A stretch of DNA of 64,000 bases, from contig NC_134025.1 in the NCBI RefSeq assembly GCF_964204645.1, positions 16,281,101 through 16,345,100 on the forward strand. Reading direction: 5' to 3'. How positions within the stretch are numbered: the first letter of the stretch is position 1; each line of letters starts with the position of its first letter. The stretch comes from Tubulanus polymorphus. Taxonomy: Eukaryota > Animalia > Nemertea. This document shows positions 1-64,000 of this stretch, piece after piece. The translations under genes and the position numbers were made by a program. The notes under the pieces are model-generated. The model ran no database searches. It worked only from the letters and a program-made list of their open reading frames with translations, and was not told the DNA's origin.

Positions 1-1639
1 ATCAATATCAATTAAATGTGGAGCCATGTTGCTGCAAAAAAGAAAAAAATCCACTCACCTTCACATGGTGCAGCAAAAAATAATTATTAGGCCCAGACCT
101 TTAGGCCTCCTATAAGCTTATATTACAGAAAAAATAATAGCAAAAAGATTTACAAACCTGGGAGAACGTAATTAGACGAAATATCTTTGACGTTTTTCCA
201 ATGTTTATTCGACGCGACGTAGTCGGTCAGTGCAGGTTTTCCCCTGGTATCATACTTTAATACAGCATCACAAGCCGTGCAATACGCTTTCCCAGAGCTT
301 GAATTTTTCTTATGTTTTTAACAAGAAACTCTCCACCAAATACAGCCTGCAGCCAGGCCTACTTCCAGCCATTCGCGAGTGATTTTTCGGATTCAAGTCT
401 GTCACCTGTGCCGGCACGGCGAATGAGAATGTCACCTCGCATTTAACTACTAGCGTATTGTTATCTTAATTTACCAATCGAAGCCAGAAGGCATGCTTGG
501 CACGCTTATTCTTCAAGCGCTCTCATTCATGAGACGATCGATATCATTGGCTGACAACCATGAGCTGTTTCGAATAGACACAGCTTGGACCGCGGAATTT
601 AAGGGTGAAGCACGTTGTTCGCCTTCATTATCTGTGAGGGGATATAGGTTCATAGATATTCCATCAACCACCCCCCCCCCCCCCCACATGTTTTCTCATC
701 GGATTTGGACGAATTGCAAAACTGACATTTTTCCTATGATTAAGAGGAGAAACGCAGAAACGCGGAAATCTCACATGTATGTGTATTTCATACCTATTTT
801 TCTTGCTTATTGCACGCTTTGGACAATCATGTATAGTGTACGTGTACTTCATTTCATATTCTTGTGTAGCAGGTTTTTTGTAGGATCACCTGTCAAGTCT
901 AGAGAATCCAAGATTTTTGGGTGATATTATGTGTTATTACGCATTAGAAAAATATTAATGTAAAAATAAATGGTTTCCAAGTCGCCAGACAGCTCATCTA
1001 GTCAAAAAAATACCATTAATGGTATTGGTTTTGCACTGAAATTATTTAACCATGTTGTCTTCATTATGACTGTTCCCAGTCAGTACAAAAGGAGAGGGCA
1101 CAGTATTTTCAGCACATCATTTTATCATGTCATTCTCAAGTCATTTCTCTAGTAGAAAATAAAACCTCATCTCTCATTTTGACTACATCCGTTTTGCACC
1201 AAATTTTGCTTGTATTTTGCCAATATTTCTTTTTACCACTAGGACGCAGTGAAACTAGGTTTTACTGGAAACTAGTGGAAGTGCTAATCAAAGGGAAGAA
1301 CTAAGGCTCAGATCTGAACAGAATATGCTTTTTATTACAAAGTAATTCAGTTCAGCAATTCAACAAAATATAACAAGAAACAAAATTGTTAAAATGAACT
1401 TTCCTAAATTTACATGAGTGTATATTTAATCAGCATCAACATTAAAGATTGGTATTCTAGATTTATAGGCAAAACAAATGAAAAATAGAGACAAGAGCCC
1501 CAAGGGGCACAATGGCCAGCCTGTCAGATTTGCTTTTTATAAATGATGTAATCTGTGGGTTATATTTATCAATATACATTCCCTGCTCAATATCATTTAC
1601 ATAGTAAAATCATGTGTTAACACAGACAGCAGGAACGAA

Positions 1640-2305
1640 TGTAATATAGAAATACTAAGTTATTGTATTGTTCAACGCCCCCTGGTGGCCATAAAAAAAA
1701 CCAATGAGTTTGAAACTCACCTCGATCATAGAACATGTCATGAGCTACAACTTTCCAATTGATTATAGTAGCAAAATATGCTTAAGTATCAATTATGATG
1801 TGGAAAAACTTTTTTTCCACCTACGAATGAGTACTGATGACCCCAAGATGGCTGCCAAGTGCGTCATAATTGCCTGGTCAAAAATACCCTCTCGGATATA
1901 AAAGATCCCTTTCCAAAGAATACCCATTACAAATTGCAATGAAACATGGCGCACCATTAGAAAGCTACAGTACTCAGAATTCAGGCCAAAATTGACATTT
2001 TTGGGAACAAAAAAGGTCACAGTACGGCCATCTTGAGTCCGATCGACTCAATTTTTCTCATGCCGATGGGCCCTCGGGGGATACAAATATATTCGAATGA
2101 TCAAGGTTATTGATAAAAGTGTCTTCAAAATTTCCCTCGAAAACTTCAAAAATGTGTAAAAAGTGCTGATTTTGGCGAACAACAATGGCTGCCAGTCGGC
2201 CATCTTGAATCTGACAGGGCCAGATTTTGGCCTGAAGATGTGTCTAGGGTAGATACACGTATAAAACAAATATCAAGACATTACCTTGAAGTGTCTTCAA
2301 AACTT
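1640..2305 (-). mobile_element. Fragment of Helentron-type non-autonomous family A (one ~154-bp unit plus conserved block)
   Basis: The unit ttcaacgccccctggtggccata...catagaacatgtcatgagctacaac and the following block match copies at 10808, 17676, 18664 and 30656. Confidence 0.65.
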
Positions 2306-2400
2306 TGGAACTCTCCCGAACTATCTAGATGGTTATCTCTCGACCTCAATAGCTTCAAGACCCATCTCAAAACAACTTTGTTCCATGCAGCATACCATTT
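2300..2400 (+). pseudogene. 3' end fragment of an L2/CR1-group LINE ORF2
   Basis: Translates LWNSPELSRWLSLDLNSFKTHLKTTLFHAAY, resembling the LWNxLP...FKxxLKTxLF C-terminus of these ORF2 proteins. Confidence 0.45.
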
Positions 2401-3219
2401 ACTCTCGGAAAGCGAATTGTATTTAACATTTTTTGGCAGAATAAAATTTGATTGAATTTGCAATTCGGGCACATGGCTAATTAGCATATCAAGGTCATAC
2501 ACCCGATTTGGTAAAACCTTTTTTTCGCGAACCTTGTGCAATTGTCAAGGATGAATTTTCTGTAGAGCAAATAAAAATTCCTCCCAAACACCAAATCAAC
2601 TTAAGATTTCATAGAAATCGATCTTGAAATACAATTTTAAATCTTAAAATAAAACCCGGAAGTAAAACAGTAGACGATACCGCGGATTCACGTGAACACC
2701 TGATTTCTGTAAACGAAATGTTGGTTGTGACAAAATTGTTCAGACGGTTTTAGGTGGTAATAAGTACGGAAACGTAACGACCATGGTCGACTTATTCGAT
2801 GAAATCAGGCCTATGTGATATCCAAATTTTGACTTTTTTATTCTCCAGACCTCCCTGATATAGAAATAAAAAATGTTGGTGGTACGAAAGTGCAATCACA
2901 GCGCCGACGGGGACAGAGCCGTGTCAGAGATCGGCGGAGTGAAAATTGAGGTGGACGAACACGAAGAAGTAGGCTATTGCGCTACTTGAATCACGAAAAC
3001 TCCTGGCGCGGCCCCGACGCTTTTCGTTGATTAAGTAATACAAATATCATGCAATGGGTTTTCACAATCTACCGCTGGTATTTACCGGATTTCAATATCA
3101 CTCCAAAATTCAAAGAAACCTCGAAATATCGAACCGGAACACTTCCGGTAGATATCCGCGGCTGCCCAACCGGGAAACTTATTTGTTTCAATAGATATTG
3201 ATAGGATCCATCATCTTCA

Positions 3220-3310
3220 CCCGTCAAGGGATTCGAACCCACTAAGCTAAAGCCATGCCAGAATCGGGTCGGGCCTATCACAGCGCTTGTAACAAACCAC
3301 ATTAGGCTTC
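3220..3310 (-). mobile_element. Degenerate tRNA-derived SINE head
   Basis: Minus strand has B box GGTTCGAATCC and a weak A-box-like gcctaatgtggtt upstream; no convincing cloverleaf. Confidence 0.35.
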
Positions 3311-4829
3311 TGTGGAATTTCCCAGTAAATGGGCCAATCAGCGAACACGTAGCGAACGCGGAAGTTTTGTCGCGTGTTTTCATTGACGCCTTGGTTACAT
3401 GAACAGATCAGCAATATACTTAAAGGGGTCATGAAGAGGTTTTTGAGATATGACTAAAAGTATTTTTTATCATCAATTATGACTTATTTATTGATTTAGT
3501 GGTCAAGAAATTAATTTTTAATTCTTCAATTAGTGTTAAAACGAGACTTCCGATGTTCCGAAGAAAATCTTGTTCGAATAAAAACAATTCTGTAGACATA
3601 GAATTATACTGTGTTTGTTAGAGACAGTAAAGCTCATTAGGCCTAGAGGTCGCGTTCAATTCAATAAACACTCCAAGCGACCTAGTAACGATCTCCTATC
3701 CACCGCGGCATCTGAGACGCTCACTCCGAATATCAAGCTTGAGTCCAGCTTACGGATAAGAATGTGTTATATACAGGCATATAGTAAATATCCCGTGGAT
3801 TTGGCAAAGATCGGTATGTACTGTAGGAAAATTAGAACATTGATAAATGGTTGAAACCCGCGGCCGAATAACTGGTATAGTAATAAATCCATTTATTGAT
3901 ACCTCGTCACCACAACAGCATTTCTCCGCTGCATCAGTTCGGCATGTTTAGTTTAGGCCTATACAGCTCGGTACTCTAATGATTTATCGTAGTATATATC
4001 CGATAAAGAAACTAACTGTTTGAAGCCCACGGCCAAATCACTGGCAGTAATAAATTTATTTGTACTTGCTTTGATTCTCATGGTGAGGAAAACTCGCAGC
4101 GGATCCACGGATCAACAACGTAAAGACACAAGTTGATTCATCGATCTTTACAGCTCGACAGTGCTGTTACTATTTAGAGTAGCAAATTATATCCTGTCGA
4201 TCGGTAAAGTGTACTGATAAAGAAAATGGGTAATTGTTAAAATTTACTGTTTGAAGACCGCGGCTGAATGTGACGTCTTGCGGCAATAAATTTGTTTATT
4301 TACACCTGAATTGATAATCGAAGTGACGAGCAGCCTCCGGTGGATTTTCGGGATGACGACTCAGAAAAACATGTTGCTTCATTGAATGGGACCTAATTTT
4401 CGATGTTAACGGCCCGACAGTGCTTTGATTCATGATAATACGAATGGAGTATTTGTAGATCGAAGTGAGCTGAAGGATATCATACGGATTGTATCGGCAA
4501 CAGTGGCAAGGTAATAAAGCCTATGTTCTTTTAGTGAAAATAGTGTGACATAAAATAATAATAATGAGAAACAATAGGAATCTCAATAGGGTTTTCTGTG
4601 AAGTAACAGAAAACCCTAAATACTGTATTATATAATGCTATAATGATAAAAGTGATAATTGTTAATATTATTAGCCTATTATAGTTACAATGATGAAATT
4701 AAGTTTTAATATCTCTGAAATGTTTGATTTTTGAATTGGGCAATCAGAGAGTTAATACTAGAAGCTTAACGTAGATAATTTCTTATGTTTTGCCAAATGA
4801 TGGGTACCTGAGCTAATGATGGCCAAATG

Positions 4830-7110
4830 ATGGGTACCTGCGGATAATAGTGGTCCCGAAACAAGAAGGGCATACCTTAGCTGACTATGAATATAGCTAT
4901 TATAAAGTGGTTTTTTGGTCCAGCGAGGTAATAAATTCTTATGACTTCTTATGAGATACAGATTCTTATTAAGTGTATTGATCAGCTGTTTAATGTGGGC
5001 TCCCAACTTAGTTCATCATCTATTAATACATCCAAGGAATTTAAATACCGTTGTTTTATTAATATTCTCAAGACCAAGGTTTATATTTAATGTTTTCCTT
5101 GATTTTAGATTTTTTGGTAAGAATAAAAGACGTTTTGTTGTGTCAATATTAAGTGTGAGCTTGTTCGAATGAAACCAATCAATGATGATCTTTATATCTG
5201 ATTTTGTGTTTTGAAATAGTGTATCTTAATTTGACTAATAAGTTTGTATCATCTGCAAATGAAACGGTTTTTGTAAATTTTAAATTTTAAACAAGGTCAT
5301 TTACATAAATTAGAAAAAGAAGCGGTCCAAGGACTGATCCTTGCAGTATACCAAAGGTAACTCTGTTGGCAATGATATATTTGACAAACATTTTGCGATC
5401 CTTAAGGTAGCTACTAAACCAATTATATGCATGTCCACGAACCCCATAATGTGCTAATTTGAATAAAAGGTTGTCTATATCGTGGAGTGGCGTGGCCTAA
5501 AGGTTAAGGCATTGGCTCCTCAATCGAGATGTCCAGTGTTCAAACCCCGGCTATGCTGTAGTGTCCTTAGGCAAGGCATTAATTCACACTTGCTACCGGC
5601 TGACGACGCCTGATCGTGATTTGCTGATCGATGTTGTATCTCCCCAGGGAGAGTAAGACTGCTATGGAATGGTAACAGAAGCTGGGTAATAATAATCAGG
5701 TTTGACAGCGCAGCTGAACTTTGTACACAGGTACATGGAAAGAGGCGCTATACAAATTCGTGTTTATTATTATTATTATTATTATTATATCGAGTGAGTA
5801 GAATGCTTTCGATAAATCTAAAAATAAGCCTAATGAGTAGTTATTGTTTTCTAAATTATAGATAATATTCCCAATGAAATCAGTTATGGCATGTTGTGGA
5901 ATGATTAGGTGGAAAACCGTATTGACTGGGGTTTCTAATTTTGTGTTCAGTGAAAAATTTGTATAATCGCGTATCAACTAGTTTCTCAAGGACTTTTGAT
6001 AGGGTTGGTAGAAGAGATATAGGGCGGTAGTTATTGATCAGTTGCTTGTTACCATTTTTGTATAATGGAATCAACATTGAATAAGGTTGAATAATGGTAG
6101 TAGAGATTTGTTTCAATAGTTTACTACTTAGGTTATCCTCTCCTCCAGAGGAACTCATCATTAGTTGGATAGAGAAAAATAGAACTTTCATTTTGTTCGA
6201 TAAATAGTCTCTAAAATCATTTTGAGCTTTAGGAATTTTATTGGCAAATGAGTTACCCACGGTAGAAAAAAAGTTATTAAATTGTTGACTGATTATATTA
6301 GGATTATCTGTTTTCTCGTTTTCCATTAAAAAGCTAGTTTTTAAGTGTGATTTATCTTTGACTTTTCCAATAGATTGTTTAAGGAACTGCCTTAATTTCC
6401 TACTGTTTTTGTAGAATGATGAAATTTTGTTCGCATAACAAGTTTGCTTTTGGCGCCTTTTTGAATAGAATATATAGTCTTTATAGCGTTGATCCTTCTT
6501 ATCTAAATTCAAACTGTTTTATGTAATTTATCAAACTTTACTGATGCTTTTAAGATGGAATGGGTCATCCATGGTTCTTTTTATATGGTTATCTTTTTTA
6601 CTTTAATGGCAGGGGATACTGTATTAATAACATTGTTGATATTGGATGTTATAAATCTATAGGAGTCATTGCAGTTCAGATTCACTTAAGTGGAGTACAG
6701 TCAATATATGAAAGCCAGTCGTTGATTAGTTTCACATTATTACTACAAAAATTATGAGAATAACGTTCTGATTCTATAGATAATGTGTTAGTATTACAGT
6801 TGATTGTCACTAGGCAGGGCAAATGGTCAGACAAGTGTTAAATTATTACTTTTGTGTTTGGAACCTAAGTATGGAGACACATATATGTTGTCAATAAGGG
6901 TTGCACTTGAATGAGTTATCCTGGTTGGGCGAAAATAGTAGGGAATAGGTTATTGTCCAGATTTATATCTAAAAATTTTGCTGTATTCTTATGATTATTA
7001 ATTTTGATAAAATCCAGGTTTAGGGCCATGCCAAGGATAATTTCACATTTTTCCTTGGAAATTTTAGCAACCAAGTTTTGATAATCTGTTAGAAATTCAG
7101 TTTCACTAAT
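4830..7110 (-). pseudogene. Decayed CR1/L2-group LINE ORF2 (end of APE domain plus RT)
   Basis: Broken minus-strand frames contain ILGMALNLD, NYRPISLLP, QYGF, FLDLSKAF and LYNSYIHSQLRY. Collinear with the LINE ORF2 at 24725-27696. Confidence 0.85.
5483..5785 (+). mobile_element. tRNA-derived SINE inserted in the LINE
   Basis: A box tggcctaaagg, B box gttcaaacc, core gtgtccttaggcaaggca, tail gcgctatacaaat plus (TAT)n. TSD TATATCG at 5476-5482 and 5786-5792. Confidence 0.85.
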
Positions 7111-8199
7111 GCCCATGGGCAAAGTGTGGTTTACCTTGAAAACTGGAGCCTGTTTTGCAAGGGCATCGCTTATGAAAAATCTTTTTAATTTGTGAATTCA
7201 AAGCTCTGTTATTTCATTTTATCTTTATGAAATAATTATTTTGTAGTCAAATCAAGGCCAAAAATACATTTGTTTACGGTTCACGTCCAAAATTCCGTAG
7301 GGTACAGGAAGCAGGACAACTATTTTATATTTGGAAAAAGAATATTTTTCACAAAATTAAAAATATTTGAATAAAATTCATATGATATCACAAATCAGAG
7401 GGTGGCTAAATAGTCTTAATAATCTTTTCCAATGTATGGCTGCAGAAGCTACGAAACATACCGGTACCTTAATTAAAAATCGGCGTATGTGAGTAATACA
7501 TTTTTATACTTCTAAAATATTCAGACCTTGACCTATACCTATAGTTTGCTGCTAAGTATTTTGAGGTCACAAGAAATTACAATTTTTTACAAGAAATTAC
7601 AATTTTTTACAAATTCTATTACAGTATCACTATATAGTAGTGTACGAGCGTGTGTGTGCGTGTGCAGCAGTCTATGATTAGCACTCCGCGCCCACGTGGA
7701 GGCCTTGTGTAAGTGAATGTTCGCTTACACTTCAATGTCAATCAAAACAATCACCGGGTATTAAAATGAAACAATACCAATATTGCGGATATGTGAAATA
7801 ATTGCATTCTCACCAGCAATGAGCACTTAAATTTGCACGTATACGGCACCTAGTCCTATTAAACGTTCACCATTTTGGCTTTCCCATATTTATTTTAGTA
7901 GCACTGGAATTCCCCGTGTATCCCAAAAAGAGCCAATCACATTCGCTCATAGAGACGACGCCCCCCAATCGAGGTCATTGCAATTTCAAATGCAAGAGCT
8001 AAGAATTTTCCCGCCAAAAACAGTTTTTCGTAGAATTTTAACAATGTTGACCAAGTCATCGACGGATGTTCGCCATGTCTTCAATCGCATCAATTAGACG
8101 TCGTTTATGCCGAGAACAAATGAAACAAATACTAACATAAAAAAACGTACTGTGATTTAGCTGAATGCCAACTTCATATCGCTGAGAAAGGTAAACCAA
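7108..8199 (-). mobile_element. Family B non-autonomous element (Helitron2/Helentron-like), copy 1
   Basis: Homologous to 11661-13524. Asymmetric inverted repeat ggtttacctt / aaggtaaacc, terminal palindrome tgcccatgggca, no TSD. Confidence 0.6.
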
Positions 8200-8580
8200 C
8201 AAGGAATTTAAGACCGCTTCAGTACCGACACTTGGTACAAGGTGCCCATTCACACCAAGTGATGTAATCATCGGCATACTAATTCACCTTGTAAATAAAT
8301 CTATCTGAACGATTTATTGATAAAATATCATTCAAAAATCTTCTTAATATTATTGTGATCAACTTCTATCACCATTCATCCCAATAATAATGTGAAATAA
8401 TCTTGAATACAAAGTTGCCAGATCTATTTTCGCAACGTATTTAACCCCATTAATCGGATCTTTCGTTAATTCAATGACTGTAAAAATGGTGTACTTTGGT
8501 CCACAGTAAACATACACGACATGATGCCCACACGCTCGTAATAGCTCTCTCGTTGCTCGAGAGCTAAAAAATCTCTTTAA

Positions 8581-9582
8581 CCCTTTTGATACGGACCACC
8601 CGCAGTGCGGGTAGATACCACTTCGGCCTTCGCTACCTGCAGCGCGGGTGTTTTTAGAAGGACAATTATCATCGTGCTGTACATGGCTGACACCTGCCGT
8701 GACTTGCTGAAACTATGTCAGAAGATGCTAGAGGGCGATTCAAGCGATTTTGCCGCAAAAAAATCTATTTATCAATTACTGACCATTTTACTGCAGTTCG
8801 CAGCCAAGACAGCAGAAAAACGACGTCGTTATACGACAGAGCAGGTTATAACTTCATTCATAAATGATGCTGACAGCGATGATAATAACTATGATCTAGG
8901 AGGTGATGGGGCGGGTGCTGTAGATAGCGATGTCGATGATGGGGCCGAATCCGATGGGGAGTATGACGATTCCGAGTCAAATTATGGGTCGGCAAGTGAC
9001 TTGGATGAGGACAATAATTCTGGGACTCATTCTGCCACAAGTGATCATTCTGAAACCCCAGAGCCCTAGCCCTGATAGATCATTTAGTACAAGTGATGAT
9101 GAACCACTTATAAACTATTGCAGCGGCCCATGCAGCTCCCCTGGCAGCTCCACCCCCAGTAAGAGGGCGGGCTGCAGTTCAAGGCTGTACTTTAGGCATA
9201 GACCTAAAAAACTAAAATACCTGTAAATTTTTAATTTTTTCATATTATTTTTTTCATATTTTTTATTTTTTCACAACAGACACCAGTATACTGTTTGATT
9301 GAAGATACATGGATCTTGATTTGTTTTGAAATGATGTTTGTTGAATATTCTCCAAAAAAATTATATTTTTTGTATCGTTGCACGATATAATTAGGTCACG
9401 TGACCTAATTAGCATAATTTTGGAAGATTTTTTGGTCCTCTAAATAAACTTTGGGATGTGTTCTACAACTGCTGTCCTGTTTCCTCTGTTGGTTTTTTGC
9501 TATAGCCATCCATATATAACATGCAAAAATGCCTAATTTAGGCTCAGTACAGTAGTGACCAAACATACCAGTATCGAAAGGG
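8581..9582 (+). mobile_element. piggyBac internal-deletion derivative (~1 kb)
   Basis: TTAA at 8577-8580 and 9583-9586. TIRs cccttttgatac / gtatcgaaaggg. Retains only an acidic N-terminal transposase-like ORF (RRRYTTEQV...DSDD, 8605-9069). Confidence 0.8.
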
Positions 9583-11660
9583 TTAATAGTTAAGCTACCA
9601 CGGCCCACTTGAATAACACTACAGAAAGAACTTACCATCCAGGTTTGATGTTAGCTTGAAGTGGTTCCCACATGACAAGAAGTTTATATCCAAGAATCAC
9701 AAGTACTAAGAATGCTCGGTACCAGTGACTTTCTGTAATATGGAAACACCTTAAAAAAACCAATCAAAAGACCTCAGTGAATAGTTACGCTGATCGATGT
9801 ATCTAAGGAATGTGAATTCATCTATTTCTTCCAATGTGATAATCAAACGTCTTAATAAAAGTCTAGAGATCAGATTCCTATGAAACAAAGAAAGAACATT
9901 AGCAGTCATAGGTTTCAATGAAATATGCATCGAATGTCAAAAGTTATTTTGCATCCATGTAGTAAAAGGATAACATTTTACTACCTGGGCCGATGTCATT
10001 TATAGGGTTAAACAAGTTATTATGTCATAAAATCTATAATTTTTTGACAAATTGGTATGAAGCCATAGACATTCAAACAATGCAAATGAGACTCCATGAA
10101 CCTCTTCATGACCCCTTGAAATTATGCAGTTAGAAAGTAACATCGACCCACAGACGGGACAATCACTTAGATGGATAGAAAAAAATACTAGCTTAATAAT
10201 CTTACGTTTGAGCAATCCTAGATTTAAAAAGTGCCTTTGCCAGTCCATAACTACCCCTATATAAAACAAAAATTAAATAACATTTTAATTGATAATTAAA
10301 TTAGTTTAGTTGTGTTCATAATAAATCTGCAGCAAAAACTAATGACAATCATGAATCACGTAAGCCTTAAACCACTGCAAGCAAGATGCTTTAAGTTAGG
10401 GTACTCAACTTAGTAAAGAAATGTAACAATTATAGCATTATATATTTGAATCTACATATACATATACTTTATATGTATGTAGGTTCATCTACTGTGTCTG
10501 CTCTCAGTGCAACGTTTTGGTCCGTAAATTCATTAATAATCAGTTGATCTACCTTTTTTATGCATCAATTTGTTCAGTGAGGAATTTGCATTCAGAAATG
10601 AAGAACAAATTTTCTAAAGTTGTTTTTGTTTTCATTTATAAGCGATAGCTTACTCAGCGATGGTTCACAGCTTAATGCTGAGAAAACTGCTCTGCGGACG
10701 CTTGGAAACATTGCTATGATCAATTCACTTATTCATTAGCGTCACAAAATTCCATAAGTGGCGCCACGCCAAGCAGTTTTTCAGCATTACGCTAGCAAGT
10801 AGCTAAACTAGGGGTCCTGAGACACCATGCCCACTTGGGAAGTGGTTTCCAATGCTCAACAATCTAACAATTTCAATATTCAACGTCCCCTGGTGACCAT
10901 ATACAACAACCAATGACCTTGAAACTCACTACAGTCATAGAACCTGTCAGCAGCTACAATTTTGTAATTGATTGTGATAACAAAATATGCCTCATTACCA
11001 ATTTAATATAGAAATACTAAGTAATTCTACTATTCAACGCCTCCTGGTGACCATAAGCAAAACCCAATGACCTTGAAACTCACCACAATCATAGAACACG
11101 TCATAAACTACAACTTAGCAATTGATCATGGTAACAAAATATGCCTAGGTACCAATCTAATAAGGAAATACTAAGTTATTCTACTATTCAACGCCCCCTG
11201 GTGACCATATAGAATAACTAATGTCCTTAAAACTCACCACACTCATAGACGATGTCATGAGCTAAAACTTTGCAATTGATTGTGGTAGCAAAATATGCTT
11301 AGGTATCAATATAATGTGGAAAAACTTTATCCCACCTATGAATAGTATCGATGATACCAAGATGGCCACCTATTGCGTCATAATTGGCCGATCAAAAATA
11401 CCTGGCTCAGGTATAAAACATACCTTTCCAAAGAATACTCACAAATTGCAATGAGAAATGATAAACCAGTAGGAAGCTACAGGATTCAGAATTTGGGCCA
11501 AAATTGACATTTTTCTGGACTAAAAGGTCATAGGACAGCCATCTTGAGTCCGATCGACCCAATTTTTCTTACGGTGATGGGCCCTTGGAGGGTTCAAATA
11601 TATACGAAAGATCAAGGTTATTGATTTAAGCCTCTTCAAATTTCCCTCAAAAAGTTCAAA

Positions 11661-13524
11661 TAAATTTCCCATGGGCAAAAAGTGTGGTTTACCTTGAAAG
11701 CTAGAGGTTGTTTGGAGTAAGGGCATTGCTTGAAAAATCTTTTCAATTCGTAACTTCGAAGTTCCACAAGTTTATATTGTATTATATCTTTCTTAAAGAA
11801 TTATTTTGTAGTCAAAAAAGACCAGAGATATACGTTTGGTTACGGTCCACGTCCAAAGGTTTGTAGGGTACAGGTAGGCGTGGCAGGGAAATTATTTTAT
11901 ATTTTCCAAAAAAATATGTTTCACAATATGAAAAAAATATTCAAATAAGGCAATCCCAAAATAATTGTCTGTTTGCCGTAACACCGACCTAACTTTTCAG
12001 GATGAGTCAGTAGGTAAGAAAAATTTTTTTTTGCTAAATTTTTGGGAAAAAAAAACAAATTTATCACCTTTTTACATAGAAACAATATCGGAAAAATCAT
12101 CTACGTTGTGCACGGGAAATTTGTCTAATAGCGTTCGAGAATTATTCTAAAGTTATAATAACTTCGTCCAGAGTGTCATCTCTGTGTTAAAAATGAAACA
12201 GTACATTGAATATGTGCGCAGTTTTACGTTACCAGCTTTAATATAGTCACTATGAGGCCTCGTGTAAGTGAATGTTCGCTTTCACTTCAATGTCAATCAA
12301 AACAATCACCGGGTATTAAAATGAAACAATACCTATGGCTGATGTGTGAAATAATTACATCCTCACCAGCAATCAGCATTTAAAATTCGCACGTAAAAAT
12401 ACGGCACCTAGTCCGATGAAATGTACGCCATTCTATGGCTTTCCCATAATTATTTTAGTAGCGCCGGAATTCCCCATATATCCCAAAAACAGCCAATCCC
12501 ATTCGCTCGTAGAGACGACGCCCCCCCCCCCCTCAATCGACGTCACTGCAATTTCATACGCGAGAGCTAAGAATTTTCTAAGAAAACAGTTTTTCGTAGA
12601 ATTTTAACTCAAGTTTTAACCCATGTACATCGACGGAGGTTCGCCATGTCTTCAATCGCATCGATTATACGTCGTTTAAGCCGAGAACCAATGAAACAAA
12701 TGCTCACATAAACAGGGATGAGAACGTCGACCTGTAAAATCCGCGGGTTATTCTTCTTGAGTGACATACGCGAACCAGCTGACGGCGTAGCCGTCAGCAC
12801 TAGCGAGCGCCGAAGGCGCGAAGCTATTTCGGGGGGGTTTGGGGGCCCTCCCCCAAGAAAATTTTAGAAATTAAATACGTTTTCCGAGCACTTAGAGCGA
12901 TCTCGAACCCATGAACGACTATTATATTTTGGAAGGTAATGGCTAGTTCCAATGTGGTACATCCTCATTTGATGACATTCAGCATCTCATGCATTACGGG
13001 TCGAGCCCTGAATTATTGCAGTAAAAATGCGCCGATGAATGCTCACTAAAAATCATCACCAAGTAGTGTATAATATCCGAAAGCGTTCGCCACACACTAG
13101 CAGCAACAGTAAGTAGACCTATATACGTTACTACTGTTGCTGTGCGTGCGTGTCTGCAACCGATCGATAAAATACATACAAACTCATCGTAGTACAAATG
13201 TACATACAAAATCACTGTGTTGCAATGAATATGCATTGAAATGCGATACTTTTACGTGACGATAAGTAAAACAGGCACTGAACGCTTTTACGGTTCACCT
13301 GATTACCAATCGCGCCGGACCAATTGAGTGAGATCATCACCCCCCCCCCCCCATACTTTTACATCATTTTTGGACAATTTGGAAAATTGATATTTTTCAA
13401 TACTGAAATCCGCGGGAAACCGCGGATCCGCGGGGAATTCTCATCTCTGCATAAAAAAAACGTAGCGCAATTTTACATGAATTGGCTCAATGCCAACCTC
13501 ATATCGCTGACAAAGGTAAACCAA
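11661..13524 (-). mobile_element. Family B element, copy 2
   Basis: Homologous to 7108-8199. Sits in the A-run of family A (aagttcaaa|aaatgtaaaaagtg). Confidence 0.65.
12713..13449. mobile_element. hAT-like MITE
   Basis: TIRs cagggatgagaa / ttctcatctctg, flanked by cataaa on both sides. Absent from family B copy 1 at the equivalent site (~8140). Confidence 0.75.
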
Positions 13525-14589
13525 AAATGTAAAAAGTGCTGATTTCGACAAACAACAATGGCTGCCTGAATGGCTATTGATTCTGACAGGGCCAGTTTTT
13601 GGGCCGAAGATGTGTCTAGGGTAGATACATGTATAAACCAAATATCAAGACATTACCTTGAAGCTTCTTCAAAACTTCCCAAAATAACTTGATTCCGTCT
13701 ATGGACGGACGGATGCATGGACGAACGAATGGACGAAAAGTGAACGCAATAGCCCGCTGAGACTAAAGTCCCAAGTGGGCTAAAAACGCGCACAATAAAT
13801 AAACCCTATTGAATATTCGTAGTATTGCTATCCGTGAACAAATCAGCAAACAAAACAAATGTTATTATAGAATCTTTGATTCTCTGAGCCTTCCTTCCTT
13901 ATTTATGAAATGATGTCATGAACTTCCAGATTTCAGTCTGAATACATTAAATACTGATGCCCAGTCTACATACGTCTCTGACTCTGGCCAGTTATGCGCC
14001 ATGATTGGAGATTGCTATTTCCGCCGGTATTATCTTTAAGTAATTTCAAGTATAAAATAGGATGCACAGTACATCCATAGAATCTACGCGGAGAGAAGGA
14101 CTGTTATATTACTATCAGAGTTTAACATTTCGTTTAAATGCTGTTAGTAGTCGAATCTGATAGATGAATTTTATGTGACGAAACTAAGAGGAAAATATGT
14201 TAAAATAATAATCAACAGAAATACAATAGAGTTTCTGCGAAAGCAGCAGAAACCCTAATAATTAAAATTATCAGTATATTCCTATTTTCATGGCACAATT
14301 TTTTCACTTATCCACCTAACTATTTCAAGAATTCAAATTCAAAAGATTTACCTTCCTTTAATAGCATCTTCAACATGGGCAGCGGCAACTAAAATTTCAG
14401 AAATTTCGCTTTTCATTTTTCCAAAGATTCTTCATTCAAGCATCTTTATTAGGTTCCATCAAAACTGAAAAACAAACAAGAAGCCAAAGGGCGTTGATTT
14501 CGCACCTCATGTCACTACAAGGGTTCCATAGGTTCAAAACCCATGATTTCATTTTCTACAGGAAACTTGAACAGAAGAGTATATATATT

Positions 14590-14633
14590 TGCGCAACGTT
14601 TCGGCTAAAGACTATTAGCCATCATCAGGCGCA
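14590..14633 (-). ncRNA. Minimal type I hammerhead ribozyme (Penelope-like element type)
   Basis: Minus strand reads UGCGC-CUGAUGA-U-GGCUAA-uagucu-UUAGCC-GAAAC-GUU-GCGCA: 5-bp stem I, 6-bp stem II, loopless palindromic stem III (ACGU). Confidence 0.8.
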
Positions 14634-15489
14634 CTGAGAACAGGAGAATATTACAAGATATTTATGCAAGACCAAAACAATAGAAACAGAGTAAGTGATT
14701 AAAATATTGAAAGGGGAATAGATTAAAGTAACGACATAACAGCAAAGTAAGCAAGGCAAACTAGGGGTAATATAGATTAAAGTAATTTATAAACAAAAGA
14801 AACAAACTAAAGTGATTAAAACGTGAGGACAAGCTAAGGGGTAATCAGATGAAAACAAAGAGAAGGAACATGCATGAAAGGCAATAATCAGTGAGTGAGA
14901 GGGAAACAAGCAAGCGATGTTCAAGGCAAACTATCTTCAGTCATAACCATTTTCTACTTTTGTAAAATATTTTCATTTATTTTTGGCATGTCTTAAGTGA
15001 ACGTAGGAAGTGATATACATATCAGCTTGTCTATCAACCCTGTATAAGTCGTAGTCCTCAGGACTGACAATTTTTCTAGTGGTGGTTTTAAACGAATTCC
15101 GCAAATAACCTGTGGAAAGACGATGTATACAATGCTCATGGTCCGTGATGTTCCCCGGTCGTATCCTGAGCTTACAGTGCAGATCCTCGCTGAAACCCTG
15201 TGTACTACTTACTAAATCCATTAAACCCATAAATCGTGTTGGCTGCTTTTTATATCACAATATTTGAGTATCAGTTTTGCAAAAAACTAGTGGTGCAGCG
15301 CATTGCCGCATGTCGTTCAGCAATCCCCGCATGTCATGGAGAGGTTTAGAAACCATAGGACAAACGTAAATGATACGTAGGCTAATTATATTTTTCTTTG
15401 TGTTTTGGACTGCAGCTTGAGCTTTGGTACTAAGGCCATGATTACACTACCTGCAATCGAATAATCAATCAAATAATGCTGCCATGTGC

Positions 15490-16255
15490 ATGGAGAAAAA
15501 TGCCTAGGTACCAATATAATAATGACATTCTAAGTTATTCTTCTATTCAACGCCCCCTGGTGACTGTATAGAATAACTAAAGACCTTGAAACTCACAACA
15601 GTCATAGACCATGTCATGAGCTTCAACCTTGCAATCGATTGAGGTAGCCTAACAAAATATGCATAGCTACCGGTACAAATTCACTCTAATTTAGGCAGGG
15701 TTTCACTAGCAAGTAAGTTCACTGCTTCCGTATGGTCGAATCCTTTAATGATACACTGTACGAAGGATTTATACTTACTTGTAGTAATCAAGCGACAAAT
15801 ATATATTATTAAAACATGAAAAAATTGAAATTAAGTTATTCTTCTATTCAACACCCCCTGGTGACCATATAGAATAACTAATGTCCTTAAAACTCACCAC
15901 AATCATAGACAATGTCATGAGCTTCAACTTTGCAATTGATTGTGGTAACAAAATATGCGTAGGTACGAATATAATATAGAAATATTAAGTTATTGTATTA
16001 TTAAACGCCCCCTGGTGGCGACATACAAAAACCAATGAGCTTAAAACTCGCCACAACCATAGAATATACTATGAGCTACAACTTTGCAATTGATTGTGAT
16101 AACAAAATATGCTTAGGTATCAATAAAATACAGAAAAACATTTTTCCACCTACGAATGAGTACTGATGACAACAAGGTGGCTGAATATGTGTCTAGGATA
16201 GATACATGTGTAACCCATAGGCCTATATCAAGACATTACATTGAAGCAACTTCAA
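15490..16255 (-). mobile_element. Family A partial copy; continues at 31798-31825
   Basis: Repeat units near 15548, 15848 and 16004. The conserved block breaks at ttcaa (16255) and resumes as ttcaaaacttccc at 31798. Confidence 0.65.
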
Positions 16256-16263
16256 CAGTGGTT

Positions 16264-17257
16264 CCGTGTTCTCCACAGGTCAAATTTATAGCACGGCGTA
16301 GTAAGAAATATTAACCTTCTGCAACGACGATGCGAGCACTGGAGAAAATTTTTTAATTTAACGCCCCTCAGAGTGTCTGAGACAGAAAACCACACTGGAA
16401 TTCGTGAAAAGTCACATATGGTTTTAATGCTGTACGCCAAATATCACATTATATCTATCGACGAAAACTGAGCGAGTGGCTCCTTTACTATGATGGATGT
16501 CTATTTTTAGAGAAACTGACGACGACCTACGCACTGGAGAGAATGAATGCATGAACAAACACTTACATTTTAATTATTTTTTCAGAAAATAAAGCGAGAC
16601 TAATTTGATGTGCAAAATCTATTTTGATGAAATCAAATAGGACATACTTTACAAGCAACAGCGCAGCGGCAGCGCGGCGTAGAATGAGAACATGCCTCAA
16701 CACATGGCCTAGTTCTAGTTTTCCAGGAAACCAGGTACTTGGCACTTGACCAGGGATATCAATACATTATCACACTCAGGCTGAGGCTGACTATCATCGC
16801 TATAGATCAATTTTTTGATGTGTTACCTTAACTGGTTAATCTCAGCTCAAAGAAAAACCTACTAGATATATAGGCCTATGACACAATATCAATGATGCAG
16901 TCAACAAAAATGTATATAAACTTCATTTGTATATACATTTATTGATGATCCACAGACGCTAAACAAACTTTATTGATCAAAGACATGTGCCATAAGCAGC
17001 ACACACTCTCGCAGATACAGATAGTAGGCTCCAAACACTGAGCTGCCAATCATTCTAGAGACCGCCGTTAGCCTATCTTAGAAGTTGGCTACGTTCCAAC
17101 TACTAGAACATTTCATGCATCTGATTTCATATCTTTGTAGGCACATCGTGATTTAGTTTCCCATAACGACAACAACAAAAATTTAAGAAGGGCGGTAAAA
17201 ACATTAGGCAGGGCGCTGAGTTTTGAGCATGGCTAAAACAGCCCGCGGAGAACACTG
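16264..17257. mobile_element. hAT-like MITE inserted in the left end of the 16256-31797 element
   Basis: Imperfect TIRs ccgtgttctccacagg / cccgcggagaacactg; degenerate gtg(g)ttc duplication at the flanks. Confidence 0.55.
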
Positions 17258-17675
17258 GTGTTCATAGCCTCAAGACCAACCAAAATTCAAGGCCATTCAA
17301 AGCCATTTGAGAAGCACATTCAAGGCTTTTTATCCCCATGAAAAACATTTTTACAGCATTATTTCCTCGCTTCTTCCATTCAAAAACAATCAAAACAGCT
17401 TTAAAAGGGCTCAATGTGCCACTGCTGACCCGAATTCACTGATATTTACTGACACAGCCAACTAGGGCAACAAATTGAAATTTGATAATTTTAATTTTGA
17501 GCCAGTGACCCAATGCCTACACTAATCATGACTTTTTAAAAAGTTGAAGTACAGATTTTCCACGTAAAATCTTGGAAATATAACGGAAAATAATAAGTGT
17601 GAAAACTGAATTGGGTTGAATTAAAACGATGGGAGGAAACCTACTTTTTGCAAATAATTGAGATGGAAATATAAA

Positions 17676-18663
17676 CTAGGGGTCCAGGGACACCATGCCC
17701 ACTTGGGAAGTGGTTTCAATTGCTCAACAATCTAACAATTTCAATATTCAACGCCCCCGGGTGACCATATACAAAAACCAATGACCTTGAAACTCACCAC
17801 AATCATAAAACATGTCAGCAGCTACGATTTTGTAATTGATTGTGATAACAAAATATGCCTCGTTACCAATTTAATATGGAAATACTAAGTTATTCTACTA
17901 TTCAATGCCCCTGGTGACCATATTTAAAACCCAATAACCTTGTTACTCACCACAATCATAGAACATGTCATGAACTACAACTTTGCAATTGATCATGGTA
18001 ACAAAATATGCCTAGGTACCAATATCATAAGGAAATGCTAGGTTATTCTACTTTTCAACGCCCCCTGGTGACTATATAGAATAACTAATTTCTGATATGT
18101 CATGAGCTACAACTTTGCAATTGATTGTGGTAAGAAATTATGTAGGCCTTTTGGTAGATATATAATATCGAAATACTTAGATATTGTATTATTCAACGCC
18201 CCCTGGTGGCCGTATATAAAAACCAATGAACTTGAAACTCACCACAATCATAGAACACGTTATAAGCTACAACTTTCTTATTCATTGTTGTAACAAAATA
18301 TGCTTAGGTATCAATATCAAAACTTTTTCCCACCTACGAATGAGTACTAATGACACCAGGATGGCCGCCAACTGCGTCATAATTTGCTGATCAAAAATAC
18401 CTGTCTCAGGTATAAAACATTCCTTTCCAAAGAATACCCATCAGCAATTGAAATGAGAAATGGCAAACCAGTAGGAAGCTACAGGACTCAGAATTCGGGC
18501 CAAAATTAACATTTTTGGGCACTTAAAAGGTGCTAGGACGGCCATCTTGAGTCCGATCGACCCAATTTTTGTTATGCTGATGGGCCCTGAGAGGGTTCAA
18601 ATATATACGAATGATCAAGGTAATTGATCAAGGCATCTTCAAAATTTCCCTCAAAAAGTTCAA
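17676..18663 (-). mobile_element. Family A copy
   Basis: ctaggggtccagggacaccatgcccacttggga end, four ~150-bp units, then the conserved block broken at aagttcaa. Confidence 0.75.
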
Positions 18664-19417
18664 CTAGGGGTTCAGGGATACCATGCCCACTTAGGAAGTG
18701 GTTCCAAATATTCAACAATCTAACAATTTCAATATTCAATGCCCCCTGGTGACCATAGGCCTATACAAAAACCAATGACCTTTAAACTCACCACAATCGT
18801 AGAACATGTCAGCAGCTACGATTTTGTAATTGATTGTGATAACAAAATATGCTTCGTTACCAATTTAATATGGAAACACTAAGTTATTCTACAATTCAAC
18901 ACCTTATGACCTTGAAACTCACCACAATCATAGAACATGTCACTAACTATAACTTTGTAATTGATCATGGTAACAAAATATGCCTAGGTATCAATATGAT
19001 AAGGAAATACTAAGTTATTCTACTATTCAACGCCCCCTGGTGACCATATAGAATAACTAATGGCTAATATAGAATAACTAAAGGTGATGTCATAAGCTAC
19101 AACTTTGCAATTGATTGTGGTTACAAAATATGCATTGATACGAATATAATCTAGAAATACTAAGATATTGTATTATTCAACGCCCCCTGGTGGCCATATA
19201 CAAAAACCAATTACCTTGAAACTCACCACAATCATAGAACACGTTATGAGCTACAAGTTTCTAATTGATTGTGGTAACAAAATACACTTAGGTATCAAAA
19301 TGTGAAAAAAAAACTTTTTCCCACCTAAGAATGAGTACTGATGACACCAAGATGGCCTCCAATTACGTCATAATTGGCTGATCAAAAATACCTGTCTCAG
19401 GTATTAAACATCCCTTT
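18664..19417 (-). mobile_element. Family A copy nested in or tandem with the previous copy
   Basis: A second ctaggggttcagggataccatgcccactt end, repeat units with internal deletions, truncated at ~19417. Confidence 0.7.
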
Positions 19418-20413
19418 TGGAGTCATCCATTTATTACGTACGCATCATAGGGGGGAGGGGGTCTTACTGAATTGCATACATTTGCGTACAGAGGGGGAGG
19501 GGTCTAATAATCATGCGTTCGGTATGCACCATAACAATTCTGCTGGGAGTCAATTCTATCGTAAGCATTCCCTGTATATTGCCTACTACCCCTATTGTAC
19601 ACAGTGGACTCATCCCAGTTCAACTCGCGGCCTACTACCCCTATTGTACACAGTGGACTCATCCCAGTTAAACTCGCGACTTAAGTACAATTAACGTAAT
19701 GAAAGTAATTGTAATCAATAACAAGAGGCCCATGGGCCTTGTAACTTCATGACGCAGTAGAGGTAGAATGATTCAGTATTCAAAGTTTAACAAAAAGATT
19801 TACAACAAGTTTTAAAATAGTTAAGATGGTATAGGCTATGTGGTGATAATGTTCATATTCCCGTCAATAGCTTCCCTGTAAAAACAAACTAGCCAGCACT
19901 AGCTTGGCCGGAAAACCCGCCAGAAAATTACGACTTTGAGACCTAGCAGTGGCGCCCTCCACCGGAAGCCGCCATCTTTTTTTCACTGGCGTGAACGCTC
20001 ATTGTGTTCGTTTATTAATGGTCGGAAAATCGTGAATAATCTACGCTATAGACGTGTGTATGTCGGCTTTGTGTTGACTAACAAAAGAAGAATAAACAGT
20101 GGAATCGGGTGATTCATCGATTGGCCCGCGGTGAGATCGTTCTCTTATCAATTTCTAATCCGAAATTTTTCGATTTCTCGATTTCATTAAAAAAAAAAAA
20201 ATTTCCTCCCGGTCGTGCCATCGTTTTCTAAACATTAAATTAAATTGAGTACACGCTACCTCCCGGGGTTTCACAGGCCTCGGTCCTAACTTATATTCCA
20301 TGGTGTTTTTTATCGTCGTTTTCATCGATTCCGTTTTTTTTTCATAATAAAGAAAAATAAATAATACACTTCGTTTATAACTAAAGTTTTAGCGTACTGC
20401 AGTTTTCAGTATA

Positions 20414-21157
20414 ATGTCGGACAGAGGTTCTGTCCCTAAGGGGCAGAAGCATTGTGCGGGAGCTTCGTACTCAAAAATACTTGGCTTGTGGGACTCGCAC
20501 CCCACCTGTCAAGCCTGCTCCTACGCTTTGAACGGGCACCCCTGTTCAAGATCTGTCCAATGCTCTATATGTGACGAGTGGGAGGAGTCCACCTGGCAAC
20601 GGGCGGATAATTCTCGCTCATACCAGTCACGTAAAGCTAAATCCAAAGCAGCAGATATATCTGTCACTTCGGAAGTTTCGTCGGCTCAGTCGGTCCTCGC
20701 AAGGCCGTCCAGAGCCTCCCAGAAACGCTCAAAGACTGAGGAACAAAGTGTTTCCGGCGCTAATGGATCGGACGTAAAAGTGCCGGTCGGTCCGTATACC
20801 GGCTACCCGGTCGCGGTCTCGCACTCCGCGCCGGTTCCCGGTCAAGACATAAACTAAGGCTGCTCTCAAAGACTTGTCGGACGCCCGCGCAAGTCCCGGT
20901 CATGGGAGAAGTCTCGGTCACCGGTCCGGTCAACGGCCCGGTCGGTCTCTCTTTCCCGGTCACCGAGCTGGTCAGTTTCACCGGCCGTCTCAGATTCGCT
21001 CTCTGAGTCGGTCAAATCGTCTTCAGTTTATTCTCGGCGTTCTCTACCACGCTCCCCTCGCAAGGGACACAAACATAAGCACAGGGAATCCCGTAAACGC
21101 ACTAAGGGTCATCGCTCCCGAAGGCGTAATCGTTCCCGTGCGCCCAACTCACCCATG
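20414..21157 (+). pseudogene. DIRS gag/ORF1, N-terminal part
   Basis: Cys/His motif HC...DSHPTCQAC...C..CSICDEW followed by a Ser/Arg-rich region; frameshifted. Confidence 0.7.
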
Positions 21158-21165
21158 ATCGTGTA

Positions 21166-21621
21166 ATGCAAGAATTAGCTAATGAAAATTGTGAGCTACG
21201 TAAGCAGCTATTAGAAACAAAGAAACTAGCAGCGGAGAATAACCAGTACTCTCGCCGTAATCATCTGCGTTTATATGGAATTGTTCAAACACCCGCCGAA
21301 AGTTGCGTACAATTAGTCGTTAACTCATTGAATGCCGGCCTCCGACTAAGTGATTATGAACAAATTTGTTCGGAGAATAAGGAAGTAGCCCATCGCGTTA
21401 AAAACAGATCCAAACCTACCGACGATACAAATACTAAACCGAACAGTATTCTTATACGCTTTCATGACCGCAAGATCAGAGACAATATCATTTCGAAACG
21501 TGCACGTTTAAAAGACTCCGGATTATCAATTCGTGAAGATCTGTGCCAGGAGATAGGAAAACTTGTTAATAGAACAATAAAACTCGGGGAACTACGACAA
21601 AGTCTGGACCATGAATGGTAA
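21166..21621 (+). pseudogene. LINE ORF1 (coiled coil plus Transposase_22/L1-like RRM), truncated
   Basis: ENNQYSRRNHLRLYGI, VAHRV, ILIRF..R..RD, LSIREDL motifs. Confidence 0.8.
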
Positions 21622-22408
21622 GGTATTTGGAAGTAGTCGACAAGATGGTAAGAAAAAACGTATCGATCTCTACGAACCACTGCCCGATTAAACAATGAAC
21701 TCAAATTCACTGGTGTTAACTATGCCTGATATATAAATTGAACTATTGTAGCGAACTTAATCGGACGGTCAACTGGACTCATATTTAGAAAAAAAATTAT
21801 GTAACAGTTTTGCAGTATATCCGTCATTCTGTCTCAAACCTTTCAAAACCTTATGTACGGTATATCAATTTAACAGTATATATCCACAGGATACTCAGCA
21901 GTCTTCAACTGTCCATTATAAAATATAGAATATTTAACCAACTTTAAACAGTACATTATTAACTAGTATATTTGAGTGTATACAATGCTGAGTGTCAATA
22001 AGGATTTGAATTTTCTTAGATGTATCGCATATAAGCAAATGTTTAATTACAGCAACGTGTGTGAAATTCTAAACTTCGTCATTGCATTAGTAACTGACAA
22101 CAACTGGCCTCTTTTATTTCCGCCAATTGTTGACGCCGGTCTAACCGGACCATCACATGACATTATTGATAATATATCACTATGAAAGTTTTTCTCTGTA
22201 TTTACGTACAGGTTTATCGAATATTTTCTATGTATCATATCTACGTTTTCACAATACTTTTCATTTCAACTCATCTCATCACCCTGTTGATTACTCACTT
22301 ATATCCGCTGGTTGAACTAATATTAAAGTTTATCATTTTCAGATATGTGTTTAGGAAACTTTGAACCAAAAGCACGCAATACACAAAATTATGACAGTCT
22401 CCATTTAA

Positions 22409-24720
22409 CACTTTGACTGCGGCACCCGAGTTAACTCGGGTTCTAAGGCCCGATTTTTTACTGCGGCGCCCGAGTTAACTCGTTTTTATGCACCCGTTCA
22501 GTGGCGACTCCTGTTTTTGGGAAACGGTACCACGGAACTATTATTTGTTCACGAATGCAACTAACAGGCTTCCATACTGCATTCTAATGTTGATTTCGAA
22601 TCGATTTTGTTATTGTACGGGTAGGTAGAGGCGCTGAATGTACAGTGCTTATCTATGGGTGAGTTTCAAAACAAAGATGGCTGCGCCCAGGAGACAAGGT
22701 TGTAGACAGCTAACGGACTTAGAAATAAGCGAAATATTTGCCGACAGTGATTCGGAAAATGAACTTTTCGATGAACAAAATGCTGCAGCAGATGATGAGG
22801 AGGCCAGGGTAAGCTCTGAGGCTTCGGAAATTGAATCAAACGGTGAATCAAATGATGCGCATGATTTGGACTCTGGAAATAATTCTGAAATTTCGGCCAG
22901 CGGCAGTGATGAATCGAACGATGATGATATAGCCCCAGTGGCCGCCCCAGCCCCCCCACCAGTTCAACGTGGTAGAGGCTTAGTAAGGAGGGGTGCTAGA
23001 GGTAGAGGGGCAAATCGTGGACGTGGTCGGGGCCATGTTCCAGCTAATAGGCCTGATCCGGATGCAGGATGGAGTGACACTAATGTGCAGCCAGTTGTTG
23101 GTGCTTTTACAGGTACACCTGGATTGAATGTAAACATGGACAGTGATGAGCCTATTGATTATTTTAGGCTTTATGTAACTGATGAACTTATAGACATTCT
23201 AGTTACTCAGACTAATTTGTATGCTTCTCAATTTATCAGAGATGCACAGCTGAAGCCTAAATCGAGGGTCCACACATGGAAAGATGTTGACGCACAAGAA
23301 ATGTGGCGTTTCCTTATGCTACTCTTCATGATGGGTATTATAAAAAAACCCACTATAAACATGTATTGGTCTAAAAAGAAAACAGTCAGAACTCCATTTT
23401 TCAATGAAACCATGCCTCGTGATCGATTTCTGCTGATATTGAAATTTTTTCATTGTAACGACAACGATGCTCGTCCTGGTGACAACCAGGATCGGTTATA
23501 CAAAGTCCGCCCTGTCTATGATCACCTCACACGCAAATTTACCGAAGTTTACACGCCCACGGAACATTTATCATTAGACGAAGGGGTGTTGAAGTGGCGC
23601 GGGAGACTAGTGTTTCGTTGTTATAACCCCCAAAAGCCCGAAAAATATGGAATGAAGTCGTACATGGTATCGGAATCCGAATCTGGGTATTTGTACAGTT
23701 TTAGTCTCTATTGTGGCATGAACCGGAATGTTCCTACCATATGTGATGATACTCTACAGCCTTTATATGGTAAGAACTATAAAGTTTACATGGATAACTT
23801 CTACAATAGCAGGAAGGTATCCCAGCACTTGCTCAATAATAGGACTCACACATGCGGAACTGTTCGTATAAACCGCGGTCTTCCAAAGGCGCTTGTTCAA
23901 CAAAGCAAAGAACTTCGACGTGGCGATGTCGCTTTCCGTCAAAAGGATGGAATAATGTTTCTGCTATGGCTAGATAAGAGACTGGTAAAAATGGTATCCA
24001 CTTAACATGATTCTTCTATGGCAGAAACAGGTAAACAGGATAAAGATGGAAATCTGATTAGAAAACCGCAATGCATAATTGATTATAACCATTTTATGTC
24101 TGGTGTGGACCACTGTGATCAGATGTCGCGTTATTATCCGTGTGTTTTGAAAACTGTGAAATGGACAAAAAAATTAGTACTATATCTCATTCATCTATCA
24201 GCAGTGAACAGTTATTTCCTGTATCAAAAGAATCCCAATAAGGACAAACTTCATCTTCTGGAATTTTTGGAGCGTATAATTGAATCTATGGCTGAACTTG
24301 CGGGTGAAGTTCCCGTGGGACATCAGGCCAATAGGGGACCACAGGGAGATCCAGTTACAAGGCTTACAGGAGGGGCAGCTAATCATGCATTTTTTTTGAT
24401 CCCCCCTACTGCCAAGAAACAAAACCCAACCAGAGTATGCAGGGTTTGCTCAAAAAAGGGCATGAGAAGCGAGTCTAGATATATGTGCCGCAACTGTGAA
24501 ACCCCCTTCATCCTGAATGTTACTCTGCATATCACTCCAAAAAGATTTACTGGGTGTAAAATATCATAAAACCAAAGAATAAAAGACAAGAGTAAGGTAA
24601 GACATTATTTTTTCTTCATTTATTGCTCTTTTATTGAAGGACTACAAAATTTAACATTTTTTGGAAAAAACGTTAGCACAAGGGTATATACGCATTTCTA
24701 AAATTTCAGCAGTCAAAGTG
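22409..24720 (+). mobile_element. Full-length piggyBac transposon (2312 bp)
   Basis: TTAA at 22405-22408 and 24721-24724; perfect 12-bp TIRs cactttgactgc / gcagtcaaagtg. Confidence 0.95.
22638..24569 (+). pseudogene. piggyBac transposase (PGBD4-like) with one premature stop and a C-terminal frameshift
   Basis: DDD motifs SLDEG, YMDNFY, GVDHCDQ. In-frame TAA at 24003-24005. Cys-rich tail CRVC...CRNC continues as LHPECYSAYH in a shifted frame. Confidence 0.92.
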
Positions 24721-27700
24721 TTAAATGACCTAACAGATGAGCAGTTATTTCTAAATAATGATTCTCCATATAGTGAAATACAAAATGTGAAGCAAGTTGA
24801 TAACAATAGTTTGAATATCCTACAATACAATATACATAGCGTTCCGGGCAAACTTAATGAGCTAAAAACTTTGATACATAAATTTAAAATGGCTAATATT
24901 GATATACATTTACTTCTTCTCTGTGAAACCTTCATTAAAAAAGAAAATCTACCCCTAGGCCTATGTCATTTACCAGGATATGAACTTATAGAAAAACACA
25001 GAGACACTCGTAGTCAAAGAGGTGTTGCCATTTATCTAAATAAAAAACTCTCATTCAAACCTAGAGATGACCTAGGTATTTTTAAAGAGGGTAAACTTGA
25101 AACCTGTTTTGTCGAAATCTTATCGAAATCAGGTAAAGTCAGTGAAAATCTTATAGTCGGTGAGTTATACCGTGTCCCTGGTACAAACGAACTAGACTTT
25201 TTCCAGGATTATGAAACTATTTTGAATAAAGTGAAACTAGAAAGAAAGAATGTCATACTAGGTATGGACCAGAACTTAGATTATTTAAAACTAAATATTC
25301 ATAAAAATATAGCTAACTTCATTGATATCAATATTTCTAATGATTTACTGCCAACAATATTTCGACCTACTAGAATCACCCATAAAACAGCAACCCTCAT
25401 TGATAACATCTACTTAAGCTCTAAATTACATAATAATTATAAATCTAATATAATCACTACATATTTATCAGATCATCTTCCTTGTTTTGTTTCTATTGTT
25501 AATCAAAATTCAAATACCAAAAATGTACCCAAATTGTCAAGAAATTTAAATAAAGCTAATATTGAATTAATTAAACAGGAACTATCCAATGTGGATTGAA
25601 CCATAACATCAAATATGACGTGTGATGACAGTTATGACTTTATAGTTAAAAAAATTCAAGCATCATTGAATCACTATGCTCCGCTTGAAAAAGTGAAAAA
25701 ACGACAATCTACACCTGTGGAACCCTGGATGTCATCTGGTTTACTAAAGTGTTCTAGGAAATGTGATAATTTGTTTAAGAAAACTTTAGACCTTCCTAAA
25801 ACCAACCCCAAATATATAAATTTTATAAATTACAGAAATCATTTTAATTGCATTAAGAGAATTAGCAAAACAGAATTTTTATGCAAATAAGATACTTAAC
25901 TTCAAAAACGATAGTAGAAAATTGTGGAGTTTCATGAAACATTTTATTGGTAAGTTGAATAATAAATCTTCCTTCGTTAAATGTATAAAATTTCAAGGCA
26001 ACAATATATCAGATCCGAAATCAGTCAGTGACACTTTTTCAACATTTTTCAGTAAAATTGGAGAAGAATATGCTAACAAAATACCAAATTCAAATAAACC
26101 CTTCACCGATTACCTAAAGACTCCTAATTATAACAATATATTTCTGTATCCAACTGACCCAAATGAAATACTAACTCTGGTCAAATCCCTACGAAATAAA
26201 AACAGTTCAGGATATGACGATATAAATAATACCCTGTTAAAAAATATTATTACTGCCATCAACCAACCATTAGCAAGCATTTTCAATAAATCTTTAAGTG
26301 AGGGAGTGGTGCCTCCAAATATGAAATTAGCTGAAGTAATTCCAATTTATAAGTCAAATGACAAATGTCTAACAACCAACTACAGACCAATTTCCCTCCT
26401 CCCTGTACTTTCTAAAATCCTAGAAAAGATTGTTTATAATAGATCATACAAATTTCTTTCAAAACATAAACTACTATATAAAAGTCAATACGGATTCAGA
26501 TCTAACCATTCATCAAGTCAAGCAATTATGGAATTATCAGGAAATATTTTAAAGGGATCTGAAAGGGGAAATTGTACTGTGGGTCTATTTTTAGATCTTT
26601 CAAAAGCATTCGATTCTATAGATGTGAACAAACTTAGTTAAACTGAAAATATGGTGTAAGGGGGCCCCACTTAATTGGTTCAGCAGTTATCTGACAAATA
26701 GACGATTGTACGTAAAAACTAATGAAACAAAATCAAAAATAGATCATGTAGCGCATGGAATCCCTCAAGGTTCAATATTAGGCCCTCTGTTATTTCTTAT
26801 ATATACAAATGACCTTTACCAATCCCTTAAATATTGTAAATGTATTCTCTTTGCTGATGATACAACCATTTATATTACCGGCAAAAAATTATTAGATATT
26901 CAGGAAAAGTTAAAAAATGATGTTGAAATACTTGTAGATTGGTTTAGAGCGAACAATTTGACTCTGAATTTAAATAAATCAAATTTCATCATTTTCCATC
27001 CGAGAAATTTTACATTGAATACTCGTAATTTTGAACTTAAAGTTAATGATCAAATTATCAAAACAACCAATTTCTGTAAATTTCTTGGTCTCTATATCGA
27101 TGAAATACTTTCTTGGGATCAACATGCCAAGCATGTACGATCAAAAATTAATAGTAATTTATATCTTTTAAGAAATCTGAAAAAGTTTCTGCCCTCATGG
27201 AACAAGAAGCTACTCTATTTTAGTTTCATTCATCCCTATTTGACCTATGGAATTACATTATGGGGCCCATTAATCTCAAAGAAACAGTCAAAATCAATTT
27301 TCAAATTACAGAAAAACGCCATGCGTTACATCGACAATGCGTCTTACAATTCTCCATCTACACCTATTTTCAAAAAATATGAAATTCCAAAATTTGATGA
27401 TATTATCCAAATTGAACTAGCAAAACTTCTTTACAGCTTACAGCTACAGCTTCTCAAAACAGCTCCTGCCGGAACCCATTATGAATTTTTTTACAACTCA
27501 CTCCTCAAATCACAGATATAATACAAGATCTCGCAATTTCCCTAAAACGATCAATCATAAAAGTACAATTTTCAACATCTCATTCTTAAACAAGATTCCT
27601 ACCATTTGGCAAAATTTAGATAGGCCTACCAGGAATTCAAGAACTATCAGCTCTTTCACTCGTGGTTTTAAACAACAACTACTGAAAAAATACTAGAACA

Positions 27701-27955
27701 ATCAAGCTTCAACCAGCATAATGCTATAGGCCTACATGTATATCTAATTCATCCAATTAATTTCCTTGTCACTCCATCCATTCACCCATCCATCTATATC
27801 TTATCATCATTATCATCCCTTCATAAAGGTATGGCCCTCGCATTTGTGATACAGCCTTGAGGCTTTGGGTCATTAGTATTTTCATTATGTATTTAATAAT
27901 TCTTGTCTCTGTATTATTGTATATGTTCTATGTAAATAAAATATCAATCAATCAA

Positions 27956-29446
27956 TCTCCCACCCGTTCGCAAATGTATAGGGATTTTGAGAGATATCGC
28001 AGAAGGCACTCGTCGCTTGCACCTCGGTCTGGGTCTCATTCTCGCTCTCCCATAGCGCGTTCGGCACAGACGCAACAGCCGCTCTCGGAGTATGTGTCGT
28101 CGGTCCTAGAAGCTATTAAGCTTCAGATGTCTCAGTTCCAGGAGGAACTGCTCGCTCTACACTCCCAGGGTTCTGCGGTAGACCCTCCGGCTTACGAAGA
28201 GGAGGTCTCACCAGAGTTAGTGTTAGATGAGGATAATGATTTCCACGAAGAGCCTCCAGCCCCCAGCTTGCCCCTGGTATGGCGTCACGGCGCAGTCTCG
28301 GGTTCAGTCGAAGGAGAAGTTGCCACATCCTGAGTCCGACCCCTCTCGTAGTAAGAGGGCGGCCTCACCGACCCCTTCCATCACGACGGAAGTGTTAGCG
28401 GCCGGAGATATGCCTTTCTCGGACTTGATAAAAGACGTTTTCTCTAAGTACCAGGGTACCATACCCAAACCTAAGGTGGCACAACCCAGGGGTCTAGCCT
28501 CCCAGATCTTTCATCAACCGGAAGTCCCGTCGGCCGTTGTTCTCGCACAACATCCGGCCTATAAGGAGGAGTACCAGGACGCTCTCGATTTAGCGGTCTG
28601 GGGCGTCCCAAGGACGTCTCAAGAGCGGTCCTGGCCCCCTCTCGAGTCAGGAATCAAGGAATTAAAGTACTTTTCCTGCATGGATCCGCCCATAGCTGGG
28701 TTCAGACCAAGCTATTACGTGACCCCCGGTTCGTCTTTTAAGCCGAACAGTTCCATTGACGCCAATGCCTCCACTCTGGGTATCCCGGTTTCGCACCCGG
28801 CTCACTATTCCATGCCGAAGCAGGCCATGGCGGCCACGCAGTCGCTGGCCGAGAGTATAATCCAGATAGGCTCGTTTCAAGATATTGCTCTAGTAGCCAT
28901 GCACGGAGAGCTGGCGGCCGTTAAGGCACAGCTCGCCTCACCTAGCCCGGACTTGGATGCAGCGACCGACGCAGTAGCCACCCTGGACAGGCTGTTACGG
29001 TCTTCTGCAAAGGCGATTTGCCATCAGGTCCCGGTCGCAGTCAGGCTTCAGGCGAATCTAGCTCTGGTGGCATTCCTTATTAAAGGATATTAAGCTACCA
29101 GAACCGGTAAAACAAAATCTGTACAGAGCCCCGCTTGGGCTCTCTAGCCGTTTGTTTTTCCGGCTGGTGCGGCCTGGCCGCACAGCAGGCTCAGAAGCTC
29201 GAGGAGACCCAACCGAAATCGGCTCCTTTTCGTTTTCCGAAAAAGCAGGAATCAGCTCAGAAGTCTAACGCCTCTTCCAACGGTCAATCGATCGTAGCTA
29301 ACTGCTCCTCCCAGTATAAGCAATCCGGTTGGTCTGTTAATTCGGCTAATAATGCGTCGAATAACCAAAAGCCCGGTAAAAAGTTTATGGGCAAGGGCCC
29401 TAGTAAGGGTAAGCCCTTTCGGAAACAAGCAAAAGGGAACCAATGA
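27956..29446 (+). pseudogene. DIRS gag/ORF1, C-terminal part, frameshifted
   Basis: Overlapping ORFs 27857, 28227 and 29135 lie between the LINE tail and the RT and continue the Arg/Ser-rich gag. Confidence 0.65.
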
Positions 29447-29886
29447 AGGTTACTCTCCAGAGGGGGCGTGCCTTCGCCATGCCGCTTCCCGCTGGTACGC
29501 CTTTGGCGATACCTGGCAGACACGCACTGTCTCTGCCGGGTATCGCCTTCGTTTCCGAAGGAGACCTCCCTTAACGAGCTCTCCTCCAGACATGCACCCC
29601 AAAAGGGGTCAGGAGCAGCGCATTGCCCCGGCGATTCAAGAGCTAATAGAGAAAGGAGCTCTACATCGCATTCGGGGTCGTCCCCACAGGGTTTGGTATT
29701 CGAGGATTTTTACCGTTCCGAAGGCCTCGGGAGGTCTTCGGACGGTTATAGACCTCTCCATGTTAAACAAATACCTGGATTGCCCCAAGTTCAAAATGAC
29801 GACCCCCAAGGAGGTCATTCAGAGCTTGAAACCGGGGCAATGGGCTGCTTCGATCGATCTCAAGGACGCCTATTTTCAGGTACCCT
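29440..29886 (+). pseudogene. DIRS reverse transcriptase, N-terminal part only
   Basis: GYRLRF, YSRIFTVPKASGGLRTVIDLSMLN, FKM, SIDLKDAYFQVP; ends before the YxDD motif. Confidence 0.9.
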
Positions 29887-30655
29887 GTAGCTGATTTAGC
29901 CGATTTCTTTTTGTTCTTGTTCAAAGAGAAAGGTTTGCAGATGAGTACTATTAAGGGTTATCGCTCTGCATATCTCATACGCATCACGCCGCGGGTTTGC
30001 CATCGATAACATCGGACACTCGGATATCTAACCTGATTGCAGGTTTCTCGGTCGCTCGTCCGAAGGCGGTCAAACATGTCCCCCTGTGGGACCTCACCGT
30101 CGTGCTGAAATATTTGATGGCGGCTCCGTATGAGCCCTTAGACTCTTTGTCGTTTGCACGCCTTACCAAGAAGACGGCTTTTTTGTTATGTCTGGCCATG
30201 GCGGCTCATAGGTCCGAACTACATGCTTTGTCGGTACGTCCCTGTCATATCATTTACGGACCCCGTGACAGGACGGTCACTCTGCGCCCCAGTCTTTCAT
30301 TCTTAGCGAAGAACCAAAAAACCGGCCTCGGCGGGTCGGGAATGGAAGATCGAGGCTCTTACACACAGGGTGTCCGGCGAGTTCCCGGACGGTTTTTTAT
30401 GCCCGGTCAGGGCTTTGAAGGCGTTCGTAGCCCGGTCGGCCCCCTTCCGGAAAGGAAGGGAAAGATTATTTTTTGCCTTTGTTAGATAAGTCTGAGGCAG
30501 ATATTTCTCGAGACACAGTATCTCGTTGGATCGTGTCTCTGATCAAAGAAGCCCTCAGTCGGGAAGGGGCTCCTCCTTCTGAGGACGTTGTTTCACACCA
30601 GGTTTGTGCTCTGGCCACTTCCTGGGCGGTGTTTTCCGGTGGATCTCTTGATCAG
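29887..30655 (+). pseudogene. DIRS tyrosine recombinase, partial
   Basis: STIKGYRSA, WDLTVVL, KTAFLLCLA..RSELHAL, KN, TVSRWI, HQVCALATSWA; frameshifted and cut before the catalytic Tyr. Confidence 0.88.
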
Positions 30656-31335
30656 TTTCAACGCCCCCTGGTGGCCATATACAAAAACCAATGACCTTGA
30701 AACTCACCACAATCATAGAACAAGTTATGAGCTTCAAGTTTCTTATCGATTGTGGTAACAAAATACACTTAGGTATCAATATAATGTGGAAAAACTTTTT
30801 CCCACCTACGAATGAGTACTGATGACACCAAGATGGCCGCCATTTGCGTCATATTTGGCTGATCAAAAATACCTGTCTCAGGTATAAAGCATCCCTTTTC
30901 AAGGAATACCCATCACAAAATGCAATGAGAAATGGAAACCAGTAGGGAGCTACAGGACTCAGAATTTGGGCCAAAATTGACATTTTTGGGCACTAAAAAG
31001 GTCATAGGACGGTCATCTTGAGCCCAATCGACCCAATCTTTGTTATGCTGATGGGCCCTGGGTGGATTCACATACATCCGAAAGATCAAGGTAATTGATC
31101 AAAGCGTCTTCAAAATTTCCCTCAAAAAGTTCAAAAATTTGTAAAAAGTGTTGATTTTGGCGAACAACAATGGCTGCCAGTCGGCCATCTTGATTCTGAC
31201 AGGACCAGTTTTTGGGCTGAAGATGTGTCTAGGGTAGATACATGTGTAACCCAAATATCAAGACATTACATTGAACTTCTTCAAAACTTTCCAAAATAAC
31301 TGGATTCCTAAAAAGTCCCAAGTGGGCTAAAAAAA
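30656..31335 (-). mobile_element. Family A segment with terminus
   Basis: One repeat unit, an uninterrupted conserved block, and the aagtcccaagtgggctaaaaa end. Confidence 0.75.
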
Positions 31336-31834
31336 GATTTTTTTTTCTTAATAAATCTGATGAAAACACAACCAGATGGCAGGATTTCAGAGGGGATCCA
31401 TGGTCCAAGTCAATTGACATCTCCGTGAAAAGCGCTATACATGCAGTAGGCTAATCCCACACAACTGAATGATGATTCATCATGAATATACATGGGTTTT
31501 CCCCAATGACTCAAATGGACACCTAGCCTACTGTACAACATGTATCCAAGGATAAAATAAGAAATCAATACGATTTAGGCTATATACCATGCATTAGACA
31601 TCGTCACGCTGTTATCAAAATTTCCATGATTACAAATAAAAATCATTAATCTACAGATTTGCAACATTTTTCGAAATTCAAGGCCCTAAAATCAATTTTC
31701 AAGACTTAAGTGCTGAATTCAAGGCTTTTCAAGGCCTTGAAATTTAATTTTGACAATTCAGACTGTTCAAGGATTTCAGGGCCCGCTACAAACCCTGTTC
31801 AAAACTTCCCAAATTAAGTGGACTGGAAACACAT

Positions 31835-33488
31835 TTATTCTTGATTGTCCACGATCTTTTTGGGATATTTCGCTTAATTTTGGGTGTGCATACCTCAAAT
31901 AAGTCTTAATCGAATCAGTAGGATTGTGCACTCCAGATAAATCATTGTTTTTATGTCCATTTTGTACCGAGTTGAAGGATTGATGAATATTCTCGAAAAT
32001 TGAGCTTTATATCGGCAAGAAAGACCGCCATTTTGTTCCAATTTGTTCACTTCTTTATGCTTACGAGCAGTGTGTACTACGTGATCTGGGTAAGTTTATT
32101 TTTTATGGGGATAGTACATTGCTCGCACGTGTTTCACTACCCGGGCACGGCCGCAATGGTTGGGCTATCATAGGCCTAAATCATTTCCAATCCGCATTGT
32201 TTTGATAGCTTTGACAAGGAGCTGTATATTTACTTAACAGCTTTCTAGGGTAATATTGTGAGTCGTTGATTGACTCTTGGCGACAAGAAGCTGCTTCATC
32301 CATGATATAATTGACGCATCCTCGCCTCATTGCTTAGGTGCGCAATGGCTCATTTGCATGAAGAAATAAGCAAACCCGAACAAAATGGCGGTCTTTCTCA
32401 CCGATTCAAAGCTCAATTTTCGAGAATATTCATCAGTCCTTCAAAACAATGTAAAATGGATATAAAAACGATATGATTAATCTGGACTGCACAACACTGC
32501 TGATTCTATTAAGACCTATCTCAGTCAGTAACCTGTCTGTGGTTTAGTTTCACGATTGGATATTTTCACAAACCACAGTCAGGAGTGGGAAGGTCATTTT
32601 TGTAGGCCTATGCAATCTTCGTCAGCCAATTTGACTGACGAGTAATTTGCCTGGCATTTCATTGTCTCTTAAGATATCCGTCTAATTTCTGTTGTAATCA
32701 ACGCACAACAGATTCGTTGTTTGTTTGATACCTAGGCCTATAACACCTCACCTGACGATCTTAATCCATGAGCAAATCCGCCGTAAAGTGAGAGTAAATT
32801 TCCGTCAATTCAACGGCGGCCATTTTGAAAACTTGTGGAGGGTGCTGGGACCTGTGAACTGAGGCCAGGACAACAGCACAAACTAACAAAACGAAACGAC
32901 GAAATTGAAAAAATTAAGAAATCAACAATTATTCACATTTTTCTTCATCCAGAATTTTTTAGCCTAGGCCCTACTTTATTATTTATCATGAGAGCACGAA
33001 GTTTTGAAATATATGTTGGAAAACCATCGAAAATAAAAAATGTCGTTTCGTCTTGGAAGTTTTATATAAATCCTAGTAGGTCACCTTGTCTATCATGCCA
33101 CATGTATGCAATACAGAGAAATGGCGGCCAATGGCGGTATTTGTGGAGAAATTAATTAATTTCTCAAAATAATGTTGATTAATCACTCGAAACATAGGCT
33201 ACATAAAATTGGATTATTTCGAAAGGTACCTGTGTCAGTTTGTGAATTAAGGCAAGCCATTAATTGTGGACTGAAATGAATCGAAAGTATATTTTTGAAG
33301 TGTTACTGTTGTTACTTTTTTCAACCGTGTTTTGGCCCTTGTCATCCCTAACGACAACGTTGGTATAGCCCATCCGATTATAAAAAGCTTACCACCAACG
33401 ATTAGGTAACTAACTAGACCTATCTGAGGTTCGCACACCCAAAACTAAGCAAAATATCCCATTAAGATCGTAGACAATCAATAATAAA
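31835..33488. mobile_element. Foldback MITE with ~200-bp inverted arms; right arm interrupted
   Basis: 31835-31910 pairs with 33417-33488; 31900-32040 pairs with 32378-32521. Confidence 0.7.
32522..33416. mobile_element. Non-autonomous DNA transposon with 9-bp TSD (Mutator-like by TSD length)
   Basis: TSD GACCTATCT at 32513-32521 and 33417-33425; imperfect TIRs cagtcagtaacct / aggtaactaacta. Confidence 0.7.
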
Positions 33489-33685
33489 TAGGGCCTATAC
33501 TTTAGACCTTTTAGTGATGTTTATAGTTTTAGTACCTAGCCGTTGTTCCTCAAACCACAGGGACTTGTCACAATTGATAGTGAATGAATAAAACCAACAT
33601 CAAAGACCAGATCCACTATCCCTGTATAATAAAAAAACTTAGGCCTATTTTATTATACAGTTGCAGGGATACATACTGGTACCCC

Positions 33686-34380
33686 TAATGTCTATTTCAA
33701 CCTGACATGAGAGCATTCCGGGTGGCCTAGCTCGCTCATTTTTGGTAGTACATAGGCCTACCTGATAAAGGTCTTAATAGGACCAGAAAGGACAGGCAGT
33801 CGACCTAAATCATCATTTTTTAATCCATTTGAAACTGTATTGAAGGATATCCAAAAAGTCTTCACTGAAAGGGGTTAAATGAAGAGAAGTGACTCCTGAT
33901 TTGAAAGTTTAACAATATGTTTCCATACCTACATATCAAATTTCAGTTGGTAGGCATGGAGACATATTGTTAAACTTTCAAATCATGGAGTCTTTTCTCT
34001 CAGGAACACCTCTCAATGCAGATTTTTTGGATATCCTTCAATACAGTTTCAAATGGATTAAATAATGATGATTTAGGTCGACTGCCAATGCATTCTGGTC
34101 CTAATAAGACTTTAATCAGGTATGTACCACCACAACTGACTGAGCTAGGCCACCCTGGCCTGTATGCTCTCAACAAGTCAGGTTGAAATAGACATTAATG
34201 TCTATTTCAACCTGACTTGAGAGCATTCCTGGTGGCCTAGCTCAGTCAGTTTTGGTCATACATACCTGATAGAAGTCTTATTAGGAACAGAATGCACTGG
34301 CAGCTGACCTAAAATATCGTTTTTTAATCCACTTTAAACTGTATCGAAGGATATCTAAAAAATCTGCATTGAGAGGTGTT
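33686..34380. mobile_element. Foldback MITE (33686-34197) plus an abutting partial second copy (34196-34380)
   Basis: taatgtctatttcaacctgac...gtcaggttgaaatagacatta, palindromic over nearly its whole length. Confidence 0.8.
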
Positions 34381-34399
34381 GTTACGGTTGTAGGTAGTG

Positions 34400-34943
34400 T
34401 AATGTCTATTTATTAATTGATGAGACCTGTTTTTCTGGGATATTTTGTTTACTTTTTGGGGTACATACCTCATTTATGTCTTAACAGAATGCCAAAAATC
34501 GCGGACAACAACTGAATATCCCATATATTTCCAGTTCTGTACCAATTAGATGGATTGACAAAAAGACCTTAAGTCCAGTTGAATGAGAGAGAAAATCCTC
34601 CATTTTGTCAAATTTCTTGGATTTGAACATTGTTACCATGCCTACGCCACCCTGATTTAGTTGTTGAGACCCCACAAGAAAAATAACTTCATTTCGTAGG
34701 CATGGTGACAATGTAAAAATTCAAGAAATTTCACAAAATGGAGGATTTTCTCTCTCATTCAATTGGCCTTAAGGAGTCTTTTTGCCAATCCATCTAATTG
34801 GTACAGAACTGGAAATATATCGGATATTCAGTTGTTGTCCGCGATTTTTGGCATTCTGTAAAGACATAAATGAGGTATGTACCCCAAAAAGTAAGCAAAA
34901 TATCCAAGAAAAACAGGTCTCATCCATTAATAAATAGACATTA
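34400..34943. mobile_element. Foldback MITE
   Basis: taatgtctatttatta...taataaatagacatta with ~220-bp near-perfect arms. Confidence 0.8.
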
Positions 34944-35389
34944 GTAGGGGAACCCGTAACATCAACGGACTGGTATTCAAACTGCAGTTAGGTTTACCTA
35001 TGAAGACTAATCACGGTACGGTACGTAGGATAATTGCTGCGCACCCACCTGCTAGCTCGTTTTGTACCGGTTCAAACTTTCAATTTTTACGCGTGCAGCC
35101 TAAAGCCGTTCCCACTGGGCATGGGAGAAGTGTGTGTTCCGAAGAGCCGTAGGCCTATAAGGGTCACGAACAAATCAATGGACAACGCACCGGACAATTC
35201 GGGACAATGCAGCGGACGATTCAGCATAAAAAGCAGTTCCAGGTATTCACCTCTTCGCGTTGTTAGTGCACTAAGATCACCTTGTTTTCATTTCCCGGAA
35301 TACATTTATGTTTTATAAAACACGGAATGGAATCGTTAATCCTGGAATCTTAAGTTAAGATCTGTAACGTTTCGTAAAATAAAAACCTG

Positions 35390-35497
35390 GACCCAGTTCC
35401 ACAGTTGTGAGTTAAAGTTGACTCTGAGTTAAAGTTAGTTCATTTTCAATGAGTTAACTCAGGGTCAAATCTTAACGCAGAACTGTGGAACTGGACC
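35390..35497. mobile_element. Short palindromic MITE with CTG TSD (PIF/Harbinger-like)
   Basis: ccagttccacag / ctgtggaactgg arms; CTG on both flanks. Confidence 0.6.
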
Positions 35498-35514
35498 CTG
35501 GAATTGCATTTCCA

Positions 35515-37085
35515 TGACATTATGAGTTTTCCGGTTTGCTCGGCTACCCGTTGGCGGGGTAGTCTAGAGAGGTAATGAAAACTCCGGTTTGCTGAACTAT
35601 ACCCCTCTTTGCGGGGATGCGGTATGATGTTCAATCTGACAGTTTCAAGTGGTTAATGGCTGTTTCAAGTGCTTATAACGATGCTTATTACTTCGTGGTA
35701 CATGGTGGTTTAAAAAAAGATTTCATAATAATACGCTCAAAGTATAGGCCTACCGCGTGGGCTTCGTAGAAGGTACCTGTGACCTTCCCAATTTTTAATT
35801 CTCCTGTCCGATTTTGTTTCATCCAATTCAGAGACTGCCTTTCCAGTTAGGGCATTTAATTGGATCACATCTCAGGATTGAATGCTTTTGGGCCCCTTCG
35901 TCGGTTCCGCATGTTTCATTTGAGCTAGGCCTAGACCACAATGGTGACACCATGATGGTCAGTAACTGACCAATTGAGATATCCCCGAGTCTGAACACTT
36001 AGACTTCGAATTTCGGATATGTATCATGTAATGTTTGTTTTCAAACTACTAAGGAATCATCATTGCAAATTCATCACTGACCACCACTGACCAATTCAAA
36101 CTTCTCGAATATGAAAACGATATACCGCGTTATGGTGTCAAACTAGAAAGGATTCGCCATTGAAAATTCATAAATTGACCATCACTGACCACCACTGACC
36201 AATTGAAACTTCTTGAAAGAACGATACACCGGTACCGCATTTGGTGAAACTAGAAAGGATTCGCCATTGAAAATTCATAAATTGACCAGCACTGACCAAT
36301 TTAAACTTCTCGAATATCGTGGTTGAACTCGAAAAGTGCGTCGTCGTAGTATTGTTATTTCTAGAGACCAGCAGTATGTTTTGCTACTGCTTTTGAATGG
36401 CGTTGACATGATGGAAATATATTACCCCTAAATAGGTTACACATCTGGATCACAGCACCTCACTTGCCACAGTGCGTTATTTTCACTGCATAGTAATGCT
36501 AATAAATAAACTTCCAAAAAAAAAATATAACAAATAAACTTTTTTACTACTTGACTCGAAATCTGAACAGTACTGCGTATGAAAACTCAACGAATAGAAC
36601 ATGTTTGCGGGAAGCGCCTACAAATAAGTTATAATAAGATTAATCGATGCTTGAAAAACAATTACCCGTAAATCACAAGGTGACTAACACCCGTCTTTTG
36701 AACCAATCTGCGCGATACCAATTAATTAAATCATTAAACGCATTGGGTTCCTAATATTTGAAATCATTTGATACAATAGTTGTTCTTTAGACTTGGCCAC
36801 TTTCATTTCAGAAAACCGCGAACACAGACCAGTGGTCACCAAGGCATTAACCATTCCTTCAAGTTTTGAAAATTCGATGGTAACGCGGATTTTTCGCCTC
36901 TAAAGACCTTTTTTTTTTCTTTATATAAAAAGTGTTCAAAGGAATATCAGTTAGGCCTATATCAGTCACAGCTGTAACCCTTTTTCATTGTCAGTTCTTT
37001 TTGGAATTCAAGTAGATTAGTGAAAATATCAATGATGAAGTTCACTTATTATATCAAGTACCGTTTTTACTGTCGTATGCGAGCC
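35515..37085 (+). repeat. Left copy of a long non-coding repeat, inverted partner of 46720-48418
   Basis: Starts tgacattatgagttttccgg. Collinear reverse-complement match including the internal actgacca repeats. Confidence 0.9.
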
Positions 37086-37450
37086 CCCTATTTCACACGA
37101 ATTGGACAACTTTTCGAAACAAAAAGATCTATCCAACTGCATATCTTCGGGTAGCCTATAAACTGTGATATCCTTCAGTAAGTTATGAATATCTTTAAAA
37201 ATTTGTGTTCTAGTGTAATACCCGAAGGTTTAACTATCGGACACATAAAAGATTCACCATAGTCAAAGTTTTTAAGAAAAATCTTCCTTCGAGAAAGAAA
37301 GATGAAAATCTTTCTTCGAGAAAGAAAGATCTTTAAAAGAACGATTGGCGTCAAACTAATCCACAATGGACTGTTGTGAATTTATTGAATAATCCACCTG
37401 AGAAATTTAAAGATTTCGAAGCGAAATTTATTCATATAAATCAAAAATGC

Positions 37451-37592
37451 ATGAATAACTTGACAGTAATAGGGAATATGGGGGTTCACGCCAAAGGTCG
37501 AAAGGTCGAAAAATAAGTTCTCGCATACTCGAATTTATTTTTCGACCTTTAACCTGAACCCCCATATTCCCTATTACTCTTAAGATATTCAT
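37451..37592. repeat. ~140-bp hairpin upstream of pPolB
   Basis: agtaatagggaatatgggggttca pairs with tgaacccccatattccctattact; inner aaaggtcgaaaaataa pairs with ttatttttcgaccttt. Confidence 0.8.
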
Positions 37593-38248
37593 ATACATGT
37601 ATATGAATATGAATAACTTCTAAAATCAATTTTGATAAAAAATTGGATATTAAAATGGAAGCAAATAAGAAGTACTACTGTCAAACATGTAAAATCAATA
37701 TGAATAAATCTCAAAAAGCAAGACATAATAAAACTAAATCTCACTTAGAAAATAGATTAAACATAGAATATAAAGATGATATATTAGAAAATGAATTAGA
37801 GGAATTGAAGAATGAAAAAGAAACATACAAATGTGATACATGTAATCAATCATTCAGTAATAAAAGATATTATAAAGAACATTTAAAATCTAAAGATCAT
37901 ATTAGAAATATCAATAATGATATTTTAGGTGAAGATTATTTTGATAAAGATAATGATAAGAAACAGAAGACAATTAAAAGAATAAAAATTAAAATAAACA
38001 ATATAAGGCAATACATGGAAGATGTAAGAAATCATATTAATTCATTAGATAATAAAAAAGATATTGAAATAACCGTAGCATTCAAAAGTGATATTGGACC
38101 AGCTGCTATTGAGTTTAAATTTCATAAAGGCAAAACATTAGAAGAAAATAAAAACATTTAGAAAATATGAAAAGTATTATGAAAATAATTACTGATGTTG
38201 AATACCCTAAAATTAGTATATCGGCTAAAATTAAATTTATAAAATCTG

Positions 38249-38386
38249 GGGCCAGTTGCACAGTCATGACTTAAGTCCAAAAGTGGTCTTAAATCTTAAG
38301 ACTGGTCTTAAGTTGTTAGATTGGCTATAGAACTAAGTTGGTCTTAGACTGGTATTAAGTCTAAGCCACGACTATGCAACCGGCCC
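38249..38386. mobile_element. Short MITE with CWG TSD inside pPolB
   Basis: gggccagttgcacag / ctatgcaaccggccc arms, ctg and cag flanks, internal cttaag repeats. Confidence 0.7.
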
Positions 38387-39621
38387 CAGAAGATAAACCA
38401 ATATATGATATAAATTCTCATTCACAACATATTATTTCAAAACAACATATAGATGAAAAATTAGATAAATGTTATAATGAAGTAAAAACTAAAATAGAAG
38501 AGAAATATTTTGAAGGATCAGGTTTAATAGATGAAATAATATTTATGACTTTACATTTAAAACTAATGCTGTTATCAATGTACAAAATGAAGATAATAAA
38601 TGTTTTTTATGGTCAATTATTAGTTGTTTACATCCAGTTGAAGATTATAATCAACATACTTATAGATTAACACATTATAAACAATTTGAAAGTAATTATA
38701 AAATAGATGATTTTCCTGTTAAAATTAAACAATTCCAAAAATAAAAAAAGATAATAATATAAAAATAAATTTATTCGATTTAATCAAATTACCAAATACA
38801 AAAGGTAACAATATAAAACATTATACATTAGAACCTTTGTATTTATCAAAATATTATGATTCAAATGGTTTTATAGATATATTATATTATGAAAATCATT
38901 ATATGTGGATAAAACAAATCGATTTTATTTTTTGAGAACAGAAAATGATCACCATAAAATATATCTATGTAGAAAATGAATAACTAAATTCATTAATGAA
39001 AGTGCACTATTAAATCATAAACAATTATGTGATAATCATGATTATTGTAAAATGATTTTACCAAATGAAAAAGATAAGATATTAGAATTCAAAAAATATG
39101 ATTACAAAATTAAAGTACAATTTGTAATATATGGAGATTCTGAATCATTAAACAAAGAACTAACTGACCAAGATAGAAAAGAAATATATTATAAAAGAAA
39201 GAAAGTAAATTCTAATGAAAATGATGTAATTGATTATTCAGATCATCTAATAACAAATACAATTAAAAAGATTCATCAATCAGCTGCAGCTTTCGGGTTA
39301 TATATTAAATCTGATTATCCAGAACTAATTGAAAGTGAATATTATCATTATAGAAATGAAAATGTTATTAATCATTTTTGTGACTTATTAGTTGAATATG
39401 AAATGAAATTTTATGAAAAGTTAAATGAAAATAAAGAAATTATAATGACAGAAGATAAAGAAGAATTCGAGTTTTCAGATAAATGTTTTTATTGTGAAAA
39501 GATATTTAATTTTAAAGATAAAAAAGTAAGAGACCATGACCATTTGAATGGAAAGTTTAGAGGTGCAGCTCATGAGAATTGTAACTTACAAGCTAAAAAA
39601 ATTAACTTTGTTCCAGTTATA

Positions 39622-40605
39622 CAGGGTGTCCTATTAATTAATATACATAAAGAACTGCCTGTCATTTTCAAACCACTTGAGATAAATCAGCCAAATCTTC
39701 AGGAGAGATGGACTACAATAATACTTTTCACCACAAAAATTACTTAACTAAAATCAAATTAGTTTACAAAATATGCTGGATCGGAGAACCTTTCAATTTT
39801 ATCACATGATTCAGTCTATTGTTGAAATTTCTCAGTACATTGACAATCATCTGTGTTATTGCAGTTTGGCTTGTTTTGGTACACTGTGTCCTTCAGCTAG
39901 CCCCACAAGTATCCAGTGGATTTAAGTCAGGCGAGTATGGGGCCCAGTCGTTTACAGTTTGGAGCGCTGAGATTCTGTCACCGAAATGCCTATGCAGAAC
40001 ATCAATTGTTTTGTGTGCTGAAAGACATTGCACACCATTCTGTCGGGACCACACAGGATTGAGACATCCTCTAGACATCTACGAATTTTGTAATGGAGTA
40101 CTGAATCAGCATCTTATGATAGCTGGCTCCATTCATAGTCAGCATTTCCTTTTTTGTCAAAAAGGTATGGCCCGATTATAGGCCCACTGGATGACCTACT
40201 GTATGGCAAATCCAAAGATCACACCTCGTAGACAACACACAGCTCACTTGATGACATTGATAAAGTGGCTTCTCTGCAATCAAATAGGGATTCTTGACAC
40301 CAAAATCTATGGTTCAGACAGACAGAAAGATTTGGTTTCCTAAAACCAGCATACCATCTAGGCTTTTTGTTTCAGAGACATAGATATGATTTAACAGTAA
40401 TCTATTCTTAATCAGAATTATACAAAATCACTACAACAATGTAATCAGTTGCTAGGAAATCACTAAGCAAATTACCATAGCAACCACGATAATAATCAAA
40501 AAGTACTGTTACATTCTATCATTTGGTGGAAAATCGAAACATTTCATTAAGAAATGTGGAGGATACAGGCAGTTCTTTATGTATAGTAATAAATGGGACA
40601 CCCTG
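39622..40605 (-). mobile_element. Tc1/mariner element, DD41D (rosa-like), decayed
   Basis: TA TSD, ~40-bp TIRs cagggtgtcc...aaagaactgcctgt. Remnant QNG...WAPYSPDLNPLD has 41 residues between the last two catalytic positions. Confidence 0.85.
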
Positions 40606-41607
40606 TATTTCATGATTTATCAGGGTATGATGCTCATTTATTTATCAAGCAACTATGTCATAAAATAGAAGAAATCAATAATGAAATAGAAAGATTAAAT
40701 TCAAAGAGATCAAAAGATAAAATACCAACTTAAGATGTTAGCTAAAACATCTGAAAATTATATATCTTTCCAATTTGGGTGTCTAAGATTTATAGATTCA
40801 TATAGATTTTTAAGCACTTCATTAGATAATTTATCAAAATCATTAGTTGATGATGAATTAAGAATATAAAAACAACACTATCCAAATAATGATGATTTTC
40901 AATTAATGAGATATAAAGGAGCAATTCAATATTCATTTTATAAAAATCATAATGATTTTAATATAACTGAACTTACAAAAGAACAATTCTATGATGAATT
41001 AAAAAATGAATATGTAAAAGATGAAGTTTATAATAGAACATTGAATATTTGGAATCATTTTGGAATGAAAAATCATGGACAATTAGTAGATTTATATCTA
41101 AAATCAGATGTATTATTATTAACTGATATATTTGAAAGGTTTAGAGATGTAAATCAAAAATATTTTAATATTGTTCCATGTCATTGTTATTCATCACCAG
41201 GATTAACTTGGGATTGTGGTTTAAAATTTACAGATATGAAAATGGATTTGTTAACAAATATAGATCAATTATTATTATTTGAAAAATCTATAAGAGGAGG
41301 AGTTTCAGGTGTATTAGGTGATAGATATTTCAATGTAAATGATAACCCTGGATATAAGTTATTATATGTAGATGCAAATAATCTATATGGTTGGGCAATG
41401 ATGGAACCTCAACCTTATGGAGTATTTGAAATAAGTGAAGTTTTACAGTATGAAAATAATGATAAATTTGATTGGAAGAAAAGAATTCTAGATATTGCGG
41501 ATGATTCAGATACTGGATACTTCTTTGTTGTAGACTTGGAATATCCTGAAAACATTAAATTTAAATCTAGAAATTTAGCATACTGTCCAGAACATAAAAC
41601 TTTTACA

Positions 41608-42190
41608 CGGGAAGCACCACAAGTAAGTTATGATAAGATTAAATCTATGGTTAATCGATGCTTAAAAAGCAATTAAATCACAAGATGACTAACACCCGTC
41701 TTTCGACCAATCAGCACGATACCAATTGATTAAATCATTTAACGAATTGGGCTCCTAATATTTGAAATCATTCGTTACAATAGTTGTTCTTTAGACTTGG
41801 CCACTTTTGTTTCAGATAACCGCGTACTAGACCAGTGGTCACCAAGGCATTAAAAAAGTTTTGGAAATTCGATGGTAACATTTTGTCCGTCAAAAAAACT
41901 GTTTCGTTATTATTTCAAGTTTTTCTTTTTAGTCTTCTATAGAATTAACTATATGACGAGTGTTCATAGGAATTGAAATTCGGTGTGATATCAGTCGCCT
42001 GTTACCCCTTTTTCATTGTCAGTTCTATCATGCGCTCTTTTTAAATCTAAAATAGAAAAAAACATGTGTGTTTCGTTATAAACAAGGTTAAATTCCAAAC
42101 GCACGTGAAATATGGAGCCTGTATCACACAATATACACATCTAGCATTTTCTCTAACTAGGCCCTTTCCAAATGGCAATTGTTCAGTTTT
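41608..42190 (+). repeat. Third, partial copy of the long repeat; truncates pPolB
   Basis: Matches 36610-37000 directly, and 46547-46708 and 46800-47400 in reverse. Confidence 0.85.
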
Positions 42191-43442
42191 TTAATGGCCG
42201 ACATTCAGAGGCACCTAAAAACCGGTGGTAGCGCTTGAGATTATCAGTGTAGGCCACATCTTACATCGATTCGGCTCGCGGTCGGTTGTTTAATGGAAAC
42301 ACATCTGGTTGACACTAGTTTCACAGTTGACGAATTCAGAAAACTTTTTTCAAATGTCTTTGATAACATCGTATACTATTCTTCTTAATTACCTTTCGCT
42401 GATTCCATAGATATGTTTTTATGAAAATTGCTCTAGTTATAACGGATTTACATACATGTAAAATCATTATTTTCAAAATATTCAATGTTCTCCGATTTTG
42501 AAGAAATTCTGTCATCTCCACACGACACATGATTTCACTTCGGCGCCTTTTAAGGGAGTGTCCCTTAAAGTTGAGTTCATACTTAGTCAAACAAGGAGAT
42601 ATGCCTGATTCCTTTTTAAAATCTAAATTCGACAGTTATCATCAAATTACTAGAAAGGGACAGCAGCTTTCGGTCATCCGCGAAAAGATACCTAAAATGC
42701 AGTCCTAGGGTTATGGAAAAACAGGACACGAAACATACAGAAAAATCCTTTGTTTGGTAGACTGAAATGATTGAACTCTTAAATAGCAACATTCAGAGAA
42801 ACAAAAACATAAGAACATATTCTCGCCCAGCCTTTAAAAAAAAACAAAACTTAATGATATGAGGCCACGGGTCATCTTTAATTGACATCTTTAATTGAAA
42901 TCAAATGATTTCAATTAAAGATGACACGTACTCATATCAAATGACAGAGCCTATATATTCATTCTCTTACGAGGATGGGTCTCCACATTCATAGGATAGG
43001 AGAATTGTGGGTTCGAATGATGAATACAACTAATAAAGCGTCAATTTCACTGATTCTTGCATAAAAATGTTCAAAGGCGCTTTAGAGTAATCGAGTAAGC
43101 AGATGTGTTTTTAGGAGTCTTTTGAATTTGAATTCAAATCGGGTGTTCATATCGACTATAATTGAGCATTCTAGGGCTGGAGCAAGAAACGTGTGGGATC
43201 GTCCGCCAAGGTATCGCCAAGGAGATAATAAGGAGCCAGTCCGTGGTGGCTATTGAAAGCGACGACCGCATATGAATGCATTGATTGAATGACATCTCAT
43301 AAGTCAGATTATATAAAATCAAACATGATATATGGATAAGTTATTCCATGTATACTGGTAAAAATGATGCCCAATATGTGATATAAATGTTCAATCAAAA
43401 AGTAGAAACTGAAACCATAATTCAGTATGGTATTGATACCAC

Positions 43443-44243
43443 GGTCACAATCCTCTCCTTAGTCGTTGTTTAATAAAAGCGATGATCGGTCCCTGGCGAG
43501 AGAATGTGTCCGTGCACAAACCCAAGTAAAAACTAGAATGCCGAAAAAAAATCTGAATGAATATAATAATAGTAATACGAATTTTATTTACCTTGATAAT
43601 TAATCTAAGCTTTCCAGTTAAACACAGTCCAGTTCTTAGCTCTAAGTTCCTATTGTACTCTCCTGCTGGTAACCCGTCCTGAATCAAATCCCAAACAAGC
43701 TTCTATCAAGTATCAATCGAATCTCTATCGAGTTTCTGCTCTCCTAAGACTGCGGGTCCCTTTTATAGAAAGAATCGGCACTCTTAAAATACCGACTCTC
43801 CCACTCGGCTTTTGGCAAGGAGCAGCAACCCACCTGTCATGACTGTTTTGGTCATGTAGAATTTAGCCTTAATGATTCGCTGATCTAAAATTATTTTCAA
43901 AACTGTTTTGCTAAACTAACCTTTTCCTTCCAACCCCCCTGTCATGACGCGGAATGATTTAATCACTCCTTGCTTATCATCGTTGAGAGAACAGCTATTC
44001 TTTGCGAATTACCAACAGACGTATACAATAAGAGAAACTTTAGAGTGCTAGTATTAACATTTAACACAAATCAATTTTCCTAAAACTTTAGCGATTACAG
44101 AGACTTTGTTCTTAATTAACATTTAGAATACTCAAATTAAATATATTTTCAAAACTTTGTTTTCATCACAAATAACGGTACAAACTTATTGTTTCTTTTC
44201 GACTTATCATTATTACTTTTGATTCGGAAATACATTGTGATCA
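43443..44243 (-). mobile_element. Possible solo LTR
   Basis: Imperfect inverted ends gtcacaat / attgtga; minus-strand TATAAAAGG (~43765) then AATAAA (~43585); no TSD found. Confidence 0.3.
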
Positions 44244-45003
44244 ATGATCATTCTTAAAATCATTCTATAACTGTCAAAGCAAAACAACAATGTCTCCCCA
44301 TACTTCCGTTTTTCTTATAAAAAGTACTCGGGAGTATCATGAAGTAACAGCGTGATTCTTTCACCAGCCACAAATGCACCCCATTGTTCCGACCCAACCA
44401 AACACGGTTCCATCTATTCTTAAGTTTATAAAACGATTTCTGAATGTTTGCCAGATATCGCAGCAGAAGAACCGAGAAAGAATTATTTTTACACCAGGCT
44501 GATTTATGGTCAGCGCTGATAGATTAAAGCATCAAACAACAACTTGCATACTACACCGTTTGTTGTCTGACAACCATTAATAACCACCAACGCATACAGG
44601 AAATCAACATTACAAACATTTTTTAGCTACGACGAAATCTTGCTGCGGATCATCAATCCCCATCCAGCTTAAATTTCGTCCCGAAATTTAGAATTTAGAC
44701 TACCGGGTACTCATGAAAATCACGCTGAAACCTCCCTAGACCGATCCTGAAAAAGGAAATCAATAAAAGACACAATTCATGCTATACGAGTAACTGTTTA
44801 AAGTTCAATCACAACAACGCGTATTAGAGTTCAGGATACCCAATCGGAAGAAAGTACAGTTGAGACCGCTGCCTCGCACACTAAACAAAGAAAAAGTCAA
44901 GCACAAAACAGTTCACAGTTTGAGTTTGAAGTTCACCGCGAAGTGACTCAATAGCTACCAGCCACAACAAGGTACGTCATGGACGGATGAATGACGTCAT
45001 CCA

Positions 45004-45325
45004 CGATTACGATTACGATTTTATTTACACTCCAACCATTTCCATGGTATATGGAGGAAAACTATTACACATGTATATACAAATATTTACAAAACAACAT
45101 TGAAGTGATTAAAATTTAGAGAATGAAAACGTAACAAAATACATATACATCAACTATTTACAATACTATATATACTATTGGAGGGATCTATATACATCCA
45201 AGCCGGTCTTAATGAATTTAGCTAATTTGGGTTTTTCAGAATATCAAGGGTATTAAAGGTATTCAAATTCAAATAGTTTTTGCGGGGTTCGTTAAGTAAG
45301 GTACAGTCAAACAGAAGCAGTTCCT
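45004..45325 (-). pseudogene. 3' fragment of a LINE (RTEX-like)
   Basis: Minus strand reads EELLLFDCTLLNEPR...LAKFI, then a UTR ending AATAAA plus (ATCGTA)n. Confidence 0.5.
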
Positions 45326-45619
45326 CGCAGCGCGTACCGCTACGTCGTTAGTACAGCAAAACGCATCATATGAGTCATTCTGCAGATTTTCCAAAACCTG
45401 CCCTGAGAGGCCAGTCGTTTGAATCAATGGAAAATGACAACCCATTCAACAGATTGAGCTGAAAAGCGGCAAGGTGTTCGGGATATTCAGATTCATTATG
45501 AGAATGCCGGTTTGCTAGCGTATCTATTTAACACTCGTATTGCTCGGGTTAGTTTTACTACCAACGGGTAGTGATTTTGATAGAAGATCTGGACGGAGAA
45601 TAAATATTGAAAATGAAAA

Positions 45620-46546
45620 TCCAGATTTAGTATAACAGAATTTAGAATATAATGAATATATAAATAATTTTAAACCTATATTTGAAAAATGTGGATATAA
45701 TATAAATGATAGAGGTGCCAGATATTTAGTAAGAGAATTAAAATCTTTAGATGGTAAATATTACTATCATTTGAAAGATGATTATTATATTAATATCACT
45801 TATAAAAATCAAAATAAAATATTAGCAGAATAAACTTTGAGTAATTTAGAACCATCTAGAATAAAAAGAATAAGTAATAGTAATGAAATAGAAAATGTTA
45901 CCGACACGTAAATAAATCAAAGTAAAAGAGTATTTAAACAAAAAATTAATGAATTATTTGAAACAATCAATAATAATTTAGAAACAGAAACAACCTCTGA
46001 ACAGAATATAACTTCCAAAACTAGAAAGCTTAAATCAAATGAAGTTCCAATTGAAAAACTTTTACCAAATGGGTTACTTGATGCAACAGATCAAGAATTA
46101 GAAGATTTAATTATATTTTCTGATAAAGCAATTAGAGAAATTATTAGTATAAGACTTACGTCTGATAAATTGCGCATGATAAAAGTATAAGAGATTTTAA
46201 AATTAGAACTTTAGAAAAAGATAGAACTGATAAAATTAAAGAAATAGAACAATTAAAATTAGATAGAGATAATAAAGTTATTGAAGAAATTGAATTTAAA
46301 AAAGGAAATGCATATTTAGAAAAAGAAAAAGATGATTTAGAATATAACATAGAATTACAGGAAGAAGAAATTAAATTATAAAAAAAAACATATAATTATA
46401 ATATTAATAGATTAAAAGTTATTTTTAAAGATTTGTTGATAAAACCAAATTCTGAAATATCATTGAAAGATAGAATAAAATTATTATTTAAACTAGAAGG
46501 CATAACAATTCTTTCAATTCTAACAGCTGTAACTATGGTATTTACA
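45620..46546 (+). pseudogene. AT-rich coiled-coil protein remnant ending in a hydrophobic helix; not in the ORF track
   Basis: Hand translation: IRTLEKDRTDKIKEIEQLKLD...RIKLLFKLEGITILSILTAVTMVFT with stops. Composition resembles the nearby pPolB. Confidence 0.55.
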
Positions 46547-48418
46547 AACTGAACAATTGCCATTTGGAAAGGGCCTAGTTATAGAAAATGCAAGATGTGT
46601 ATATCGTGTGATACAGGCTCCATATTTCATGTTTGGAATTTAACCTTGTTTATAACGAAACACACATGTTTTTATGCTATTTTAGATTTAAAAAGAGCGC
46701 ACGATAGTGTTTCATGAGACCCGCTCGCATGCGACATTAAAAACGGTACTTGATATGATAAGTGAACTTCATTGATATTTTTACTAATCTACTTGCCAAA
46801 AAGACAATAAAAAAGGGTTACAGCTGTATAGCTGATATCACTCAAAATTTCAATTCCTATGAACACTTTCATATAGTGAATTCTACGGAAGAGTCCTGGG
46901 GACATATCTATTAGTTAGTATCTATCTATTAGTAACTCGGAATAAACTAGTTTTCTCAGTTAAATGCGATTTTAAACTTCTAGTTTATTCCGAGTTGCAA
47001 ACTCGGAATTAACCTAAAAAATCATTAAACTGAGAAAACTAGTTGATTCATAGATACTAACTCGGAATTAACCTCGAATTTTTTCTTTAATAGATATGTC
47101 CGCGGGACGCTTCCATAGAATTCTATACAAGAGTAAAAAAACTTTAAACATTAACAAAACAGGTTTTTAGAGGCGGTAAAATCCGCGTTATCATCGAATA
47201 GTACGCGGTTTTCTGAAACGAAAGTGGCCAAGTCTAAAGAATAACTATTGTAAAAATGATTTCAAATATTAAGAACCCAATGCGTTTAATGATTAACTGC
47301 GCAGGTTGGTTGAAAGACGGGTGTTAGTCACCTTGTGATTTAATTGTTTTTTAAGCATCGATTAATTAATCTTATCATAACTTATTTGTAGGCGCTTCCC
47401 ACAAACATTTTCTATTCGTTGAGTTTTCAAACGCAGTACTGTTCAGATGATTTTAGTCAAGCTTCGAGTCAATTAGTAAAAAAGTTTAAAAGTAACCTAT
47501 TTATGGGTAATATATTTCCATCATGTCAACGCCATTCACAAACAGTAGCAAGACATACTGCTGGTCTCTAGAAATAGTAATACGACGACAAGCACTTTTC
47601 GAATTCGACCACGATATTTGAGAAGTTTCAATTGGGCAGTGGTGGTCAGTGATGGTCAATTTATGAATTTTCAATGGCGAATCCTTTCTGGTTTCACTAA
47701 ATGTGGTACCGGTATATCGTTCTTTCAAGAAGTTTCAATTGGTCAGTGGTGGTCGGTATAATGGTCAATTTATGAATTTTCAATGGCGAATCCTTTCTTG
47801 TTTGACACCATAACGTAGTATTTCGTTCTCATATTCGAGAAATTTGAATTGGTCAGTGGTGGTCAGTGATGAATTTGCAATGATTATTCATTAGTAGTTT
47901 GAAAACAAACATGACTTGAAAAATTTCCGAAATTCGTGTGTTCAAGTGTTCAGACTCGGGGATATCTCAATTGGTCAGTTTCTGACCATCATGGTGTCAC
48001 CATGATTGTGGTGTATAGCTCAAATGAAACATGTGGAACCGAAAAAGTAGCCCAAAAGCGTATGTCATTTCCAGTGATGTGATCCAAAAATGCCAGAACT
48101 GGAAAAAGCCGTCTCAGTCTCAATTAGACGAAATCAAATCGATCAGGAAAATTAAAATTTGGGAAGGCCACAGTGGCCTTTCTACGAAGCCCTAGTGGTA
48201 TAGCGTATTGGTATTATGACATCTTTTTTGTACCACATGAAGTAATAAGCATCGTTGTAAGCACTTGAAACTACCATTAACCACTTGAAACTGTCAGATC
48301 AAACATCATACCGCATCCCCGCAAAAGGGGTAGTTCAGCAAACTGGAGCTTTCATTTGCCTATCTAGACTACCCCGCCATTACGGGTAGCCGAGCAAACC
48401 GGAAAACTCATAATGTCA
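46547..48418 (-). repeat. Longest copy of the long repeat, inverted; contains a palindromic MITE at ~46899-47102
   Basis: Ends ccggaaaactcataatgtca, the reverse complement of the start at 35515. Confidence 0.9.
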
Positions 48419-49267
48419 AACTAGTTTTCGATCATACAATAGAAGACTACGCTGTATTCTATAGAAATAAATGAAGAAATACAAATACTTTTAATCATAT
48501 CAAGCTAAAACAGTTAAAAAGTCAAGACGATAGGGAAACAAAAGTTTCATGCGGAATGCTCGTTACATCTAAAATCAAAATATGAATTTTTGCTGAAATG
48601 TATAAGAAAATAGAATTAGAATTGGTATTTTTCAGAAAAAAATTAAAAAATACAAATATTTTTCATAGAAATAAAGAAATGAAAAAAAATTTTTCTCTGT
48701 GGGATCATTTTTTATCAAAACATCATCAAAAATTTCATCTATTACTTAATGAAGAAGAAAAATCACAATTATTCTCATCAATAGAATTTTGCTGCAATGT
48801 TACGTAATTAATGATAACGATGATACAAATTTTTGGAACAATTGAATTATATGATTCCAAGTGGCGCTGTTTTTAATTGTAATCAATAATTTACGATTAA
48901 CGTGCTATGTTTCTTCGAATTTCTTTGCAATTTACTTTCTTTTGTTACCTTTGCACGTATTTCTATACATTGTTTGCATCAATAAATATGAATGCACTTG
49001 TGTTAAATAACAAAGACCTTATCGCATCGTAATTAAACTGGCTATCGGCTTGCTCATACATTAATGGGAGGTGACGAAGAGATGAGGAGAGCACGCAATT
49101 GCTCATTACATCAATACAAAGCATTCGACAGATTTTCTAAACTCATTTTGGTTTCATGCGTATAGGCCTAGCCTAGATTGCAAATGTAAGGAAAATCTGT
49201 ATTATCGAAACGAATAAAAAGAGAAAAGAAATCTGTGATTAATGAAAACAATGATGATTGTTTGTGG

Positions 49268-49620
49268 CAGTTAAACTGGCCTCTCGGGGCAGGTTGATTT
49301 CTGCAGAATGAAACTGGCCTCTCGGGTTAGGTTGATATCAGAACTCAAACTGCAGCAGTTAAACTGGCCTCTCAGGGCAGGTTGATTTCTGCAGAATGAA
49401 ACTGGCCTCTAAGGCCAGGTTGATATCAGAAGTCAAACTGCAGCAGTAAAACTGGCCTCTCAGGGCAGGTGATATCAAAACTCAAACTGCAGCAGTTAAA
49501 CTGGCCTCTCGGGGTGGGTTGATTTCTGAAGAATGAAACTGGCCTCTCAGGGCAGGTTGATATCAGAACTCAGGCAGGTTCCTGCCTTGAGAAGCCATGT
49601 GGCCTCTCAGGGCAGGTCTG
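49268..49620. repeat. Minisatellite with ~38-bp and ~49-bp subunits
   Basis: Repeated aaactggcctctc.gggcaggttgat followed by either ttctgcagaatg or atcagaactcaaactgcagcagtt. Confidence 0.9.
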
Positions 49621-50569
49621 CGGATTCTTAAGAATGACCCTTCTCAAACGCACTCATGTTCAGCTGATACTTGCTCGCCATTCATAGACGTTATAGTACT
49701 ACGGTTACTATATCGGAGTCTTTTCTCCACAGTTAATATAGAAACGGAACAGTAGCTTGCGCAAACAACATTCCATTGAGCGTAAATGTAAATACACGGT
49801 AGCCATCTTTAACACACTCGACTTTACCCCGCTAAAATGTCTACGGAATTTCTCTTTTTTTCTGCTTATTTCGTATCGCGTTGGCCAGGTGTCTTTGTCC
49901 ACCCTTCATCACTTAAGTTTGTGAGTATATAGCAAGTCTTCGAGAGTGACAAGCACCGCTAACCATGGCCATAATCGCATGACTTAACATCGGGCATGAA
50001 TCCATCCCGTTAAAACCAAGTGAGTGCATCGAAAAATTCATTGATCCGTACAATGTCTGTGTATTCTGTGGTTCATCCGACAAATACGATATTTTGAAGA
50101 AACACACAATCAGTCACAGAGGAGCAACAATATGATTTAAGCACCTCGAATCAACACGGATCGAATCGCCCATTTATTTAAGCAACGCGCCTACAACGAT
50201 TTGCCTACAACGTCCATTTATTTAACCAAATCGCCAACGCGAGTACCCAACGCGACCAAATCGCTCATCGAAGCGCTTTGATTCGATTTGCTACGACAGT
50301 GGAGCGTTCGGTTATAGATCAAAAACAAAATGGTGGCTTTTTCAATCGCAGAAAATTCAGGTTCCGGTTGTTCAGAGTAGGGTCATTTATTTAAGGCGAT
50401 TCGATTTGTACCACGTGACAGTAATCGACGGAGCAAAGCGATTTTATACGAGTTGCTTAAATAAAAATGCCTTTAGATCAGCGCTTGAAACTCCAATAAT
50501 TGTAAGAATAGAAGGTGCCCCGACCGATTGCCCACATGATGTAGTTGACCGCATCATAAAACGATATAG

Positions 50570-51095
50570 GATTGAATGTTTGGTCAGGTAGCCATATAAT
50601 CGTTTATGAACTAGCTTTTCAATAACTTTACTGATTGAAGGCAACAGTGATATAGGTCGATAGTTCGAAAATATTTTTTTATCGCCTTTATTGTATAGAG
50701 GGATTACTTTGGAGGTTTTTAGTACATCGGGCATCACACCATTTTGAAAGGAATTGTTAACGATATAAGCTAACGGTTTAGCAATGATATGGCTCGTAGC
50801 TTTTAGTACAGTATTGTTGATATTGTCATGCCCACACGAGGTTTTACAATCTAGAGAACAGATAGTGTTATAAAGTTCATTTTCGTCCTTGGGAAAAAGA
50901 AAGAAGTTGCTATCAAAGTTATTAGGCATATAATCTTTGAACGATTTCATTGATCTAGGTAATTTCTTAGAGAGATTTTCACCAACAGTGCTAAAATATT
51001 TAGAGTACTCATTACATATCAGTCGATTATCATTATATAACTTTCCATTAATATTAAACTCGTCTGGTATTGTTGATTTGTCATTTGTTTTACTT
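50570..51095 (-). pseudogene. CR1/L2-group LINE RT fragment
   Basis: SCGHDNI, KVIPLYNKGD, NYRPISLLPSISKVIEK. Confidence 0.85.
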
Positions 51096-51251
51096 CATGG
51101 TACTCCAGAGTTTACGGCTGTTTGTTTTGAAATTAAGCAATTTTTTGCTGAAGTATTGCTGCTTAGCTTTTCTTTTGATACTGTTGTAAGTGTTCCTATA
51201 AGTAGTTATATAGGGTCACTTTGGGACCGAGTGAGGAGCAGTGAGGAGCAA

Positions 51252-51307
51252 TGACGTCATCCCTGACGTCATGGATGACGTCATGGATGACGTCATTGAT
51301 TACATCA
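51252..51307. promoter_or_regulatory. Array of CRE-type palindromes in the Maverick terminus
   Basis: TGACGTCA at 51252, 51264, 51276 and 51288, plus a degenerate TTACATCA at 51300. Confidence 0.6.
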
Positions 51308-51574
51308 TGTTGGCGGGGAAAACGTGTTTGGGAATAACGATGATGTTAAAACAATGGGTTTATAATAGCCGAGCCATCGTATCCGATAGAACAATGACTT
51401 TGTAATTATTTCGTATACACTAAAAAGGGCTTTTGATCCGATTAACTGATTTAACACGATTCTGTATGGTTTTTAATTGCGCATTTTATTATTCTCCTCT
51501 AGTCACCACTAAAACAAAAATGACGATCTCCTCTAGTCACCACTAAAACAAAATGAACTATTAATTAATTAGAA

Positions 51575-51578
<4 letters not shown>

Positions 51579-51652
<74 letters not shown>
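51579..51652. repeat. (TA)n microsatellite
   Basis: Seen directly. Confidence 0.95.
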
Positions 51653-51657
<5 letters not shown>

Positions 51658-51737
51658 TATTACATTATTTATACAGATAATTATTTTACAAATATTTTAC
51701 ACCGTTTTTTAAATATCCTGCTATGTAGCCGCGACGA

Positions 51738-52403
51738 CTAGTAAGCGTCGAAGTATACGTTTTGGACATTATACGATGGCATGACCCTCGGAGACCTCGA
51801 CGGTATGGGATCACTGTACGCATTTCGGCAATTATGGCATTCGAAACCCCGCACATTTTTCAGTTTTTTAATACATGCTACATGTATTTGTTTGTTGCAA
51901 CACCTCATTGGCTTATCGATACATGGTTCGTAGCAAATACAACAAGTTAAATCTATGTTTTGTTGACATGACTGGCACGATGACGATTCATTCAACGGTA
52001 CGACACACTCTTTGCACACAGGTTCGCTGCAACAAGGCATCTGTCCGGTCGTGTATCGGAGCGCGCATGCACGACAAACGTTTTCGTCCCTATCCAAGCC
52101 GGGTACTTGTCCAAAACAGCCAGCTTGAAAAAATTCATCGAAGTGTTCTTCAAACCCGCTTATGCGCATAAGCGGGCAAATAATATGTTCTTGGTCGATC
52201 TGGTCGGCCGCTGCCTCACTGAAACACCTGAAGCAAATGATCTTCTCGCAACAGTTTGTGACGAAATCAAATGGATCCTCATCGTGACCCAGTTGTTTCA
52301 TACAGCAGTGACATTTAACATCACCGGTAGCGGTATAAAAAATTGGAATTTCGCTTCTTTCCACATCCTGTTCTTTTTTCCAAAAGTCGTTGGAAAAAGC
52401 CAT
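51738..52403 (-). CDS. Maverick accessory protein with three RING-like zinc fingers
   Basis: CHCC..CCEKIICFRC..CP; CRAC..CCSEPVCKEC..CQSC; CCIC..CCNKQIHVAC..CHNC. Confidence 0.75.
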   Translation of the reverse strand: MAFSNDFWKKEQDVERSEIPIFYTATGDVKCHCCMKQLGHDEDPFDFVTNCCEKIICFRCFSEAAADQIDQEHIICPLMRISGFEEHFDEFFQAGCFGQVPGLDRDENVCRACALRYTTGQMPCCSEPVCKECVVPLNESSSCQSCQQNIDLTCCICYEPCIDKPMRCCNKQIHVACIKKLKNVRGFECHNCRNAYSDPIPSRSPRVMPSYNVQNVYFDAY

Positions 52404-53025
52404 CGTCGTAGTCGGTAGTGGGTTAATATTAGGGTTGCACGGTCCACAGCGAGTAATAGAATGAGATAAAAAATCAAATCCTCTAAAAGCGAATTACTAA
52501 CCCGTATAATCTTATCAAACATCTTAAAATTGCCTCAATTAAGTAAATAACCCCCCATCGGTATTACTAAATTACGCCCTATTTTATTTTTCCATCCCAA
52601 TTAACCCATATAATTATAACACCTATTCAAACTATAGCGTCTCGGATGTGTCAAAATAAACCATTAGCTGTCCATTATAACCATATACATTAGGTAAAAC
52701 AGTATTCTATTATAAAATAATAGTACGTAGTTATAATCATTTCGTTTATATAGCGATAAAACAGTTATTTCATCGTCTAGAAGGTTAAGAGCTATTCGCA
52801 GACGGAAATAAGTAACCAAACCTTGTGATATGTCATCGAGTTCTCGTTGACGACAATTATCACTATCTCGGCCATAGTTTCAATCGTAACTAATTCTCCA
52901 TAGTCAATGTCAAATAATGGTAATTTACACTAAATTAGTGTCAACCAATGTCTATTACTATTAATCATATTTTCTGCTTATGAGTATATAGACCCTTGTA
53001 AACTAGTCACTTCATTCGTAAAAAA

Positions 53026-53478
<453 letters not shown>

Positions 53479-53646
53479 TAACTTGGTGAACGAAACTAAC
53501 AAACCAATTAAAACGGCCTTTATCAAGGCCAACCTAAATTTCTCAGAAAGAGTCAGTGTATGAACCGCCAAGCTCCTCGCTTATATGCTTATATCATCAG
53601 TTCTTATAAGGACTTCTACACCATCAGTTCTTATAAGGACTCTACA

Positions 53647-54020
53647 GAGAGAGAGAGAGAGGGAGGGAGAGAGGGAGAGGGGGAGAGGGGGAGAGGGGGA
53701 GAGGGGGAGAGGGGGAGAGGGGGAGAGGGGGAGAGGGGGAGAGGGGGAGAGGGGGAGAGGGGGAAAGGGGGAGAGGGGGAGAGGGGGAGAGGGGGAGAGG
53801 GGGAAAGGGGGAGAGGGGGAGAGGGGGAGAGGGGGAGAGGGGGAGAGGGGGAGAGGGGGAGAGGGGGAGAGGGGGAGAGGGGGAGAGGGGGAGAGGGGGA
53901 GAGGGGGAGAGGGGGAGAGGGGGAGAGGGAGAGAGGGAGAGAGGGAGAGAGGGAGAGAGGGAGAGAGGGAGAGAGGGAGAGAGGGAGAGAGGGAGAGAGG
54001 GAGAGAGGGAGAGAGGGAGA

Positions 54021-54074
<54 letters not shown>
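53647..54074. repeat. Pure-purine GA/G-run tract
   Basis: ~430 bp of only G and A, in 15-bp, 12-bp and 2-bp units. Confidence 0.95.
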
Positions 54075-54080
<6 letters not shown>

Positions 54081-54113
54081 TTTTTTTTTTTTATTTATAT
54101 ATTTCACTATTTT

Positions 54114-54581
54114 TTATTTTACTAATTTGAAATATTTTACGATGAAATTTTTTACAATATAGTCGTTATCATTAGTTTTATTTTACAATAATTTCTTAAT
54201 TTCGTCTATTTCAAAACCGTGACATAGGTAAATTTGTACAAATATCGCGTAATAACCACATACATCGGATAATACGTTTTGATACATTTTAGTATTATAT
54301 TTCCAATCTATACAATTTTCGTCCAGAAAATTTTCTAATATTACATCGTAAGTTCTGGGTAATTGTCCAAAGGAATCGAAAAAGTAACCGATACCAAACT
54401 TATTGATATAAATGCTTAACCAATGTTCACCCGGTTGATCGTGATAATCGGTATTTACTATAAAACCAGCTGGATAACTATGTATATCGGGTAGTCGGTC
54501 GCACGGAAAAACGCCTAAAAAACACGATCGTAGACACTCGTCTTTTTTCATAAATTCTAAAATCTGATTCGTGTACAACAT
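54114..54581 (-). pseudogene. Adenain-like cysteine protease (PRO) with a premature stop near the C-terminus
   Basis: FLGVFPCD, GEHW, FFDSFG, YQ...CGYY. After the stop at 54183-54185 the frame continues NKTNDNDYIVKNF, resembling the usual ND..V..F tail. Confidence 0.85.
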
Positions 54582-54586
54582 AGTTA

Positions 54587-55898
54587 CTAATAATCAATTT
54601 CGATATGACGTTCTTTAGTTACTTGTAATAATTCGTCGAAAACGGCGTAAACGATTAAATTGACGTTGTGGGGTAAAGCTTCGTCAAATCTCATTTCAAT
54701 TTTTAACGAACCCCTTTTAATAAGTGACAAGTGCGGTTGATCACCGTATTCGGGCGATATATTAAAACAACAAATAAAGTTGCCGTTTTTAAAATGTTCT
54801 CGTTTAATTCCTATACCCTCATTTTTATACAATAGACCCCTAGCTAAATATAAACTATGATACACTTCACATCCATCACCGCGGGAGTCTATAATTAACG
54901 GCGAATTTTGTACGTGATTGTTATCGACACTAACACCTACATAACTCAATGAAAAGTCTCGGAAATCAAAGGGATTTTTTCGTATATTCCCGCTCAACGC
55001 ATCGTCGTCTACGAGCGCTAAAACGATAGCCTTTGGAATTTCACCCACAAAAACGGAATCCTTTACGATCGTTCTATGGCCTCTAGGAATATTCAATGAA
55101 GTTAATTCGGTTCTTGAAAAGTAGTATTTAGCCGTGTTTTTTTTCTAATGCCTTTGCGTGCGCAACCAAAACCGAGCTATCTAATTCTAGTTTTCGCAAA
55201 TAAAGTTGAGCGCTTTCTATTCTTATACGAAAATCAGCGTTTTCCGCGGGAGAAAGTAAAACGAAACTTTCCTTCGATCTATTCAGTTTAATTTGCATAT
55301 CTGTATTGTTGATGAAAATTTTATTCATTCTCATTACATCGCAGTATAATCGAGAATAAGCGCAGATTAGTTTACTGTTTTTTGTGTAATTATTTCTTCT
55401 AACCAGCCCGGTATTAGCACCGGCTATCGTCGGGTCGATATGATTTTTCTTGCCAGCCTCATCTTCAGTGTATAATTCGCATTGTAGCCAACTGCTATTT
55501 TTAGTTTCGGAATTATAGTTCAGCATATTTTCCAACTCACATTTAAACGGGTACAATCCGCCGCCGTGCGTAACGACGCGATCATTGAGCGTAATTTGAA
55601 CGTCGCTAAATAAACTGTAGACGCCATTAATCATCGACACGTATTTATCGGGCGCCACATTAGTGCCATCACCGTTGACTATTTTAAATTGTAGTTTCAA
55701 ATAAGTGACGTTTAAATCTAAATATTGTTCTGTTTTCGGTATCCTGAAGACGATAGGTCCCGAATCATTGATCGATGTAGAGGGTTCGTAACTAACGTAA
55801 CGGCATTCTTTGTAGTTTATCTGGGTACCGGGGATAGTAAACAAATCCAATTCGGATTTGACACACAGGGGCGAGTCTTTGTGTACTAATAACGACAT
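54587..55898 (-). pseudogene. Major capsid protein (PY, double jelly roll) with one frameshift
   Basis: CVKSELDLFTIPGTQ, GPIVF, SLFSDV, NPFDF, GSLKIEMRF. The two ORFs join if the T8 run at 55137-55144 is T7. Confidence 0.9.
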
Positions 55899-55903
55899 CT
55901 TGT

Positions 55904-56311
55904 CTAATACGCTTCGCCGCTAACACTTCTCTTTATACGTTTGCCTGTGGAAATAATCCGCTGTTTTCGTTTTCTCTTTTGACCTTTTAATGGTTTTGTA
56001 CCGGTTCGCACTTTACCCCGGATAATACGACCCATTGTTTCTAATCCGCGATCTTTAATGGCTGTGGCAAAATTCTTACCACCTACGACATCGCTCGCAA
56101 CGTGCAAACCCGTTCTTAGTAAATGAGGCACCGCTCGTTTAGCCATATTTTTCAATAGGGGTATTGCCGGTCGAGCGAGACCGCCTAAAACAGAAGCAAA
56201 TCCAGCACCGCCTTGTATAGGCGATGATGTGTACACGTCGACTCCGGCACCGCTTTGATTTGCGTAATATCTACAACAGACATCGTGATCTATTTCGCAA
56301 ATAGCCCTCAT
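55904..56311 (-). CDS. Conserved basic Maverick protein (PW-like by position), probable core protein
   Basis: YYANQSGAG and QGGAG adenain-type sites, amphipathic middle, K/R-rich tail; lies between minor and major capsid genes. Confidence 0.75.
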   Translation of the reverse strand: MRAICEIDHDVCCRYYANQSGAGVDVYTSSPIQGGAGFASVLGGLARPAIPLLKNMAKRAVPHLLRTGLHVASDVVGGKNFATAIKDRGLETMGRIIRGKVRTGTKPLKGQKRKRKQRIISTGKRIKRSVSGEAY

Positions 56312-57135
56312 ATTAATATATTTTTCTTTTTAAAATGTAAAACAAGATTAACTTTTCCTTTTTTAAAAACAGGTATTTTACCCGATTCTCTTCTTATAAA
56401 GACTTCTATAGTCTGAAAATTACTCCTTTGCACTGGAAAATATTGTAATTTGTTAAACTCTTTTCCAATAACCTTTCCAAAATTTATCGTGTTTAAATGT
56501 ACCATACGCAAAAGATTTGCGCTCTGATCGCCGACTAGTTGGGGTTCTATAACATCGCTATATATCATCAAATTATGATAGTCGACGTTTATATCGACAC
56601 ATCTAGACGCTGTGACTTCGATGTATTTGTAAATAGTTTTGGTACCATTACTATCTACAAATGGTCCATTTTTCTTCGAACCCTGACGAAGGTCGTTAGG
56701 TATATCGTTTACCGGTATACCAGATTTGAAGCCTAAAATCCACGCTATATCGTTCGTAAAAGTTAACGAACACTCGTCGTAAAACTTCACATTAACTTTA
56801 TGACTTAATTCGTCGAAACCTATAATTACTTTATCGTAAAACCACTTGTTGATTTCCGTTTGTATAACGGTGATTAATTGCGCAATAGTGTGATATCGAC
56901 CCTTCGGTATACGTAAGTATTGTTTTCCATGCTCCGGTGACGCCAATTCAAATCGTCCATCTTCGACGTTATCGAAATCTAGCATAAAGTTTATTTGGTG
57001 CAAGGCGCAAACCCATTTACCCTCGAGCGAAATCGATTCTCTCAATCGAACTTTGAAACTATGTTGAATGTTATCGGGGTAAAGATCAACGCTTGCGTCG
57101 CTTTTGAGATACACGTAAAAATCACTACCAATCAT
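56308..57135 (-). CDS. Minor capsid/penton protein (PX)
   Basis: FYVYLKSDAS..YPDN, W.CAL, IYSDVIEPQLVGD..NLLR, YFPV, TIEVFIR. Confidence 0.85.
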   Translation of the reverse strand: MIGSDFYVYLKSDASVDLYPDNIQHSFKVRLRESISLEGKWVCALHQINFMLDFDNVEDGRFELASPEHGKQYLRIPKGRYHTIAQLITVIQTEINKWFYDKVIIGFDELSHKVNVKFYDECSLTFTNDIAWILGFKSGIPVNDIPNDLRQGSKKNGPFVDSNGTKTIYKYIEVTASRCVDINVDYHNLMIYSDVIEPQLVGDQSANLLRMVHLNTINFGKVIGKEFNKLQYFPVQRSNFQTIEVFIRRESGKIPVFKKGKVNLVLHFKKKNILI

Positions 57136-58214
57136 TTCAGTTTTTTAATATCTTTTGCGTTTACCCAGGAATTAAATTTATCAGCGTAATTATACCACTT
57201 CACCAAATATTGTTTTCTCGAACCCTTTCCACGGGATTTAATGATCGATTCGACTTTATAAACATCACCCCTTTTATTGACTTTTATCATTTCGTATTCG
57301 TAAAAAACGCCATCTATTTCAACATCTTGTAAATCTTTAATCTTGTATACACACGGTTGGCGATTAATTCTTTTAGTTACAACAAACAACTCTGTACTCC
57401 AACCGGGTAAATAACCTTTTTGGAACTGCCCTTTTAGTTCGCTTATTCTAACAGTATCACCCACTCGAAATTTGAATTTCGCTCTATTTACTATGCGGTG
57501 GGGTCCGTATAGGTTTTTGAAAACTATGTATTCGTTTAACTGGTTAACGTCTATTGGAGCCATTTTTATACTGCGGTGATATGTATTGTTATATGATCGA
57601 ACTATATCGTCCAGTACATCGATGTATCTATACGAATGTCTATGCGAGAATATTTTATACATTTTTGATTTTAATGTACGTATCCATCGTTCGACAATAG
57701 CGCATTTTACTTCTTTTTTACTTCTGAAAAAACTTATACCCTCGTTTCTGAGAAAATTCTGTGTTTTTGAACCGAGGAACTCGGTCCCGGCGTCAGATTG
57801 TATAACGCTAGGTTTTCTATGTTTAATTATCTTTTTCAATCCTTCCACAACTGTCGAGTTGAATTTATTCAACAAAGGAACGGCGAAACCGTATCTCGAT
57901 AAAACATCTATAGCCGTCAATAGAAACTTGATACCGTCGTTGTGTTTGGAAATATTTGAAACGTCGCACAAATCTATTTGAAACTGTTCGTTCATTCGAT
58001 AGGCTATTGTTTTATTTCTGGGAAACCTTTTCCTCACTTTGGCGTGTAATGTGTAAACTTCTTGCTCGGATAGCCAATCCTTTATCTCATTAAGCGAAAT
58101 GTTTTTATTTTCTTGCCGACATATTCTGTGTAGAGCGTTTGCGCTCGAAAAACTGGCTGGTTTTTCGATACCATAATACTGATTGGCTAGGAATTTTTTC
58201 AGCTCCGCCTTCAT
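57132..58214 (-). CDS. Retroviral-like integrase with C-terminal chromodomain
   Basis: DDE motifs QIDL, QSDAGTEF, VERWIRTLK; YNNTYH; QYLVKW...FNSWV. Confidence 0.95.
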   Translation of the reverse strand: MKAELKKFLANQYYGIEKPASFSSANALHRICRQENKNISLNEIKDWLSEQEVYTLHAKVRKRFPRNKTIAYRMNEQFQIDLCDVSNISKHNDGIKFLLTAIDVLSRYGFAVPLLNKFNSTVVEGLKKIIKHRKPSVIQSDAGTEFLGSKTQNFLRNEGISFFRSKKEVKCAIVERWIRTLKSKMYKIFSHRHSYRYIDVLDDIVRSYNNTYHRSIKMAPIDVNQLNEYIVFKNLYGPHRIVNRAKFKFRVGDTVRISELKGQFQKGYLPGWSTELFVVTKRINRQPCVYKIKDLQDVEIDGVFYEYEMIKVNKRGDVYKVESIIKSRGKGSRKQYLVKWYNYADKFNSWVNAKDIKKLK

Positions 58215-58332
58215 TGATAACGGTATTTCCGTTACAACACGTGCTCACGCAGTTAATTCGATTGAATTTACAAATAAAACTTGGATCGTCTCGGTCCAAA
58301 CAACAACAACAAAACAATTTTCGTCAATTCAT
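58105..58332 (-). pseudogene. Small Cys-rich ORF overlapping the integrase start
   Basis: ATG 58332: MN*RKLFCCCCLDRDD...NCVSTCCNG, with TGA at codon 3. Confidence 0.4.
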
Positions 58333-58383
58333 CTTTATTTTTACAATAAAATATTTGTGATAACACGCCTTTTATTAATTTAT

Positions 58384-58911
58384 TCATTTAGAACATAAGA
58401 TGATGTAGAATAAAATTTCTTCGTACGCTTTTTGTAGTTCTTTTGTTTGTTTTGCGCCGGCTAGTATTATGGTTCCGCCATTATGAACAATACATTTAAC
58501 TCCATTTTCGCACATATACACTAAACCGGGGAATATTTCTGTGTTATATTCCGCTGTACAACAATAGTTCGAAAATTTCATCAAGTCAATATGCCGACCA
58601 GTTCTAACGACACCGGTTATTGTTTGTATTTTGTAGTTGTTTAACTTCACGTTGTATCCCATCTTTTGCAGTAAACGCGCAAATTGTCTCGTACTCCGTC
58701 GACTATTAGATTTACTTTTACACCCAGTAATTACCATCTTTCCATTGCCGAATAATAGACAATTACCTTCTATTTTACGATTCTTCCATATTAACCCGCT
58801 AAACTTGGAAGGGTTGTAAATTACATCGTGCGAGATTCTAGCGACATCGGTAAGATTTAATGAACTATTCAAACACGCCGTAGAGACGATGTTCACCACG
58901 TTAACGACCAT
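58384..58911 (-). CDS. TATA-binding protein homolog (core domain only), Maverick-encoded
   Basis: Both TBP repeats are present: NIVST..L..L..YNPSKF..LLFGNGKMVITGCKS..R..RQFARLLQKMG and KIQ..YNTEIFPGLVY..G.IILAGAK..ELQKAYEEI. Intact, intronless, 175 aa. Confidence 0.93.
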   Translation of the reverse strand: MVVNVVNIVSTACLNSSLNLTDVARISHDVIYNPSKFSGLIWKNRKIEGNCLLFGNGKMVITGCKSKSNSRRSTRQFARLLQKMGYNVKLNNYKIQTITGVVRTGRHIDLMKFSNYCCTAEYNTEIFPGLVYMCENGVKCIVHNGGTIILAGAKQTKELQKAYEEILFYIILCSK

Positions 58912-59008
58912 CGTATCAAATGGAAATCAAAACGTGCCCGAACACGTTCAGTTGCGCAATAATACTACGAACAATTGAACAATACATTTTAATTGCATTT
59001 TGAAGCCA

Positions 59009-59695
59009 TTAAAAGCTAAGCCAATTGGTGAAATCGACATTCCTAGCTCGCTTACTACGCAGTCCGGAACCGCGCTGATCTACTTTTGCATTCTTTTTTA
59101 CTGGAGACAACGACGCATCTAAATCTACGGTAAGTTCGCCTTTGAGCCGTCTCTTTAACATTTTATTATTTATTAGGCTAGTAGGAATATTAAGTTCGTT
59201 TATCGCTGACATATAATCTTCTAATCCAATATAGCTTTGGTTTAATGTAGTTAATACTAACGAAACGTAAACGAGGTCAGAAATATTGCTTCCAGGAATT
59301 AAATTATTCTTGTAGATTATTTCTCCTTTTTCGTTCCATCTCAAAACGTTTGTATTTTCTGTGAAAAATGTCAATAACGATTTACACTTATTCCGGAATT
59401 TAACCGGTATACGTTCGACAATTTTTTCAGTCGAATAAGTATTATTAACGACGTTGATATCTTCAATTTTTCGAGGTAGTGATTGTTTATCGCGCTCCGT
59501 TTTTTGTATAGCTTGCTGCAGCAACGGGTTATATTTTAGATATTTCAAATCATCGGATAGGTTGTTATCGTTTAACGGATTTCCGGTAACTGGTTTTTTA
59601 GTTATAGATTCATTTCCCTGTAGACTAGCTACGAATGCTTGTACTTGCGGTAACATTGCTTCCGGTAGAATAACCAATTTCTCTACGTTCTTCAT
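59009..59695 (-). CDS. Conserved Maverick protein (PZ-like)
   Basis: KLVILP start, LRWNEKGEI...IPGSNISDL, QRGSG site, terminal WLSF; lies between ATPase and integrase. Confidence 0.75.
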   Translation of the reverse strand: MKNVEKLVILPEAMLPQVQAFVASLQGNESITKKPVTGNPLNDNNLSDDLKYLKYNPLLQQAIQKTERDKQSLPRKIEDINVVNNTYSTEKIVERIPVKFRNKCKSLLTFFTENTNVLRWNEKGEIIYKNNLIPGSNISDLVYVSLVLTTLNQSYIGLEDYMSAINELNIPTSLINNKMLKRRLKGELTVDLDASLSPVKKNAKVDQRGSGLRSKRARNVDFTNWLSF

Positions 59696-60090
59696 GACGA
59701 AACTTTATCTATTACTTTGTTCGCGGCTTTACTTAAAACATTAGTCACGATAGATTCTAGAATCGGTTTCAACAAGAGAGGTGTCAATATGAATGGCAGA
59801 AATCCTCCCTTTTGAGAAATAACTCTCCTTTTATGTTTAACAGCTATAGATTTATTCGCTAACATACGAATGTATCGTTTATGTTGTTTTAACACCCGTT
59901 TCTCTTTGTCGCTATGTTCTATATTTCCCAGTAAACTGTTTTTAGATATTTCACAAATACAGTTAATTAGTTCTACTGGTGCCGATTCGATCAACGCTTC
60001 TCGTTGCTTTTTCTTACAACTTGCCAACACGTGAAAATGATGAACGTACTTTTTTAACCGATCAACGGATTTATTGTTACGAGGAACCAT
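59692..60090 (-). CDS. Conserved basic Maverick protein (PM-like)
   Basis: LINCICEISKNSLLGN and QKGGFLP followed by a hydrophobic helix. Likely start is the Met at 60090 rather than 60168. Confidence 0.75.
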   Translation of the reverse strand: MVPRNNKSVDRLKKYVHHFHVLASCKKKQREALIESAPVELINCICEISKNSLLGNIEHSDKEKRVLKQHKRYIRMLANKSIAVKHKRRVISQKGGFLPFILTPLLLKPILESIVTNVLSKAANKVIDKVSS

Positions 60091-60124
60091 CTTCCTTTTA
60101 TAAATAGTAGACCTTAGCTTTCTT

Positions 60125-60775
60125 TTAATGGATTTTCTTAGTTTTGTAAACGATGTGGTATACATCACTGGGAAATATTTTAGTCCTTAGTCGCCATTTA
60201 TCATCTGTTTTCGGTTTAAAGTCTAATAACAAATAACCGTGTGGTTCTTCTGTAGCATCTTTGAAAGCCTGTTCTATTTCATTTTCTAGTCCCACTTGTT
60301 GAGCTAACACCCGAATTTGGTTTCTATCTCGAGCGTTTTTGAATACGGCGATATAATGACTATTTAAACTAATCGTCCTAAAACCTTTCCCTTTAGGAAA
60401 TAAGTTTTGAACAATAGTGATAATAGAAATATTTCTATGATGAGCGCCCTTAGTATACAACGCCGCCAAGGTGTCATTACCGCCAACTTCGTTCATCAGA
60501 TCGTCGACTATTATTAAAGTGCGACTACTACCGTTTATTTTTTCGTATAGTTCATCAGAAAATCCTTCGACAAATTGAACATCAAATTTTTCCAATTCTT
60601 GAAACATTTCGGGCTGCGCCTCTCCATAACACCAATAAATTTTTTCCGGTTGTTTTTCTATAAGTTTTTCGGTAATTAATTTCTTTACAAACCAACTTTT
60701 ACCGGATGATGTAGGTCCGCAGACTAGCATAGTAAATGGATGCACGAGATATCTAGGCCCATCGTATTCTGCCAT
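60125..60775 (-). CDS. A32-like FtsK/HerA packaging ATPase
   Basis: Walker A GPTSSGKS, Walker B IIVDD, HHRNIS, QNLF, FKNARD. Confidence 0.95.
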   Translation of the reverse strand: MAEYDGPRYLVHPFTMLVCGPTSSGKSWFVKKLITEKLIEKQPEKIYWCYGEAQPEMFQELEKFDVQFVEGFSDELYEKINGSSRTLIIVDDLMNEVGGNDTLAALYTKGAHHRNISIITIVQNLFPKGKGFRTISLNSHYIAVFKNARDRNQIRVLAQQVGLENEIEQAFKDATEEPHGYLLLDFKPKTDDKWRLRTKIFPSDVYHIVYKTKKIH

Positions 60776-61023
60776 CTTAGTGGTTTTAGGGTTTTAGGGT
60801 TTTTGATTATCCGTAGTAGCCGACTTTTAATAATTTTGAATTTCAAAAATTGATAAAGTTTAGAATTTTACAAAACCAGGTTTGACAATTTTTCAAGTTT
60901 TAGAAAATGTGGTTTGTACATTTTTAATAGGAAAATACTAAGAGGTTTGATAAAATATTCAATTATAAAATTTGTGGTTTGGATATTTTTTTAAAGTAAA
61001 AAAGATGTTCTCTTTTATAGATC
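60776..61023. promoter_or_regulatory. Probable bidirectional promoter between ATPase and pPolB
   Basis: AT-rich gap between divergent ATGs; TATAAAA at 60964; four GGTTTG motifs. Confidence 0.55.
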
Positions 61024-64000
61024 ATGTATTCGTGCAGCATTTGTAACGCTACCTTCGCCTCGAAATTCAATCTCAAACGTCATGAGATGATGCATGAGGG
61101 TAAGAAGGGTTTCAAATGTCTGGAGTGCGGTAAAGCACACGCCAGAAAAGATAATTTAGTGCGGCATATGAAAAATTGTAATAATCGGCAGGTAGCGCAG
61201 GATAGAGTGCCACCGATAGCTCAGACTTCTGACCAACCAGACGATAAGCAACCTATATCAAATGTTCGGTCATCTCCTCAACCATCTACGTCAACCGCTT
61301 TCACGGTAAGAATCCTCAGACATATATATATATTATCATGATCATAATATATACGTTATACGTTTTGTATTTATATGTATTTAATTTGTATTTCAGTGTA
61401 ATAATTGCGGTAAAAGATCGGCTCGAAAAGATAATCTTAAGCGGCACATGAGATCGTGTAAACCACGACGACCGGTTGCGAAGGAATTCTCATGTTCTAA
61501 TTGCGCAAGATCTTTTACCGAAATAAACGATTTGAAAATACATAGGGAACATTGTAGTTCTACGGCTCAGAAACGACCCAGGGACGATGACGACAATGAC
61601 CAGCAATCGACACAAAAACGTCTGTGTCATAATAATAATAGTCCCGATGAAATTATTAGAGGGAATATTAAGTTAGTTAGAGTAAGTATTATCGAACAAA
61701 TTCGATAGATCGTGAAAGGACGATGATAGTAATAAGGAAGAGGACGATACCGTAACAGCGCGCGATACCGAAACAATACTCCGCGAGTATTTAAGTAACA
61801 TCCTAGCGGCAATGAGTGAGATGTTAGACGCCCGGCCAACCGATATGTTGAGGATTTCGATAGAACATGAAAATCTTCAAAGAAATATCGAATACTTCTA
61901 CGTACCTCTAGAAGAAATCACTATCGATTATTTACTCGAGCGTATTGTTAGTGTTCTTCAGTCTAACGAAGATCTATCTTTGGACGGGCTGATCTTTCAT
62001 TGTACACTCATTAGGATGTCTCTCGGTGGTGCTAGACAAAAGCGGATAACGACTGACTTTGAACAGTTCCGAAAAACAAAGAAATCGGTCATCAGTATAA
62101 ATAATGATGACGATTTATGCCTAGCGAGGGCGCTAGTCGTGGCGAAGGCGCGAGCCGATAATGACCCTCGTTATAACATAATTCGTAAATGCGAAAAATC
62201 ACCGCAACGAGAAGCCGCTCTCGCATTGCACCAGGCGACAGGAGTCCCCACCGGCAAGTGTGGAATCCCCGAGCTGGACAAAATGGTGAAGGCTAAACTT
62301 GACGATTATTATGTTTTAGTGGTGACTGGAGACAATAACGCATACCACGTATTGTACGAAAACGATAAAAAAAATATTAACCCAGGATTCGAATGCGAAG
62401 AAAATAAGCCTTTTATACACGAATGGCCACTTCGACGTCGTATCGTCAATGGCTGCATTTACGTGTCGTGTATATTTCTGTTTCTCGTGTAAAAAAGGAT
62501 ATAATACAGCCGAAGCGCATCGTTGTAATGACAAATGTTCCTTATGTCGTGGCAATTGCGCTCGAGAACAGAGGGGCAATTATTTTTGCAATCGTTGCAA
62601 TATGTACTATAAATCGGAAGCGTGTTTTGCCAATCATTTAAGACCTTTGGCAACGGGTCAAAGCCTTTGTAATTCGCGGGCACGGTGTATGCGTTGTGGC
62701 TCTATTATTCCCCGATCGAAACTGGATCCTAAATTACACGATTGCGGTAAAAAGTATTGTTCCTCGTGTAAAGAAAAGCTACCTATAGGCCATCTTTGTT
62801 ATATTGGGGTGACAAAAGGTCAGGAGCACGTGGTCCCCGAAGGCGATAAAAACACGCATCAATTAATCAATCCTTATTTAGACGCGAAAAGCGAAGAATT
62901 CAAAATTAGAAAATTTATAGCGTTTGATTTCGAAACGACTACTGTGGATTCGAACCACGTTGTAGTATTAGGTATAGCACACAGAACGTGTCAAATGTGT
63001 AAATGGTCAAGGCGTACTCCAGACTCGTCATGCGACCATTGCGGTAAACACGAACACGTGTTCAAGTCGGATATCGATTTCTGCAAATGGCTGTTTACTG
63101 AGGAGAATAAGGGTTCCACTGTTTTTGCGCACAATTTTCAATCGTTTGACGGCTATTTTATTTTAAGATATTTGGTTTCGCAAGGCATACTACCGGACAT
63201 AGTACCAAACGGTGGTAAAATTATGACGATGTCTATCCAACATTTGGACATTAAATTTTTGGATACTTTGAATTTCCTACCTATGAAACTTGGTAAATTA
63301 CCGGAAACATTAGGTATTCCGGAATTGAAAAAGGGTTATTTTCCGTACACTTTTTGTACTGGAAAAAATATGAATTATGTAGGACCGATTCCGGATTTAC
63401 ATTATTATAATCCTGATGGCATGAGTTCCAGCGAGAGGAACGAATTTGTAAAGTGGCATACAGAGCGCCGGTCTGAAAATTTCGTTTTTGATATGCAACA
63501 CGAGTTGATAGGGTATTGTCGGTCCGATGTTGACATATTAATGCAATCGGTCATTAATTTCCAACATCAATTCTTTGCACTTACTTCAGTCGATCCTTTT
63601 AGAAATTCAATTACCATTGCGTCGGCATGCAATCTAGCGTTAAGAACAAATTTCCTAAAATCGGAAACAATTGGCTTAATACCCCCAGGCGGTTATAGAC
63701 CCAATGCTAAGTTTTCAAAAATGAGCATCCGTTGGTTAAGATGGCTATCTGAAAATAATGATATTCGAATTCAACATGCGTTGGATGGCGGTGAAGTAAC
63801 TATTGACCGCTATAAAGTGGATGGTTACCACGCCGAATCAAACACCGTGTATGAATTTCATGGCTGTCTGTACCACGGATGCCCTAAATGTTTTAAAAAT
63901 TCAGATATGCAGTCGCCGGTGCGGCCCGATAAAAAATTTGGTGAACTTTATCAGGCTACGTTAGAAAAGAGTGCAAAGATTAGGGCCCTTGGATATAATT
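61024..64000 (+). pseudogene. Maverick pPolB: C2H2 fingers, vOTU, Cys-rich region, exonuclease, VSR-like insert; intron 61306-61396; incomplete at the window edge
   Basis: DDLCLARAL and NGHFD (vOTU). Frame from 62401 (absent from the ORF track; no stop in the stretches I translated) has FDFET, AHNFQSFDG, KGYFP, YCRSDV, VDGY...YEFHGCLYHGC. Frame breaks near 61710 and 62370. Confidence 0.92.

Follow-up and report, generated by a model that had tools for sequence, protein, structure and literature searches.

An open reading frame for a TATA-binding protein (TBP) within the gene block of a Maverick/Polinton element in the genome of the nemertean Tubulanus polymorphus raises the question of what a mobile element does with such a protein. 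The window, a stretch of 64,000 nt of contig NC_134025.1, contains the frame at 58384-58911 on the minus strand, intact from ATG to stop, intronless and coding in a single frame for 175 aa. Pfam family PF00352 matched in two stretches (E=1.8e-35; score 121 bits, cut-off 22.9), and phmmer against the PDB sequences returned 35 distinct matches, all of them TBPs, with yeast TBP on top (E=3.6e-30, residues 4-166). The initial annotation, made from the letters alone, had claimed both TBP repeats in an intact frame, which these matches bore out. Its residue assignments in yeast numbering hold in the phmmer alignment to yeast TBP: N69, F99, F116 and F190 are kept, N159 is replaced by T (T97) and F207 by H (H143), so that the four-Phe/two-Asn set of canonical cellular TBP is incomplete. 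An AlphaFold2 model computed from a 28-sequence in-family alignment had a pLDDT of 97.2 and superimposed on yeast TBP (1ytb) with a TM of 0.96 and an rmsd of 1.3 A; it superseded an earlier model from four sequences, in which the lobes were misplaced (TM 0.55). The protein is a two-repeat member of the TBP family with a predicted saddle fold, yet it belongs neither with the canonical TBPs nor with the vTBPs of herpesviruses.

The surroundings of the gene are those of a Maverick/Polinton. Several hallmarks were found: a protein-primed PolB (DNA_pol_B_2, E=3.1e-25), an rve integrase, a packaging ATPase and an adenain protease (Table 1). Together with capsid-like genes and an arrangement in two opposed modules, this content resembles the Mavericks, Polintons and adintoviruses described in the available sections of PMC8097293 and PMC8502044; the eight core genes that PMC8097293 lists there for vertebrate Mavericks do not include TBP. 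Pfam and PDB sequence searches with the capsid ORFs were blank. The intact major capsid of a related element (L002, see below) matched Atlas clusters in which 14-30 % of the members carry a DJR-like_dom, a lead for the assignment. The TBP gene had been described as co-oriented with its neighbours and tightly packed between the integrase and a so-called PZ-like gene, the 228-aa ORF without a Pfam match. The orientation is correct, the tightness is not: 97 nt separate it from the upstream ORF and 169 nt from the integrase start. The latter gap contains the start of the small conserved Cys-rich ORF, whose relatives (L001 2546-2905, L002 3142-3501, L003 4456-4809) likewise had no Pfam match; in the copy of the window, an in-frame stop (read with X) comes early. 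In the left arm, an ORF for 221 aa (51738-52403, minus strand) is Cys-rich and RING-like, Pfam blank and without an upstream box. AGTAGT at 51201 is presumably the terminus motif of the element; the TGACGTCA palindromes follow each other in tandem with 12-nt spacing (51251-51310) and, in our estimation, resemble CREB/ATF sites. The right end lies beyond the window.

Table 1 Features of the element, with positions in the window
Feature	Position	Strand	Remarks
Candidate left end	51201..51310	+	AGTAGT, then tandem TGACGTCA palindromes
Adenain-type protease	54183..54581	-	Peptidase_C5 (Pfam)
Putative double-jelly-roll major capsid	54587..55898	-	two frames, split near 55130 in the window copy
135-aa ORF	55904..56311	-	basic C-terminus; conserved in relatives
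Box ATTAAAAG	55984..55991	-	93 nt before major capsid; 95-96 nt in relatives
Putative minor capsid (penton)	56308..57135	-	named from position and size only; Pfam blank
Box TTTATAAG	56393..56400	-	89 nt before 135-aa ORF; 89 nt in relatives
rve integrase	57132..58214	-	C-terminal chromodomain; Pfam
Box AATAAAAG	57271..57278	-	in integrase coding sequence, 143 nt before minor-capsid-like ORF; 149 nt in relatives
Small Cys-rich ORF	58105..58332	-	overlaps integrase 5' end in another frame; conserved in L001-L003
Box AATAAAAG	58369..58376	-	44 nt before small Cys-rich ORF; 45-46 nt in relatives
Element TBP	58384..58911	-	two repeats; N-terminal extension absent; rewired DNA face in the C-lobe
228-aa ORF	59009..59695	-	conserved; no Pfam match; box upstream in no lineage
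Small basic ORF	59692..60165	-	conserved; no Pfam match; likely start 60090 by comparison with relatives
Box ATTAAAAG	60122..60129	-	39 nt before likely start 60090 of small basic ORF; overlaps ATPase stop codon
Packaging ATPase	60125..60775	-	Adeno_IVa2, Pox_A32 (Pfam)
Box ATTAAAAG	60824..60831	-	56 nt before ATPase start, 33 nt in L002/L003; strand without a gene upstream
C2H2 zinc-finger ORF and protein-primed PolB	61024..64000	+	divergent, several frames, extends past the window

The copy in the window has capsid, PolB and small-ORF genes that are partly decayed or mis-assembled, while its TBP frame is open. A 5778-nt contig of sequencing run X1 covers 54150-59823 with 10 mismatches and one gap, and this run may be the source of the window itself; the TBP gene is also covered by reads of a second study (X5). 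The frame breaks near 55130 in the capsid gene and at 62330-62490 in PolB are common to some reads, not to all. Near the 3' end of the TBP gene (58429) one base is missing in six of 27 X5 reads, thus some copies carry a broken TBP; copy-level variation across the gene was taken from 40 of 493 differences.

Relatives were obtained from metagenome contigs at 23 loci. Four of these are close, with 45-47 % identity in TBP: L001 and L002 form one lineage, L003 and L004 another. All four keep the gene order of the window, with TBP in the same slot, over the stretch that their contigs cover. The other 19 loci encode distant TBPs (24-38 %), and further element genes were matched at L023 only. Viral contigs yielded no relatives to queries with integrase, ATPase, capsid, the 228-aa ORF or either of two TBP alignments, nor did prokaryote genomes to one sub-alignment. 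An Atlas look-up of the element TBP led to generic TBP clusters only, and cluster look-ups for 13 relatives returned no names. Between L002 and L003 the TBP gene has a dN/dS of 0.166 (bootstrap 0.10-0.26), with 0.07-0.31 for the neighbouring genes compared. In a tree of 112 of the 336 proteins, from which the mini-TBP of L023 was dropped as its match was too short, the element TBP falls into a clade of 60 tips with an SH-aLRT support of 97; its members are mostly 160-190 aa long. Archaeal-type TBPs, the named cellular TBPs and two TBPL1 proteins of aphids all lie outside the clade, in a comparison set that did not include the TBP of the host itself. An earlier FastTree run with 222 sequences gave a support of 0.963 for a 28-tip version of the clade. 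Genomic context was seen in three lineages only, and it is for these, not for the other clade members, that a Maverick clade is established.

A recent retrocopy of a host TBP, or a passenger without a role in the element, would explain the lack of introns and the identity of 33-34 % to eukaryotic TBP versus 7-21 % to the viral TBPs of BFVD. The initial annotation had named three observations that would refute an element-borne TBP: absence from sibling elements, a dN/dS near 1 and nesting next to the host TBP as a recent retrocopy. The data point the other way in each case. TBP occupies its slot in all four close relatives, in elements whose synonymous sites are saturated relative to the window (pS 0.77-0.80 and pN 0.33 in TBP), the dN/dS is 0.17, and the protein stands outside the cellular TBPs in its own 60-member clade. 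A retrocopy is in practice refuted, and it is nearly certain that TBP is a conserved element gene of a Maverick/Polinton lineage.

The changes in the protein are unevenly distributed over the two lobes. For the 16 DNA-contact positions of Table 1 in PMC12529657, eight per lobe, the element TBP agrees with yeast at seven of eight in the N-lobe and at two of eight in the C-lobe (F190, P191). The altered contacts are N159T, V161T, L205I, F207H, V213I and T215A; V203K and R196M are further changes. According to PMC1636458, the C-proximal domain of TBP binds the TATA box in its 5' half, I194, V203 and L205 determine the specificity at position 2, and P191 is described as enforcing T at position 1. 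Across the clade, position 159 is T in 58 of 60 members (N in 51 of the 52 sequences outside), position 161 is S or T in 60/60, V203 is V in a single member and L205 is L in none, and at position 207 there are 32 members with F, 12 with Y and nine with H. In the element TBP, E188, P191 and the basic helix 2 (R137, R141, K145) are retained and E186 is lost. R137 and R141 are invariant in the clade (60/60), and E188 is kept in 56 of 60. The stirrup contacting TFIIB had been read as altered, from YEPELF to YNTEIF; the sequence is right, the change only half of what it seemed, for E188 is kept and I in place of L189 is common outside the clade (23/52). With cellular TBP (yeast 1ytb, human 1cdw) the element protein shares the predicted saddle (TM 0.96), N69, F99, F116, F190, P191, E188 and basic helix 2. 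It differs by its low identity of 33-34 %, the missing N-terminal extension, six of eight changed C-lobe contacts, the loss of E186 and its coding in a mobile element.

Such a protein might have lost useful DNA binding and act as a decoy or antagonist that soaks up TFIIA, TFIIB, TAF1 and Mot1 and dampens host transcription. The precedent is TRF2, which, as a passage in PMC10005294 states, cannot bind TATA after loss of the intercalating Phe; the loss of N159 and F207 and the invariance of R137 and R141 would fit. TRF2/TBPL1 is a diverged TBP paralogue with this Phe lost; the two aphid TBPL1 proteins fall outside the 60-tip clade, though they aligned poorly. Against a decoy, the DNA face of the N-lobe is kept (7/8), the C-lobe substitutions at 159 and 161 are fixed and specific rather than signs of decay, and a decoy leaves unexplained the promoter box described below. 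We consider this role improbable.

A candidate target for the rewired lobe lies in the element itself. A box of the form (C)WWTAWAAG stands 33-149 nt upstream of the same six genes in the window, the L001/L002 and the L003 lineages, the three compared; since L002 and L003 are related, these represent about two independent lineages. For the small basic ORF, the box-to-start distance is -39 to -48 across the lineages. At the 18 conserved sites, positions 1-2 are AT (9), TT (5) or AA (4), never TA; positions 3-8 are TATA-like (TAAAAG in 14, TATAAG in four), and a C precedes the box in 16. WTTAWAAG took rank 2 in a k-mer discovery on L002 and L003, a test that was not blind, the motif having been spotted by eye beforehand. 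In the window, five of five matches fell into upstream intervals, which make up 25 % of the span (p=0.0009); with the window as training set instead, overlapping motifs were recovered. The motif was found 25-100 nt before 4/10, 5/10 and 5/9 genes of the three lineages against null means of 0.3-0.6 (p=0.001 each, the floor of 1000 codon-preserving resamples with proteins and intergenic composition held), counted with a gene list which the small Cys-rich ORF entered only after its box was noticed. The first ATG at least 25 nt past the box was a gene start for 6/9, 4/7 and 4/8 boxes, with backgrounds of 0.17, 0.10 and 0.10. The canonical TATAWAW was rejected as promoter of the element: in the same interval it preceded 0/10, 0/10 and 0/9 genes and was not enriched. 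No conserved box of their own was present for the 228-aa ORF, the integrase and the protease in the three lineages, and none upstream of TBP. The region 60776-61023, proposed by the initial annotation for DNA-binding assays, holds one box shared with the relatives (60831) and a second match (61019) without a gene start behind it; most boxes are elsewhere, inside the upstream coding sequences.

ATTAAA and AATAAA are poly(A) signals, and the box contains these hexamers as cores; the one at 58369..58376 could double as the poly(A) signal of the TBP gene. Two of the six box sites are at gene ends, an observation that counts against a late switch, and one conserved copy lies antisense at a stop codon. 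The box might therefore be a by-product, owed to poly(A) signals, to stop codons and to codons that are conserved, with TBP acting elsewhere, e.g., on the terminal repeats or the PolB promoter. This seems quite improbable in view of the ATPase site, which has no upstream gene on its strand, and of three sites inside coding sequence, ahead of the stops. Neither are the TTTA variants poly(A) hexamers, nor would a by-product account for the conserved C at -1 (16/18) and G at position 8 or for p=0.001 against a null that preserves the codons. The antisense copy, ATTAAAAG, is at the stop of the 228-aa ORF (window 59008, plus strand; L001 1703, L002 2301, L003 3638 and L004 1776, minus strand). No conserved ORF follows it in comparison with L001-L004; it may serve as a promoter in antisense or be there by chance, because the gene ends at this point. 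Candidate CCAAT/ATTGG motifs lie upstream of TBP: a single palindromic CCAATTGG at about 59025-59028 in the window, and TGATTGG two to three times in L002 and L003, 125-211 nt upstream. They are putative NF-Y sites.

The element TBP is likely a late-gene promoter factor that serves its own (C)WWTAWAAG box via the RNA polymerase II of the host, a reading from sequence comparison to which we assign a probability of roughly 0.6. Where the rewired lobe reads, the bases of the box differ from TATAAAAG; the half that the conserved lobe reads is kept. This suggests a late switch made of one protein, and the matching box lends indirect support to the late-gene switch with altered TATA specificity that the initial annotation had proposed. 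A plausible course would be the following. TBP would be produced first, from a host-type promoter, as the missing box and the upstream CCAAT motifs suggest. AAAG, the canonical-like 3' half, would be read by its conserved N-lobe. At positions 1-2, the rewired C-lobe (N159T, V161T, V203K, L205I, F207H, V213I, T215A) would accept AT, TT or AA where TA is canonical. Contact with host TFIIB and TFIIA-type partners would be kept through E188 and basic helix 2, and TBP on the box would then bring TFIIB and RNA polymerase II of the host to the genes for capsid and packaging. Several observations weigh against such a switch: 13 of the 18 conserved sites start with A, yet P191 is retained; F207 is kept in 32/60 clade members; and in the wider clade the N-lobe drifts too (T124 kept in 7/60). 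The loss of E186, the three genes that lack a conserved box, the antisense copy and the small number of independent lineages count on the same side.

The boxes may also be weak TATA variants read by the TBP/TFIID of the host, with the element TBP as a booster of relaxed specificity and no switch from early to late. Positions 3-8 are canonical-like, P191 is retained, and, going by the title of PDB entry 1qna, the AdML box in its T(-30) variant has been crystallised with wild-type TBP. An element lacking TBP would serve as control; no such sister element was found in these scans, and the box is thus possibly read by host TBP. On the other side, none of the 18 conserved sites has the canonical TA at positions 1-2, TATAWAW lacks enrichment before genes, and the changes in the protein cluster in the lobe that reads these two positions. 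We regard a host-read box as unlikely, though less so than the decoy or the by-product.

The late-gene promoter factor has its nearest functional parallel in herpesviruses. KSHV ORF24, EBV BcRF1 and HCMV UL87 are TBP mimics of beta- and gammaherpesviruses associated with TATT late boxes (PMC4893493, PMC12529657, available sections). They resemble the element TBP in being virus-encoded, in having a DNA face of greater polarity and in the variant TATA box that precedes structural genes. They are, however, large and multidomain, share about 10 % identity with TBP, act in a six-protein complex and lack the acidic TFIIB residues, whereas the element encodes a bare core of 175 aa with E188 kept, and its box is altered at positions 1-2, theirs at position 4. 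Partner genes of the six-protein herpesvirus type were not found among the element ORFs in the window. We infer that the element TBP may work like these mimics, as a functional analogy only. The TBP homologues of nucleocytoviruses have the viral TBP fold in common with it, at an identity of 7-21 % among the BFVD matches. Nucleocytoviruses mostly bring their own RNA polymerase.

The initial annotation knew of no TBP in a Polinton, which overstated the novelty somewhat. Starrett et al. 2021 (PMC8502044; preprint 10.1101/697771) label a gene 'TBP' in the legend of their Fig. 5, in a MELD virus with adintovirus-like PolB, hence a TBP-like gene in a Polinton-related midsize virus. In the text available the label stands in the legend only, within a section on non-animal datasets, with no analysis of family, residues or promoter. 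A term look-up gave no mention of TBP in the accessible text of PMC8097293, PMC11131425, PMC12220804 and 10.64898/2026.06.19.733378, and no TBP match came from a supplementary file of PMC8502044 or from one of PMC11131425. No description of a Maverick TBP clade or of a matching box was found in the literature outside figures, most supplements, Repbase and subscription papers.

With about even odds, the case extends beyond this element. Mavericks would run a herpesvirus-like early-to-late programme with a single captured TBP, its C-lobe re-cut for an element-specific box (ATTAAAAG-type here), protein and promoter co-evolving as a private Pol II code. The 60-member clade would then be a library of TBPs with altered specificity, and some lineages would add a TFIIB of their own, as L023 suggests. 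No paper on the timing of Maverick capsid genes was found. Given a conserved factor and a defined candidate box, one protein and a few short oligonucleotides suffice to test this timing. A late programme, if true, would support the view of Mavericks as particle-making elements. The clade offers natural TBPs changed at the same positions as the engineered mutant TBPm3, useful for studies of TATA recognition and possibly as orthogonal pairs of promoter and factor.

L023 is a different Polinton-like contig. In the region 217-2540, a capsid-like gene and a protease-like ORF share one strand. The opposite strand has a TBP-like ORF of 174 aa (a single PF00352 stretch, E=6e-14) and, after it, an ORF with a putative TFIIB zinc ribbon (E=1.3e-5, below the cut-off). 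Within the window, an older, degraded element with PolB lies at about 35600-48330 in long inverted repeats (PF03175 match at 40906-41673). Transposase-like or retroelement-like ORFs, which point to a eukaryotic, probably animal genome rich in repeats, were recognised by eye at 22638-24569, 24655-27521, 29298-30485 and 50444-51094, the last, the one compared with Pfam, with a weak RVT_1 match and adjoining the left end of the Maverick.
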